From NCBI RefSeq assembly GCF_021869535.1, contig NW_026262666.1, positions 1,736,001 through 1,800,000 on the forward strand: DNA of 64,000 nucleotides, in the 5' to 3' direction. This stretch comes from Mytilus californianus (Eukaryota). Numbering within the stretch: position 1 is the first letter of the stretch; every line of letters starts with the position of its first letter. The translations under genes were made by a program, and so were the position numbers. Shown here piece after piece: positions 1 to 64,000 of the stretch. A model generated the notes under the pieces. It was given only the letters and a program-made list of their open reading frames with translations, had not been told where the DNA came from and did not search any database.

Positions 1-480
1 ATCCTACAACTGCTGTTGGCATATACATCATTAACACAACTGCAAATAGACGATTAACTACAATACCCTTCCCTTTTCACGAATGTGACCTACCGAATTA
101 GACTATTTACCGGATTTGTAATAACATAAGCAACACGACGGGTGCCACATGTGGAGCAGGATCTGCTTACCCTTCCGGAGTACGCTTCACAAGATCATAT
201 TTAGCAAATTTGCAACACTGAGGTATGTTTAATGGGGAAAAAAATGCCATGATTTTGGCTAAATACCATAAGATTTAAATGCTCCAAAAAGGCGAAAGCA
301 AGAGCACCTGAGATCACCCCCAGTTTTTTGTGGGGTTCGTGTTGCCTAGTCTTTAGTTTTCTATGTTGTGCCATCTGTACTATTATTTGTCTGTTTGTCT
401 TTTTATTTTTGGCCTTGGCGTTGTCAGTTTGTTTTCGATCTATGAGTTTGACTGTCCCTCTGGTATCTTTCGTCCCTCTT
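1..480 (+). mobile_element. 3' terminal fragment of a Penelope-like retroelement family, interrupted by a short insertion
   Basis: Same sequence (gaatgtgacctaccgaattag...caacacgacgggtg...ggagcaggatctgcttaccct...gtctttagttttctatgttg) follows the Penelope-like RT fragment at 31575-32290 and recurs at about 37195-37395. Confidence 0.55.
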
Positions 481-1341
481 TTTTAACGCTTCACAGGATC
501 ATATTTAGCAAATTTGCAACACTGAGGTATGTTTAATGGGTAGTTGAATTCACTAAACACCCCCGATTTGGGAAATGGGTCAGAATTAGAAAAGAAATTC
601 CCTCGAACAACTGCCTCAGTTTTCACATATAAAAAGTAAATAAGATGTTTGATTTTTTTTCTTTCTTCTTTGAGATTGTCGTTGTAGAAATTTACCGCAT
701 GTAAAGCATAATGTACAACATTGTCGATACGAGATTTCATGATAATTGAAAAAAATTAATAATAAAGCGTGAAAAATAATGTACCAATCGCAGTTACTTT
801 TAATCAAACAAGCTAGTTTGAAGATTCACCCCTTCTAATGACAGATCAAACTTTCTTCACCAAACTTTGGGAAGCAAATTATTTTACACCCACTAACACC
901 CAACACTTATATACATGTAACACAAGGGGGAAATCGAAAACAATGTGTTAAAGACAAAATCAGAGAACATCTTTGAACAAATAGAAACGACAGTTAGCAT
1001 AACAAACAGAAAACTAAGACAAAGCGACACAAACCAACCACTCTTTAACCCGCGGTGATGCTGTGGATGGATATTCGGATCTGCTTCATTAGTAACAACC
1101 GCCATGTTATTCCCGTTAAAAGCCACGGGATTATACATTATAAAACAGTGGATTGGCTTTTCTAACACTACGTCAATATGTATACATCATCTGTCTTATA
1201 AATTTTCTAGCTGATAGCTTGACCAAATTTGAAAATTTAAAATGAAAACGGTTTAATTTACTATGGTAAGTGCCTTATCCGATAGATCACCACTAAAGCT
1301 CGAACTATTTACCATGGAGATAACAAAGCTTACAAATTTAC

Positions 1342-4300
1342 TTGCATATCCAAGGAAAGCTGCTTTTTTGAAATCTTCCTTTTTCTTCATGTCATTTATT
1401 ATGGTAGGCAGTACCGAATGACCACTAACAGCAAACACCATTGTTCCGAATGATGTAGAAAACTTAAGCGGGTCTGTAGTTGAATGGGAAACAGGCTTGT
1501 GTTGGTCCTTGTCGTTTAGTGACTGGATAATTATCAAAATACACGCTATACCGGTGGTAAACGTGGCTCCCACGCCTATCGGCCTGTAATAAAAGGATGC
1601 AATAATGGTTGTTTAGTGAATTCCATAAAAAATGAAAATTAATTACTAGTAGCATTTCGTGGAGAAAAACATCACGGAAATAGTTTCGTAGTTCCCTTCA
1701 CAGTATGTTTAGATTAATATAAAACTTACATTTTCTTTTTTTTTTTTGTTTGGTGGAGGTGGTGGGGTCAAACAGTTGGTTTCGAGTGTATATCTTTTTA
1801 ACAAGGAATCATAAAATAGTGCGTCATGGCTGTCCCTTTCTTGATTAAACAATCTACCTATTGCACTAAAAATCAGTTAATAATACTAAACATAAATATT
1901 ATTTTACCAGAAATCTGTTGGTGTTCCAAAACATATAAGTGGTGCTAGGACTCCGGCTAATATGATTAGCCAATAGCACAAAGATATATCTTTTGTCACT
2001 TTTGCCAACAACGTCTCGATGTTTCCAGCAGCTAACACCATATATACCACAGCACTGCCATAGTTGTAGATGTTCATCACAACGTTCACAATGTTTCTAT
2101 AATAATTGGATAATAAAACAGATAACTCAAAATTATTCTCTTACACATATGGTTCGCATATGCTTGAAATCATGTCGATATTCCCGTGGCATCGTAATTG
2201 CAAAAGGCGCGGGAATCACCAATGATACTGCGCTAATAATTCACAACACCAGACGCGCGTTTCGTACGCATATACTTAACTAGTAGCGCTCGAATCTAAA
2301 CAGCTAAAAGGCCAAAAATGAATTACGAAGTTGAACAACATTTATAAACAAATTAAAAAAAAATTCAAAGGTTGCGTCAAACTAAAACGAAAAGCAAAGT
2401 ACATGTAGTCTGTTGGCTTTTTGTCAAGCTTCGAATAATAGCAGACGTTTGACGACATAGAATAAAGTGTTTTATAGGGTTGATCTTATTCCTGGAGAAA
2501 TTTATCTTTGAAAGTTAGCAGATAAGCATATCAGCTTATCCGAACGTACAAAACAGGGTTCTAATAATTTTAAAAAATTTAATATGATCTCGACCTGAAT
2601 ATTTTTGAATAATTTCCTTGTGAAGGTTTATAAACAAATCATTTTAATGAGCGCTTGGGCAATTTCTTGTTTATTAGCATCATGCCATGAGTTAATTATT
2701 ATAATACTAAAGATTAGTTTTTAAGGTTTTGTCTGCTCTATTTTGCGTCTGTTGATTTTATTTTTGATGTCATTTAAGTCGTATTCGGTAAGAGGACGGA
2801 ATTCTGGCTACGACAATTGGAACGTACCCATGGCCCTCTGTGACAAGATATTACATAATGGTCAAACCCCCAAGGGTGACTGGGGAATAGAAATATGGTC
2901 ACCATTGGTCTTCCTCCGACCGGCGGTAAAACCCTCGCTAAAGTGGGGCGTCCGTTTGGCTGTGCGGGATGTACAAGTTCGCAGTCACGTCCGGTCAGAA
3001 TGGGGACGTTAAATCCGATGCCTCGTGTAAAGAGAGTGCCACGCTCTTTGCACGTTAAGAACCCTTGCAACAACTCTTTGAGGGGTCCGTAGGTGGCCTG
3101 TTGCAAGGCTAAATTTCTGTCCTATCCAATATACCCTCATTTCCTGTGGCAGTCTAAATTTCTCCGACCTTAATCCCGGAAGCCCCTATTACAGAACCTA
3201 CCTATTGTATTTATTGTTAATTTGTTCTCGTCCTGAATATGCATGAAATATTTGCCACTGGACGTTAAGCAACCAACAATCAATCAATCAATCATAATGG
3301 TCAAATTAATTTTGGGTCTGTCAAACTTGAGAAGAGATGACCCAAACTTTAAAAATAAGAACATTTGGTTCAATAAATTCTAGTATGTTGCAATTTTCCG
3401 GCAAAAAAAAAACCTGTTCGGAAACGACAAATCTGCATACCCCGGGAGATATATGCTCACTATGCAGGCGCTGTATGAATGTTGCTATTTAACATGATAT
3501 ATCTAAAATGTACAAATATCCTTGTTTGAGATGTGTGGACTTTAATGAAGAATATTATACTACCCTTTAATTACATGTAGTAATCCGTATACTAGTATAT
3601 AGATTTTAGTTAAAATTTACCTATATAACAATATTACCTTCCTCTTCTGCCATATGCTTTCTCCCCAATTACTGGATAAGGATCTGGCACATGTGATCGA
3701 TATTCTGGATACCGTTCTTGAATGATTACCCACGATTCACCAATTAATGTGGCAGTGTATGTAGAAAATATTCCAAAGACAATAATCAAAATGAACCCGA
3801 TCCAACCTGTATAATATTATACTGAAAATCATTATGTAAATAGAAAATAATATACATGAAACAAATTATTCCAAAAACATGTAAAATTGATGTCTTAGAA
3901 AAACTCATCAAAAGATTAGATGATGGTTAAAAAATTTTATGAGTTAGATAAATGGTCTAAAGATTTCTTAGAATTAACAAATATTTATTTATAGAAATGA
4001 CAAGATATGGTACAGTTGCCAATGAGACTGCTGTCAGCCAGAGACTAACTGACGAGGTATTAAGGAATGTTTTTATTACTCCTCTATCTAAAAATTATTG
4101 ATTTAGATTTTTTGCAAATAAATTCCGTTGATAACAATGGAATACAGACTACAATTTCAGGATAAAGATTAGGGTGGGTTAACGGTATCTTTTAATTCAT
4201 TTTTCTTGTGGACTATTTATGAATTGACAAGATAAAAACGCAATTTTTGTCTTAAACTTCCAAAAACTCTTATAAACTGTAATTCAATAATATATTACCT

Positions 4301-4796
4301 GTATCTTCAACAGCTTTTGGTAGGGCTAATACGCCACCACCTGCTATATTTCCTACGATAAAAACAGACGTCGTCCAAACTGTAAGGCCATGTTTATTGT
4401 TCTGTAAAATAATAGGTTCCATTTTATAGCGTGTGGGTCCGTATACATGTTATTACATGAAGCAATGCGATTGGAGGTGTGTTTGATTCCGTCTACACTT
4501 ATCTGATGAACACAATTGACGAATTATTCAATGAAAATACTTTACTTATCAAGGATAAAGCTATCTATTTTCAAGTTGAGTTATTAAAAATCTGAAGTGG
4601 GAACATATTTGTTCTATTTATTTCCCTATTTGCTATAATTAGTGTGTACATGAATATTGATAAAATGCAAAAACAGTTTATTTATACATTATATTATTTC
4701 TGTTTAGTTTTGTTTGTGATTTCCACGGTTTTCTCAGACATTTTAACATAACTTCAAGTTTTCTTTTACCTCTTGTATCAACGTCCACTGTTCCAT
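1342..4796 (-). CDS. Amino acid transporter, Aa_trans/AAAP family (SLC32/36/38-like), paralog A, 5' part; remaining exons lie left of the window
   Basis: Phase-consistent GT-AG exons 4770-4796 (MEQWTLIQE), 4299-4401 ([34 protein letters not shown]), 3638-3806 ([10 protein letters not shown]...[13 protein letters not shown]), 1908-2096 (...[14 protein letters not shown]), 1342-1583 ([11 protein letters not shown]...[17 protein letters not shown]...). Exon lengths match paralog B (169 and 189 nt; 242 vs 245 nt). Confidence 0.92.
2867..3292 (+). mobile_element. 5'-truncated SINE-like retroposon with (AATC)n tail, in an intron of transporter A
   Basis: 13-bp TSD cataatggtcaaa at 2854-2866 and 3293-3305; GC-richer body; 3' end ggacgttaagcaaccaacaatcaatcaatcaat. 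Confidence 0.8.
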
Positions 4797-5059
4797 CTCT
4801 TTTTATCTAAAAAATGAAAAAGCCAATTCTTGTCAAAAACATAAAGAGCAATTAATCCCCGCTATATCGTATAAATGTTTTCTCATATTTATGCAAAAAT
4901 TTAATAAATTCAACACATTTGATTGATGATCAGAAACTTAAATTAACGGAAAATTCTCGGACATAATAATAGAACGAAAATGGATAACAGAAATTTCCAA
5001 ACATACTGGGCAGGGTTTAATATTCATCTGAGTACTTACATAAATCAATACATATATAT

Positions 5060-6968
5060 ATTTATTTATTTAGAAACTACCCCTTTACAACGGGGGACAC
5101 TCATATGTCATTTTCAGAGCTAAAAATTGGTACATTATAAAATAAGACATCTTACATAAGAAAAATACACATTATGTACAATATTAAAATATGAACTAAA
5201 CTAAGAGTTACGTAAACATATTACATAAACAAAAAACATTTAAAGTTTAGGTTCCAAAACCAAAGATCTCTGAGTGTGCATTTCGCTCAACATTTTCTTA
5301 CTTAAACTGTCCAAAGTATTACTGATGTAAGGATCAATCTGATAAAAATAATCACCAATAAGTATTTGTATTTTATCGTAGGACGATAACTCTGTGAAGC
5401 AGAGGCCCGGGAAAGTAAAACTTAGATATTCATTTATATCAGAACACTCTAGAAGGCAATGTTCAATAGACTCGTCAGAATTACATAAACATATTTGGCA
5501 AGTGTGACTCTCGCTAAGATTCATCCTATACAAGACTTGGTTCACAGGTAAACAATTTGTACGTGTTAACAATTTTAGTCTTGCAGACTTAAAGTCCAGC
5601 AAGTTCGACAGATAGGGTTGCCTTCCTTGTGCAAAATTAAATTTGGAGAAAATATCTAGACTGCTTTTATCATTTATTTCTTGATATTCCCTTCTACGAA
5701 CAAACCTTCTAAGAAACTGTTTAAATATATTAGAGTTAACATTCGAGTTGTAAAAGTGATCCAGACCAACCATATTAAATAAATTTATCATATGTTGCGG
5801 ATAATTCCACCCCCTTTGAAACGTTAGGGACTTAAGTTCTTCAAATACAAGTCGACACAATGTACGTGTGCCAAGACCTTGAATCCTAGCAAAATAAGAC
5901 ACCCTTTGTCTATCAAGAAAAACGTTTATAGGCTCCCATCCCAAGTCTAGGAAAAGGGCAGCTTTTGGGATATTCATCTTAGTATTAAAAATCAGTTTCG
6001 CCGTTTTATATTGCCATGTTTCAAGTATTTGTTGACTTGAAGCAGATGACGGTAGCCATACGGCATATCCGTGTGCTAGAGACGGTCGGATGACCGAGTT
6101 CCAGAGAGCATCCCTAAAAGATATGCGATTAAAAGATCCGTGCATGCTCATTAAGTAGCTAAGTCATATAATTCAGTTTGCGCTCGAAAATATCTTTTAA
6201 GAAATGATTGATATGGTAAGCAAAGGTCAAAGAGCGGGTAAAATAAACTCCAAGATATTTATATTCATTAGTCTCGTCCAAATGCTCGTTTCCTAGGTAC
6301 CATTTCTTAGTTTTATCTCAGCGTTTGCCTACTATCATAATCTTAGATTTGTTTGGGTTAAACTTTAAATTCCACTTTGATGCAAATTTTGCTGTTATAT
6401 CTAGCAGACACTGCAGTTCCTTCTTTGACTTCCCGATAAGAACCATATCATCAGCAAACATCAAACAGTTCAAAATTTGTGAAGAGAGCTCGACGCCCAA
6501 ATTACTGGTTTCAAGCATACCTATGAGGTCATTCATTAAAACAGAAAAAAATGTTGGAGACAAAACACAGCCTTGTTTCAAGCCAAGTTCTTGGTCGAAG
6601 AAACCTGTTTCACTAGCATCAATCAAGACTTTATTTGATACATTGCTATAAAGAGATTTGAGCAATTTTCAGCACTTGCCTTGAATGCCATTTTTCCACA
6701 ATTATAGATAGAAAAGGCCATCTCGCCAGACTCTATCAAAAGCCTTGGACAGGTCTAGGAAAGCGAGAAACGTTTTATGTTTTTTTAGCTTTACGAATAG
6801 AACAAATACCTTGCAGTGTAAAAATATGGTCCTCGGTTCTTCTGTTTTTTCGAAATGCTCCCTGGACCTCGCCTAAAATATTATTTTCTTCCAAATGGGA
6901 CATTACAGATTCTTCCAAAATTTTTGCATATACTTTTTAAACATTAGAAGTAAGCGTGATACCTCTGT
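5060..6968 (-). mobile_element. 5'-truncated, degraded non-LTR retrotransposon (LINE) RT and C-terminal region
   Basis: RT motifs YRGITLTS, FLDLSKAFDRVW, LKQGCVLSP, LMFADD; C-terminal CQIC...HCLLEC; frameshifts near 6150-6320 and 6670-6800; (TAAA)n tail near 5060. Confidence 0.9.
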
Positions 6969-7865
6969 AAAGGAGATGTAGTATGATTAACAATGAGACA
7001 AATATCAACCAGAGTCAAAACTAATGACGTGCACTTAAGCAACTATAATGTGTCATCATAGGGCCTTCAACAATAAAAAAAAAGTATTTGAAAGTTGTGC
7101 AATTTGTTTAACAGAAACAATTAAAAATCTGACAACAACCGAGAAAATGTGTACTACACAGAAATTCAAACCTTAATCATACATATACAACTTTATAAAT
7201 CAGTGGTTTTTCAAACGCATAAATTCTGACAAATTCCAGGTCAAATCATATTGTGTTTTCATATGTAAGAAAACAAAATCCACAACTAAAATTTTGCCAA
7301 TCATTACGCAATATAAATAAAAAGAGGTGTGGGACGAGCTTCAAATTTACGTGAATGAAAAAACCAACCCAAGAATATGCTAAAAACGACAATAGTAATC
7401 GAATGTCAACAAGTTGTCCTATACCTTTGTTATATCGTTCGATGGTTTAGGTACTAGTAATTGGATTAGCTGACGGATCGGAGTACCATATGACTGCTCG
7501 GTTTGAGTTCAAATACGGTTTTGTGAATGATAAAATGGCTTTGCATGCATGAACTGCAATGTATGTAAGACGGTTCATCAAAAGTTTTTTGATTGGTTCC
7601 TCTGGCACTTTCGCGCCCTTTGCCGCCTTTAAAAAAACCTTATCAAAGATATCAGCTGGTCTATGACAATAATACTAAACGGACCCATATGATATTATAA
7701 TGACCTGAGGAACGTGGTGTTAATTAGAAAAAATATTAATCAATTGATTCATTCAAGACACCAGGTGATGACAATATATAGATCGCGTTGAAAGACGGGT
7801 TGTGATTTGAAGTAAATTGACATTATGTGACTTTTCTGCTCAAATGACGGATGATGGCAATTTAC

Positions 7866-8420
7866 AGAAGGAGATGTGGTATGATTGCCAATAAGACAAC
7901 TATCCACAAGAGTTCAAAAGAAGTGGATGTAAGCAATTAAAGGCAACCGTACGGCCTTCAACAATTAGAAAAAACCCATACCGTATAGTCGGCTATAAAA
8001 GGCACCAACATGAAAAATATGAAACAATTCAGTTGAGAAAACTAACGGCATTATTTATAACAAAACAATTTACGGAAAACAAAAATGACACGAACCAAAG
8101 ACAACCACTGAACTTCAGGCTCCTGATTTGGGACAGGAATATAAAGAATGTGGCGGGGTTAAAAATGTTGGTGAGCGCTCAACCCTCCCCTCAACCTGGG
8201 ACAGTGGTTTTACAGCACAGAAGAACAAAGTATAAACAACAGTTGAAAAGGGCTTGACTCATTAGATCGATACAAAGAAGAATAACATCAAACAAAACAC
8301 AGACCAGACGTGGCAGGATATTTATATATCTCTAACAACAAAAAAGACACAAAGTATAGATCTGAGAGTACTCGCAGTTACTGACAGCTAGTCAAAAGCC
8401 AATAATAACTAATGAAAAAA
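7866..8420 (+). repeat. Abundant dispersed repeat (gatgtggtatgattgccaatgagacaact... family)
   Basis: Related copies or fragments at 6971-7070, 9168-9263, 20880-21280 (minus), 24595-24855, 25415-25680, 42195-42320, 50080-50215, 62255-62310, 63630-63680. Confidence 0.8.
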
Positions 8421-9263
8421 ATCTAGTCTTTATGAAATAATCAGTATTTAGGTCTTCAGACAGTGATCATATTGATTAAAATAAACAATTTGAAAATATA
8501 CATACTTATATATTCTATTGCACTATTGTTGAGAATTACGACAATCAGTCATGATAGTTTAACTGCACTGTCATTTCTATAAATCAGTTTACACATTATT
8601 ACATATACATTTACACAACAATTTTATCAGAACAAACAATATGAGATACTGTTTATCAGGTTATTTTCACGTCGAGATTTGTTTGCGTTAAGGTCGTTGA
8701 AGGGACAAATACATCGTCGTCGTGTTCATTCTACGCCTTTTATAGTTTTGTTATATATATTTGAATGGGCAGTGCAATATTGCGCAGAGCTACTTTTGCG
8801 TAAAAATGTCTACTGCAAACGTAGCGTTTAATAGACATATGAACAAATGAGTAGATTCACGAAGCTTTAAAAGTGGCCTTGAGAATTGGATGTTTTTTTT
8901 AATCTGGCCTAAATACCAGAGATACAAAATATCTTCTGTAGTACATGTTGTGCCTGTATGAAGTAAGGCTATCTAGATCTTGTGTTTATCGTTGGTTTTT
9001 GTCTTTCTTGGTCTCTGGTGGATAAGTGTCTCATTTACAATCCTACCACATTATTTATTTTCTTGTTTGTTTTTCTTTTCGTCGTCTTTCTTTTTTGCGA
9101 TGGCGTTAGCACTCGCGTAACAACAATAGACGAAAACGACCACTACCAACCGACGCCTCTAAATAACAAGGAGATGTAGTATGATTGACAATGAGAAAAT
9201 ATCCAAAAGAGTCAAAATAATGGCATGCATGTAAGCAACTATAATGTGTCATCGTAGGGCCTT

Positions 9264-10510
9264 TGTGAACGTGGAATAGTTCGTTTTGGTTTGTTTGTTG
9301 GTATATGGCTATAATAGCTGGAATGAAAAACCAATTCTTTGTAAAATAATAGATCTTTATTAATTGCTGGTCAATGTTCAAGTGCATACATGATAAACAA
9401 TACATAATAAGTTCATACATATATAATTGAAATAACATTAATTATTTAAACTGAATGCATAATAATATAAAGATGGAACATATATATTCGCATTGTAAAA
9501 CAATAAAGATAAAATGGGGGAGCTAACTAGCTCAATTAAATTAATGTGCTGATGCCAAATAATGTCAACATGAGTGAGACAAGGGCCTCTTTTTGAATTT
9601 TGATAAGTGTTGCCATGGTAACCAAATAATTTACTTTAGAACTAAGTTAAATTAATGAAGTGTAAACAGAACATTATTAATTTAAACACAAGAGTATAAA
9701 ACATTATACTTATATACAACAATGAAATCTGAACAATAAAAATGTATATGGCTACAAGGAGAGAATTGCGCTTTATTTTCATTTCTAGTTCTGACTTTAA
9801 AACAACCATTTATACATGATTCGAATGCATACTTAAACTGTCTTAATTACTAAATCAATATACACAACTCTGGTTGTTACCTTTGAGCCTTCATAGTGAA
9901 TAAAATGCACATTCTTAATAATTTTGCATTTGACGCAGTGTTTATTTTATTCTTAAAAGTGGAGATAACTCTGTTAAATACAGCTTAATATCGCTCTGTT
10001 TTTCAACATAAAAAATGGAATGAAACGTACCATAACTACTTGCGCTTTATGATCAGATTCAAATTAACTACTAAATAACTCAATAAAAATACCGACGCTA
10101 AAGAATATTTACACGATAAAGCAAATGACTAAAATAAGTAAGTCTTTTCTTTCAAATACTTAAACATTATGAAATATCAAAATATGTGACAAAGTCGCGT
10201 TATTTAAACATTGCAATTATCTAATTATTAAAAAGAAGGATAAAAAATGCTAAATTCAATAATAGGAAACATAAAGACTTTGTCTCTAAAACATGACTAT
10301 TTACATTAGAAAATTCTGTAATTGTAAAAATACTTTTAACTTCAAATAAGCTGTTACGACTGCAACTATACCCTTTTTAGTTTCTAATATCTTAACATCT
10401 AGAGAATTATCATTTAAAATATCAATGCATAAAACATGAAAATATTCATTTAAAAATATCAACTTATAAAACTTAAAGTTACACTCACCTGGAATGAAAA
10501 ACCAATTCTT
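9264..10510 (-). repeat. Non-coding 3'-terminal extension beyond the shared LTR segment, absent from the 5' end
   Basis: Lies inside the TSD and ends in ...CGTTCACA; a 67-bp direct repeat at 9318-9384 and 10489-10555 includes the last 45 bp of the LTR. Confidence 0.8.
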
Positions 10511-11024
10511 TGGAAAATAATAGATCTTTATTAATTGCTGGTCAATGTTCAAGTGACCACAATTTCATAAAATACAAATTTTGTTTCATTCCCAGGTGAG
10601 GCCCAATTAGGTAAAATAATTATATACACAAAGGAAAATATCTCATAAACCCTGTCACTGGCCCCATGTCACCTAAGAGCTAAAATCTATGATAGCGTGG
10701 TCTTAATCCGGACATGCTAATCCAACATATAGTCAAAGGTTACATAATATTTGCTATCGCTAATAGATAATATAATAAACTCTAATTTATAGCTTTTGTA
10801 AATCTTTTGTAGAAAAATGACAATTTATAGCTATTTTATTTCTTTGTCTAATTCTGGTATTTTATATAATCTCTTTAAAAATTAACTTATAAATTCGGGT
10901 GACATGACGACAGTGAAATTCTTTTTATTTATAAAATAAATTAAAACTCATTTCTATTAAAACTATAGTAAAAATAAGTAAAAGATCTATAAGAAAAAGT
11001 GATGGTGCATTTTTCCTTATCACA
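10511..11024 (-). repeat. 3' LTR, 514-bp segment shared with the 5' LTR
   Basis: Identical to 19405-19918 except two positions by eye (g/t at 10513, t/c near 10715); begins TGTGATAAG on the minus strand; AATAAA at 10527-10532. Confidence 0.95.
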
Positions 11025-11040
11025 AATATCCCCGTCATTA
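11025..11040 (-). other. Polypurine-tract-like plus-strand primer site
   Basis: AATGACGGGGATATT immediately precedes the TG start of the 3' LTR on the minus strand. Confidence 0.6.
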
Positions 11041-11395
11041 AAGATTCTTTGTCCTCAAAGAACATAAGAAATAAAGTAAAAAAATCCAAATATCTAAAAG
11101 TTTCCCTCTGGGATCAAGTCAACATACACTTCTGAAATACATATTTGCAACAAGTCACATGAATACAATAGGATATTGTGCCCTTTTTCAGCATACACGC
11201 ATACAATTCAAATATTAATGTTTTATGTCACACAATGTAAAATTTGAATAAATAGGTATATCTGTGAAAGAATTGTATCGTACCAGTGTTCATATTGAGG
11301 CAATTCACATTACTATGGCAATCAATAAACAACCTTGAAAAAATTGTTGTGTACAACTAAAATGTATGATGTGAATGGTGATTTAAAAATGTTTC

Positions 11396-13810
11396 TCAAC
11401 ATTTTTGCTTTAATGGATTGACTGTAAACGTGTCAGGTACCTTGATTTGTTGTTTTGTGTGAACATTTACTATGCTTAAGCCTGACATTTCAACATGTAG
11501 TTTTTTATAAAAAGTACCAGATATTCTCATGTTTGTTATGTTATTTGGTGTTGCAATATCCCAATCTGATGGACATAATGGTAAATTGACAACTGGTATT
11601 GTCAAGCATGTTAAACCATTGCTGATTTCAAGTATGATTTTAGTGTGATGTCTTGTGCATACTTGTTTATATAAATAATGCAATACTCCAACAAATGAGA
11701 TAATTGTGATTGCTGCCAACACAATTGATGGCCACTGATTTAACTGTGGTGATAATAATGAATCATAATTTTGAGTTGTTGATATAGGTGATTGCATGTA
11801 ATGAAATGTTGGTGGTGTTTGTGGTGTCACAAATGCAGCTGATGATGGAGCTTTTTGTAACAGTATAAGTGCTGTTGTCAAGGCACGAACTTTGTTAAAT
11901 AGTGCAATGCAAGCAATCGTCAAAAGTATTGATAACACAAGAGATATTAGCGAGATCATCTCATTTGTGTTTGGCCAAGAATCGTCGATATCAATTTCAC
12001 CATCAAGTAATGGTTCTGACAATGAGGTAAATATTTTTCTGTCTGCTTTTGCTGCTTTTGCTATTCTTTTCAGGCTTAAGTGTAAATTATTGTCTTGTGC
12101 AATGACTGAGTTAAATGTATGGTTATAAAAATGAAGGTTGGGAAGTGTAATGTCTGCTGGGTCTGTAAAAGTTGTGTCACCTAATATCGAATTATAAGTT
12201 TCTGATGAGAAAAAGTGTTGAATAAGTGCTAAATTTACTGGATGTACTATAGTCACTGTATTTGTACTGTTATCGCACAATCCTTTTTTTGCAGGTATAA
12301 ATAACGAATCTGTTTTTACAGAACAAAGACATGGAACATGTATAATACAAAAGGAACATCCTTTTTCAATTTTATGACCTGATGGACAGTCAAAAGCAAG
12401 TGTTTTGGTTTTGTATATAAGTAAACTTGTGTCAGTTATTTCTTTGACTGCTGGCTGTATGATATTTGTAAGGAATCGGAAATTGCAATTTGAATGTACG
12501 CTTTCTTTGTCATTGAACAGTAGTGCAAAGGAACAACTTGGTGAAACAGATGAAAGTAAAGGAAAAGTTTTTGTGCAGTACAGTGTATCTATTCCTGAAC
12601 ATGTTTTTACAAATTCATCTGATAATTCTGCATACTGTCTGTTATCAGATGTGATTACTAAGTACTGTGGGAGATCTAATAATTGAGTTGCGTGATTGCT
12701 GGTTGTATTTATAGGTACAGGGTATGAGTTTATTTTGTATAGAGTGAGTGGATTCACAAATGTAGTAATTGGAAATTTGATGCTAATGAATAAATTTTTG
12801 TGATGTCTAGTATATAAAATGTTAGCTTGTGAATAATAATATGATGGGTTCACATTATTTAAGTAAAAACCTTTGAATTTGTCATTTAAGATAGATTGAA
12901 TATGCTGAATTGTACGTTTGAGATTTTGTGGTGAAATTAAAAATGGTGATAATTTGCCTTTAACTAACTCATGGACAGCTATTTTGAGTTCTTCTAGATA
13001 CTTATTAATTTCAGCTGTTTCATTCATTTGTTTGAGTAAAAATTTTGACAATTTGATGCTTAGTTTCTCAAATTGTGAGATGAATTTTGCAGTTTCTTTA
13101 GTGATATTTTGAATACCTTCATAATTGTTTTTTATACCAACTATGATATTATCAAATCTCTTATTTGTTTTTGACATATATGATGATAACAATTTATCGT
13201 GATGTGTAATATCTTTTGCAAATTGATTATTTCTTCTGATTAAAATGTTTACATGTTTTGCTAGTCTATTTACATCCTCAGTAGTTGCTGTGCCAAATAA
13301 AGATTTGGAAATTGAACCAATAAAGTCAAATAGTCCACGCTTTAGTCTAGATTCTGTATTGGATTTGTCTTCAATATCAATATGTGGAATAAGTTTATGA
13401 ATAACATCGACTGTGTGATTCACATTTGATGATACTTGAGTTCTAATTGCAGTAAGTTGTGATAAGACTTGGTTTAAAATGTAACAATGTTGATGTGTAA
13501 TATCACATTGTTCAAAGTGATCATCAGTTTGTTTGCTAGGAAGGGGAATCTTGAAAGTGTGAAGCCAATTTTCACGACCCGAAAGTAAATTTGGTTGTCT
13601 CTCAAACACTACTCCATAATTGATACGCTGTATCTGGTGCACCTTGTCAGCTGACACATATATCATTATCCACAACCATATAAAAATCCTGGCAAGACTT
13701 ATAACTCCTATAGAAAACAAAGAAAAAGGAAATTGATAGAATGTGAAATGTTTGTTGGGTAAGAGGTTGCATGCCTCTTTTAGCACTAAGTAACATGAGC
13801 ATAGGCTCAT
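11396..13810 (-). CDS. env: Envelope glycoprotein, class I fusion protein of baculovirus-F/errantivirus-Env type; true start uncertain, probably spliced
   Basis: About 804 aa from ATG 13810; signal peptide ending VSA/DK; furin site RLKR (13337-13348) followed by fusion peptide GLFDFIGSISKSLFGTATTEDV; heptad region; Cys-rich ectodomain with many NxS/T; C-terminal TM segments. Confidence 0.9.
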   Translation of the reverse strand: MSLCSCYLVLKEACNLLPNKHFTFYQFPFSLFSIGVISLARIFIWLWIMIYVSADKVHQIQRINYGVVFERQPNLLSGRENWLHTFKIPLPSKQTDDHFEQCDITHQHCYILNQVLSQLTAIRTQVSSNVNHTVDVIHKLIPHIDIEDKSNTESRLKRGLFDFIGSISKSLFGTATTEDVNRLAKHVNILIRRNNQFAKDITHHDKLLSSYMSKTNKRFDNIIVGIKNNYEGIQNITKETAKFISQFEKLSIKLSKFLLKQMNETAEINKYLEELKIAVHELVKGKLSPFLISPQNLKRTIQHIQSILNDKFKGFYLNNVNPSYYYSQANILYTRHHKNLFISIKFPITTFVNPLTLYKINSYPVPINTTSNHATQLLDLPQYLVITSDNRQYAELSDEFVKTCSGIDTLYCTKTFPLLSSVSPSCSFALLFNDKESVHSNCNFRFLTNIIQPAVKEITDTSLLIYKTKTLAFDCPSGHKIEKGCSFCIIHVPCLCSVKTDSLFIPAKKGLCDNSTNTVTIVHPVNLALIQHFFSSETYNSILGDTTFTDPADITLPNLHFYNHTFNSVIAQDNNLHLSLKRIAKAAKADRKIFTSLSEPLLDGEIDIDDSWPNTNEMISLISLVLSILLTIACIALFNKVRALTTALILLQKAPSSAAFVTPQTPPTFHYMQSPISTTQNYDSLLSPQLNQWPSIVLAAITIISFVGVLHYLYKQVCTRHHTKIILEISNGLTCLTIPVVNLPLCPSDWDIATPNNITNMRISGTFYKKLHVEMSGLSIVNVHTKQQIKVPDTFTVNPLKQKC

Positions 13811-14034
13811 AATTTTTAACAAACATTACACAGAAAGCAAAGAAAGAATTTTATAGTAAGAGTGTTCAGTTATGCCAACATCCTCATATAATGTTTCACA
13901 GATAGATAGGTGACCAATGTATGAAGTTTTAGATATATATGTAAAATTGTAAAAACCACTACCGTAAAAGTTATATATATATATGTAATAATCTATCTCA
14001 TGAAAGTCAATTGTAAGAAAAATTTTCAAAATTG

Positions 14035-17000
14035 CTATACAAAACATGGATTCCTTTGTGGGCGTTTGCGTCTTCTCCCCTGTTGTGTTTTCGTAGCATG
14101 GAAATTATTGATAATGTCATCACTTAAATCTTTGGCAAGTTGCCATGTAAGTCCTCTGTAACCTTTCCACTTTATTAAATATTGTTTTTGACCGTCAATT
14201 GTCCTTGACCTAATAATTCTTTCTATTGGGTACTCCTGGTCATCATTTTGATCCTTTGGATCTGCATCATTGTCATCATCATCAACAATAGGTGCTTGTT
14301 GTGCCTCCTGTTGAGGTTGTACTTGTGGCTGAACTGGCATTGGTAAATCTGGACGAGGCACATCCATGGGAGGTGCGTTTAAATTTTGTCTGTGATCAGG
14401 TGGGTGGTATAGTTTTAGCCTGTTTGCATTGATCATACTTTTGAGTAATTTATGGTCGCTACATCTGCGCAATTTGTATGTGTAATTCGAACCTTTGTCA
14501 ACAATGTAGAATGGTCCATCTTGTTTCTTGTAAAGTTTGGAAGAATATCCAACTGGTACTTTTGGAGTAAATACTAAAACTTGGTCGTTTACTTCAAACT
14601 TTGGCAATTCTGTACGTTTGTCATAATTTGTTTTCTGCTTTTGTTGAGCATGGTTTAAGTTTTCTGTAGCTATTGCCTTAGCTATTTTCAAGTTGTCCAA
14701 TATATTATCAATATGTGTTTTCAGGTTTTTGTTAAGATCTTCCCTTGGGATAAGGTTGACATCAAAAGGAAGGTTCATGTCTTTGCTAAAAACAAGATAG
14801 AATGGAGAGTACTCTGAAGAAGCAGATGGAGTCATGCGAAAAGCCATTAGAATACCAGGCAGTAGTTCTGGCCAATTTGACTGTTGTTCATTAATGACAG
14901 TTCTAATGCATTGTATGATGGTTTTGTTGGTACGCTCAGCAATTGAATTTGTTTGAGGATGGTAAGAGCTTGTGAAGGAATGTTTGACATTAAAAATGTG
15001 GTTAACTGCTGCAACAAGCTTGCTCATGAATCCTTGACCACGATCTGTACAGATGGAAACTGGGCTTCCAAATCTTGTAAATATCTCCTTGTGTAATACA
15101 GAGGCAATTTCTGCTGCACTTTCTGACTTAACTGGAAAACATTCTACCCATTTACTGAAGGAATCGACTATGATCAAGATGAAGCGATGTCCTTCGCTTG
15201 TCTCTCTCTTAAAAGGACCAATAAAGTCCATGTGCCATCGAGCAAATGTATCTGTAATTGGCATTGGTGTCATTGGAACTCTTTTGGAATGTGGTGGATA
15301 TTTTGCTTTTTGACATGGTTCACAACCTCTAATGTATTCTGTAACTACTTGGTACATGCGTGGAAAATAGTACTTTTCTTGAATAGACTGGTATGTCCGA
15401 TCAAAACCAAAGTGTCCGTGATCATGGTATGCCTTCATTAGATCATTTCTAAGTGTACGTGGCAATGCAAGTTGTTTAATGAACCTTTTGATTTTTCTTA
15501 AACCTTTTTGTCTTGGTTGGTACTGATGATACAGGACATCATCTTGCATGATATATTGGCTTGCCTCTAGGACAACCTTTTGTGCTATTTTCTTGTCATC
15601 TGGTAGTGTGTTGTTTTTAACATATTCATATATGAGACTAAAATCTGGACATTCACTCTGAAGTTTGCCTATTTCTATGGGTATGATATCAGATGTTGTT
15701 AATTCTGCAACTAAAGGTGATTTGCTTTTAGGCTGATCAGAATAGACAAAAGTAACTTCAAGAAAAGGATTTTCAGATTGGTCAATAGTATGAATTGAAG
15801 GAATGACATCTTCAGGTTCAGAAATATCAGATTCTTTTGTGACTGGATATTCACGTCTAGAAAGACAATCAGCAACAACATTTGTTTTACCTTGTCTGTA
15901 TAAAATTTCCATGTCATAACCTTGTAACAAAACTGACCATCTGGCCAAGCGACCAGTAGATTGTTTGATGTTGTTCAGAAATTTTAGAGCATTGTGATCT
16001 GTATACACTTTAAAATGTTTGTATGCTAGGTAAACATGATATGTTTTGACACCTTCCAATATAGCTAGACATTCATGCTCACTAGCTGACCATTTCCTCT
16101 CTGCTTCCGTTAAACTTCGACCACCATAAGCTATAACTTTCTCTTGGCCTTCAGAATCTAATTGAGCAAGAAAATAACCAATAGCTGTGCCGCTGGCATC
16201 AGTGGTAAGAATAAAGTCTTTCGACATGTCAGGATAAGCAAGAATAGGAGATGAAATCAGAGTCTTTTTGAGTTTATCAAAAGCAACTTGACAATCCTCT
16301 GTCCATTCAAAAGGTACATTGTCCTTAGTCAGATTATGCAATGGACCTGCAATGTGGCTATACCCTTGAACAAATTTTCTGTAATAGTTACAGAGACCTA
16401 AGAAACTTCTGACCTGTTTTTCAGTTTTAGGCACAGGAAAAGATTCTACAGTTTCAATTTTAGATTTGTCAACTTCAACACCTTTCTTAGAAACTTTATG
16501 GCCTAGATAAATGACTTCTTTTCGTGCAAACTGACATTTGCTTGGTTTAAGTGTGAGATTTGCAGCTTTCAATCTGTCAAAAACAAGCTGAAGATGTTTT
16601 AAATGTTCTTCAAATGTTCTGCTAAAGACAAGTATGTCATCTACATAGACTAGAGCAATCTGGTAATTGAGACGATGAAGAACCTGAGTCAAAAGATGTT
16701 GAAAAGAAGATGGTGCTGCTGATAAACCAAAAGGAAGCCTTTTCCACTGATAAACTCCACTAGGAGTGACAAAAGCAGATTTATGAGCCGTGGCTGGGTC
16801 TAACTGACATTGCCAATATCCGGACAAAAGATCTAAAGTTGTGAATATCTGCGCTTGTGAGCGCCCTAAGGAGTCAAGAACATCCTCAATGCGAGGCAAA
16901 GGAAAAAACTTGGGACGTGACACCTTATTAAGGGAGCGAAAATCACAACAGAACCTTAGTTCTCCCGATTTCTTTTTGCACATGACTACAGGTGCAGCCC

Positions 17001-18105
17001 ATTCACTGGTGGACTCTTCTATGATACCGTGTTCAAGCATTTTGTCAATTTGTTTGTTCATTTCTTCTAGAACTGGTGGAGATTGTCTGTAAAACCTTTT
17101 TCGTATTGGTGGCGCATCACCAGTGTCAATTGTATGTTTGTATAGATTTGTATTTCCTAGTTCACTAAGATCTTTGGCAAAAACTCGTCTATTTTTAGAA
17201 AGAAATGCTTGGAGAATAGTTTTTTGATCTTCAGACAGATCTGAGTCACTAAAATCAAAGTCTAAGATGTCACACTGATCATCAGATTTAGAATTCTGAG
17301 TTTTCTTATCAACTTGAGTGTCTGTTAAAGAAATGATAGATTTAGAGTCAACTGCAGAAACTGAAGCAACAACAAAGTTAGCTGGCAAATGAATAGTTTT
17401 TTCTGTAGGATTCATCACTCTCATGAAAGAATTGCCAGTGTCATCTAGTTGAACAATGGACTTTGCCCCAGCTAATGATTGACTTGGTAATGTGTGCAAG
17501 GGTTCTAAAAGAGCAGTTTGGTTTCTTAAATTGGACACTTTGACTGGAATGTCAACTTGATGTAACCCTTTGATGTGAATGTGTCTCTTTGTGCGAGCTA
17601 ATCCATTGTTTAACTCTACAGAATGGACAAGTTTTTCATCAGTGTCTGGCTCTGGGATAAACAGAGTGTTAGAGGGACAATCAATGATTGCTCCATTTTC
17701 AGTTAGAAAATCAAATCCTAAAATCATACTTTGTTGCATTTTGGAAAAGACATGAAAACGATAGACAAAAGAAATATTTCCTATAGTAAAAGGCAAAAGG
17801 ATAAGTCCTAAAATGGGATGGTGTTCACCCCCAACACCTACAGCATCTTGAACTCTTGTTCGCTGAATTTGTTTAAGATCAAAGTTTAAAGATTTGAGTA
17901 AATTTACTGAGCAGCAGCTAATAGCTGCTCCTGTGTCAACCAAACTTTTTACGTTGTTACCTTTTATTGTAACGTGAACTGTATTGCCATTTAATTTTGA
18001 CAACTGTGCAATTTCTGGTAATTTTAAATTTTCATTTTTATGTGTTTCTTTTCTGTTTTTGAAATTTCTGTTTTGGTGTTGTCTCTCTTGCCTTTGTTTT
18101 GTGTG
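14035..18105 (-). CDS. pol: Pol polyprotein: protease, RT, RNase H, integrase, GPY/F, chromodomain
   Basis: DTGA protease, YVDD RT, TDASG RNase H, HDHGH..CEPC zinc finger, DDE core (WHMDFIG, TDRG, ERTN), GPFYI, C-terminal EYPIERII..YLIKWKGY..TWQ. Frame is open back to the gag stop with no Met before the protease active site. Confidence 0.97.
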   Translation of the reverse strand, partial: HTKQRQERQHQNRNFKNRKETHKNENLKLPEIAQLSKLNGNTVHVTIKGNNVKSLVDTGAAISCCSVNLLKSLNFDLKQIQRTRVQDAVGVGGEHHPILGLILLPFTIGNISFVYRFHVFSKMQQSMILGFDFLTENGAIIDCPSNTLFIPEPDTDEKLVHSVELNNGLARTKRHIHIKGLHQVDIPVKVSNLRNQTALLEPLHTLPSQSLAGAKSIVQLDDTGNSFMRVMNPTEKTIHLPANFVVASVSAVDSKSIISLTDTQVDKKTQNSKSDDQCDILDFDFSDSDLSEDQKTILQAFLSKNRRVFAKDLSELGNTNLYKHTIDTGDAPPIRKRFYRQSPPVLEEMNKQIDKMLEHGIIEESTSEWAAPVVMCKKKSGELRFCCDFRSLNKVSRPKFFPLPRIEDVLDSLGRSQAQIFTTLDLLSGYWQCQLDPATAHKSAFVTPSGVYQWKRLPFGLSAAPSSFQHLLTQVLHRLNYQIALVYVDDILVFSRTFEEHLKHLQLVFDRLKAANLTLKPSKCQFARKEVIYLGHKVSKKGVEVDKSKIETVESFPVPKTEKQVRSFLGLCNYYRKFVQGYSHIAGPLHNLTKDNVPFEWTEDCQVAFDKLKKTLISSPILAYPDMSKDFILTTDASGTAIGYFLAQLDSEGQEKVIAYGGRSLTEAERKWSASEHECLAILEGVKTYHVYLAYKHFKVYTDHNALKFLNNIKQSTGRLARWSVLLQGYDMEILYRQGKTNVVADCLSRREYPVTKESDISEPEDVIPSIHTIDQSENPFLEVTFVYSDQPKSKSPLVAELTTSDIIPIEIGKLQSECPDFSLIYEYVKNNTLPDDKKIAQKVVLEASQYIMQDDVLYHQYQPRQKGLRKIKRFIKQLALPRTLRNDLMKAYHDHGHFGFDRTYQSIQEKYYFPRMYQVVTEYIRGCEPCQKAKYPPHSKRVPMTPMPITDTFARWHMDFIGPFKRETSEGHRFILIIVDSFSKWVECFPVKSESAAEIASVLHKEIFTRFGSPVSICTDRGQGFMSKLVAAVNHIFNVKHSFTSSYHPQTNSIAERTNKTIIQCIRTVINEQQSNWPELLPGILMAFRMTPSASSEYSPFYLVFSKDMNLPFDVNLIPREDLNKNLKTHIDNILDNLKIAKAIATENLNHAQQKQKTNYDKRTELPKFEVNDQVLVFTPKVPVGYSSKLYKKQDGPFYIVDKGSNYTYKLRRCSDHKLLKSMINANRLKLYHPPDHRQNLNAPPMDVPRPDLPMPVQPQVQPQQEAQQAPIVDDDDNDADPKDQNDDQEYPIERIIRSRTIDGQKQYLIKWKGYRGLTWQLAKDLSDDIINNFHATKTQQGRRRKRPQRNPCFV

Positions 18106-19356
18106 TCAATAATCTACCCTATAATTAGATTGTCTTGGTTGCCAGTTTTGTGAATTAGATTGTTGTCTTGGTTGCCAGTTTTGTGAATTTGCCTTTCGCT
18201 CATCAAATTCTTTCTTATCACATACCTCTTTAAAATGACCAAACTTGTGACAATAAAAACATTCAACATTGTATGCTGGGCATTTTCTCCTATCAAATAC
18301 ATGTGACTTACCACAAAACTTGCATTTGGTCAGTGACTGCTGCCTTGATCCTCTATAATTTTGACTGTAATTTGGCTTGTTTTGATCATGATGAGGTACA
18401 CCCACTGCCATCACTTGTTCTTTAAAAACTGATCTAATACCCTCTACTAAAGAAGAACATAAATCATTAATTGAATGTACATTGTTTACACTTTCTACAT
18501 TTAATTTTTGAACATTTTGTGTAGTTATGTTTGTATTGTTCGTGTTAACATCACTAGCTTTACATTCTGCTACACTAGTTGCAAGGTAAATTGCTTCTCT
18601 TAATTCATTTATTGTTTTGGGATCTTTCCCTACCACAAACGGTTTGATATCTGGGTTAAGCCCATTTTTACATAAACCCACAATTGTCTGCTCACTAATG
18701 TTCTGTGCACCACTTGCTAGGTTTTGCACTCTAGTTAAGTACTGTATCCCGGTCTCATGCGGATGTTGTTTAAGGCGGTACAACTCATTGTTTGTGTTAT
18801 GGTGTTTAAATCTGTCCAGAAAAGCAGCTTTCAAATTTGTCAGATCATCACGTGTTTCTGTAGGTAAGGAATGATACCATGTTGAGGCTTGTCCCTCCAC
18901 ATGAAATGAAAATGCAGCTAAAGCTGCCTCATTCTGATAATTTTGTAGTTTAATGTAATTTTCAAACATGGTCCACCAAATGGCAGGAACCTGGCTTGTT
19001 TCATCATGAAAATGAGCTAAATTTATATGTGACATTACTCGTTTTGTATTATTTGTCAAACCTATTGGAATAATTTGCACTATCTGTTGTTCAGCTTCTG
19101 GTTCTATTTCTATTTCTTCTTCTGCTTGTTCTGTGTCTTGCAAATTTATCTGGTTATTTGCTACTGGTTCCTGTTCAGTTATGTTGACAATCTCTGTTTG
19201 ATCGTCACCTGGTTGTTGTTCGGTTATGTTTACCAGAATTTCCTCTAGATCTGTGGAGTATATGTCCTCTGCGACTTGTGCTTTGGCCCTTGTGTTATAA
19301 TTGGACGGTGTTGCCCCTGTCGTTGACTTGGCACCAGCTGTGTTTCTGTATGGCAT
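18106..19356 (-). CDS. gag: Gag (416 aa) with two C-terminal zinc knuckles
   Basis: Retrotransposon capsid-like region (WWTMFENY, ASTWYHSL, LKAAFLDRF, GLNPDIKPFV); CKFCGKSH..C and CFYCHKFGHFKEVC knuckles; ATG 48 nt downstream of the 5' LTR. Confidence 0.93.
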   Translation of the reverse strand: MPYRNTAGAKSTTGATPSNYNTRAKAQVAEDIYSTDLEEILVNITEQQPGDDQTEIVNITEQEPVANNQINLQDTEQAEEEIEIEPEAEQQIVQIIPIGLTNNTKRVMSHINLAHFHDETSQVPAIWWTMFENYIKLQNYQNEAALAAFSFHVEGQASTWYHSLPTETRDDLTNLKAAFLDRFKHHNTNNELYRLKQHPHETGIQYLTRVQNLASGAQNISEQTIVGLCKNGLNPDIKPFVVGKDPKTINELREAIYLATSVAECKASDVNTNNTNITTQNVQKLNVESVNNVHSINDLCSSLVEGIRSVFKEQVMAVGVPHHDQNKPNYSQNYRGSRQQSLTKCKFCGKSHVFDRRKCPAYNVECFYCHKFGHFKEVCDKKEFDERKANSQNWQPRQQSNSQNWQPRQSNYRVDY

Positions 19357-19391
19357 GTAGACAGTAGAGCGAGGTAACAGGAAAGAGTCAG

Positions 19392-19401
19392 TCCTCTACC
19401 A
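19392..19401 (-). other. Putative primer-binding site
   Basis: TGGTAGAGGA starts 3 nt after the 5' LTR end; the TGG start is typical of a PBS complementary to tRNA CCA. Confidence 0.6.
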
Positions 19402-19404
19402 ATT

Positions 19405-19918
19405 TGTAAAATAATAGATCTTTATTAATTGCTGGTCAATGTTCAAGTGACCACAATTTCATAAAATACAAATTTTGTTTCATTCCCAGGTGAGGCCCAA
19501 TTAGGTAAAATAATTATATACACAAAGGAAAATATCTCATAAACCCTGTCACTGGCCCCATGTCACCTAAGAGCTAAAATCTATGATAGCGTGGTCTTAA
19601 TCCGGACACGCTAATCCAACATATAGTCAAAGGTTACATAATATTTGCTATCGCTAATAGATAATATAATAAACTCTAATTTATAGCTTTTGTAAATCTT
19701 TTGTAGAAAAATGACAATTTATAGCTATTTTATTTCTTTGTCTAATTCTGGTATTTTATATAATCTCTTTAAAAATTAACTTATAAATTCGGGTGACATG
19801 ACGACAGTGAAATTCTTTTTATTTATAAAATAAATTAAAACTCATTTCTATTAAAACTATAGTAAAAATAAGTAAAAGATCTATAAGAAAAAGTGATGGT
19901 GCATTTTTCCTTATCACA
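19405..19918 (-). repeat. 5' LTR (514 bp)
   Basis: TG...CA (TGTGATAAG...TTTTACA on the minus strand); 512/514 identical to 10511-11024. Confidence 0.95.
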
Positions 19919-21719
19919 CCTTCAACAAGAAAAGTATTTATAAGTTATGCAATTTGTTTTAAAGTAACAATTAAAAATCTGATAACAACCGAGAAAATGT
20001 GTGCTACACAGAAATTCAAACCTTAATCATACATTTACAACTTTATAAATCAGTGGTTTTTAAAACGCATAAATTCCGACAAATTCCAGGTCAAATCATA
20101 TTGTGTTTTCATATGTAAGCAATCAAAATCCACAACTGAAATTTCGCCAATCATTACACAATATAAATAAAAAGAGGTGTGGGACGAGCTTCAAATTTAC
20201 GTGAATGAAAAAACCAACCTAAGAATATGCTAAAAACGACAGTAGTAATCGAATGTCAACAAGTTGTCTTATACCTCCGTTATATCATTCGATTCGTTCA
20301 TTAGTTAATGTAATTGGATTAGCTGACGTATCGCGGTACAATATGGCTGCTCTGTTAAAAAATACCACAAAGTTAACATATCAATAGTTTTGATATAACT
20401 AAAGATACAAAATATCTTTTGTAGTACATGTTGTGCCGGTATCAAGTAAGGCTATCTAGATCTTGTGTTTATCGTTAGTTTTTGTCTTTCTTGGTCTCTG
20501 GTGGATAAGTGTCTCATTGAAAATCCTACCACATTTAATATTGATTTTGTTATCAGTAAATTAAAAGCAAACTAAACATTATTGTTATAAACATATGCAC
20601 TTTCATGGATCCTGTATCTTGGCATTGCACAAAAGTCATGTTTTTCGCTGACTGTTTATGGCGTCTTTACACAAAATCCATGGGATGTTGGATGTGTACT
20701 GATTGATAAATTAGTCTTAGATACATGAATTGTTTTATTAGTTGTTATTGGCTTTGAACTAGCTGTCATTAAGTGCGAGTACACTCAGATCTGTACTTAG
20801 TGTCTTTTTGTTGTTTGGATGTACAAGATTCCACCCACGTCCAATCTGTGTTTTTCTTTTATGTACTTCTATCTATCCATCTGATGAGTTAAGCCTTTTT
20901 CAACTGATTTTTATAGTTCGTTGTTATGCTGTACTGTTAAATCACTGTCCCAGGTGAAAGGAAGGGTTGGGATCTCGCTAACATATTTAACTTCCGACAC
21001 ATTCTGTATGTATGTGCCTGTCCCAAGTCAGGAGCCTGTAATTCAGTATTTGTCGTTTGTTGCTGTGTTACATTTTTTTTGTACACTTATTAGGCCGTTA
21101 GTTTTCTCGTTTGAATTGTTTTACATTTATGATTTCGGGGCCTTTTATAGCTGACTATGCGGTATCGGCTTCGCTCATTGTTGAAGGTCGTACGGTGACC
21201 TATAGCTGTTGATTTCTGTGTCATTTGGTCTCTCGTGGAGAGTTGTCTCATTAGCAACCATACCACATCTTCCTTTTTTATATTCACAAAGAAAGATAAA
21301 CAGCAACGATCAACGCAATATACAGATAACATGACTTAATACAGGCACAAAATGTACTAAAGTTAAAACCAAGTTTACGTGTATACTTTTCGTTTCCTTG
21401 AATTCTTTATTTGTAGAATTTTATTAATTTAAAAAAATTAAGAACTGAATAAAGAAAAATAACAATTTTGTTTTATAAATTTGGTGCGTGTGTTTTTCAT
21501 TATTTATTTTTACCAGGAATGCTAAAACCAAAAACTTTGAAAAACAAGAATGTGTAAGGGTTCAAATACTTGAGGAGCTGAATATCTACATACATATAGT
21601 AACTTATTTATTTCGTTTTATTCAATTTCACATACGTATACTGGAACGTTATAATGAAATGTTAATAGAAACCAAAATGTTTTTCCTAGTACTTACTTCT
21701 TTTTTAAGTTTTATTTTCT

Positions 21720-22480
21720 TGTTTATCTAACTTTGTCTTTATTTTCTACTGTAAACTTGTTATTTCTACTAACACAACATCTATTTATCTTTCGAAATTT
21801 ATCACAGTTTGCTTTCGGGTTTGAATAATTACTTCTAGTTTGTCACTTATTTCGTTTTTATTCTTCCTAATCTCCTTTGCTTTTGTGGATTCCTTCACAC
21901 AGATACAGCTTTATCTATCGTAACAACGTGTTCAATTTTCTGTGGTGTACTGTAACACAATCGGCACAACATTGTTGTGAGAGACTTGCAGTATATTTCG
22001 ATAGTCTTATCTAGATGTTCATCGCAAGAAATAGAAGCAAACATATTTGGAGCATACATTTATATCTGTAATGACTACTAACTTGTGGTTCCGAGTACTT
22101 TTGAATCTTTCATGAATGACTTCACATGGTCCACTATACGCTTCGACACAAACAGTGCACCATGAAACTGCTTTGTGAGAGATGTTCTAATTGCTACAAG
22201 CATCGCAAACTTTCTTTGCTTTCTTCATAGCCCTCCTGTCAATCAAATGTTTTTAAAGTCAGTTTCTAGACCACACCTCAGGTTTCTCCGTACTGTATCC
22301 ACACGATACAATGCCTCCGCATACTGGGCACTCGAATCCCTCTAGTTTTTTTTTTCGCCTTTTACAGTTGAAACAAAAAAGACATGTATACAGGTCTCAC
22401 AGAGTGGATGCAGACACGGTACATAATTTGGCAGTTTACAAGTTCCAAAACAAATAGTCAAGGTTAATTAAGCAGCAAAT
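21720..22480 (-). pseudogene. Heavily decayed TRIM-like (RING/B-box/coiled-coil) copy
   Basis: Nucleotide similarity to 47780-48510; remnants such as VPCLHPLCETC, DRRAMKKA, CDEHLDKTIEIYCK, HVVTIDKAV broken by stops and frameshifts. Confidence 0.85.
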
Positions 22481-24024
22481 TCCTTTATACGTTCCTCGAA
22501 TTCGATTAATAAGCTAAAGCAGTACAATAATTTTATAATGCATTTGAAAAAAGACATTTGAGTTATTGGGAAACCAGCTGTTACCGTGCGTATTGAAGAT
22601 GCAAGCAAAAAGAGAAACCCTTGTTCAAACATAATTGGATTTATCACTTGAAAAGCTTTATTCGATCAATGGTGAATGATTGATGTTCCTTGAATTCTTT
22701 TTCTGACCTAGTGATGTCGCACATTCGAACACTCGCAAACACATGCATTCAGGTTTCAAAAAAGTCTTAGGTAAATTTGGTAAGTAATTTTTATAAAATT
22801 TTCAATCTTCTTATAACTCAGGAATTTTAGCAAGTTTCAAACTTATGAGCAGTTTTTAATTTTCTGGTTCATATTATCTCTTATTATTTCCTACAGCACG
22901 TGTCAGTTTTTCTTTTTATCCGTACAAGCTGCACTTTTGTCATTTAGTCCTGTCTGTTGTAAATCAAAATGGAACAAAATTGAACATATTATACATCTGC
23001 TATTTTCAAAGCGATTTCTTGATTTATCTTCATCAGGAATAACCAATAAAATGTGAAAGCCAAAGATGCATCAATGCTTAAATACTGTTTTACCAAAATG
23101 TACACAAAACGAAAAAAAAACAACTTTTATCTAAGATCAACTTTGCATTAAACGCGAATTTATTGACGCGGACGTACGTATACAATGGAGAAATGACTTT
23201 AAATTTTATACGACTGTCATACAAGTGAGAGGTTAAGCTAACTATAAAACCAGGTTTAATTCACCATTTTCTACATAAAAAAATATATGTACCAAGTCAG
23301 GAATATGACAGTTGTTATCCATTCGTTTGAAGAGTTTGAGCTTTTGATTTTGCCATTTGATTATGGACTTTCCGTTTTGAATCTTTCTCGGAGTTCGGTA
23401 TTTTTGTTATTTTACTTTTTAAACATTGACAATTATTCATGAAATTGTTTTGGAAACAGAAAAAAAAACACAGTTCTTTTCAGTAGAACTTACATTTGTT
23501 TCAAATAACAGTGTTGGTAATCCTAAACTTTGGCACTTTTATCACTTTTGTCTAAGTTTCCTAAATTTATGAGACGGTTTGACAGAGTTATTGATGTATG
23601 AAAAACTTTAGAATTACACTGTATCTAAATTTCATTACTGCAAAAAAACTTTGTTCATTTATCAGTAAAATACAGAAAAATGAAAATAAAATATAATAGC
23701 AATATTTTCAAAAGTGTGCTCTGGACACTCTTTCATGTCTACAACAACTAAAACACAACACTTTGGTCAAAATGGAAAACGACAAGAAATAAAATGGCAG
23801 TCCACAAAACACTAAAAATATAATTAAATGTTGGGCGACACGAATGCTACCAAAAACAGAATTGAACTCAGTTGCTCAAGAATGTTATGTGCTTTGTCAG
23901 ATGGAAGAATTAAGAACATATGTTTCCATCACTTATTAAATCTCTCCAAATCATCCATGATTTTTTTTCTGTGAACGTCGCGCTCACAAGTGTGACTGAC
24001 AGATTGATAGAAAGAAAGACAAAC

Positions 24025-24105
24025 ATGTTTGTTGAAAAAAATCTTGTTGAAAAAAAATCTTGTTGAAAAAAAATTTTGTTGAAAAAAATTTTGTTGAAAA
24101 AAATA
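24025..24105. repeat. Short tandem repeat (ttgttgaaaaaaaat-like, about 16 bp x5)
   Basis: Directly visible tandem units. Confidence 0.85.
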
Positions 24106-24371
24106 TGTTTTCGTTTCATTTCTACATTTCTACATTTTCTGCTTGTCTCATACATATATTTTAAACCTTTATGAAATCATCAGATCAAAATTCAATGTCA
24201 GTATGACAATCTGATCAAAAGATACTCACAATTATTAGGCACGCCTTTTCTCTGATCGACATTTATGTAAACTGTATTGATTTATAACTGTGTGTTTAGT
24301 AAGTCATGTGAAACTGGCTTGTTTCGAAGTTGTTTTCAAAATGTAAAATTATATGAATGGAAAGCAAAATA

Positions 24372-27300
24372 TACGGAAGCCGATAAGGGCCATTCAAAAA
24401 AAAAGAATTATGTCGTAACATGTCGTAATAACGACATCACTATGTCGTAATTTCGACATAGCATGTCGTTATAACGACATCGCTATGTCGTAATTTCGAC
24501 ATAACAAGTCGTAATTACGACATCACTATGTCGTAATTACGACATAGCTATGTCGTAATAACGACATCGCTATATATATAAAAGAATATGTATTATGATT
24601 GCCAAGAGACTAAATGACACAGAAATTAACAACTAAAGGTCATCATAATGCCTTCAATAATGAGAAAAGCCCCCGCATAGTCAGCTATAAAAGAGGGACG
24701 AAAGATACCAGAGGGAGAGTCCCCGAAATGACAGCTGTTTAACAATTTAATTCAAACGAGTGAAAATAACGGTTTTAATAATGGATAAACAAAGACCGAA
24801 ACACGAATATGTAACCCAGCAACAAATGACAACCACTGAATTACAGACTCCTGACCGCTATCTGATAATAACGACAACCTTATAGGTTAACTTTTCACTT
24901 TTTGATTCGATAGGAATTTCAAAATGGTCGCCAGTAAAGGCAAAGTTTGTAGCGTAAACAAATTCATCTTTTTTTTGAGAATATTGAACACTTTATGCAA
25001 TCAAGCTTAATTAAAGTTATTCACTAGCACCTCAGACTTGCACATACTAGAACTTTATTTATAATCAAGTCAAATGAGACCCAGTTGAATAGGGGAGCAA
25101 TTCAAGCTCCCTGGAGCCTCTAATTATGTTTGGCATTGCAGGTTATGAATAAGATGAATTTTAAGCTTTGTCCAATAAAGACTATGTTAAACTTTGGACT
25201 CATAGTGCTCAGACCCACGGATCTCTGTACCTTCATTTGTACACACTTGAATCTTAATGTACTACTGAGGCTTGATGCAAATTATAACTGCATTGCTATT
25301 GTTGGTTCTTAATGAGATTCTTCAAGCGTCCTCCCTATTGAAGCCCTATTAAAACTTTGCATCCCAAGTTCTTTTAACCACTGTTCCCCAGGGCAACTAT
25401 TCCTACAAACTTAGAGGGAGGATTGGGATCCCGCTAACATGTTTAACCCCGCCACATTCTTAATGTATGTGTCTGTCCCAAGTCTTTAATTTACATATTT
25501 GTTTTTCGTTTATTTTTGTACATAAAATAGGCCGCTAGTTTTTCTCGTTTGAATTGTATTACATTTGTCATTTCGGGGCCTTTTATAGCTGACTATGCGG
25601 TATGGGCTGTGATCATTGTTGAAGTCCGTACGGTGACCTATAACTGTTAATTTCTGTGTCATTTGGTTTCTTGTGGAGAGCTGCGTTTTTTAACAAACCA
25701 GCGTATCCCAAAGCCTTGATAACCTCTGTAGGCCCCAAATAAGACGAAAAAACATCAAAATTGGAGAGAAAACTGAAAATAAATGGTTTCTAACCTCAGG
25801 GATATTAACCCTTGGCATGCTGAATTGTTATCAGAAATTGTCTAAATTTCGAGTATTTGTAAAAATATGCAAATGATATGCAAATGAGCTGTACCCTGAT
25901 GCTGATGCATACTGATTGCATTAAATCTAAGATAGCCAAGGGTTAATATCCCTGAGGTTAGAAACCATTTTTTTTCAGTTTTCTCTCCAATTTTGATGTT
26001 TTTTTCGTCTTATTTGGGGCCTACAGAGGTTATCAAGGCCTTGGGATACGCTGGTTTGTTCAAAAACGCAACTCTCAACAAGAAACCAAATGACACAGAA
26101 ATTTACAATTAAAGGTCACCGTACGGCCTTCAACAATGATCACAGCCATATCGCATAGTCAGCTATAAAAGTCCCCGAAATGACAAATGTAATACAATTC
26201 AAACGAAAAAAACTAGCGGCCTATTTTATGTACAAAAATAAACGAAAAACAAATGTGTAAATTAAAGACTTGGGACATACACATACATAAAGAATGTGGC
26301 GGGGTTAAACATGTTAGCGGGATCCTAACCCTCCCCTTAAGTTTGTAGGAATAGTTGCCCTGGGGAACAGTGGTTAAAAGGACTTGGGGTACAAAGTTTT
26401 AATAGGTCTTCAATGGGGAGGACGCTTGAAGAATCTCATTAAGAACCAACAATAGCAATGCAGTAATAATTTGCATCAAGCCTCAGTAGTTACTGTACAT
26501 TAAGATTCAAGTGTGTACAAATGAAGGTACAGAGATCCGTGGGTCTGAGCACTATGAGTACAAAGTTTAACATAGTCTTTATTGGGAAAAGCTTAAATTC
26601 ATCTTATTCAGAACTTGCAATGGAAATGCAGGACTTCATAATTTACACAAATCTGTACATGTCAAACATAATTAGAGGCTCCAAGGAGTTTGAATTGCTC
26701 CCCTATTCAACTGGGTCTCATTTGACTTGATTATAAACAAAGTTCTAGTATGTGCAAGTCTGAGGTGCAAGTGAATAACTTTAATTAAGCTTGATTGCAT
26801 ATAGTGTTCATTATTCTAAAAAAAAAAGATGAATTTCTTTCCGCTACAAACTTTGCCTTTACTGACAACCATTTTGAAATGCCTATCGCATCAAAAAGTG
26901 AAAAGTTAAACTATAAGGTTGCCGTTATTATCACATAGCGGTCAGGAGTCTGTAATTCAGTGGAATTGTCATTTGTTGCTGTGTTACATATTCGTTTTTC
27001 GGTCTTTGTTTGTACATTATTAAAACCGTTATTTTCACTCGTTTGAATTAAATTATTAAACAGCTGTCATGTCGGGGACTCTCCCTCTGGTATCTTTCGT
27101 CCCTCTTTTATAGCTGACTATGCGGGGGCTTTTCTCATTATTGAGGGCATTATGATGACCTATAGTTGTTAATTTCTGTGTCATTAAGTCTCTTGGCAAT
27201 CATAATACATATTCTTATATATATATAGCGATGTCGTTATTACGACATAGCTATGTCGTTATTACGACATAGGGATGTCGTAATAACGACATGTTATGTC

Positions 27301-27415
27301 GAAATTACGACATAGCGATGTCGTTATAACGACATGTTATGTCGAAATTACGACATGCTATGTCGTAATTACGACATAATTATTTTTTTTTGAATGGCCC
27401 TTATCGGCTTCCGTA
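24372..27415. mobile_element. 3044-bp palindromic (foldback) non-autonomous DNA element, IS3EU-like termini
   Basis: Arms 24372-25816 and 25935-27415 are reverse complements with scattered substitutions and an indel; 118-bp spacer; ends TACGGAAGCC...GGCTTCCGTA; AAAATA directly repeated at 24366-24371 and 27416-27421. Confidence 0.8.
24409..24571. repeat. Subterminal minisatellite of self-palindromic units (ATGTCG-TAATWA-CGACAT); mirror copy at 27228-27378
   Basis: About 22-bp period, each unit is a small hairpin. Confidence 0.9.
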
Positions 27416-27630
27416 AAAATATAATTTAATATAAAGAAATATATACAAAAAAATACTTTAATATAATAATGTTAACACTTTTACAGGCCATTAAAACTAT
27501 GAAAGGCAGCACTCGACTTATAAATATCTTAAAACTCCTTCTGTTACTAATTACAATAAATGTTAATTCAGTCGGTGACATTTACACATGATATACTAAT
27601 AGAGGTTAAAACTCATAAACTTAAAACAGT

Positions 27631-29530
27631 TTAATTAATTTCACATATGTATGCTTCACTTCTAGATCCATGAAATGTCACAAGAAACTTGTTAGTATTT
27701 TGTTTAAAACGCATTACCCATGGCCTTTCAGTCATATCTTCGTCTATGTCTGATAAAGCAATGGTACGGGCGAGTTGTCCGTCAGGTGTCACCTGATGGA
27801 TGTTTTTAGCATAATGTTCTACTATGTATATGTTGCCGTCGCGATCAATATTCTGGTGAAACGGTGAGCTCAAGTTACTCTTGCAGTCAAAATCTGTTCC
27901 GACAAATGATTCAAATCTTATTGAATGTGTATTCCTAAAAATGTTCTTATTTTCCCTATGACTACCTACAAATGTCGTGTGGTACTCCTCTTATTTAGCA
28001 CCATATTCAGTGTTGGACAAGGAAATGATACTACTATGTGCAATGATTTCTTCATGAATGAACATGCACATTCCGAACATTCCAACATTTATATTGACTG
28101 TTTTGATTGTTATCAAAGATTTAACGTTAATTATAAAAGTCTTTCCATAAGAACGGCATTGATAAATGGACACGGCTACTGTATGATCATTCACCTTAAT
28201 AATATCGGTTGGACGTTCATTAATTTGAAATTCTAATGTGTCTATTTGTTTTCCAGTATTATCGTGGTAGGCTATTCTGTTTTCATTGTACTCCGTTATG
28301 ATGATGTCGTCTTTAAAGAATATGCCACTGGTGTAAGCACCTCTAACATCAATCGTAAAAATCACGTGTATCTTCCCTAAAAGGGAGGGTTTGTTTTCTT
28401 TCAAATGCAAGCGACCAAAGCACATAGTGTCTGAAATGATATTCATTGTTTCGAACTTTATTGATATGTCTCTTATACCTTGTAAAACTGTGGACAAGTC
28501 ATTTTTAAAGTGTGGCATTTTACTTGAAATATCCTCCATTTTGACCAGGCAATGAATTTCAGAACCTTGGGACAAACAGGCCCTGAAGATATACTTCCAA
28601 TAATCAAAGGCACTCTTCAAGGCCACTAATTCACTAATCTCTTCATTCAGTCTTAGAATATTAGTTTTTCTTACACTTTTTACTTCTTCTTTGATTTTCA
28701 GTTCAAGTTCATCTAAACGGTCATTCAATGTTTGTCGCATGTTACCGATTTCTGTCAAAACAACATCTATATCTTTTTCGAAATTTGTTGTACTTTGTTT
28801 CCTATTGTCAATAATTACTTCCAACTTGTTACTTGTTTCTTTTAATTCCATCATTAGTTCCTGTGCTTTTATAGATTTTTTTTATACCAGTTACAGCTTT
28901 ATCTATGGTAACCAAGTGTTCACATTTTCTATGATGTACAGTAGCACAAACGGTACAACATGGTTTGGAGTGATCTTTGCAGTATGTTTCGATTGTCTTG
29001 TCTGGATGTTCATCGCAAGCAACAAATCCAAAGACATTTCCAATAAGCGTATCTTCCGTTATATCTTGAATCAAAACTATCTTGTGATTTCTCGCCATTT
29101 TATATTTTGTATGATTGACTTCACAAGAATCGCAATAGGCCTCTTCACAAATCGTGCACCATGAGATTGCTTTTTTGGAAATGTTTTCACTGCTACAAAC
29201 ATCACAAAATTTCTCATCCTGTTTCATTGTTCTCCTGTCAATCAATGAATTAATAAAATGATTTGCAGGCAAAGTTTTTACCCATGTATCAGGTTTTGCG
29301 ATGATGTCTCCAACCAGAACAAGGCGACTACATAATGGGCACTTGAATCCTTCTGGTTTTTCTTCCTTTACTGTTGAAACAACATATGTACTTAAACAGC
29401 TCTCACAAAACGTGTGTAGGCACGGTAAAGTCTTTGACTGTTTAAATGTTTCAAGGCAAATAGTACACGTCAATAAATCGGTTAAATCTTCTTTTAACGT
29501 TTCTTCCTTTACGTTAGCTAAAGTCGCCAT
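27631..29530 (-). pseudogene. TRIM-like gene copy with one frameshift and one premature stop
   Basis: ORFs 28829-29530, 27991-28854 and 27631-27873 align collinearly with the intact 642-aa paralog; +1 in a T8 run at 28876-28883; in-frame TAA at 27991-27993. Confidence 0.92.
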
Positions 29531-30168
29531 TTTGTCTTTACTGTTAAAGTTCCTTGTTGAAATATAAATAACGAGATAAATATAGAATGCATACTATTTT
29601 TAGATGATTGAGTGGGATTCTATGAAATATTCTGGTTGTTATCTTGTTTATATACGAACAAAGAAATCGACGTGCGCTATATATGGACATTTGTATTTGT
29701 TAGGTTGGTAAATATTTGTTTTTACAGAAAAAAGAATTGATTAATTGTTGGTTGTTTACGTCCAGTGGCAACATAAAAAAGAAAGTTACCCTTCCAATCA
29801 TATACCAAGAGTCCACAAAAGGAATGTTAATTGATAAAGACTAAACGTAGTGTTCTTGTAATGAACTTATCAACATAAATTCTTTACTTTTTGAATTAGT
29901 CGGATATTTATTTGTAGTATCACTTGTTAATAATCACGTACAAGGCAAGTAGACAAATTTTCGTTTTTTTTTTTTTTTGTTTTTTTTTAATCTATCAAAA
30001 TGAAACATGCGAAATTACATAATACAGTTTTTTGCACAATGTATGAAAATTACGTTACACTTTTAAGATTGATAAAGTTTTCAGGATACAAGGTAATATA
30101 TTACAATTGATTTGGTTAATTGAATGCTGCTTTGTGCCAATAACCACTTCTGAAATTGTTTTTTAACT

Positions 30169-30432
30169 GATTTGATTTGATTTTTGACGTTTTAATGCCA
30201 CTTTTAAGCAACGTTTTTGGGCTATTTCGTGGCGGCCAGTTTTTATTGGCGGAGGAAGCCGGAGTGCCCGGAGAAAACCACCGACCTTCGATAGGAAAAC
30301 TGACAATCCTAGTCAATCAAGATTGGAGTTGATTGGACCCGCACGAGAGGGGTTCGAACTCACAACCTCAGTGTTGACTGGCTAGTAATTACAGTAGTAA
30401 CTACTTAGACCACTCGGCCACCGAGGCCCTCC
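30169..30432 (-). mobile_element. tRNA-derived SINE with V-domain-like core and (AAATC)n tail
   Basis: A box TGGCCGAGTGG, B box GAGTTCGAACCC, core ggttttctccgggcactccggcttcctcc, about 12-bp TSD tgttttttaact. Confidence 0.85.
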
Positions 30433-31574
30433 TGTTTTTTTAACTATTTGTGTAGGGGTTAAGAAACATACCGAGTATTCTTTTATACTTATCTACTAGT
30501 AATATTCTAAATATCGTATCCCACCACATCTTGTGTGCAATATTTTACATCTACATTTGTATATATAGTATCTATATAACTATATTGAGTTATTTCCTTT
30601 CATAATGATAGGTCATTCTTTTGAGATAAAAAAACAACCCGAAAGACACCAAGTTTATTAAAATGTGCTTCAGGGCATAAAATAATTACTCGTGTAAGGT
30701 CATTATGTATCCTGATTAAAATGCAAACTACAGTTTGTTAAACATTTAATTAATTTGATAGTAATCGTGGTTTGTTGTTAATTGGGTATTAGTGTACAAT
30801 TTTCCATCTTTAATAGTCTATAAAGTTTTTAGACAGAAACAATCCATTCCTTCGATATTTAGACTCAAATATCACAACCAATCTGTTAAATCATAGTTCA
30901 GTTTTCAAAACAAACAATCTGAAGTTTTGATGATTTATTGCTTTAATAGAAGTGTGAGACAAAATTAATTATACAAAACTTGTTTAAAACAGGCCACATT
31001 TTAACACATTTATGTGTAGGATTATTAAAAAAATATACAAAAGCATACTATCTTGTAATGTTGATTCACACTGATTAGAAATCGTTATTTGACCTATGGA
31101 GCTCAGTTTGTGTCAGTTCATATTTTTAAGCATTTATATATACCTTTTCTTTTACATTATCAAATTACCGACTGTTCCCATTTTCTATTGGCGAAAAACC
31201 ACGTCATCTAACTGGGGAAGGGCATAATAGATCATAATATTCTATCCTGGTTCTCATTTTTTTACATCATTGTATTGCCAGACAAAAGAGCGAAAAAAAA
31301 ATTTCTGAATATTGCGTTTAAAATTTTTAAAAATTTAATCAGCTTTCCTCGGTAAAAATGTCATATAACAAGAGGGAAAAACCCTAGCACCCAACTTATA
31401 GAGTTATTAATATAATGAATTACTTACCAAGACCTGTAAATTATTTCATGCGCCGAAAAAAACTCATTTATATCTAAATTAGTGATTTTAATTCACCTTT
31501 TGATTGACGTGGTTATACCTAATAGGATAAAGAAAAAAATCCCATTTTAATGTGATCGGAAAAATGTGATAAAT

Positions 31575-32290
31575 GTGGTGACTATTTTGAATGTATCTAT
31601 CCCATCGAACTTGAGATACAACAGATACAGTTTAGTCTGCCTCATATCTTGACTTGGATCTAGAAATTGACAATGAGGGTCAGTTGAAAACAAAACTTTA
31701 TGACAAAAGAGATGATTTCTGCTTCCCAATTGTGAACTTTCCATTTTTATGCAGCAACATTCCAGCAGCGCCTGCATACGGAGGATATATCTCCCAGTTG
31801 ATACGATACTCTAGGGCTTGTATTTCCTATCATGATTTCCTTGATAGAGGGTTGCTGCTCACAAGGAAGATATTAAACCAAGAGTTCCAAGTGGTGATGT
31901 TGAAATCATCCCTTCGTAAATTTTACGGACGCCATCACGAGTTGGTTTACCGTTACGTAATATTCGTTTCACTGATGATAGCGGATATGTTCCTAATGTC
32001 GTAAATAATCTCCCGTCCCCTTTTCCCGAATGTGACCTACCGAATTAGATTTTTACCGGGTTTGTTCTAACATGAGCAACACGACGGGTGACACGTGTGG
32101 AGCAGGATCTGCTTACCCTCTTAAAGCACCTATGATAACCCCCAGTTTTTAATGGGGTTCGTTTTGCTCAGTCTTTAGTTTTCTATGTTGTGTTTTGTGT
32201 ACTATTGTTTGTCTGTTGGTCTTTTTCTAGTTTAGCCGTTGTCAGTTTATTTTCGACTTATGAGTTGTAATGTCCTTTTGGTATCTTTCG
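31575..32290 (+). mobile_element. Penelope-like retroelement RT C-terminal fragment plus 3' end
   Basis: YLDLDLEID...KTKLYDKRDDF.FPIVNFP...YISQLIRYSRAC...LRKFYGRH, followed by the repeat tail also seen at 1-480. Confidence 0.85.
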
Positions 32291-33533
32291 CCTCTCTTGT
32301 CTTACAAATCTTTGAAAATAATTATATTTGTTCGGTATATCAGTCAGATAATGCATCTTTTAATGGTTTTCTTGTCGTATACGGTCAGCCTTCTGTTTGA
32401 CCTATCATTACACCCATCAGTGTGTTATACAAAAATCTTTAACTTAAATAGTAAAAACATATTATTTACTTTTTGACTGTTATAATTTCTAATCCAGCTT
32501 TTCATGTTGACAATTTTGTATAACATTGTATTCCCCTTGATTTCTGAACAAAAAGTTCATAGTTCATTTTGCATTCAGATAAAAGTGATTACATGATATA
32601 ATGTGTTATTCTAAATTTTGCAAAAATGAATTCCTGGTTATTGTAAAAGGCATGAAGTAAATAGTTTATTCCAATCTCCAACCTGCATAGTTAAATCTAT
32701 TCCAATTTTATTATTGGAAATAAAGCTAATACTTGATCATCTTCCAAAACGATATTTAAAACAAAATCAGGATTTTGGTTCTTTTATTTTTTAACTTTAT
32801 CTAACAATTTATTTACAATATTGTCTACAGGCGGATTGGTTGATTGTTATAAGATGTCAAAAGGCATAATTAACGAAAATCTTTGTCGTATTAATGTTGT
32901 ATTTTTTTTTTCTACATTCTACTTTAAACGCACAATTACCATGCTAATGCATTCATCTGACATACTTCCAGTTACTTTGATTCCCGCTTAGCAGTGTCCT
33001 TTATTAATTAGAAAAATGTGTTATTTTTGCTTCGTATCTATAAAATCAGCAATTTTGTCATCCAGTCCTGTTTGTTTTGTCATCAAGTTGAAAGCCTAAA
33101 TTTGATATTTCCTTGATTAGGTAATCAGTGTTTGAGTCTTTAGAGCGTATCATTGAAACATTTGTAACCCAAAATATACAATTGAAAATAAACTCACCTT
33201 ATAATCCAACCGTTCATTCTTTTTGAAATAATACAATCAGTCATGAAAAAGATAGGTGAAAATACCAAATGGATCTTCAAACACGAAATTACAATGGCAA
33301 AAACCGAAAAACGACCTATAGACAAAGAACAGTTTACATTATACCACATAAAAAACTTAAAAACAAACAGTCGGGAGTGATCTCAGGTGATTAGGAAAGA
33401 TTGTATATCTGTAATGTCATTTATGTAAATCAGTTTACACAATATCACATTTTAAACATTTTCCGTATCAACATTATTAAAACAAACAACTTCATATACT
33501 GTTTGTCATTTGTTTTGCGCAAGGAGATCTGTT

Positions 33534-34130
33534 AACTAACTGGTGGTGTTAAACGACCTTGACTGGCTGGTAAGCCCTCGCACGGTCGGCTCGGTGCCCG
33601 AATGCGATTGGTGAGCATTTAAATGTTTTTGTTGTCAAGTTGGAACAAGGCGGCCATTTTGGTTTTGCTGGATTTATTTGTTTTTTTACTATTGTTGTTT
33701 GGTTGGTTTGCAGTCTACTCTCTTCACAACGGCTGCTTTCAGTGCCAGGTTGGCCAGCTGTGCAGCCCGCTAACCAAGATGATGGAGTACTGGTCGATGA
33801 GTCTCGATCATAGTAATAACGATCACATGAAGCATTATCAGGACCAATGTCGTGAGACAGTGAAATGGCGGTCCATTATCTAACTCCTAGGATACAGGCC
33901 CTTGGACATCAGTTGGCATAACACTCCCCCATCCATAATGGGTTTTGGAGTGTATGCTGACGTGGGTATTTACATAGACCACAATTTAGACTATAAAGCG
34001 TTGGATTGGTTTCTGTTATCGAAAGTAGTAAGTCGTTGAGCCATCTATCAGTAAACCAAAAACGCAGATAGCGGGTAAAGAGGAGCTGACCAAGCACGTC
34101 CGTTCAGTTGTAATGACTGAGACGTGACTG
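33534..34130 (-). mobile_element. About 600-bp non-coding retroposon, copy 1
   Basis: 11-bp TSD ggagatctgtt (33523-33533, 34131-34141); homologous over its length to 53937-54592; no ORF and no tRNA head. Confidence 0.85.
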
Positions 34131-34141
34131 GGAGATCTGTT

Positions 34142-34690
34142 TGCGGTTCTCTTCATCTACTATAATTTACGCACAGATAACAAAAAAGGTTAAAAAGCGA
34201 CTTTCAAGGGCAGCAACTCATACAAGAAGTCAATTGACAATTTCATCCTTGCTACCTTGATAGAAGATCTTGTCCTGCTGGTATTTTTTGTCACACTAGT
34301 ACATAGATTCTCTTTATCAACTTCAGTTTAAAAAAAAAACCAAAAAATAGGTAAAAGGGTCTTTCAAGGGATATAACTCCTGTCTAAAAGAATGGTAGGT
34401 AGATCTTAACATTCTGAACATCTCGGTCTTAATTCGAGTTTCTTTATCTATTGCGGTTTACAAGATACAATACCCCTATTGTTAATATTTAGCTTTTGCA
34501 GCCATGTTGGTTGACAGATGGAATCATCGGACACATTTCCTAAACTGAATACTCTAAGGATGATTGTGGCCAAGTTTGTTCAATTTGGATTCGTAGTTTT
34601 AGAGCAGATTTTTGTCAACGTTAATGGACGACGGACGACGACTTAGTAATTGGAAAGCTCATACTGGTCCGTTGAGCCAAATGAGATATA
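34142..34690 (+). mobile_element. Fragment of a HINE/Helentron-like non-autonomous element
   Basis: Shares motifs (aagggcagcaactc, gccatgttgg, ggacgacggacgacg microsatellite, aaagctca terminal hairpin remnant) with 60850-62255. Confidence 0.55.
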
Positions 34691-36456
34691 AAGGGTTAAC
34701 GAGCATCGCCATAATACAGCAAAGTGCAACAGACAATATCAAACACCAATAAACGACTCCTCCGAAAAAATCCTAGAAATACATACAACAGCAAACAGCT
34801 TATTATTGCCCAGATAACCTAACTTGGAACATGCATACAATGCAGTGGAATTAAACCAGTTTTACGTATATACCATTTGTCTCCGTTAATTCGTTATTTG
34901 AGACACATGAAATATCATATAACTATTAATAGTGGTCAGAAAACTTATCTACTTATTGATTTAATTTTTGTATTTATCTGCCGTAAAAACGAAAGGCTAA
35001 ATTGAAGACACAAGTAAAAATCCGACGGGTCTCATAATACCTTATTACAATTAATGTATCTCATTTCACCCTGTTACTACTTCTTTCAAAATGTCTTCTG
35101 TCTGTCTTTCTGCAATGTAACTAACATCCTCACATTGTGAAAGAGAGACGAAAGATTACCAAAGAGACATTTAAATTCATGAGTCGAAATTAAACAAACA
35201 ATGCCATGGCAAAAAACGAAAAAAAAAAACGATCATTAGACAAAAGTATACAGAACACAGCATAGAAAACTAAAAATTGAGTTTTTAATAAATTTGGCCT
35301 TTTGTTTCTAGGACATTCTGCTCTGTGTTAATATCTATAAGTCATCTATTATTTTTTTTCCTAACCATTTTGAATGTATTACATAAGCATTGTAAGCTGA
35401 TTGCGCCAACTGCCAAATTATGATATCCGCCAGTTTAGTATTAGGGTCAAATAATTGAAATGTACCTCAGTTTATACTCAATCCTACAAGGCGATCTATA
35501 ATATATTGTCCTCACCTTGGTTTTAATAATTGTCTTAAACGAATCATTTTGTTGATTAACAGCACGTTGTACAGTCATTATAATACCGTGTGGGTCAGTA
35601 CGGTAACATAAACATCGACCTGGTTGGTATCTTTGATGTGGTTTCTTTTTTGGAAGAAGACACTAAAGTGCCAAGGTACCAACTAAACAACCATGTGACA
35701 AATAATTTTTGATAAATCTTCTTACATATAATTGAGCACATTACGAGCAAAGCCTTCTGTCATTCACAAAACCGTGTTAAAACTCACATCAAAACAGTCG
35801 GAACTATAAACATCTAACCAGGTTAAACCCACCGTTTTCATCGGAAAATTCTGTTCCAAGTGTGGAATATGACAGTTGTTTTTCACTTGTTTCGTTGGTT
35901 GATAACTTTGTTTTGTAAGTTTGTATTGACTTCCCCTTTTTGAATTTACCTTGGAGTACTGTATTTTTATTATACTTTTTTTATTGTACCCAGTTACGTC
36001 AGTTAAACCAATTACCTAAACAATAGAACGGATCGAACATTATACCGAAGATGTAAGACAATTTGTTGACATTAGATATCATTTTTTTGTGTTTTATTTA
36101 GGGAGGACTGACGTCATAATGAAGCTCATCCCACACCTCCTTTTATTTATATTGAGTACTAATTTACGGTATGTTTAATGCGTGATGAATTTTTTTTACT
36201 TACACTTACATATGAAAGCAATATGATCTAAATTGCGAAGTTTAGAATTTACGCCTTTTATTGATGTATGATAAAGGTTTGATTTTTGTCTAGTACACAT
36301 TTTCCCTGCTGTTTTCAGATCTTTGATTGTTCTCTGAACAAAATATGCACAACTTTAAAGACGTTTAATTGTTGAAAACCATACAATGACATAATATAGT
36401 AGCCTAGCTACATGCACGTTTAAAATCTTGTTGATGTTCGTCTCATTGGCAATCAT

Positions 36457-36993
36457 TGATTGATGTTGGGTTTTATCGTCCGGCTATCTTGATAGATATT
36501 GCGGACTACAATAACCTATTCTTGCAGTGTTGGATCTGCTGTTCTTTTCCCTTTCATCTTGCTCCGACCTGGTGGTTGAGGTTGGTACGGAGTGTCTGAC
36601 CGTTCTTGTAAGGCAAAGGCAGTTTGAATGGCCTCTGGATCTGGCATGGATATTGGTGAGGTATGTGATGGTGTGCGAAGTAGGTCGGGGCCATCAATGT
36701 CGAAACCCTATGTGAAGTCTATCCTACTACGCTTACTTACTTCTAGGTTTGGATGGAGTATAGAAGTAACGGCGATGGCATGCCTTCTAGGAGTTGTACG
36801 GACTAGTGACTTTGTCCGTCTTGATGTTGATTCCCTCTGGTTCTCCACGATATTTTGTTGGTTTAAGTGGTATACCAATAACTGTATCCCTGGCTTGCGT
36901 CTGACAGATGTTATCTACGCTTGTACTGGTGGTAGTTACAGGGGTAGCAGCGGAAGCAACGGCTTTTTTGAAGTCCATCCACTGGGTGAAACG
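36457..36993 (-). mobile_element. 537-bp 5'-truncated retroposed fragment with (ATCA)n tail
   Basis: 15-bp TSD ctcattggcaatcat (36442-36456, 36994-37008); GC-richer than flanks; tail ccggacgataaaacccaacatcaatca. Confidence 0.8.
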
Positions 36994-37139
36994 CTCATTG
37001 GCAATCATACTACGTCTCCTTGTTTTATATAAGTTCAATGTACTCAGATGATTATTTAACCATTATAGGTTTGGAAATATTAATTATCCGTGTCATCTTT
37101 TATTATGTTCGAAATTTATTTTTTTGTCTTTCATTTAAG

Positions 37140-37763
37140 ATAAAAAGAGATGGACCAGTGGACGCTCATGCAAGAGATGAAATAAAACTTTAAAGAATCT
37201 GCTTACCCTTCCGGAGCGACTGAGATAACCTCCAGTTTTTTTTTTGTGTGGCTCGTGTTGCTCAGTCCTAAGTTTTCTATCCTGTGTTTTGTTCACAGTT
37301 GTTTGTCAGTTTGTGTTTTCTTTTTCAGCTATGAATTGTCGGTTTATTTTTGACTTATGAGTTCGAATGTCGCTTTGGTATCTTTCGTATCTCTTTTTCA
37401 AGGTATCTTAAACTGTCCAGGAAAGCTATAGAAATCACAATTACAACTAGACAGAAATAATAAAAATGTATAAATAAACTGTCAGAACTTTATAAATGTA
37501 CATGCACACTAACGTATGCAACCACTTGTTTTGTTTTGTTTTGAATAATTGTGTTTATCAGATAAGCGTATCCGGAATCGAATATACAGCTAATTCCATA
37601 GTTTTATGTAATAACATGTATAAAGACCCACACGCTTAATGGAATATAAAAGTGTACAGATCAATAATCATGACCTGACTGTATGGACGATATTTGTTTA
37701 TTGTAGTAGGGAATATAGCAGGTGGTGGCGTACTAGCCCTGCCAATAGCCGTAGATGGTACTG
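37140..37763 (+). pseudogene. Inverted 5' fragment (first two coding exons) of a third Aa_trans paralog
   Basis: 37150-37176 MDQWTLMQE (vs MEQWTLIQE); 37660-37763 INNHDLTVWT...[19 protein letters not shown] with a +1 frameshift; both donors read AT instead of GT; no third exon found. Confidence 0.85.
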
Positions 37764-38087
37764 ATAATGCATTATTGTATTACAGTTTTAGATATCTGGA
37801 AGTAAAAGTTTAGACAAAAAATTCTTTTTCGGTTCAATGTCATGAACAAACGTGAAGACAAAATAGATCAACAGGTATTAATAATCAGTAACGGATATAA
37901 GCCGATAACAGTCCATTCTGTAAAATATTGGACAGGTCTGAGGCCGCATGGACTGTTAGAGGCTTATATCTTACTTAGAACATTGTTTGACACCTCAAAA
38001 AAGGTGACAAAAGCAAACAAATACAAACTTGTAAGATTTATTTTCATCAAGTGTGAAAATTGTTTTGTGAAAAAACTTTCTTTACAT

Positions 38088-39230
38088 TAAAAAGTAAAAT
38101 CACAAAAATACTGAACTCCGAGGAAAATTCAAAAAGGAAAGTTCCTAATCAAATGACAAAATCAAAAACTCAAACACATCAAACGAATGGATAACAACTG
38201 TCATATTCATGACTTGGTACAGGCATTTTCTGTGGACTGAACCTGGGTTTATAGCTAGCTAATTTAAAACCTCTCACTTGTATGACAGTCGCATCAAATT
38301 CCATTATATTGACAACGATGCGTGAACAAAACAAACAGACATAATAGGTAAAAATGTCAAAGATAGGGGTACAGCAGTCAACATTGTGTTATCATCTTAA
38401 TCACTATAAAAACAAACAAATGTAACAAAGAAGCACAAAAAGGCATACATCAAATTTAACATCCTCATTTTGCTTTTTTATTATACGATTTTATTTATTT
38501 ATGAAAAATCCACCCATAAAGGATGGAAGGTTTTAAGTACTGGCGTAAAATCGCGCGTTTGAGAAAAAAAATCGCACAGGTAGACATAAAATAATTTTGT
38601 CGTTCAAAGTATGACGGGATACATAAGTACAAAGTCACGTAAAATGGATATCACAAAAAAACAGACTTAACAGTAAAAGTAATATTAAATAAAATATAAT
38701 TTTGTGGTTCAAAGTATGACGGGATACATAAGTACAGAGTCACGTCAAATGTATATCACAAAAACAGACTTAACAGTAAAAGTAATATTAATAAATAAAA
38801 TAATTTTGTCTTTCAAAGTATGACGGGATACACAAGTACAGAGTCACGTCAAATGGATATCTCAAAAAACAGACTTAACAGTAAAAGTAATATTAATAAA
38901 GACAAATAAAAGAATACTTTAACACGTTATTAAGATGATAAACAACGTCAGTACGCAAAATCTATACTTCAAGACCATCGTGTATTATTTCTAAAGTTGA
39001 TACGGAATATTTATCAACAAGGACTTGGTACCTTCCGATGAACTTTTTTAGAAAAAGGAAGAGACGTTCTTTGACATACCCCTGGTTCATCAACTTTCTG
39101 CTCAGACACTGGTGACGTTTTACGAAGCCTGAGTAGGAGCTGCAAGCTCTTGAATACCGAATAAGTTGGTATATTGCTACTAAGGTGGGGGAAATTGATG
39201 ATTTCAAAATTAAAATCGTCTCGTTGTGTT
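38088..39230 (-). mobile_element. Penelope-like retroelement 3' fragment (second family) with an internal tandem repeat
   Basis: KRDDFNFEI..QLIRYSRACSSY...KLMNQGY...KKFIGRY at 38962-39230; three units of about 105 bp at 38591-38900; terminal part recurs at 23200-23420, 35810-35990, 60290-60420. Confidence 0.75.
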
Positions 39231-39418
39231 TATAACTAACCTTTCTAAAATTGTCCGTTTATAAATTTTGAAATTATAAAGAAACTAAGGTTTCAACTCC
39301 CTCAGGCAAAGTTGGCCTTAGATGCATTTGGCTATATTTTTTTTATGTATTTTTGACATATAGCTCTTCAACTGTTTCGATACTTATACATCCTCGGATT
39401 TCAAATGTTTGGCTTTGA

Positions 39419-39460
39419 GCGTTCCTGATGAAGGTAAATCCAGAAAAGCGCTTCGGACGC
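39419..39460 (+). ncRNA. Minimal type I hammerhead ribozyme motif (atypical stem II)
   Basis: GCGTTC-CTGATGA-aGGtaaatCCa-GAAA-AGCGCT-TC-GGACGC; palindromic stem III AAGCGCTT. Confidence 0.6.
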
Positions 39461-40287
39461 ATGACATTATTAAACGTGTTGTTTTCAATTTTTTGTCATA
39501 GATTCTGGTACTGAGATGACTGTGTATGTATAAGTCTAAAAATGAGGCAGAGGAAGCCCACATGTTAGCCTCTTTAAACAGTAGCTCAACTTAAACAATA
39601 GACAAAAAATGTACAGCTGAATGTAAACAACATGTATTGCTACATGAAGATAAAGACACAGCGTATGCGTATCATGATTTGTGCGTGCGCTTGGACTACT
39701 CTATATATTTTCCGTGAATACCTTTACATGCGTTTGGTGTTTCAAAATGGATAAAGATGATGAAAGCATATTCTTACAGCAAAAAACGAAGAAAGTGGTG
39801 TCGTAATTAGTGATTGTGTTGTTTCAAACTTTCGATTAAAATCAAATGAGTATTCAGATATATTCGATTTCAGTTTGGATTACAAAGAGGATATAGTTAT
39901 AGCAGCTAATAATGGCAAGTTTTATATATATTATATTTCAAAATGTGGTCCTCTCCTATTAGTTTCTTGTTTCTTCTGGGGTTTTATTTCTTATTAGGTG
40001 AATGAGAAAAAAAGAAGAACATGTGGAAACAGGTTCAGGTTGAAGAAAAATATTTAACCATATCGAGTGCACCGCAGTCGATTTTATTTCAAATAAACAA
40101 TTAATACGAACAAATGAAGAGATAACTAAATGCAATCAATTTAAATTTTTTTGTTGTTCATCGGAATTTTTCCATCTTATATTATTTTAATGAAATTGGA
40201 GAGAATTGTGATCCAAATATTAAATCTTTTATTTGTAAGAATAAATCAATATAGTCAATATTTAATACATCGCAATGAAATGTCCGG

Positions 40288-40358
40288 TGATCCATCGGAT
40301 CACCAGCAGTGATGGTGATACATGGCCATGTTGGCACTGCTGGTGATCCGATGGATCA
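40288..40358. repeat. Perfect 24-bp inverted repeat with 23-nt loop
   Basis: tgatccatcggatcaccagcagtg (40288-40311) and its exact reverse complement (40335-40358). Confidence 0.95.
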
Positions 40359-40582
40359 ATCTGTTGTAGATTTGTCACTGGTTCAGACGTACTTATAAAA
40401 TATAATTATTTCTGTGACTGTATCTTGCATTAATTTGTAGGATCATTTACAATAGATATTTCAGCTGATCTGTAACAATTCCATCTTCATGCCTTATATA
40501 TCATGTACTGTATTACGACGCTAGATTAAAACTGACGAGGAAAGGTAACACCCGGCCAACGAAAGCTTTATTATTTTGTGAA

Positions 40583-40750
40583 GCCTAGGTGGTTGAGTGG
40601 TCTAGCGTGTCGGATACAGTGGAGGCGATTTGGTGTTACGATATCTCAGTAGCATGAGTTCGAAAGCCGGCGAGGGAAGAACTAAAAATTTGCGAAAGCA
40701 AATTTACAGATCTAACATTCTTGGGCTGATGTTTAGACGAGTTATATATA
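40583..40750 (+). mobile_element. tRNA-derived SINE-like repeat
   Basis: A-box-like TGGTTGAGTGG and B-box-like GAGTTCGAAAGCC; no complete cloverleaf. Confidence 0.65.
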
Positions 40751-41099
40751 AGTCTAAATTGAAAACAACGTTCAAACCTATGATTGCGTTGTATAAAAAC
40801 CGCAATATTTATACGTGTCCATGCAAAACAAATTTCTTGGTAGAGGGGTCTAAATACAGCACAAACAACATTTTCCAAAAGACCAAAAAAGTGAAAAAGT
40901 ATATTTTAGCAAAACGCATTTGACTAACAGGTCGAACAACGGATGTTCTTAAACCCTGCTGACTGCCATTGGCGATTGCCAAATAAACGGATTACAAGAT
41001 GTAACAAAATGGATCTTTATAATTAATTTAATACCAAACAGAAAACAATAAACTTGCGGAAAAGATGGTATACCGCAAACATGAGGTGCAAAAATTTGT

Positions 41100-41143
41100 A
41101 CACCATATCCGGATTTCGACAATTAATGTCTCTTCAGTGATGT
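41100..41143 (-). ncRNA. Minimal type I hammerhead ribozyme
   Basis: ACATCA-CTGAAGA-GAC attaatt GTC-GAAA-TCCGGA-TA-TGGTGT: intact core, G10.1-C11.1 stem II, palindromic stem III, AUA cleavage triplet, 6-bp stem I. Confidence 0.8.
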
Positions 41144-44089
41144 TAGGAATCGAAACGGAATTTGGAAGAACCATATAATTTACCTTAATTAAGGATAGAC
41201 TCTTGAATTTCGAAGAGTATAAATAGGATGAACGGATCATATAAACCCAAAGGTTATATATATATCAATTTTCGTGTATGACAGAATGACGCAGGTCCTC
41301 TCTTTCCTTCCTCGTTCACCAAAATGTATCTCCCGTATGACAGTATGACGCAAGCCCTTCTTTCCTTCCTCGTTCACCACAATTAATCTAGGTGGTTGTC
41401 TTGCAAGAGACGGTTATGGTTTACCCAAACGGTACCATGCACTTGAATATCCCTCATTTTTCTTTTTATGTCTTTTCGTTTATTTGTGTATTGATGTCAC
41501 TTGTGTTTTGTTTTTTTTAATGTTACCGAAAAAAAAATTTTGTGTCCCGATTTCCTTTTGCAAAAAAGGTTTTCTTATTTTCTTTCATAACAAAAAAAAA
41601 CTATCACTACGAACAAAGTGCAAATCGGACACATGATTAATTTGTTTAACAGGTAACTTGCGGTTATAACGTGTTCCTTTATTCTTCTCCCAATAATCAT
41701 CGTCGTTCATAAGCAAAGTGTTGCATTATACAGTTATACTCATATTCAAGCAATAATATCAGTTTAAAAAAGCAAACTTGTAAACCAACGGCGAGTCGCC
41801 GACACAATAGCACTTTTATATTTTTAAATATATTTACCCTGTTACATTAAGGTATATAGGAAAAAATAGGAAAAAGATTTCCGAGACAAGTGCCAGTGCG
41901 CCGACACATGAGAATTATAAAAACTATTATAGTCCCCTAGTTCATAAAGCAAGTTCTCGATTTGCACTTTGTACACAGGGTGAGGTTTAGGTTGTTAATC
42001 AAATTCGTGATTAGCTATTTTGTCCAAGGAACAATATGTGGCTTGCACATCAACACTTCGTAAAACATTTACTTCAGATGAATGATTTTCTCTACATTAG
42101 TTTACTTTGGTCCTTGTATTGCGGCATGATCTATCAAACGTTAGAAGCATTAGTTTATTTTATTTTTTTTTTCATTTTAATTGTAGCTGAAAATGTTGTT
42201 AGGTATGGGCTTTGCTCATTGTTGAAGGCCGTACTGTGACCTATAGTTGTTAATTTCTGTGTCATTTGGTCTCTTGTGGAGATTTGTCTCATTGGCAATC
42301 ATACCACATCTTCTTTTTATATTAGGAAGAATAAGACCAACAACAGAGGTCGATTTTGTTAACCAAAGACGGACGAGGATAAATCTTTAAAAACAAGAAA
42401 TACCTAAAAGCAACAAAAACAAGACTTACAACCGATTAAATTGGTGCTAAAGGAGACAACCCAAAACATGAGAAAAATGGCTGTGATATAAGTATCGGTA
42501 TTGTTAAAATCAATTTGAGAGTGATTTTTTTTCTCAAGAAACCGTCTTGATGAGTGACAAAGTTATTATTGTTTTTGAAAGTAATTTTAATAAAATATCA
42601 CCATTTGTTCTTTTGTTGTATTTTGTTTGAAGAAAATAATTGTGGGAATTGATAGTTTTTTTCTCAGTTCTTGAATAAGGAGGGCAATTCTTAAAAATAT
42701 TGGACAGTTAAAGGTAACATAATGGTTTCTTACAGGTAAATGATAGTCCAATCACTGAAATAGAGAACGGGTACAACAATGGACTGACGTCACAACAATG
42801 TTTTAATAAAACATCTTCTTCGTCAAGATATGAACTATCCTTTTATCTTAGTATTCACATGTATTCCATTATAATCAATGAATTTGATTGAAAAAAAACA
42901 AAATGTTTTTTTTTTTCATCTTAAGTCTGGACGAATGGACTGAGTTAGATTAGTTTGTATGTTGAGTCTAATTTTTGTCACCTCATATTTCAGAGTAACA
43001 ATATTGAACAAAATGTATATATCAATAGTTTTTTTAAAGTTGTTGACTGTGATTGTTGGCTTTGAAGTTTGGGTTCAAAGGTGCAAGGAAATTTCCTTTT
43101 ATAGTGATAATGTTTTTTTCACTGGATGCCAAAACGCATGATCGTTTCAAGGATAGAATTATTTAAATGTCCTTTAGTCGTTTTCCGTTTATTTATATGG
43201 CGCTGGCACTTTCTCACCAACAACAGACGACACCAAACAACTACAACACATGATACCAGCCAACAACAACAGACGACACCTAACATCATCGAAAAACGTC
43301 ACCAACCACCAACAACACAACACAAGATCCAGATAGTATGTCTTAATACAGGAACACCATGCTGTAAAGTTTTACACGTGTGCTTTCGTCTCCTCAAATT
43401 CTTTATTTGGAGAATTTGATGAATAGAAAATACACTATTAGATTTATATTGCTCTGATAACAATATACTACTTATTTGTTTCATTCTGTATCCCTCTGCT
43501 AAATAAATATAATGCTTCATTAAGAAGCATGACAATGACTTTGCATTAATTTGTGTATTAATAACGGTCGGCATTATTAATTTACCAATACAACTAACTG
43601 GGACCTAAAGAGGAATAGCTGCGTCCATCTTAGGTCATATGTTCATGATTATGTTGGATCTTTAGTTGATAATAATTTGAAAAATGCTTTAGTCAAGAAT
43701 ATTTTATTTTGGTTATTGTTCATGTATTTTTAAATATTTTTCAAGGACCTATGTTATTATTTTTACAACCATGTTATGTTTGTATAAATGTGTTTAGAAT
43801 TGGTAAGGCGTCAATGCATCAAAGTCGATATGGTTTAGCAATACAAGACTCACAGAAGCGTCGTAACTTTATAATTTGATGTGATCCACTGTTCACAACA
43901 TAATGCTGGTTTAGTTTAAACATATTTTATTTGCTGAATTAAAGCAAGATGGAAAAGACACAACTAAACCATACTTACATGTATGAAGTCTTCTCCATAA
44001 TACAATTTAAAATTACAATTTAAAAGTATAATATAATGGGCATGCATGTACAGCAAACAGTTTATAGAATATAATATGAGCTATCATAG

Positions 44090-45810
44090 ATAAAACCGAA
44101 AATATGATTTTCTCAAATATTGAGACTCCAGACCTCAGCTTTTCCTTAAATGGTAAAAATATACCTTTAAAGGGGCACTAGCTACGAGATATATAAAAAA
44201 TCTAAAGTATGATTTTTTTTCAATCATTAATGAAGGTGAAATAGTGAAATAATAATTCGCTTTTAGCAGCCAGTATGGTTCAATTTTGTCAAAATAAGCT
44301 AAGAAACATTGATGATGAATTATTCACTTGCAAGTGAATAATTCGACCTCATTGAATCCGTATTCATGTGAACTTCAATTTAACCCCTTAACTAAAAATG
44401 GATAACGCATGCAGTGTGCGTGTTCGGTTATTTAAAGGAAAAGAAATAATTTTAATCTATAATATAAAATTAAACAGACCTAGAAAAATACAATTGCACG
44501 TGTTCGCTTTGTATTTATATCTATATTTTATGTTTATATCGCTTAGATGACCATCGAAAGTCTTCGGAGGTCAACTCGATAGTTAATTAGATGGCGTCAA
44601 GACTAAAATACACACGAAACGAAGCTACATATTATCGAGCCCATGCTCTGTAAATTGTTTATTTTAGACTTTTTATAATTTGGATAAATGTTTTACATGG
44701 TTATAAATCAAATATGAGAATTTGAGTCAAATCGGTGAACATGAATTTGACAGCTAGTGCCCCTTTAAGTACATCTCATACGAACCTTGGAGTTAATTTC
44801 AGTAGTGACGCAAAATGAAACAATCATATTGAAAGTATAATTACAAGTGTAAAGAAACACTTAAATTTTTTACGTAAACTTAAATACCGATATCTCGAAA
44901 CAATTTAGAAAAAATGTACTTAGTTTTCATTCGACCCATTTTTGAATATGCCACGGAATTTTGGGATAATTGTGGAATATGCTACTCGCATAAATTAGAA
45001 AATTTGCAATTAGAGGCCGCGAGAATAGTAACCGGTCTACCAATATTCACTATAACTGAAACTTTATACTCTGAGGTTGGCTGGGAATCTCTTTTTGAAA
45101 GAAGATGGAGAAGAAAATTACAGATGTTTTATAACATGAACCAATAACATGCACCAGAGTACATGTACCTATGTAATCTTGTACCTCCATGTGTACAAAG
45201 TACAACCAACTATCCGTTGCGAAATGGTCATGATATTATTCTTCCATTTTGCAGACTTTCCCTTACTACTGAATCGTTTATTTCCTCTACAATACGTGAG
45301 TGGAATAAACTTGATCCAAAAATTCGCAGTGTCGACTCTATTTCTAAATTTAAGAAAGAAAAACGATAACCTACTAAGTAAAGTTGAAACGTTTTATTTA
45401 TACGGCCCGAGGAAATTGAATATTATCTTAACGCAATTGCGATGCTCCGCTTCATTCTTAAACTATGACCTTTTTCGAGCTAATATTGTAAATGATCCTT
45501 CTTGCCAATGTGGGTCAGATAATGAGGATGTCCATCATTACTTCTTCGTTTGTCCAAAATACACTCCATGTTGAAAAACCTTATTCAATAGTCTTAACTG
45601 GCTTTCCGAAAACTTTGTTTTAGATACAAAACTATTAATTTGTGGACACTTGTAACTTTCAAACGAACAAAATATTCAAATTTTCAAACATGTTCAAAAT
45701 TTCATCAAAAGGTCAAACAAATTTCTTGTACCTTCATAAAGCGTTATTGATACTGACACGAAACATCATCATCATCAACATCATCATCAACACTCACGTC
45801 ATCATCACAG
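44090..45810 (+). mobile_element. Degraded CR1/L2-like LINE 3' fragment with (CAT)n tail
   Basis: KTENMIFS...NLGVNFSSD..WNNHI...LRKLKY...IRPIFEYA..WD...LEAARIVTG...LTQLRC.AS.LN..L......C.CG...EDVHHYFFVC; frameshifts. Confidence 0.85.
44171..44764. mobile_element. TTAA-flanked MITE (Kolobok- or Crypton-like) nested in the LINE
   Basis: 13-bp TIR AGGGGCACTAGCT / AGCTAGTGCCCCT; TTAA on both sides; removing it restores the LINE reading ...GKNIPLSTSH... Confidence 0.85.
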
Positions 45811-46638
45811 AATTATATAAAATTGAGAATGGAAATGGGTAATGTGTCAAAGAGACAACAACCCGATCATAGAGCAGACAACAGCCGAAGGCTACCAATT
45901 GGTCTTCAATGCAGCGAGAAACTCCCGCACCCGGAGGCGTCCTTCAGCTGGCCCCTAAACAAATATGTATACTAGTTCAGTGATAACTATATGACTTTTC
46001 AAACTTTCTTTTTCTATTTGTTTTCTCTCTCTCTTCTTTTTTTTTACCTATGATGCTAGTAAACTGCGATTCACAGTTATACTTTCAAATTATTTCAATA
46101 CGTGCATACGTGTTCCACATTTGTTTTGACGAAGGAGAGGCCTCGGTGGCCGAAGGAACAGGTGCGTTGATATCGATCCTTTTTTGTCATTTAGTTGAAT
46201 ATTAACTTTGAATTCATATTTAGTTGCACGAATACGACAAAGATTTGAAGGAAAACGAACTTCATGTAATATTTTCACTTGAGGTAACTGAAATGGGTTC
46301 TTTCCCTTTGTTAATGAAAATAGTGTTAGGCACTTTGCAATATATTCTGTACACGTGAGTTTTGGGAACTTAATGAAAAGTGTTATGAATAGTAAGAATA
46401 AAGTATAAATAATTTATTTACTCAATCATGTAATATTTTTCTAAAACGAGAACCAAAATAAAAAGAAAAATTACTTATTATAATTGAAATTCAAACAAAC
46501 AAAACATGCAATACAATCAAAATTAAACTGAGATATATAAAAATATTAAATGATGCAGGTTTTGTAAAACATGTGTAAAAATTTTACAATTTACAGTATT
46601 AATATTAAAAATACAAATAGTAGTTCATTAATTTCAGT

Positions 46639-48567
46639 TTATTCAATTTCACATACTAACACTGGACCAGCCGATGATGGAAACGTTAAAAGAAACCGGT
46701 TAGTATTTCGTTTAAAGCGCATCACCCAGGGATATTTAGCTGTATTGTAGATATCTGATACAGGTATGATACGGATAAGTTGTCCAGTAGGATTTAGCTG
46801 ATGGATGTTGTTTGAACTATGTCCTACAACGTATATGTTCCCATCTTGATCAATTTCCTGATTATACGGAAAGGATAATTTACTATGAGTATACGGAAAA
46901 TCTTTTCCGTCAGCTAATTGAACCTTAATAGAATTGGTGTTATTCATATAAACGTATTCATTTTTCTTGTAACAAGTAACAAATCGTGTGTCTACACCTG
47001 CTGCTAATTCTTTTATTTTAGCACCCGTTTCAGCGTTTAGCCAATAAATGGTATTATTGTTAGCAGTTATGTACTCATTTTCTATCAAACACAATCCCCA
47101 TACAGCAGCTTTAATATTTAATGTCTTTGCTACAGTAAACGGTTTAACGTTAATTATAAAAATCTTGCTTGCATCAGAAGACACGGCTACAGTTTGATCA
47201 TTCACTTTAGTGACATCAGACGGGGTATTCGGAATGTTCAATTCATCTGTTTGTTTTCCGGTATTGTCGTGATAAACGATCCTTTTCTTATCATAATCGG
47301 TTATAATGATATCGTCGTTGAAGAATATTCCACTGACAAAAGAGCCTTTAATCTCAATTGTAAACAACACTTTTATCTTTCCAGTATGAAAGTCTATTGT
47401 CTTTAATCCAGGAAGAGACGGTCTATGGTCATTGAACTGCAGGCGACCGAAACAAGCAGTGTCCGAAATAACGTCCGTAGCTTCAAACTTAATATGAATG
47501 TCCTTAATACCCTGTATAGCTTTAGACAAATCATTTTCGATGTCCGGCATTTTCCTGGAAATCTCCTCCATTTTGACCAAACATTGTATTTCAGATCCTT
47601 GTGATATACAAGCCTCAAATATATTTTTCCACTGATCGTACGTACTCTTCAATGATAATAAGTCAGCAGACTCTTCACTTAATCGTAGAACATTGTTTTT
47701 CCTTGTACTATTTACTTCGTCTCTTATCTTGTTCTCGAGTTCATCTAGTTTTTTGTTTAATTTTTCACGAACATTCCCAATTTCTACTAAAACAGCATCT
47801 GTTTCTCCTTCGAAATTTGTCGTATTTTGTTTACGAGTATTAATAACTGCTTCTAATTTTCTAACTGTTTCTTTCAACTTCGTCAGAAGTTCCTTTGCTT
47901 TTGTAGATTCCTTGACACCGGTTACAGCTTTATCTATAGTAATGACGTGTTCACATTTTCTATGGTGTACAGTAGCACAAACGGTACAACATGGCTTGGA
48001 GTGATCCTTGCAGTATATTTCTATTGTTTTGTCTGGATGGTCATCGCAAGCAACAGAAGCAAAAATATTTGGAGCATTCATTTCTGCATTTATATCTGTA
48101 ATAGCTAATAAGTTGTGGTTCCGTGTAATTTTGAATCTTTTATGACTTACTTCACATGGACCACAATAAGCTTCATCACAAACAGTGCACCATGATATGG
48201 CTTTTTGAGAGACGTTTTCGTTGCTACACGCATCGCAAAGTTTCTCCGCTTTCTTCATAGCTCTCCGGTCAATCATTGAATTGACAAAATGATTTCCAGG
48301 TAGGTTTCTAGCCCACGTGTCGGGTTTCACCATACTGTCGCTAGACGATACAAGACGACGACATACTGGGCACTTAAATCCTTCTGGTTTTTCTTCCTTC
48401 ACGGTTGAAACAATATATGTATTTATACATGATTCACAGAACGTATGTAGACAAGGTAAATACTTTGGCTGTTTAAATGTTTCAAGACAAATAGAACACG
48501 TCAATAAATCGCCAAAATCTTCGTTGATAGATTCTTCCTTAAAGTTTGCGTCTGCTGAAGTCGCCAT
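46639..48567 (-). CDS. Intronless TRIM-like E3 ubiquitin ligase (RING, B-box1, B-box2, coiled coil, NHL-like beta-propeller), 642 aa
   Basis: C3HC4 RING CSICLETF..LPCLHTFCESC..CPVC; B-box CDAC..WCTVCDEAYCGPC..H; B-box CDDH..YCKDH..CCTVC..HHRKC; coiled coil; propeller repeats ending DQDGNIYVVG..SNNIHQL; open from ATG 48567. Confidence 0.95.
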   Translation of the reverse strand: MATSADANFKEESINEDFGDLLTCSICLETFKQPKYLPCLHTFCESCINTYIVSTVKEEKPEGFKCPVCRRLVSSSDSMVKPDTWARNLPGNHFVNSMIDRRAMKKAEKLCDACSNENVSQKAISWCTVCDEAYCGPCEVSHKRFKITRNHNLLAITDINAEMNAPNIFASVACDDHPDKTIEIYCKDHSKPCCTVCATVHHRKCEHVITIDKAVTGVKESTKAKELLTKLKETVRKLEAVINTRKQNTTNFEGETDAVLVEIGNVREKLNKKLDELENKIRDEVNSTRKNNVLRLSEESADLLSLKSTYDQWKNIFEACISQGSEIQCLVKMEEISRKMPDIENDLSKAIQGIKDIHIKFEATDVISDTACFGRLQFNDHRPSLPGLKTIDFHTGKIKVLFTIEIKGSFVSGIFFNDDIIITDYDKKRIVYHDNTGKQTDELNIPNTPSDVTKVNDQTVAVSSDASKIFIINVKPFTVAKTLNIKAAVWGLCLIENEYITANNNTIYWLNAETGAKIKELAAGVDTRFVTCYKKNEYVYMNNTNSIKVQLADGKDFPYTHSKLSFPYNQEIDQDGNIYVVGHSSNNIHQLNPTGQLIRIIPVSDIYNTAKYPWVMRFKRNTNRFLLTFPSSAGPVLVCEIE

Positions 48568-50561
48568 TTTGTTCTTATTGTTAAACTTCCTTGTCAAATA
48601 TCAATAACGAGATAAAAATAGACTGCCTACTATTTACATAATGATATGTGATAAGTATCATTTTACATTGTTCTCTAGCTTACATGGTTGATTTGGAAGT
48701 TTTTATGTTTAGTATTATTTAATAATTAATTGTTCAACGTTATGGATTTATAAAATGTTTAAGCTGCTCAACATGTTTGCTCAAGGAAGATTTATGAATA
48801 AGTTTAATCTTGTTTACATGTTGTTATGTATTTTTAGTTCAACGAGTGGGATAATATCAAGTTGCGTTGTATATATACACTTCAAAATTCAAAACAGACG
48901 ATACACTTTTAAAAGTAAAACTGTTTTTTACAATACTACTTCAAATTTCAAATTTTGCCTAAAATTCAACAGTCGATTAATATTATATTGTATATTAATA
49001 AACCAATCGACACAGGAAAAGTTATTTAAAAAAATTCATTGCATTTCTCATTTGGTGCGCTTTTCTTAAACATCAGCGTTCCTTGTATTCTTTTTCTAAC
49101 CGGTTGTTGTCGCATGTTTGCATATAAACGAAGAAAGAAACATACACCCAAGCGCATGCTGATTGCACATTTTTTTGTAGATTGGAAAATACTTAACTTT
49201 TACGAAAACAGTTACTCTTCCTATCTGTATGAAAATTGACCAATTATCAAAAGTAAAAAGTTGATTCATGAAAGATTTCCAACATTCCTTATTAAAACTA
49301 ATCTAAATAATTGATTTTTCTTTTTTGCAATGTCGTTGTCAGTTTATTTTCGACTTATGAGTTTGTATCGTTCGCCTCTCTTTTAATTTCAAGAACAAAA
49401 TACGAAACCTTCTCATAAAGTCATAAGTTGCATCACAGTGAGTAAGACTTCACATGAAAATTGGACTTTCAATTTCTCTATACCATCTCTACTATGGGTA
49501 CAGACAGCCTCAGTACAGAGTTTAAGAATAATTGAAGGCATTCAGGAAACAAAATATGAAAGATAAAATAAACGCATCCAGATTATACTGCAAACTAAGT
49601 TTGATTTTATATTCGATTGGTCTGTACATTTTGCTATAGACATCCGGTTTGCAGAAACTGGGAATTGCAATTAAACACGAGGAGAAAAAACAATGTGAAC
49701 TCCCAAGTAATAAATAAAATAATCAAGCCTTTATCATGTTTATATGTAAATTCAAATGGTAGCTGTATACACTATTCGATTTGCAACTAAAATCCAATAG
49801 TGTTTTTTAAAATTACCTTTTGCAAGAATCTACACACAATAACATATTTCCAATAAAGGTGTTTCAACATCATTATTACCTTGTTCTATTCACAATCAAT
49901 TATTTCAAATCAAAAGCAAAACAATTCATCCACAATTTCTTGGTGACAAGTCAGCGGTTTCGGGTTCCTTTTTTTTGAACAACTTGTTTTTGGAATCATT
50001 GTTAGCAGAAAACTGTATAAACTGCATCTATCTATTAAGTCAGGATACCTGAAAACTAATTACTTTAGATTTAAAATAAGGAGATGCGGCATAATTGTCA
50101 CTGAGACAACTATCCACCAAAGTCTAAATGACGTGAATGTAAGCAACTATAGGTCATTGTAATGCCTTCAATAATGAGCAAAACGCGTACCGTACAGTAA
50201 GCTAAAAGGCCACGGTGTGATATAGTTACGGACGTACTATTTTTTCAGAAGACGCAAAAATCAAATATAGGTAAAGTATTAATTAGTTAGGCAGGTTCTA
50301 TCGGAACAGTGGATCTTGAAGTTCATAAATGTTCATCTTGCAACATTACAATTTAGACCCGAACAAATTGTTGCAGGGATGTAATTACAAGCACTCTCTA
50401 AATTGAGAAATTTAATTTAAAAGAACCTATTTGTTTCTTTCGTCAGTATCTGTGTTAAAGGAGCAATATAGACCCTGTAAGCTAGAATGGTTCCTTCTAC
50501 TAAACAAGATAGGAGTAGGTGATAATATTCCTATATCTTTGTTGTTGTCTTTGTTATGTAG

Positions 50562-50650
50562 TTTTCTTTTATCAATAACGCCATTTTCTTTTATCAATAA
50601 CGCCATTTTCTTTTATCAATAACGCCATTTTCTTTTATCAAAACGCCATC
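50562..50650. repeat. 22-bp minisatellite (ttttcttttatcaataacgcca, about x4)
   Basis: Directly visible tandem units. Confidence 0.9.
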
Positions 50651-51778
50651 TTTATTCTACATCTGACTATTCTCCCTTGATAGGGACTATAACTTATTTC
50701 ATTTTATAAAATGTTCAAAAAAATAACCAAATAGTCCGAATGAATTTGTTTTACAGGGGAGTAATTCGTATTAGCCTGTTTAGTAGATAACCTTACCTAG
50801 TAGCGGTTTAGAAAATATTGATAAGAGAGGATGGTGAAATGTGGGAATAGCGAATTATATTTCTTTTTTTTGCAGATATATACGCAATTCAACATGAACT
50901 GAAGAATTGAAAGTGTCGAACCCTGGACACCCAAAGGTCACTTTTGAAATAAGTTTACTATCAAATAGACATCCAAAGGTTATTTGTGATAATGATTCTA
51001 TATATTCTAGTGGAATGACACCTTCGCTTCATGGTCGTTTAAAATTGGTAAAGGTATAAAATTGTACATGCTAGACCTCAAACAGTGGGCTGAGACTAAC
51101 AAGGATCTGACATCAAGCTGAGACAACCGGTGACGAGGTTTTACTCAAATGTAATTATCTATGTTTAAAAGGTTGATTTATATCACCGAAAGGGGACTTT
51201 CAATTAATTGTAACATAAACAATCACAAAAATATTTTACTGGGATTTTACATTGACTTGCACCACAATAGCAGAATGAATCGGTTTCTATAAAGTGATGA
51301 TTATGGCTATATAATGAATGTTCCCTCTATAAAAGCATTCATTTATAATATTAAAAAAATTCTTTTTAACAATGATCTTTTGGTCAGCTGCTTATTACAT
51401 ATATCATAGAGGCATTACAATTTTATAATCTTGATGTTCGATATTATAGAAACTAAACATGATCATTTAAAACATGACATTGATACTATTTTATTATATA
51501 TATTTTTGTATTCAAACTGTTTAAAATAGATTGTAACATGAAAAGCACTGAGTAATCAATGATAACAAGAATCACTACCGCTACACCACCACTACCACTA
51601 CATGTGCTTCCACCAAAAAATACTCTTTAAATTATTACTACTATTTTTATTATTGTATTATGAGCTATTCATATTATCATAACTTCAAATTTAAAATTTT
51701 CATTTTAGCCATTTATAAAGTTAAAAATGAATTTATCTTCTATTCTTCATAATGCATAAATAATTTGACCCATAGTAA

Positions 51779-54700
51779 TTATGACCCTGCTCCATTTAGA
51801 CTAACATAACACGGCACAGACAAACTATCAGGAGTTGCTATGGCAATGATGGCGGACACGGTTGCAGCAAATCCGCCTATGATACCGATGCAGATGATTT
51901 CGATATTCAAAACCTTTTGCCAAAGAGGAATAAATCTGAAAAAGAACCAAAAAAAGCATGTAGTTTAATTTGCTTAATCAAGATGGCAACTGTTAACACT
52001 CCAGAGAAAATATAAATTCTGCTGAACTGTTGTATAATAAAAAATTAACAACTTATTTTGGTTTTTCTTTGAAAATAAAAATAATTGTTTTTCGATATGT
52101 TATATTAGCTATAATTTGGGTTGTACTTACAAAAATTAACAACATACAACAAAATGACAACTTTTCTCAGACCTTACAAAGTAAAATCTGGAGACTTCAG
52201 TTTAGAAATATATTTTTTTTTCGTGTCACTGTGATACATGTATCCTAATCCTAGCAAAATGGCTATTTTTGTACATATACTTTAGTCAAGTTAATAATGA
52301 GCAACAGTTTTATACGAGAAAAAAAAATCTTTTACTCACATCAACATCTTTGTAAAATGAAATTTTTAAGCAGATTATATTTTAGTGTCAGACTATTGCT
52401 CAGGTCTAAATATTAATAAAAAGATCTTAAACTGAGGCTATTTTTATTGACGTGTTGCCATCAGGGTGAGCATACTTTTTGCAAGAAAATTATTATAAAG
52501 TTGTCAGATTTTTAAAATGATGTAATGTTAAAATGCAACAGTTTTCATACCTAGATATTCCTTAATGGTAATTCAAGTAAACGTTTCAATTATTCGGGTT
52601 GGATTTAAGATTTAGTTTCAGTTTTAAAGATAACTTACATACGTTCTGTGCTTGGATGCGGCTCAGAATTCGCTTGAACATTTTGCTTGCTTGAACTTGC
52701 TAACAAATTATTGTCAGCTTTAATTTTCTCATCACTAGCAGTCATTGTTCGGTTTTTCAAAAGGGGCGTTTTAGCAGTTACTATTTCGTCTGTATCGTCA
52801 CGTGAGACGTCATTCTGAGCACTAAACTCCACTCTATGACGGATGATGGATGATCGGTTTTGTTACCACAGTTACTATTGCATAATTTCATATAGAATAA
52901 GCAAGGGAATACATAAGAGAGTAAAGTTGTTGTTGAGCCGCCAACCAAAGATAAAATAGCACCAAAATGAGGAACACTTTCAGCAATGAATAGGACAACC
53001 AGTACGATCAGTGGTCTAACGATACATCTCTTCCAAGTGAAAGCTGAAAAACAAACGTCTTCGTCATTTGGTTTCTGGTGGAAAGTTGTCTCATATGCAG
53101 TCATACCAAATTCAAATTCAAATAATTTTATTGCCATATAAATCATTTTAAAAGGATTTGTGACATTAACATAGAAAAAGATAACATATAAACATTATAT
53201 GAATGCAAACATACACAAAAAGACAAAAAAAAAACCCATAGGAAAACATATCCCATAATACATGTATAAGTAAAAAAAGCACATAATATATTTATATAAA
53301 TAAATCAAGAGTCCCCTTTCCTCAATTATAATGCCTGTTTAAAAAGGGACCCTAAGCTTTTATATAAATATAATTTACTTTTTTTTATCTATTTTTCCAA
53401 ATTTTTGTTCAAATATATTTTTGTAGAAATTTAAAAATTGGTGTTTTAAGTTGTTTTTTTTTTAACAACTTTGAGTACTTTTTCCTTTGTTTCCCTCAAG
53501 AATGGATAATTCTATGTTTACCTCTTTCAAAATATTTTTAACATATGTAAACCAGGTATAGCAACCTGATTCATCCAAATTTTTTGAAAGTAAAAAGATT
53601 TCATATAATAATGGATTAAATTCAGAATTTAATAATCTTGTTAGGTAAAGTATACTGTGAGTTTTTATATGCATCTCTGGTGGGTATCTCCCTAACTCTG
53701 TTCTCACGGCTATGTTTGCTGAAGATTTTCTTGTTCAGAGGATATACTCACAGAAAAACAAATGTAATTTTTCTAAACATGATTTATCAGTAACATTTAG
53801 GAGGTATATATTTGTTTTGGAGATATTTGCACGTTTTTCTGCTCTAAATTTTGAAACATATGTATCCATATAAGTAATTTCTGAATTGTAAGTGGCTATT
53901 GGTTTAAACTATAGAGTCAAAAAGACTGCAAGCTACAACAAATGGAAGTGTTTAACGACCTTGACTGGATATACATCCCTCGCACGGTCGGCTCGGTGCC
54001 CGAAGCGTTTGGTGAGCGTTTAAATAATTTTGTGCCATCGGTCAGGAACAGGTGGAGGACGCCATTTTGGTAGGCCGCCATCTTTGTTTTGTGAGTTGTT
54101 TTGGTTTTTCTTTTGTTGACTATTTTGATGTTCTTCACAACGGCTGCTTTCAGGGCCAGATTAGTCAGCTTGGCAGCCCGCTAACCTCGATGATGGAGTA
54201 CTGGTAGATGAGTCTCGGACGTAGTATTAACGATGACAGGAAGCATTATCAGGACCAAAGTCGTGAGACAGTGAAATGGTGGTCCATCATCTAACACCTA
54301 GGATACAGCCCTCGGACGTCACTCGGCATACCACCCCCCCCCCCCCCCCCCCCATCAATAATGGGTTTTGGAGTGTATGTTGACGCGGGAATTTGCCCTA
54401 CGCGGATTATAGCCTAACGTAGTCTGTACAGCGTTGGATTGGTTTCTGTCATCGAAAGTAGTAAGTCGTTGATCCATCTAACAATAAACCCTCATCGAAG
54501 ATAGCGGGTAAAGGAGAGCTGACCTAGCACGTCCGTTCAGTTGTAATGACTGAGACGTGACTGAATGAATGAATCTAAATTGGATTCGATGTGACTGCAA
54601 GCTACTTTAACTGGCAGAATATTTAAAGAACCAGTATAAGTTTTATTGGCAAACATCACTTTCCTTGCTTTATTTACAAGTTCTTCAGAGCTATTCAATA

Positions 54701-57700
54701 AGTTTTCATTTGTTTTTACAAGAATTCCAAGAAATGGATATTCAGAGACATTTGTCAAATTTTCATTCTTATATTTTGCAAAAGATGTTCCCACTTTTTT
54801 TTTATTATATTGCTGCAGAATCATTGTTTTAGTTTTATTAATATTTAAAGTCAATTGCCACTTTTCACAATATTTGTCTAAGTTGTTAAGACTATTTTGT
54901 AGGCCTTCTTTACTTTCAGATAATATTAAAAGGTCATCAGCAAATTATAAAGATCCTACTTTAGTATCAATCAGTTCCAATGGACAGCTTTTTTTCATTT
55001 GAAAACTCTGCATCTAAATCATTTATAAATAAATTAAATCAAGTAGGACTCAATGAATCCCCTTGCTTAACCCCTTGAGAGACCTCAAAATATGCTGAAT
55101 GCCACTCTTGGTGCTTAAAAGCAGATTTTGTTTCCTCATACTGTACTTTAATAATATTAAATATTTTTTCCCTGCTCCTGCGTTATACAGTTTATAAAGT
55201 AAGGCTTTTCTCCAGACAGAATCAAATGCCTTTTTTTTAAATCTACAAAGCAGGCATATATTTTTTTTTTTAATTTTTGTGTAAGTATTTGTTTATTAAA
55301 GACTTAAGAACAAATATACTATCAGAGGTTCTATGATTTTTCCTAGAGCCAAATTGAGTATTACTAATAGTATTTTCCATCAGTTTAATCAATCTTTCAT
55401 TTAATACAGCATTAAATAACTTTGGTAAGCAAATTATCAGGGATACTCCCCTGTAATTATTATGATCACTTTTTTCTCCTGATTTATGCAATAAAATTAA
55501 ATATGAGCATTTCCATAGTGATGGGTAAATACCTGTATTTAAAATTAGGTTAAACAGTTGAACAATGCTTTTGATAGATACATTTTTACTAAATTTTACT
55601 ATTTCATTAATAATGGTATCTGGCCCAGGAGCTTTTTCTTTTTTGAGCTAACTAATAACGTTTTTTATTTCAGAGTATTTTATGGGAGCATCTGTTTCTC
55701 TATTGGATGTAATGTTCTTTTCAATATTAACAAGTTGTTTTTCTATTTCCTCTTTCCATTTTATATTTACAAATGTGGGTTTTCCTTGGTCCTGAATATG
55801 CTTCGTAATTATTTCTTCGTCTTTTAAAATTTCCGGTACTTCATTACCAAATTTTTTGTAAATTTTTCAATCCTTTAAGTATTTCCCAATAATCTTTAAG
55901 TTTCTTATTAAAACTGTCTGTCAACGAACTAAATATCTTCTCTCTATATTGTGCTTTTTTTAAAATTTCACCATTTTTTTAAAACTTTTTAACATTTCAA
56001 AATATTTCTGTTTTTTAAGTTGGTTATTTGGACATTTTTTAAGTTTATTTCCAACTAAGTTTATTTCTTTTTTTGTCTCATAGACACCCCACATCTTTTT
56101 ATTTTTATATTTTACTATAATAATTACACATCGTATTTTCAGGTCTGTGTTTCAGCATCATATACACCAGTCACGGATTTCTTGAAATATTCGTTCCAAT
56201 TGTTTTGTATCTGTTGGTTTATCTTTTTATCTCACCTTTAGGAACGCCTACTTTAGCTTCAAACTGCTGGCACACAGGGTTCATATAGATTATAAATCCC
56301 AAGAGAAGATGCAATGTGACCAAAATATCCACTACATACGCGAGAGGACCAGCTGGTATACTTCTAATTATATTGACATTAACATCTCTACCATACACAA
56401 AGTATCCAGACGCTGCTGTTGGTATGTACATTAGGAGGACAACTTTGAAAATATAAAACAAATGTATCTAAATTAAAATACAAATTAAACTAGGCTGACT
56501 TTTTTCATTTCTATCTTCAAATAATAACTAGAAGAATCATCTAATGGTTGTTACGATGCATCTTTGACATGAATTTCTTTAAATGCTTATATATTTTTCC
56601 TCTTCCATTTAAGGTACAAACTGTACATTTTACATCGAGTGAATGAAAAATCTGAATACAAACGGTATACAGTAGATACAAACAATTGATAACTTGATTG
56701 CCGTGCATTCATTTGTATTTCACTTTCAAAGTTTGAACACTTCTTTGTGCTCAACCTTTTTGTATGGTAACTTTTTCTGTCGATAATTTGTCACCTGTGT
56801 ATCATACCCCCAAATAGTCGTATACCTTTACAGATAGTTTTGTATCAGGTTTAAATGAATTTTATTGTATCTTTTAAATTTACATATTCATATTACTTCC
56901 ATATCCAAGGAGCGCTGCAAGTTTGAAGTCTTCCTTTTTCTTCATGTCTGTTATAATTGTTGGAAATACGGAATGACCACTGACAGCAAAAACCATTGTT
57001 CCAAAGGCCGAGGAAAAGTTTTGAAGCTTAATGTTTGAGTGCACAGTAGTATTTTTACTGTGAGAGTTGTCTTGGAAAATTTGTATGATAATTAATGTAC
57101 AAGCTATTCCAGTGGAAATTGCTGCGCCAACTCCAATTGGCCTAAAAAGGTAGAAATATGTTATTTATTTAGATATGAATGGTTGTTCATTACATAAAAC
57201 GTCAAAATTATTGATGTTATCTATAACTTTGGCCTGCTTTTCGTAATTTCCTTAATAGAGTGCTGTTGTACACGGAATGAATTAAATCAAGGGCTCTTTC
57301 AAGGTTAAGACTAAGTATCTTTTCGAATTTGTTACGGAAATCATCAGTATTTGAATGTTATGAAATATATGTGTCCAGCTGTCGAAGTCACTATTCGTTC
57401 TTCATTTCTTCATTCGTGACCACACTGATTTCAACTTTTAAGCAGATTTTTTTTAATAGTCATAACCAACAGGACCAGAATAACGGCTGCACCTACTATA
57501 GAACCATTAACCTTCCAGTGCACCCGAGTTTACCAAGTGTTTGGTAGGATTTGTGTAGCTCAATATTTAGTTTATCTATGTAATTTTTTGTAGACTGGCG
57601 TTTGGTTGTTTTCTTTTGTCCATTTCCTTCTTACAACTTAAAAATGAATAATTCATTTAAATGCATGTTTCGTTTTTTACTGAAATCGATATTAACTCTC

Positions 57701-60700
57701 TTTTTGAAGATGTAAATCCCTCGGGGTTGGGGCACTTCAATACTTAATTGATAGGGGTGCCGCTGGGGTACTGTTACCCTACCCTTTTCATATAATTTAG
57801 ATTTTAAAAATGTATACCTTTTCGTATACCTTGTTTATAGGATGTGCCCCCTTAGGTAAATCATAATAAGGAGGAACCCTAAATGTGTTTGTGCTTCATG
57901 TATGATAATTGTAAGTTTAAGGCACTGGACCAGCAAAGTAATCTCAACGTTGAGTTTTTTTATTCATTGGAAACTTTTAGTCTTCCTAGCTGTAATTTTA
58001 CCGATTGCGTCCTATTCCCGATTGTTACGTTTTGATCGAGTGCAGTTGATGCATTAATTGAAGAAGACGCTTACCCTGCTTACGCACCTTCTCTCGTCCC
58101 GTTTCAACTTTATTCGATTTTATCAGTTTTTTTTATTTGTTACCTTGATTAGCATCTTCTTATTTGATTTGAACATCGATGAATTAGTGACTTATTTTAA
58201 TATAGTCGGGTGTAAAGTTAAAGGATAATTTTGGCTTTATCTATGTACGAGCTACTGTATGAAACGGCAATTTATAATGGTTAAAAAGTCTTTTAATAAA
58301 ACACAAAAAGACTGCATCTTCAGTTTCAGGTACATTTCTGTTAGAATCTAATCTTATACAAAGAATCATTTCTTCATTTCCAATGCGAGATATGCGTTTC
58401 TTTATTGGCCTTTTTTATGAAGTGTTAATATTTTATATATCAAATATTATGCCCATTCAGTTCATAATGAGGAATAATTTAGTAACAGTTAGAGATCAAT
58501 TTGATCCAGAAAACTTTTGACGGTAAGAGGAAAAATACCACAGTTACATCAAATGCTTTACAATTCCCGTTAGTTCCAGTGAGGATGTCAAAATAAATGT
58601 TTCAGAATTTTTTTATTGTAAATAAATTATACTGGTAAAGAATCGATGTGGCAGAAGTAATATTTTATTTTCTATAAGCATAAAATATCAACAATATTTC
58701 TATTTTTAAAAAAAATAACAAATCATAAATTTCTTGCGTCTGAAGCGCTGTTCTGTATTAACCGTCACTGAGAACGCACTCTAACCTTAACATCTGAAAG
58801 CCAAGGGAAAGAGTTGTTCTGTAAATGTTATTTTTATATGATCGGACCAATTGAAAAACTTAAAATCCTGATAGCCCAGTGACGTCATAAATGTTCCTTG
58901 ACTAACCTGCTAACATGCTTTACCAAAATAAAGATAGGTGTTACTGTACATATATTGTGTATATCGTGTATTACTAAGAAACATGTTTAATGATCACTCA
59001 TGTGAATTGTTTACTAAATTTATAGTTAATAAAACAGTGTGGTTCTCGATCGTTAATCATATATTTTTGATGATCATTTTTATGGTAACCGTAATGCTAA
59101 TCAGTTACCAGAAGTCTTTTGGTGTACCAAGACAAACGATTGGAACAACAATACACGTCAGTATCATCAACCAATAACAGAACGATATATCTTTGATGAC
59201 GTCAGTTAGTAAAGTCTCAATATTTCCAGCCGCTAATACCAAGAAAACAACAGAACTTCCAAAATTGAAAATATTCAACGTAATTGTAACTAAATATCTG
59301 AAAAAAAGTAATAGGACAATGGATATGATATCATTAGCGTGTAAGATTTAAAATTCTATAATGTTTTGGTGAGGTTCGTGTTGCTCAGTCTTCAGTTTTC
59401 TATGTTGAGTTGTGTGACCAGATGTTTATCTTTTCGTCGTTTTTCGGTTTTTGCCATGTTATTGTCAGTTTGTCAATTTTGAGTTTCAATTGTATTTCCT
59501 TACTTACTCCTTAAAAACATACTTCGCCTATACTGTGAAGTAAATGTATGCTTTTGTCAAAATTCATTACAGTACGGAAAGTTGACTGGATTATGAATGC
59601 ATCCTTTTACTCGATAGTTCATTTTAATTGTCTTTTTTATTTTTGTACAGTAACTGTTTTTTTTTTTTTGTACACTTCAAATAAAGAAATTATAAAAGCA
59701 ATATACACAGTTGAATGAATGGCGAGTTACCCTACCATTTAAAGAAAAAAGTTGATGAGTGAAGGCAATTAAAAGTGAATGTGATCATTAGTCTAAGGTT
59801 ATTATTAACCTGTATAAAGAACACTCACACCAAAGAATCGGAAAGCCAATGATGAATACTTCAGGAGCTTTAAGACCGAAATGGACTTTAAAGAATAGCA
59901 AAATCGTTTTCCAAAGACTTTCTCAAGTCATATCTCATCTTACTGGTGTAGTTGATCATGCCTCGTTCAACGCAATAATCTTCGATAAGCTTAACCAGCG
60001 CGTCTTTGGATTTTCTGCTCTATCCCTTCAAACCTGCCTTGGTGATTTTTTTTTTTTTTAGTTTCTTTACTGTCTCATATTGTCCTGTTCAGAGCTCTTC
60101 TTTCAGATGTCTTCTTTCCTTCGTAGAGGAGCTCCTCCTCAAGTGACTGCTATTTTATTTAATTCGTAATAAAAATATCACCATTGTCCACTATGATGAT
60201 ATATCTTTACATTGTACTTTACGAAAGCCATTGTAGTTTTATCATTAGTACTCAATTCAGACACTTATTTGATTAATTAGTTCCCAGGTCAGGAATATGA
60301 CAGTTGTTTTCCATTCGTTTGATGTGTTTGAGCTTTTGGTTTTGCCGTTTTATAAGGGACTTTCCGTTTTGGGTTTTCCTTGAAGTTCGGTATTTTTGTT
60401 ATTTTGCTTTTTACATGTAGAACCGTAATTTATCTCCGTTCCGCTTATCGTGTAGATATAACGTTGATTAATTGAAAACTTCGACTACTTTTTTACATGT
60501 TTTCCCACTATGAGAGAGTACCTAAGTCCAATTACGATGTTTAAGATACAAATATTTTCATTTTCGAGATAATTATGTATTAATGTGATCGTTCGACTAC
60601 TGTAAAACTGCTATGTTTCTACTCTTATCTCAAGTGAAATTGGTAAACAACTCGAGTTTTCGAATATATAAAGGTTTAAATCTTTAAAAAACATAGTATC

Positions 60701-63162
60701 ATATTTTACGGCTTGTTAGTTTAATTTCAGAAAAATTTGGTTACGAGGTTCCAGAAACTTGTGTTGGTTTTTTTCATTTTTGCTTTTTTTTGTATTTGTA
60801 TTTTTTTTCTTTTACGTGTTTTTTTTCCCCGTATCTGACCAAGATAATAAACAAGAGGCTCGCAAGAGCCTGAATCAATCACCTTTAAGTTTTTACTTGA
60901 ATATTTCATCAATGATTATTTTTGCTTTTCAATAAATATTAATGAGTGGCTTAAAAATGCCATTTAAATGTTCATTGTATCTGTCATATTTTCCTCAAAA
61001 GCAAAAAAATGCATTTTACCCCTATGTTTCACTTTAGCCATAGTGGCTATGTTTCTTGACGTACAAGGAAACAAAATACAAAATTTATACTAGATACTCT
61101 GAAACTCATTCAGCCCAAGTTTGGCTGAAATTGATTCAGCAGTTTCAAAGTAGAAGATTTTTTAAAGTAAGCAAACTAGATGAACAAATTGTGAAAAATT
61201 GTCTTTAAAGGGCAATAGCTCCTTAAGGGGTCAATTGACAATTTTTGTTATATACACTTATTTGTAGATCTTAGATTGTTGAACATTTTTGCTGTTTACA
61301 GTTTATCTTTATCTATAATAATATTCAAGATAATAACCGAAAACTGCAAAATTTCCTTTAAATCATCAATTCAGGGGCAATAACCTAAAATTCAGATATC
61401 CGATTTTACTGATAATTTCAGGGCAGGTAGACTTTGACCTAATGAATACTTTAACTTCTTGTCTGATTTGCTCTAAATGCTTTAGTTTTTGAGATATAAG
61501 TCAAAAACTGCATTTTACCCATTGTTCTATTTTTAGCCATGGCGGCCATGTTTTCTGAGGAAACATAAAATAATGCACAAACTTTATTCTAGATAACCTA
61601 AGAATCATTCAGCTTAAGTTTGGTTCAATTTGGTTCTGTAGTTTCAGAGGAGAAGATTTTTTAAAGTTAGAAAACATGATAAACAAATTGTGTAAAATTG
61701 TCTTTAAAGGGCAATAACTCCTTCAGGGATCAATTGACAATTTTGATCATTAAACTTATTTGTAGATCTTACCTTGCTGGACATTTTTGCTGTTTACAGT
61801 TTATCTTTATCTATAATAATATTCAAGATAATAACCAAAAACAGCAAAATTTCCTTGAAATTAACAATTTAGTGGCAGCAACCCAACAATGGGTTGTCAG
61901 ATTCATCTGAAAATTTCAGGGCTGATAGAACTTGATCTAATGAACATTTTTACCCATGTCAGATTTGCTCTAAATGCTTTATTTTTTTAGATATAAGCCA
62001 AAAACTGCACTGTACCCTTATGTTCTATTTTTAGCCATGGCGGCCATGTTTTTTGACGAAACAGAAAATAAAACACAAACTTTATTTTAGATACCCTAAG
62101 GATCATTCAGCTTAAGTTTGGTTGGAATTGGTTAATTGTTTCAGAGGAGAAGATCTTTGAAATAGTTTACACCGGACGGACGACGGAAGACGGACGAAGG
62201 ACGCCAAGTGATGGCAAAAGCTCACATTTCCTTTTAGGAAAGGTGAGCTAAAAAGTAGATGTGGTATGTTTGCCAATTAGACAACTATCCACTAAGGATC
62301 AAATGACGAAGATGTAACCAATTGTTTTATTTTGAAAAAATAAACTTGTCATTATATGGTTTTGCCTATTCGTTCAGTTGGGGTTGTCTTTACATTTAAC
62401 ATTGTAATAAATTGTCTTTACTTTCAAAATTCAAAAGTAACGCATTTTGTGTGTTTCTCACAGGTTAAATAACTACGAAAAGAAATTTAGAGTAACCTCT
62501 ATTGTTTTAACATCTTTAAAACAAATAAAATATAAATTCTACCTGCCAGTCTTGCCATACGTTTTCTCGCCCATGATTGGATAAGGATCCGGAACATGAG
62601 ATCGATATTCGGGATATCTCTCCTGAATCATTGCCCAGCATTTTCCTATCAATGTGGCAGTGTATGTTGACAGCAATGTAAATACAACTATTAAAACAAA
62701 CCCAATCCATCCTGTAAAAGAATTTTATCTAGCTTGAAAAAAAATTGAAATAATTTTTGTGTTTTCACCCGTACCCGGATTTTTTAAACCGTGCTCTTGA
62801 GACATCTTGCACCTCCCCTATCCAAGGCCCTTAACCGATCATACAACAAAGCAAAATAAAAAATGGCTTATGTGAGTCGAGGAATATAAGATAAAGATCT
62901 TTTTTAATTTAGGAATTTAAGGTGTTTGGTTTTCTAACTGGAAAATAGATCATACTGAGAAACATTATTTTATATTATCAGATCAAACTTTATGTCTGGA
63001 AATCTTTGTAATAAATTAAAACATTGTTACACAATTCAGCTAGCCGTTACATCATTACTGTACCTGTATCGTCTACAGCCCTAGGCAAAGCCAACACACC
63101 AACACCTGCTATCTCTCCAATAATAAACACTGCTGTTGTACATATAGTCAAACCCTGCATGT
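51779..63162 (-). CDS. Amino acid transporter, Aa_trans/AAAP family, paralog B (8 exons seen; apparent 1-nt frameshift in exon 7)
   Basis: GT-AG exons 63064-63162, 62543-62711, 59109-59297, 56897-57141, 56236-56442, 52639-53043, 51779-51935 (ends ...[11 protein letters not shown]); seven are listed with coordinates and a further upstream 5' exon is implied by the acceptor at 63163; motifs [52 protein letters not shown]. Confidence 0.9.
53108..56075 (-). mobile_element. Degraded LINE (RTE-X/CR1-like RT) in a transporter B intron
   Basis: [49 protein letters not shown] motifs with many stops; (ATTTGA)n tail near 53108. Confidence 0.88.
53937..54592 (-). mobile_element. About 600-bp non-coding retroposon, copy 2, nested in the LINE
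   Basis: 13-bp TSD gactgcaagctac (53924-53936, 54593-54605); removal restores LINE reading [12 protein letters not shown]; contains a C20 run at 54334-54353. Confidence 0.88.
60850..62255 (+). mobile_element. HINE/Helentron-like non-autonomous element with internal about 498-bp tandem repeats
   Basis: Starts acaagaggctcgcaagagcc; ttttagccat recurs with about 498-bp period; ggac microsatellite; 3' hairpin agctcac...gtgagct followed by an A run. Confidence 0.7.
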
Positions 63163-64000
63163 CTGTGGCAAATTGTTAACAACTGAGAAAATAACAAAGT
63201 AGTATCACTAGGGCAACGAACCAGAAAAATCATAAAAGTTCAGAAAAATTTCCTGTAATAAAAATTAAGTATAGATATAACACATACAAACAAAAACTGT
63301 TCGCGCGTACATCATTGTCATTTTATCACTGTGGCAAAATGTTATCAGCCAAATTAAAAGTAATATCTTAAAACGGGTGTTGGTTTGACATTTGCACAAA
63401 TTTCCTAAAGACACAGTATTACTCTGTATATTTTATTGTATATTACACTTCTGTAAAGATGTATGCTACGCTTCCGTATAAAGTGCGTACTGCCTTTGCG
63501 ATCGAAATGTGTACTGAGCAATTTTCTTGTAATCAACGCTAGATAAAGAAATGCAGAATATGAAATTAACACTTTTAATATTTGGTGCTTTCGAAGCCTT
63601 ATGATATATACAAAAAGAAGAAGTGATATGAATGCCAACTAGACAACTATCCACTAAAGACCGAAAGACAAGGATGTATATATAGAAGATAGTCAAAATG
63701 TATTACATGTACATCTAAATTTTATCTTATTTAATTCTCTTGCAGATTGCTAAATTTATATAAAGTTCTGAGCCACAGAAAATTTTAAAAATGAAACGTT
63801 TTGTAGTTTAAATGTGTTATATAAGAAGATGTGATTAAGTTTCAATACAAGTATTTTAGATAAAATTTGATTAATCTATTTGAAGTTAAAGTACCATTTC
63901 GCAAAAGCAAAATGTTTACATAACTAACCAAAGTGGGGAAAAAGTTTCGGAACCGTAAACAAGTGTTTTTGAACTCTATCGAAAATATTGCAGAAAAGTA

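Follow-up and report, generated by a model that had tools for sequence, protein, structure and literature searches.

A shortened 5′ LTR and a probably renewable intron-like LTR segment in a mussel Ty3/gypsy element

Introduction

Reverse transcription yields two identical LTRs. An element within a 64,000-nucleotide stretch of the Mytilus californianus genome (contig NW_026262666.1, positions 1,736,001 to 1,800,000; hereafter the window) has LTRs of two lengths, 514 bp at its 5′ end and 1761 bp at its 3′ end. The locus raises the questions of whether this asymmetry belongs to one copy or to a family, and of what the longer LTR contains. The asymmetry itself is real, ordinary, and minor. The fuller reading, which we regard as probable, is that the short 5′ LTR is a one-off and that the 1761-bp LTR is the normal one, with an intron-like segment that is rebuilt in each replication cycle.

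Results and discussion

Organization of the element

The element lies on the minus strand, to which the coordinates of its parts refer, and begins with TGTGA at 19918 and ends with TCACA at 9264. It is flanked on both sides by the target site duplication (TSD) CCTT (plus strand, 19919–19922 on the 5′ side and 9260–9263 on the 3′ side). The insertion target is a host repeat, of which an uninterrupted paralogue at 6970–7503 can be aligned with each flank, the two alignments overlapping by 4 bp, and has a single CCTT (7064–7067). The original prediction, made from the sequence of the window, had placed unequal LTRs inside one TSD, and its coordinates hold. By comparison with the 3′ LTR and with genomic copies, the truncated 5′ LTR (19405–19918) consists of a segment A and the first 45 bp of a repeat. 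It ends in TTTTACA at 19405, followed by AAT and by a primer-binding site (PBS) starting with TGG at 19401 (PBS-like TGGTAGAGGACT, 19390–19401; the identical sequence follows the full LTR in copy L010). The 3′ LTR (9264–11024, TGTGA to TCACA) exceeds the 5′ LTR by 1247 bp and is equal in length to solo LTRs and to the LTRs of other proviruses that have TSDs of their own. A purine tract precedes its TGTGA at 11024 (polypurine-tract-like GACGGGGA, 11029–11036, 4 nt upstream), and has the same context in L003, L004, and L015. The 514 bp common to the two LTRs differ at two positions (19609/10715 and 19407/10513). Public contigs from DNA and RNA runs have the family base at 19609 and 10513, and hence each LTR of the window copy carries one private change, which indicates that this copy is very young.

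Between the LTRs are a gag frame (18106–19395, first ATG at 19356; Retrotrans_gag, E=8.2e-12), a pol frame (14035–18105) with protease, RT, RNase H, integrase, and a chromodomain (PF00385, E=5.6e-7), and an env-like frame of F type (11396–13825; Baculo_F, E=3.9e-19). The element has the gag, the pol order PR-RT-RH-IN, the F-type env, the TG..CA ends, the TSD, the polypurine tract, and the PBS of a Ty3/gypsy errantivirus; two identical LTRs are absent from the window copy and present in two other proviruses of the family. Chromodomain-bearing Ty3/gypsy errantiviruses with F-type env have been described from Cnidaria, Mollusca, and Annelida, with gag, pol plus chromodomain, F-type env, LTRs, and PBS as in the window element (PMC13524379). 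The element fits the working definition used there and resembles the chromodomain clade in its domains. Bivalve errantivirus LTRs are ~370–1850 bp in length (15 mollusc rows of supplementary file 1, PMC13524379). Unlike what we report here for the window family, neither inner LTR structure nor LTR introns are described in the accessible text of that paper.

A strong splice-acceptor-like site within the env frame ends at 13708 and precedes a signal-peptide-like stretch of env. A CAG|GTGAC word occurs at 19208, 148 nt past the gag ATG, and is in phase with this acceptor by hand count. Judged from these sites, env may be produced by a splice from the start of gag to env.

Origin of the shortened 5′ LTR

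A genome search with the long LTR gave 47 matches, 30 of which were retrieved. Among these 30 were solo LTRs of the long form, flanked by CTTA, CCAT, and ATTG as TSDs. One provirus (TSD TATT) has a long LTR at each end, its 5′ LTR ending GTTCACA-AATTGGTAGAGG, and another, with TSD CAGG, has a 589-bp LTR at each end. The expectation that the family LTR is long is thus borne out by the solo LTRs and by the provirus long at both ends, and the GTTCACA-AATTGGTAGAGG junction predicted for a symmetric long LTR was found (L010, L011, and L003). The long 5′ LTR of L010/L011 (C154:42623016-42729507) is interrupted at base 655–662 by ~105 kb of other DNA. In a fourth provirus (TSD GAAT), the 5′ LTR is broken at base 140 and joined inside gag, with breakpoints unlike those of the window copy. 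An unrelated insertion at 9264–10510, with CCTT and TCACA there by chance, was rejected, as this stretch belongs to the family LTR elsewhere and the paralogue confirms the TSD.

The 514-bp junction has one match in the 1.65 Gb genome at up to one mismatch, namely the window itself, and is accounted for by 5 bp of microhomology, ACAAA (19403–19407), between repeat positions 43–47 and the U5/PBS border. This agrees with the microhomology-driven accident that had been proposed. The full U5 precedes the PBS in two of three copies of the window family, and at 4/4 and 9/9 PBS matches in two other families. Among the matches listed from four DNA runs (X1, X3, X6, and X8), the PBS is joined to the terminal LTR segment Z only. 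For this junction, which was chosen post hoc for the statistics, the right breakpoint is the exact LTR/PBS border, touched by 13 of the 3060 possible 5-mer pairs at natural loci; the left breakpoint, 15 nt past AATAAA, is unremarkable (one of the 13 border-touching pairs and one of five ACAAA words).

The asymmetry is likely a copying accident of one copy during reverse transcription and not a family trait, and since reverse transcription makes both LTRs alike, it would not be inherited. In the window copy, the minus-strand end at the U5/PBS border would have paired through ACAAA with repeat positions 43–47 during the second strand transfer. In HIV-1, asymmetric LTRs occur in 26 of 88 proviruses and have been ascribed to reverse transcription; as in the window copy, one LTR is intact and the other deleted (PMC9278108). 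The HIV-1 deletions are mostly 3′, with two 5′ cases of <100 nt, whereas the window copy has lost 1247 bp from its 5′ LTR, with a break at the PBS border (PMC9278108).

The same LTR biology would also hold if the insertion had started with a full 5′ LTR and the host germ line had later lost the 1247 bp through microhomology-mediated repair. Five bp of microhomology are compatible with end joining, and other copies have indels at unrelated breakpoints, including the second provirus with its 5′ LTR cut at base 140. However, a germ-line deletion does not readily explain a right breakpoint placed exactly on the LTR/PBS border, where so few 5-mer pairs fall, nor does it sit well with so young a copy (2 mismatches in 514 bp), and we consider it unlikely. 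A faulty second strand transfer is the origin that we favor with some confidence over repair after insertion.

As would be expected if the junction were an assembly error, contigs bridging the 514-bp junction or the flank/LTR joint were not seen among the matches listed from the four DNA runs; contigs, however, drop rare forms. The joint with the flank being absent as well, these runs may come from animals without the insertion, and such contigs show presence, not absence; with an intact TSD and a private base in the 5′ LTR, an assembly error is very improbable. Shortened 5′ LTRs in two of the four family proviruses having both ends could suggest a fixed, novel replication architecture, an alternative in the original prediction that is contradicted by the unique junction, the differing breakpoints of the second asymmetric copy, symmetric proviruses in the window family and related families, and full U5 at 13/13 PBS matches of two other families, and that we dismiss almost entirely. 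Splicing was rejected as the origin of the junction because the missing stretch has neither a GT start nor an AG end, and a short-form relative as template for the window copy is unneeded, given that its two LTRs differ at 2 places only.

Structure of the long LTR

The long LTR consists, in order, of segment A (469 bp), repeat 1 (67 bp), a unique stretch of 1104 bp, repeat 2 (67 bp), and segment Z (54 bp). Segment A (10556–11024), the putative U3, is common to the long, short, and 514-bp LTRs. Repeat 1 (10489–10555), a candidate first exon and R, starts with TCACTT, which we take to be an initiator-like word. It has AATAAA at its positions 24–29 (10532–10527) and ends in a pyrimidine tract and CAG (TTTTTCATTCCAG), with GTGAGT directly following. 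Repeat 2 (9318–9384) is a direct repeat of repeat 1 with one mismatch (10555–10489 against 9384–9318), with the same pyrimidine tract and CAG and with AATAAA at 9361–9356. It is preceded by G, ends at the acceptor CAG, and is the presumed landing site of the first strand transfer. Segment Z (9264–9317), probably U5 and a second exon, ends in TCACA and is followed by the PBS in L010 and L014.

Relative to the long LTR, the 589-bp LTR lacks exactly 1171 bp, from GT to AG. This intron-like segment (9318–10488, GTGAGT to TTTTTCATTCCAG) comprises the unique stretch and repeat 2. It has candidate splice sites of U2 type in the window family, with a CAG|GTGAGT donor and a pyrimidine tract and AG at the acceptor. 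The unique part of the segment contains 32 ATGs, while the repeat and Z contain none; five donor-like words occur in its 1104 bp.

Co-variation of the two repeats

Variants that are absent from the window copy and common to both repeats occur in 6 of 11 family LTRs, and 3 of 11 are near-identical to the window. Some of these variants are private to a locus and present in both repeats (position 11 at C132:64.3 and position 9 at C1), and in a second family both copies at C103 have AATACA in place of AATAAA. In 8 of 11 family LTRs, repeat 2 resembles the repeat 1 of the same LTR more than it does the others on average. The repeats differ at nine places and have no common variants in two of the 11, C94 and C171, which have the same flanks; in one further family LTR, repeat 2 does not resemble its own repeat 1 more than it does others. 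The bases before repeat 1 are GGT in 11/11, and those before repeat 2 are ATA (7), ATG (2), AAG (1), and AGT (1).

L008, L009, and L012/L018 (C94, C171, and C147) are old copies with common flanks and a common LTR deletion, in which repeat 1 has no AATAAA. They are likely one insertion duplicated along with its surroundings.

The nearest relative of eight short copies is a long copy in four cases and another short copy in three, with one tie. Short forms may, on this sequence comparison, copy themselves, which would leave the persistence of the long forms unaccounted for.

Layout across gypsy lineages

A search with RT gave 150 matches, of which 40 were retrieved, with preference for long open frames. 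Together with the window element these make up ~26 gypsy lineages by reading of an RT tree of elements from this one genome (C99:68.3, a short match, was left out). The inner repeat layout is present in 12 of the 28 LTRs examined, representing 11 of the 26 sampled lineages; 15 LTRs lack a repeat of 20 bp and one has an unrelated 20-mer. In these 12 LTRs the repeat is 29–68 bp in length, the two copies are spaced by 283–1443 bp, and they differ by 0–1 mismatch. Env is present in some lineages with the layout and absent from others, and these lineages lie at scattered places in the tree. At C132:18.7, the search for an LTR pair found none.

The sequence of the repeat differs between lineages, yet AG|GT closes the first copy in 11/11, as compared with the five donor-like words of the 1104-bp unique stretch in the window element. 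The donors are GTGAG (4 lineages), GTAAG (4), GTTAG (2), and GTATG (1), and the acceptors end in AAG in three lineages. AATAAA occurs at repeat positions 18–25 in eight of the 11 lineages, and neither AATAAA nor ATTAAA was found within the repeat in the other three. Copy 1 is preceded by a pyrimidine in 11/11 lineages; before copy 2, a pyrimidine is absent in 10/11. In 7/11 lineages copy 2 follows directly on a G (binomial p 0.008 at p=0.25, with the lineages being kin and the counts non-independent). G also precedes copy 2 in six of seven long 5′ LTRs of a third family, and in only 3 of 11 LTRs of the window family. Symmetric short proviruses exist in three families, which points to loss of the intron-like segment at the RNA or reverse transcription step.

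A few further loci are of note. L154 (C132:16.8 Mb) has a 793-bp LTR whose end consists of an initiator-like start, AATAAA, and TTTTAG, with no further copy; this LTR could be a short form belonging to a twelfth lineage, one sister to C1:58.8. At L076 (C154:106.95 Mb), three partial copies of an LTR start, one stretch of which is inverted, precede the short-form 5′ LTR of a sister family. The PBSs of the 11 lineages have only their start in common (TGG(T/C)(G/A)GA(G/C)-like) and diverge beyond ~8 nt.

An antisense arm in U3

U3 of the window family has an antisense arm (10584–10600) that can form 15 pairs with the candidate splice donor and the repeat 1 end next to it (−22.8 kcal/mol). The duplex of this arm, at −46, is below those of all 300 shuffles. 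Two further lineages have an arm at −51 and −53 (p 0.023 and 0.003) and a fourth is borderline at −54 (p 0.063); in the other 7 of 11 lineages, comparison of complementarity with shuffles detected no arm. The distal pairs of the arm track each lineage's own repeat end. Within the window family, the arm pattern is absent from 6 of 17 rows, and the four of these six that were examined have a weaker arm (−14.5 to −17.9 kcal/mol).

In all four lineages with an arm, including U3 increases the predicted cost of making the donor accessible. In the window family, predicted masking rises from 7.1 kcal/mol to 15.9 when 70 nt of U3 are included and is back at 7.1 with 150 nt. Pairing probability does not separate the 5′ from the 3′ context (0.76 vs 0.88). 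The arm is predicted by these folding models to hide the donor in transcripts extending through U3 and in no others. In foamy virus, a splice donor in the LTR controls the choice of poly(A) site, and an RNA fold hides this donor at the 3′ LTR (PMC3694450). U3-dependent masking of the foamy type is a predicted fold in 3–4 of the 11 lineages and, in the window family, depends on the size of the folding window. The poly(A) signal of foamy virus lies downstream of the donor, whereas AATAAA of the window LTR precedes the donor and occurs a second time within the intron-like segment; the accessible text on foamy virus describes neither an LTR-internal intron nor a duplicated R (PMC3694450).

Proposed renewal of the intron-like segment

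Introns are expected to disappear from anything copied through spliced RNA, and the layout suggests how an LTR element could retain one by simple means. We infer that repeat 1 is where transcription begins. Splicing in the 5′ LTR would take out the segment, and with it the second poly(A) signal and the 32 ATGs that lie upstream, leaving a spliced leader of repeat 1, Z, and the PBS. In the 3′ LTR, the donor would go unused (with the U3 arm predicted to mask it in some lineages) and the RNA would be polyadenylated in repeat 2. Minus-strand strong-stop DNA, made on Z and repeat 1, would then anneal to repeat 2, and following this transfer both new LTRs would regain the intron, with repeat 1 overwriting repeat 2. 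Annealing to repeat 1 instead, or poly(A) addition at repeat 1, would give the short form. One such renewal route would explain the borders of the repeat (start site and donor), the tracking of repeat 1 by repeat 2, the G at the landing site, and the short by-product. As judged by comparison of copies and lineages, this LTR design is well supported.

The G before copy 2 is what copying of the cap by RT would leave. The cap is copied by HIV-1 RT in ~5% of cycles, leaving a G directly upstream of the start site (PMC12172438). In HIV-1 this G is at the U3/R border, whereas here it is before repeat 2, inside the LTR, and not before repeat 1 (PMC12172438).

RNA contigs from 4/4 runs cover A, repeat 1, and the segment, and extend into repeat 2; the runs holding the LTR include two labelled mollusc metagenome. 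Contigs reaching into repeat 2 are compatible with intron retention at the 3′ end. The RNA contigs revealed neither a spliced read nor a start site or poly(A) site, and a spliced joint in them would have the same sequence as the repeat 2/Z DNA. The depth of the segment relative to env is inconsistent across runs, and contigs are unsuited to ranking the two. Self-priming, either of the Tf1 type or by a splice-junction primer, was rejected, as the LTR has no complement of at least 7 nt to the PBS, the repeat/Z joint included.

The LTR might instead do without splicing, as a tandem of two promoter/R units whose repeats are homogenized by strong-stop template switching or gene conversion, with short forms being direct-repeat deletions made by RT. 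Deletion between direct repeats by RT is well known, and both the presence of the segment in RNA contigs of all four runs and the lack among them of a spliced read, indistinguishable there from repeat 2/Z DNA, suit such a tandem. Unaccounted for, however, would be the end of the repeat at AG|GT in 11/11 lineages with different repeats and the donor-complementary U3 arm in 3–4 lineages. Copy 2 would also be a poor second initiator, having no pyrimidine before its start in 10/11 lineages. We find a tandem of this kind quite improbable. Returning to renewal through a spliced RNA, we lean towards the view that replication of this kind is used by a broad set of animal gypsy elements, env-bearing or not, whose LTRs keep a kilobase-long spliceosomal intron. 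The duplicated first exon would serve as both 3′ splice site and landing pad for the first transfer, with R in two places, and the intron would be selected since intron-less copies, made in every cycle, would do worse.

Introns close to a start site or within LTRs have been described in other retroelements. Penelope, a non-LTR-type retroelement, keeps a 75-bp intron 46 bp downstream of its start site that aids expression; the accessible text mentions no duplicated first exon (PMC2377424). In maize, introns within LTRs have a mean length of 1303 bp and were claimed as the first evidence of their kind (bioRxiv 10.64898/2026.05.08.723830). The LTR-contained transcripts of maize are treated as non-coding RNAs, and the available part of that preprint gives neither a repeat nor a route for survival of the intron (bioRxiv 10.64898/2026.05.08.723830). 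We found no description of a duplicated first exon renewing an LTR intron in the mainly open-access literature searched. The layout also suggests how one sequence could be a promoter, with a spliced leader, at the 5′ end of the element and a terminator at its 3′ end. The RNA ends predicted from the layout should be readable in ordinary tissue samples. For annotation, two LTR lengths in one family can split families and mislead the assignment of LTRs.

Other features of the window

A 3-kb near-perfect inverted repeat at 24400–27400, with arms 92–99% alike and 21–22-bp tandem units at its ends, resembles a foldback element. A RING/B-box (TRIM-like) gene of 653 amino acids is located at 46639–48600, with related fragments at 21711–22353 and 28381–29364. 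The 307-amino acid frame at 5240–6163 has a zf-RVT domain and is likely a piece of a non-LTR retrotransposon. A tandem array with a unit of ~499 bp occupies 60999–62133.

Follow-up and report, generated by a model that had tools for sequence, protein, structure and literature searches.

The window analysed here, a 64,000-nucleotide stretch of the Mytilus californianus genome, contains a retroelement with an envelope gene and a chromodomain at the end of its integrase. The locus raises the question of whether this domain reads methylated histones and whether it directs new copies into heterochromatin, as a sequence-only reading of the DNA had proposed. The element is a young, env-carrying Ty3/gypsy retrotransposon with gag, pol and an F-type env (Table 1). 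It has the errantivirus layout of LTR-gag-pol-env-LTR, the order protease, reverse transcriptase (RT), RNase H and integrase within Pol, and an env of the F type. The two LTRs share 514 bases at 99.6% identity, and therefore the insertion is young. The in-frame stop at the gag-pol boundary is also present in all six other loci examined, which points to the production of Pol by read-through. Among named proteins, those of Mytilus edulis and M. coruscus come closest over the region (51–55%), which points to a mussel host. The env of the window contains what we take to be the RxKR site in front of a fusion-peptide-like stretch. The env frame (end at about 11415–11396) stops approximately 25 residues before those of sibling copies and closes with other residues, a pattern that a late frameshift would produce.

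Table 1. Features of the env-carrying element in the window. Positions are those of the window.
Feature	Position	Strand	Description and basis
Whole element with target-site duplication	9260..19922	minus	4-base duplication at 19922-19919 and 9263-9260; element proper 9264-19918, 10.7 kb
5' LTR	19405..19918	minus	lacks the U5 end present in other copies
Putative primer-binding site	~19402-19390	minus	after the 5' LTR
gag	18106..19395	minus	Retrotrans_gag, Ty3 capsid; in frame with pol, one TGA between; Pfam
pol	14035..18105	minus	1356 codons: protease, RT, RNase H, integrase zinc finger and core, GPY/F-SH3 (GPF 14517), chromodomain; open frame, Pfam
Linker	14236..14388	minus	P/Q/D-rich, from GPY/F module to chromodomain; sequence; 8-37% identity across families
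Chromodomain, Pol C-terminus	14095..14235	minus	three strands and helix; Pfam Chromo, HP1-alpha alignment, predicted fold
Basic tail after helix	14038..14094	minus	T-x-x-G, then RRRKR at 14076-14062; clade-typical; sequence
env	11396..13825	minus	F type, 809 codons stop to stop; Baculo_F E 3.9e-19, residues 64-643
3' LTR	9264..11024	minus	long form (~1.76 kb), internal 67-base direct repeat

The C-terminal domain of Pol is almost certainly a genuine group I chromodomain, the HP1-type class defined by three cage aromatics (PMC6317226, PMC3350952). The domain peptide lies at the end of the 1356-codon Pol frame, from E1291 (14235–14233) to A1337 (14097–14095). The Pfam Chromo profile (PF00385), a search proposed by the sequence-only reading, gave a significant match to residues 1294–1336 of the whole Pol (29.8 bits against a cut-off of 25.1, E 5.6e-07), and the last 121 residues alone scored 34 bits (E 2.8e-08). 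HP1-alpha was the best phmmer match of the last 69 residues among PDB sequences (E 1.6e-08). The alignment places Y1292 (14232–14230), W1313 (14169–14167) and Y1316 (14160–14158) on the cage aromatics of HP1-alpha; the HP1 cage positions are Y24, W45 and Y48 (PMC3350952). The complete Y/W/Y cage that had been read from the sequence is thus confirmed by the profile, the alignment and the predicted fold. The GPY/F module (GPF at residue 1197, 14517) and the P/Q/D-rich linker precede the domain as described earlier, and the basic RRRKR tail is present, starting at 14076, just beyond the range of the domain (14095–14235). Compared with HP1, the loop that follows the third aromatic lacks two residues. 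The TWE motif of the third strand, typical though not universal in group I and described as extremely conserved among retrotransposon chromodomains (PMC3350952), reads TWQ in the window copy and in older copies of the family. A chance match or an assembly artefact was ruled out, since the same protein is encoded by other copies on other contigs.

The fold was modelled from a 40-row alignment (pLDDT 87.5), with predicted strands at positions 7–16, 19–26 and 32–36 and a helix at 42–53. This model was used instead of one calculated from a single sequence, which had a pLDDT of 67 and no Foldseek match at E ≤0.001, though the matches listed were chromodomains. Foldseek with the alignment-based model returned chromodomains throughout (best E 8.2e-04), and the predicted fold could be superimposed on HP1 (1kna) with an rmsd of 1.2 Å over 50 columns. 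VIA-align ranked Oxpecker highest (Z 8.4, rmsd 1.9 Å over 57 residues), followed by Rhino (7.9) and SUV39H1 (7.8). The 45-residue core of the domain contains six acidic and eight basic residues and is net basic. In H3K9me3 readers, the peptide is described as lined by acidic residues (PMC13068663).

The pairing of env with a chromodomain, considered unusual by the sequence-only reading, has been published. Chary and Hayashi (eLife 2026, PMC13524379) reported it in a clade of cnidarian, mollusc and annelid elements. By our count, 28 of the 139 representatives in Supplementary file 4 of that paper are chromodomain-positive: 12 of 19 molluscs (9 of 14 bivalves), all five cnidarians, 8 of 26 annelids, and one hemichordate, one nemertean and one rotifer. 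Co-occurrence is thus common in described mollusc elements, which by the earlier reading's own account speaks against its claim. No insect row of the file is positive, in agreement with the expectation that insect errantiviruses lack a chromodomain. The positive molluscs include two elements of the mytilid Mytilisepta virgata. The element list of the same paper names a Mytilus species as the source of five env-F elements and Mytilisepta virgata as the source of three; none of the five from Mytilus has a row in its chromodomain table. The chromodomain-containing errantivirus clade is placed basal to the known chromoviruses and sister to the chromodomain-less errantiviruses (PMC13524379). An env-plus-chromodomain element is already known as a kind, and because the pairing is in print for molluscs, the finding as stated adds little. 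The words "aromatic", "heterochromatin", "H3K9" and "target site" do not occur in the main text of PMC13524379, and therefore the state of the cage and targeting are not treated there.

The window element, which has both env and a chromodomain in a mollusc host, resembles these ancient errantiviruses in its gag-pol-env order, F-type env, chromodomain C-terminal to the integrase, long LTRs, few near-identical copies and bivalve host, a likeness by the features described in PMC13524379. With the group I chromoviruses MAGGY, Tcn1 and Tf1/Sushi it has in common an integrase followed by GPY/F and a three-aromatic chromodomain (PMC6317226, PMC3350952). In contrast to them, it has env, TWQ, the short loop and a clade-specific basic tail, and a sequence proxy showed no heterochromatin bias in the flanks of its insertions. 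The chromodomains of HP1/CBX5, Rhino, Oxpecker and SUV39H1 have the same fold and cage register, whereas the window domain is 22–39% identical to them, less acidic, fused to an integrase and without a chromoshadow domain. The insect errantiviruses gypsy, ZAM and Idefix have a baculovirus-F-related env and the three-gene layout, like the window element. They also make a four-base target duplication. They lack a chromodomain and form a separate pol clade (PMC13524379), and, unlike in them, gag and pol of the window element are in frame across one stop.

A search of the genome with the last 121 residues of Pol gave at least 80 matches (150 of 398 candidates scored). Twenty long-frame matches were fetched, and together with the window copy they form at least eight families and an unassigned locus (L049). 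The eight families are 49–77% identical to one another in RT-RNase H; the RT tree takes in the families of this genome and homologues only. Five of them carry env: the window family, L034–L037, L038/L040, L041–L043 and L047. The env of L038 and L041 was called from tblastn to the window env (E below 1e-130), and their env frames matched no Pfam family at E 0.001. Neither an env match nor a long frame was found behind pol in L048, L039/L046/L050 and L044/L045. The full cage is present in five of the eight families, three with env and two without, and in these families F, Y and W alone replace one another at its positions. The third aromatic is missing from two env families. A coupled unit of env and chromodomain was rejected, since env and full cage are found together, each without the other, and both missing. 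The chromodomain of the window family is only 16–42% identical to those of the other families; Pfam did not list the L047 domain at E 0.001 and scored the L038 domain below the cut-off. Of all chromodomains seen, that of the env-less family L044/L045 is the most canonical (Pfam 52 bits, full-length loop, TWE), and L044 encodes gag and pol in a single frame of 1659 codons.

A wider protein library contained 13,757 hits at E 0.001, and the best 150 were examined. These relatives are proteins without genomic context, so that the counts cover the state of the domain and not env. A chromodomain was detected with our own profile in 121 of the best 150. Among the best 150 of 13,757, the full cage was present in 26 of the 71 scorable relatives (50 left out for gaps) and, after realignment, in 18 of 101 (20 left out). 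Because most relatives scored lack the full cage, the clade can do without it. A short loop is usual in the clade (42 of 71), and the residue after TW is E in 45 of 71 and Q in 6 of 71, again in the best 150 of 13,757. In the same set, the T of the tail is conserved in 88 of 121 relatives, the G in 90 of 121 and the basic patch in 85 of 101. The basic tail is thus better conserved than the cage.

Selection was assessed as in-frame pN/pS against two older, broken copies of the window family. The ratio was 0.26 (45 codons, p 0.005) and 0.15 (41 codons, p 9e-08) in the chromodomain, 0.20 and 0.20 in the integrase, and 0.15 and 0.40 in the linker. The chromodomain is under purifying selection, no more so than the rest of Pol. 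The signal is not specific to the chromodomain, because the ratio of the linker is also below 1. The four other long-frame or near-full copies of the family that were read encode an identical protein.

At the nine sites of the window family with both ends seen, the four-base duplications were exact at six, had one mismatch at two and were missing at one, and they had no common target motif. Site-specific insertion into one host repeat was suspected, as many copies had a common 1.2-kb "flank". It was rejected because the 1.2-kb stretch is part of the long LTR, and the true flanks and four-base duplications differ.

Two forms of the LTR, one long and one short, occur in the family. In the long form, a 1.17-kb AT-rich stretch has a splice-donor-like GTGAGT at its start and a pyrimidine run and CAG at its end. 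A 67-base direct repeat containing AATAAA brackets the stretch (10555–10489 and 9384–9318 in the window). The two repeats carry the same copy-specific variants (L059; L060 and L063), which suggests that one repeat serves as template for the other in each cycle. In one reading, the transcript would be spliced at its 5' end and polyadenylated at its 3' end in the second repeat, and strand transfer would rebuild the second repeat from the first. The short LTRs (both ends of L032, L061 and L065) would then be by-products; recombination between the 67-base repeats would yield the same short form. The junction of the U5-less 5' LTR in the window (19405–19403) falls within a short microhomology. In another copy of the family (L033/L053/L058, G000:C154 42.61–42.73 Mb), the start of the 5' LTR is located about 100 kb from the rest, and one four-base duplication is common to both ends. 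The split may stem from the assembly or from a large insertion within the LTR.

To compare insertion sites, 5-kb flanks were measured against 38 background 10-kb stretches at round-number places on large contigs. The measures were interspersed-repeat cover (BLAST to other background stretches), tandem-repeat cover, CpG observed/expected ratio and GC content. This proxy, applied to few sites, detects only high-copy repeats and is blind to histone marks, selection after insertion confounds it, and the p values, from many tests, carry no correction. The 12 sites of the window family, a subset of the places behind 42 LTR matches, had a median repeat cover of 0.168 versus 0.216 in the background (p 0.22), tandem cover of 0.009 versus 0.057 (p 0.028), a CpG ratio of 0.862 versus 0.799 (p 0.047) and equal GC. 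A CpG ratio under 0.6 was found at none of the 12 sites and in 8 of the 38 background stretches (p 0.17). The 21 sites of full-cage families had lower repeat cover (median 0.166 versus 0.216, p 0.028) and lower tandem cover (p 0.018) than the background, with p 0.065 for CpG. Tandem cover exceeded 10% at 1 of the 21 sites and in 14 of the 38 background stretches (p 0.011). Eight sites of other families did not differ from the background (p 0.25 or more); the incomplete-cage group includes L049, the cage of which was unread, and the flanks L157, L158 and L165 still held family sequence. Full-cage insertions thus give no support for repeat-rich targeting and at most a weak hint of the opposite.

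Nine 5-kb pieces of the window had a mean cover of 0.17 interspersed and 0.02 tandem repeat, below the 0.25 and 0.15 of the 38 background stretches, and the sequence-only description of a repeat-rich region is not confirmed. Nor is there support for its proposal that the position of the element speaks for heterochromatin targeting: the window is not repeat-rich for this genome, it holds TRIM genes, and the flanks of family insertions are poorer in tandem repeat than the background. The TRIM-like genes, with RING and B-box, form a cluster on the minus strand (46639–48600, 27991–29593 and about 21700–22460); one is a single frame of 653 codons, one is split over two frames, and one is detectable by DNA similarity only. 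Between 24372 and 27415 is a large inverted repeat, foldback- or MITE-like, with two arms of about 1.4 kb that are 94% alike and tandem subunits of 21–22 bases at both ends. A fragment at 5240–6163 on the minus strand, with a zf-RVT match (E 1.1e-05) below the cut-off, is probably the end of a LINE-type element.

Based on the domain and its distribution, a role in integration can be proposed, to which we give an even chance: the chromodomain would tether the integration complex to nucleosomes, the cage reading methyl-lysine and the basic tail gripping DNA, and serve the efficiency of integration with a mild bias at most. Pol would arise by translation through the gag stop, and its cleavage would free the integrase with the chromodomain still attached through the variable linker. 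The chromodomain would then hold the integration complex on nucleosomes. Methyl-lysine binding by the window chromodomain is plausible, and the cage would bind H3K9me2/3 or H3K27me3, probably more weakly than HP1 does, because of TWQ in place of TWE, the shorter loop and the excess of basic over acidic core residues. The basic tail would grip DNA; a precedent is nucleic-acid binding by SUV39H1, Clr4 and Chp1, whose chromodomains use basic residues of the last helix (PMC6222470). The element would gain efficiency of integration, with site choice biased mildly at most and no strict targeting of satellite heterochromatin. In MAGGY, the group I chromodomain recognises H3K9me2/3, and transposition falls when this domain is lost (PMC3350952, citing Gao 2008 and Nakayashiki 2005). 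The retention of the cage in five of eight divergent families, while the linker keeps only 8–37% identity, argues for the tether, and so do purifying selection on the domain, a tail better conserved than the cage, insertion flanks not enriched in repeats and the mixing of env and cage among families. Against it stand the lack of a full cage in most relatives scored, the altered TWE motif and a selection signal that is also present in the linker. Env would act in cell entry and the chromodomain in integration, as separate steps that are not linked.

The same fold and tail might instead work independently of histone marks, by binding DNA or RNA, as a nuclear-import signal or by tuning the integrase as in Tf1, with the aromatics kept for folding or by descent; we regard this as possible but somewhat unlikely. 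Among the best 150 of 13,757 relatives, the T, G and basic patch of the tail are retained far more often than the full cage, and young families with open frames and near-identical LTRs do without the third aromatic (L041–L043, L039, L046), both of which fit a mark-independent module, as does the net basic core. Removal of the chromodomain makes the integrase of fission-yeast Tf1 more active and less specific (PMC3350952). However, the three aromatics are kept in five of eight divergent families with swaps only among F, Y and W, as a cation-pi pocket would require, and the folds closest to the predicted model are those of H3K9me3 readers. It is very improbable that the domain is vestigial, with no remaining function. 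The change from TWE to TWQ, the shortened loop and the low identity to the chromodomains of other families would be expected of a decaying domain, but the selection test within the family (pN/pS 0.15–0.26) largely refutes decay, four other copies encode the identical protein, the short loop is normal for the clade, and the fold is predicted with confidence.

Strict targeting of the MAGGY type, the idea of the sequence-only reading, would have the cage read H3K9me2/3 and send new copies into constitutive heterochromatin. The complete group I cage and the MAGGY precedent (PMC3350952) speak for it, and so might the absence of CpG-depleted sites in the window family, which could reflect avoidance of methylated gene bodies. 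Since assemblies under-represent heterochromatin, the flank comparison is biased against this outcome. We nevertheless consider it unlikely, as the flanks of the 21 full-cage insertions are poorer in interspersed and tandem repeat (uncorrected) and the window copy is located near TRIM genes. In a more speculative variant, to our minds distinctly unlikely, the caged domain of these animal errantiviruses would make new copies avoid satellite heterochromatin and methylated gene bodies and guide them to a different methyl mark; H3K27me3 across tandem clusters of immune genes, like the TRIM genes of the window, would be an example.

In the literature, mostly that outside subscription papers, we found no study testing the chromodomain of an animal env element for histone binding or site choice. 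Cage-dependent site choice is cheap to test, because caged and uncaged families occur in one genome. HIV borrows the host protein LEDGF for its choice of chromatin, and MLV borrows host BET proteins. If the cage reads a histone mark, the element would carry a built-in chromatin reader where vertebrate retroviruses borrow proteins of the host. The caged and uncaged families of this mussel, with and without env, would then be a natural experiment in integration guided by histone marks without a host tether protein.

Follow-up and report, generated by a model that had tools for sequence, protein, structure and literature searches.

The element and its genes

The candidate readthrough site lies in a 9.4-kb LTR-gag-pol-env(F) Gypsy element on the minus strand of the window, by which we mean the whole stretch of 64,000 nucleotides analysed; all features of the element given below are on that strand. 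The 5' LTR, whose TG...CA ends were read from the sequence, covers about 514 bp (19405..19918). Alignment with it places the 3' LTR at 10511..11024, and the two are 99.6% identical, with 2 mismatches in a 516-nt alignment. A putative primer-binding site beginning with TGG is found 3 nt past the LTR (19384..19401). It is followed by gag (18109..19356), which encodes 416 aa from the ATG at 19356 and carries a Retrotrans_gag / Ty3 capsid domain (PF03732, E 8e-12) and C-terminal zinc-knuckle motifs. The pol frame (14035..18105; 1356 codons) contains, according to Pfam, protease (DTG at 17937), RT, RNase H, integrase and a C-terminal chromodomain. A third frame of 809 codons (11396..13825) encodes an F-type glycoprotein (PF12259 Baculo_F, E 4e-19), with an RLKR furin-type site and, as judged by hydropathy, a hydrophobic leader and two C-terminal hydrophobic segments. 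This env frame was missed in the initial annotation, which described gag and pol only.

Because the LTRs are nearly identical and the three frames carry the corresponding Pfam domains, the element is a recently inserted, young env-F Gypsy element. The TG...CA LTRs, the primer-binding site and the Pol order PR-RT-RH-IN are those of Ty3/gypsy (Metaviridae), and a third ORF with an F-type fusogen, leader, furin-type site and TM is that of an env-F errantivirus, in the broad sense of PMC13524379. The flanks, inspected for a target-site duplication, are identical at three of four bases. The closest named proteins are labelled Mytilus, with 77-86% identity for Gag and at best 94% for Pol, which makes a mussel the likely host. 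Raw RNA reads of run X21 over 10400-20000 were nearly all in the sense orientation of the element, at a depth of 1-5.

The gag-pol junction

A single in-frame TGA closes gag (18106..18108), in the context AT-TGA-CAC-ACA-AAA, and is the candidate readthrough site. Read from stop to stop, the gag frame spans 18106-19395 (429 codons) and the pol frame 14035-18105 (1356 codons). They adjoin at 18106/18105 in one and the same frame with a single UGA-C between, as the initial annotation had described. Its reading of the gag end, GAT TAT TGA followed by CAC ACA AAA, is also correct, except that it did not mention the minus strand, on which the stop runs from 18108 to 18106. The same is true of the 34 codons that it found open beyond the stop (the run reaches TTG at codon 35) and of the 1773 aa that it predicted for Gag-Pol, the length of Gag-X-Pol from the ATG of gag. 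The linker between the stop and the protease Asp (17938..18105) consists of 56 open codons by frame scan; it is A-rich and, on folding, predicted to be unstructured. No in-frame ATG occurs in these 56 codons ahead of the DTG, the only two ATGs there being out of frame, which bears out the claim that no Met precedes the protease. Bypass via another frame was rejected: both other frames are stopped within 20 nt upstream of the TGA, and two shifts would be needed.

The RNA folds that we computed consider nested structures only. The 60 nt starting at the stop gave a fold of 0.0 kcal/mol (z +0.6), and no long-range partner for the junction beat the controls (best -18.9, versus -15.0 to -24.5 for shuffled sequences). 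The earlier statement that no obvious pseudoknot is visible downstream in this A-rich sequence holds for the junction of the window; its relatives, in contrast, keep a covarying hairpin. The C at +4 is present in UGA-CAC-ACA, and UGA-CAC has no exact match among classified viral readthrough hexamers. The hexamers of the type II and type I context signals (UGA-CUA or UGA-CGG; CAR-YYA) are absent from the junction, as is the type III, MLV-like signal (UAG-G, 8-nt spacer, structure from +12), the junction having UGA-C and no fold. RNA depth over the stop codon was about 0-2.

Conservation of the stop codon among copies

We then compared the junction with other copies. All eight genomic DNA matches (76-100% identical) carry TGA-CA at the aligned site, namely four copies at 98-100% identity and four decayed ones at 76-82%, and the TGA is therefore neither an error nor a private mutation. 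A sense codon in other copies, which the initial annotation had named as the finding that would speak against recoding, is absent (the stop is retained in 8/8), and the alignment that it proposed revealed a stop conserved in these copies and as a rule across the clade described below. The length of the Gag tail ahead of the TGA varies among the eight matches. Another DNA run contributes a 179-nt contig across the site, with no change at 18106-18108 among the 40 of 80 entries listed, and a loose contig end from a second species label (run X10) reads CAT TGA CAC ACA AAA. Two Gag proteins labelled Mytilus edulis (P0001, P0006) share the final residue position, and in P0004, a Gag of 57% identity, the end lies at a similar distance past the knuckle. 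The copies, the second DNA run and the Gag protein ends together rule out a sequencing error or private nonsense mutation. Searching the genome with a loose pattern of the window context returned 10 matches, seven in already-known copies of the element and three unrelated, and added no copy.

The first 41 codons past the stop differ from copy L041 by three synonymous and no non-synonymous changes, and pol by 27 synonymous versus 9 non-synonymous codons, from which Pol looks to be under selection. Pol is intact (1356-1364 codons) in all four young copies. Values of pN/pS for the linker were mixed in sister pairs, near 1 for L073/L074 and 0.24 for L052/L055. Compared with the nearby coding DNA, the stop context showed no excess conservation across five subfamilies: its 15 columns include 12 invariant ones, and 18% of windows reach this level.

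One in-frame stop across a clade of relatives

We examined 61 loci: the window and 60 others taken from at least 150 protease matches, comprising the 45 whose open frame exceeds 1000 codons and 15 more. Sorted by hand, the junctions comprised 32 with one in-frame stop, 8 fused, 6 with gag in another frame, 9 with a Pol that has its own Met, 4 unclear and 2 without DTG. A tree of RT and integrase was built for 22 representatives by a quick search, with SH-aLRT only and no bootstrap. It contained a clade of 14 representatives (SH-aLRT 99), which takes in every stop-bearing row of the tree: 13 have exactly one in-frame stop and one is fused, while none is frameshifted. The window is sister to L043, a UAG-hairpin family (SH-aLRT 100), from which its Pol has diverged to 73% identity. 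The distance from knuckle to Asp ranges from 53 to 122 codons in the 14 stop families, and the frame is always kept, with exactly one stop. Keeping the frame despite such variable length argues for continuous reading, since neither reinitiation nor splicing needs it. We infer that readthrough was the ancestral means of making Pol in this clade.

Several observations were made on individual families. A fused gag-pol family (L048, L049), which has no env match, is nested among stop-and-hairpin families and has apparently lost the stop. L055, L062, L066 and L087 have the stop and the hairpin with no env match, so the link between readthrough and env is not a strict one. In the sister clade (L050, L051, L053, L054, L056, L058, L067-L069), Pol frames of 1113-1645 codons have their own Met, often preceded by a pyrimidine tract and AG. 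No gag frame of at least 250 codons lies between the near-identical LTRs of L050 and L068, and Pfam detected no gag domain in L051 and L068.

Beyond the genome, a metagenome scan yielded 20 loci, none of them a close relative with an intact junction, and in viral contigs neither the hairpin pattern (0 matches) nor RT (0 loci) turned up. The best 120 of 699 Pol homologues begin at Met, so that a stop would not be visible in them. Several of the homologues listed start with DRH/DGH-like peptides resembling those encoded by the 3' arm of the hairpin, which is a weak hint only.

A hairpin downstream of the stop in the relatives

In the tree clade, 12 stop-bearing relatives have an 8-nt spacer and a covarying hairpin from +12, mostly after UAG-G. 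The minimum-energy fold has a stem including +12 in 17 of the 18 relatives folded, and z is -2.4 or lower in 16 of them. The hairpin alignment (A1, 16 relatives) has an invariant GCC...GGC base and eight pairs, with 98.4% of 128 cells paired and compensatory changes on both sides in five of the eight pairs. The covariation score was 0.49, versus 0.32 for shuffled alignments (0/500) and at most 0.21 when the alignment was slid; two of five covariation measures were unexceptional (31/500 and 66/500 shuffles), and the shuffling takes no account of relatedness. Gaps in the loop are multiples of 3. A pattern of UAG-G plus hairpin occurs at 37 places in the genome, and the reversed control at none.

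The stop contexts of the relatives are mostly UAG-GGA or UAG-GAA. The hairpin is also kept with UAG-CAA-UYY in three copies (L073, L074, L076), near the type I context of TMV, and with UGA-UGU in two (L059, L060). According to the folds, absence of the hairpin is peculiar to the lineage of the window, since the relatives keep it with covariation. Near the loop, many hairpins (L046:2420-2473 and kin, alignment A1) contain another AGGC. The 5' GCCU could pair either with it or with the distal arm, so that a two-state fold is possible.

A probable in-frame splice from gag to env

A contig of run X5, which is probably RNA, joins position 18312 to 13707 on the strand of the element, with GT..AG ends. 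Run X13, probably also RNA and from the same study, has env letters as a loose end at the same donor; no joint end at the donor was found among the matches listed for the DNA run. The donor supported by these two contigs, G/GTAAGT (18306..18312), lies directly past the first CxxC of the Gag knuckle region, in phase 1. The env acceptor seen in the X5 contig (13707..13732), with a pyrimidine tract and TAG/G, is also in phase 1 and lies just upstream of the predicted signal sequence. The joint is in frame (phase 1/1) and predicts a protein of 1118 aa, with 348 aa from Gag up to the first knuckle motif, then the Env leader. A phase-1 TAG/G acceptor precedes the env leader in 9 of the 11 env families examined. 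A donor-like G/GTA motif follows the first knuckle CxxC in 7 of 14 stop families, although the coding of Cys-Gly-Lys itself favours this motif. An in-frame gag-env splice hints at an unusual link between capsid and envelope.

How Pol is made

We propose that the element inherited the TGA as the end of gag and that Pol is probably made by occasional programmed readthrough. A single conserved in-frame stop lies between NC and the protease, and pol has no AUG, as is characteristic of programmed readthrough. We put the probability of this reading at about 0.8, since a hairpin-less UGA-C may yield too little Gag-Pol. The ancestor of the clade would have had an MLV-like arrangement of stop, 8-nt spacer and hairpin. 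The lineage of the window would since have lost the hairpin and would rely on the leaky UGA-CA and on unstructured, A-rich RNA. A near-cognate tRNA would decode the UGA, giving the full-length Gag-Pol at a low ratio to Gag, and the protease would then cleave the fusion.

Pol could instead be translated from a spliced RNA in which the knuckle donor at 18312 is joined to a weak phase-1 acceptor, a CAG 91 nt past the stop, so that the stop is skipped in frame. Use of this donor for env and the loss of the hairpin in the lineage of the window both fit such a scheme. However, the candidate acceptor has almost no pyrimidine tract, and no such joint is listed in five probable or true RNA runs, where the junction depth was 0-6. 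Moreover, the linker that would be skipped shows only synonymous changes relative to L041, and the frame kept across families would be left unexplained. We consider this route very unlikely.

It is very unlikely, in our opinion, that Pol initiates separately past the stop, be it from an internal promoter, by reinitiation, at a non-AUG start or by a non-canonical bypass like that of Tca2. The linker of the window has no in-frame ATG, and a linker Met exists in only some families, although near-cognate in-frame codons are present at linker positions 32 (ATT) and 35 (TTG). Precedents are the junction promoter of Tca2 (PMC2194720) and the own Met of Pol in the sister clade. With a separate start, gag and pol would have no need of a common frame, but in the clade 13 of 14 representatives have one, with one stop, and the hairpin of the relatives begins exactly at +12.

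Alternatively, the lineage might have lost its readthrough signal together with the hairpin and spread on Pol supplied by sister families. The lack of structure at the junction and the small number of near-identical copies found (four) are compatible with this. Against it, Pol has stayed intact in all four young copies after divergence to 73% identity from L043, with an excess of synonymous change; such a history seems highly improbable. Recoding of the UGA by A-to-I editing or as selenocysteine is hardly credible: only the lineage of the window combines UGA with hairpin loss, but most relatives use UAG, the stop is predicted to be single-stranded, no SECIS family appears among Rfam matches to E 10, and a SECIS pattern scan gave one unstable match (-0.6 kcal/mol), inside gag.

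Comparison with known systems

Programmed readthrough between gag and pol, our preferred explanation, has several precedents. In Moloney MLV, a type III signal consists of UAG-GGA, an 8-nt spacer and a pseudoknot from +12 (PMC13517186). As in MoMLV, a single in-frame stop separates the zinc knuckle from DTG in the window and its relatives, and relatives with UAG-GGA/GAA share the 8-nt spacer and the stem from +12. Unlike MoMLV, they are Gypsy elements and not Retroviridae, the structure predicted for the relatives from nested folds is a hairpin of 8-14 bp, and the lineage of the window has UGA-CAC and no structure. Stop-separated gag-pol is found in gamma- and epsilonretroviruses.

A parallel to the window itself is offered by the fission-yeast Ty3/gypsy elements Tj1, Tcry1 and Tosmo1-3, in which an in-frame TGA-C precedes an AUG-less pol and the signal is context only; transposition of Tj1 requires the stop (PMC4600332, bioRxiv 2022.12.06.519325). 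UGA followed by C is described as a leaky context (bioRxiv 2022.12.06.519325). These elements share with the window the chromodomain, the in-frame TGA-C, a pol without AUG and a context-only signal; unlike it, they are fungal and env-less and have the context GAA-TGA-CT. In the window the context is AT-TGA-CA, and the element belongs to an animal and sits within a group of relatives that carry the hairpin.

Tca2 is described as a Ty1/copia element. This element of Candida albicans has a UGA between gag and pol, which it shares with the window, and an 8-nt spacer and predicted structure, which it shares with the relatives (PMC2194720). The flanks of its stop directed no readthrough in a Saccharomyces cerevisiae reporter (PMC2194720), and for this reason layout alone is no proof of readthrough. 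The initial annotation had called stop readthrough the gammaretroviral strategy; MLV agrees with this, but the strategy is not exclusive to such viruses, as stop-separated gag-pol is described for Tj1/Tosmo and Tca2. Gao et al. are said to have included, in 2003, a few elements with a stop between gag and pol, among them one from Bombyx and one from rice. For animal Gypsy elements, a 2003 survey found mostly -1 frameshifts (28/51), as cited in PMC5009743.

In molluscs, annelids and cnidarians, env-F 'ancient errantiviruses' form a chromodomain-bearing clade (Chary and Hayashi, PMC13524379). Compared by description, the element of the window resembles them in its LTR-gag-pol-env order, F-type env, Ty3/gypsy domain order, C-terminal chromodomain and few near-identical copies. 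Since the table of bivalve F-env elements in that paper includes five from Mytilus, the window family or close kin is probably already catalogued there. The main text of PMC13524379 discusses neither the gag-pol junction nor env splicing and nowhere mentions readthrough, frameshifting or recoding, and a mollusc LTR survey (PMC6238403) has no match for stop codon or readthrough. The literature searched contained no account of env-bearing animal Gypsy elements that use readthrough or make an RNA fusing gag to env, an earlier mention being possible.

Stop-separated gag-pol itself is known; what stands out here is the MLV-like signal across a clade, its replacement in the lineage of the window and the gag-env splice. 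One clade in one genome offers a natural series of signals, from structure-dependent UAG through mixed forms to structure-free UGA-CA and a fused revertant, in which the exchange of recoding signals without loss of the Gag:Pol ratio can be studied. The results would add readthrough to the animal Gypsy elements, and annotation pipelines would be wrong to call such elements broken or to place the start of Pol at a downstream Met. A broader scenario, to which we would give somewhat less than even odds, is that a mollusc env-Gypsy clade independently reached the gammaretroviral signal (UAG-G, 8-nt spacer, +12 structure) and swapped it for UAG-CAA with hairpin, UGA-U with hairpin, bare UGA-CA or stop loss. 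In the same scenario, the clade would express Env as a spliced fusion behind a nucleocapsid-less Gag, the Env leader tying the capsid domain to the membrane.

Other features of the window

RING/B-box (TRIM-like) genes lie at 46639-48600 and 27991-29593 on the minus strand, an intact frame of 653 codons and a split paralogue about 19 kb away. Near-palindromic 21-22-nt repeats form two arrays about 2.7 kb apart (24400-24589 and 27211-27335), which may mark the termini of a DNA transposon or MITE. A frame of 307 codons on the minus strand (5240-6163), with a weak zf-RVT match, is likely a LINE fragment, and 60999-62133 is taken up by a tandem repeat whose period is about 499 bp.
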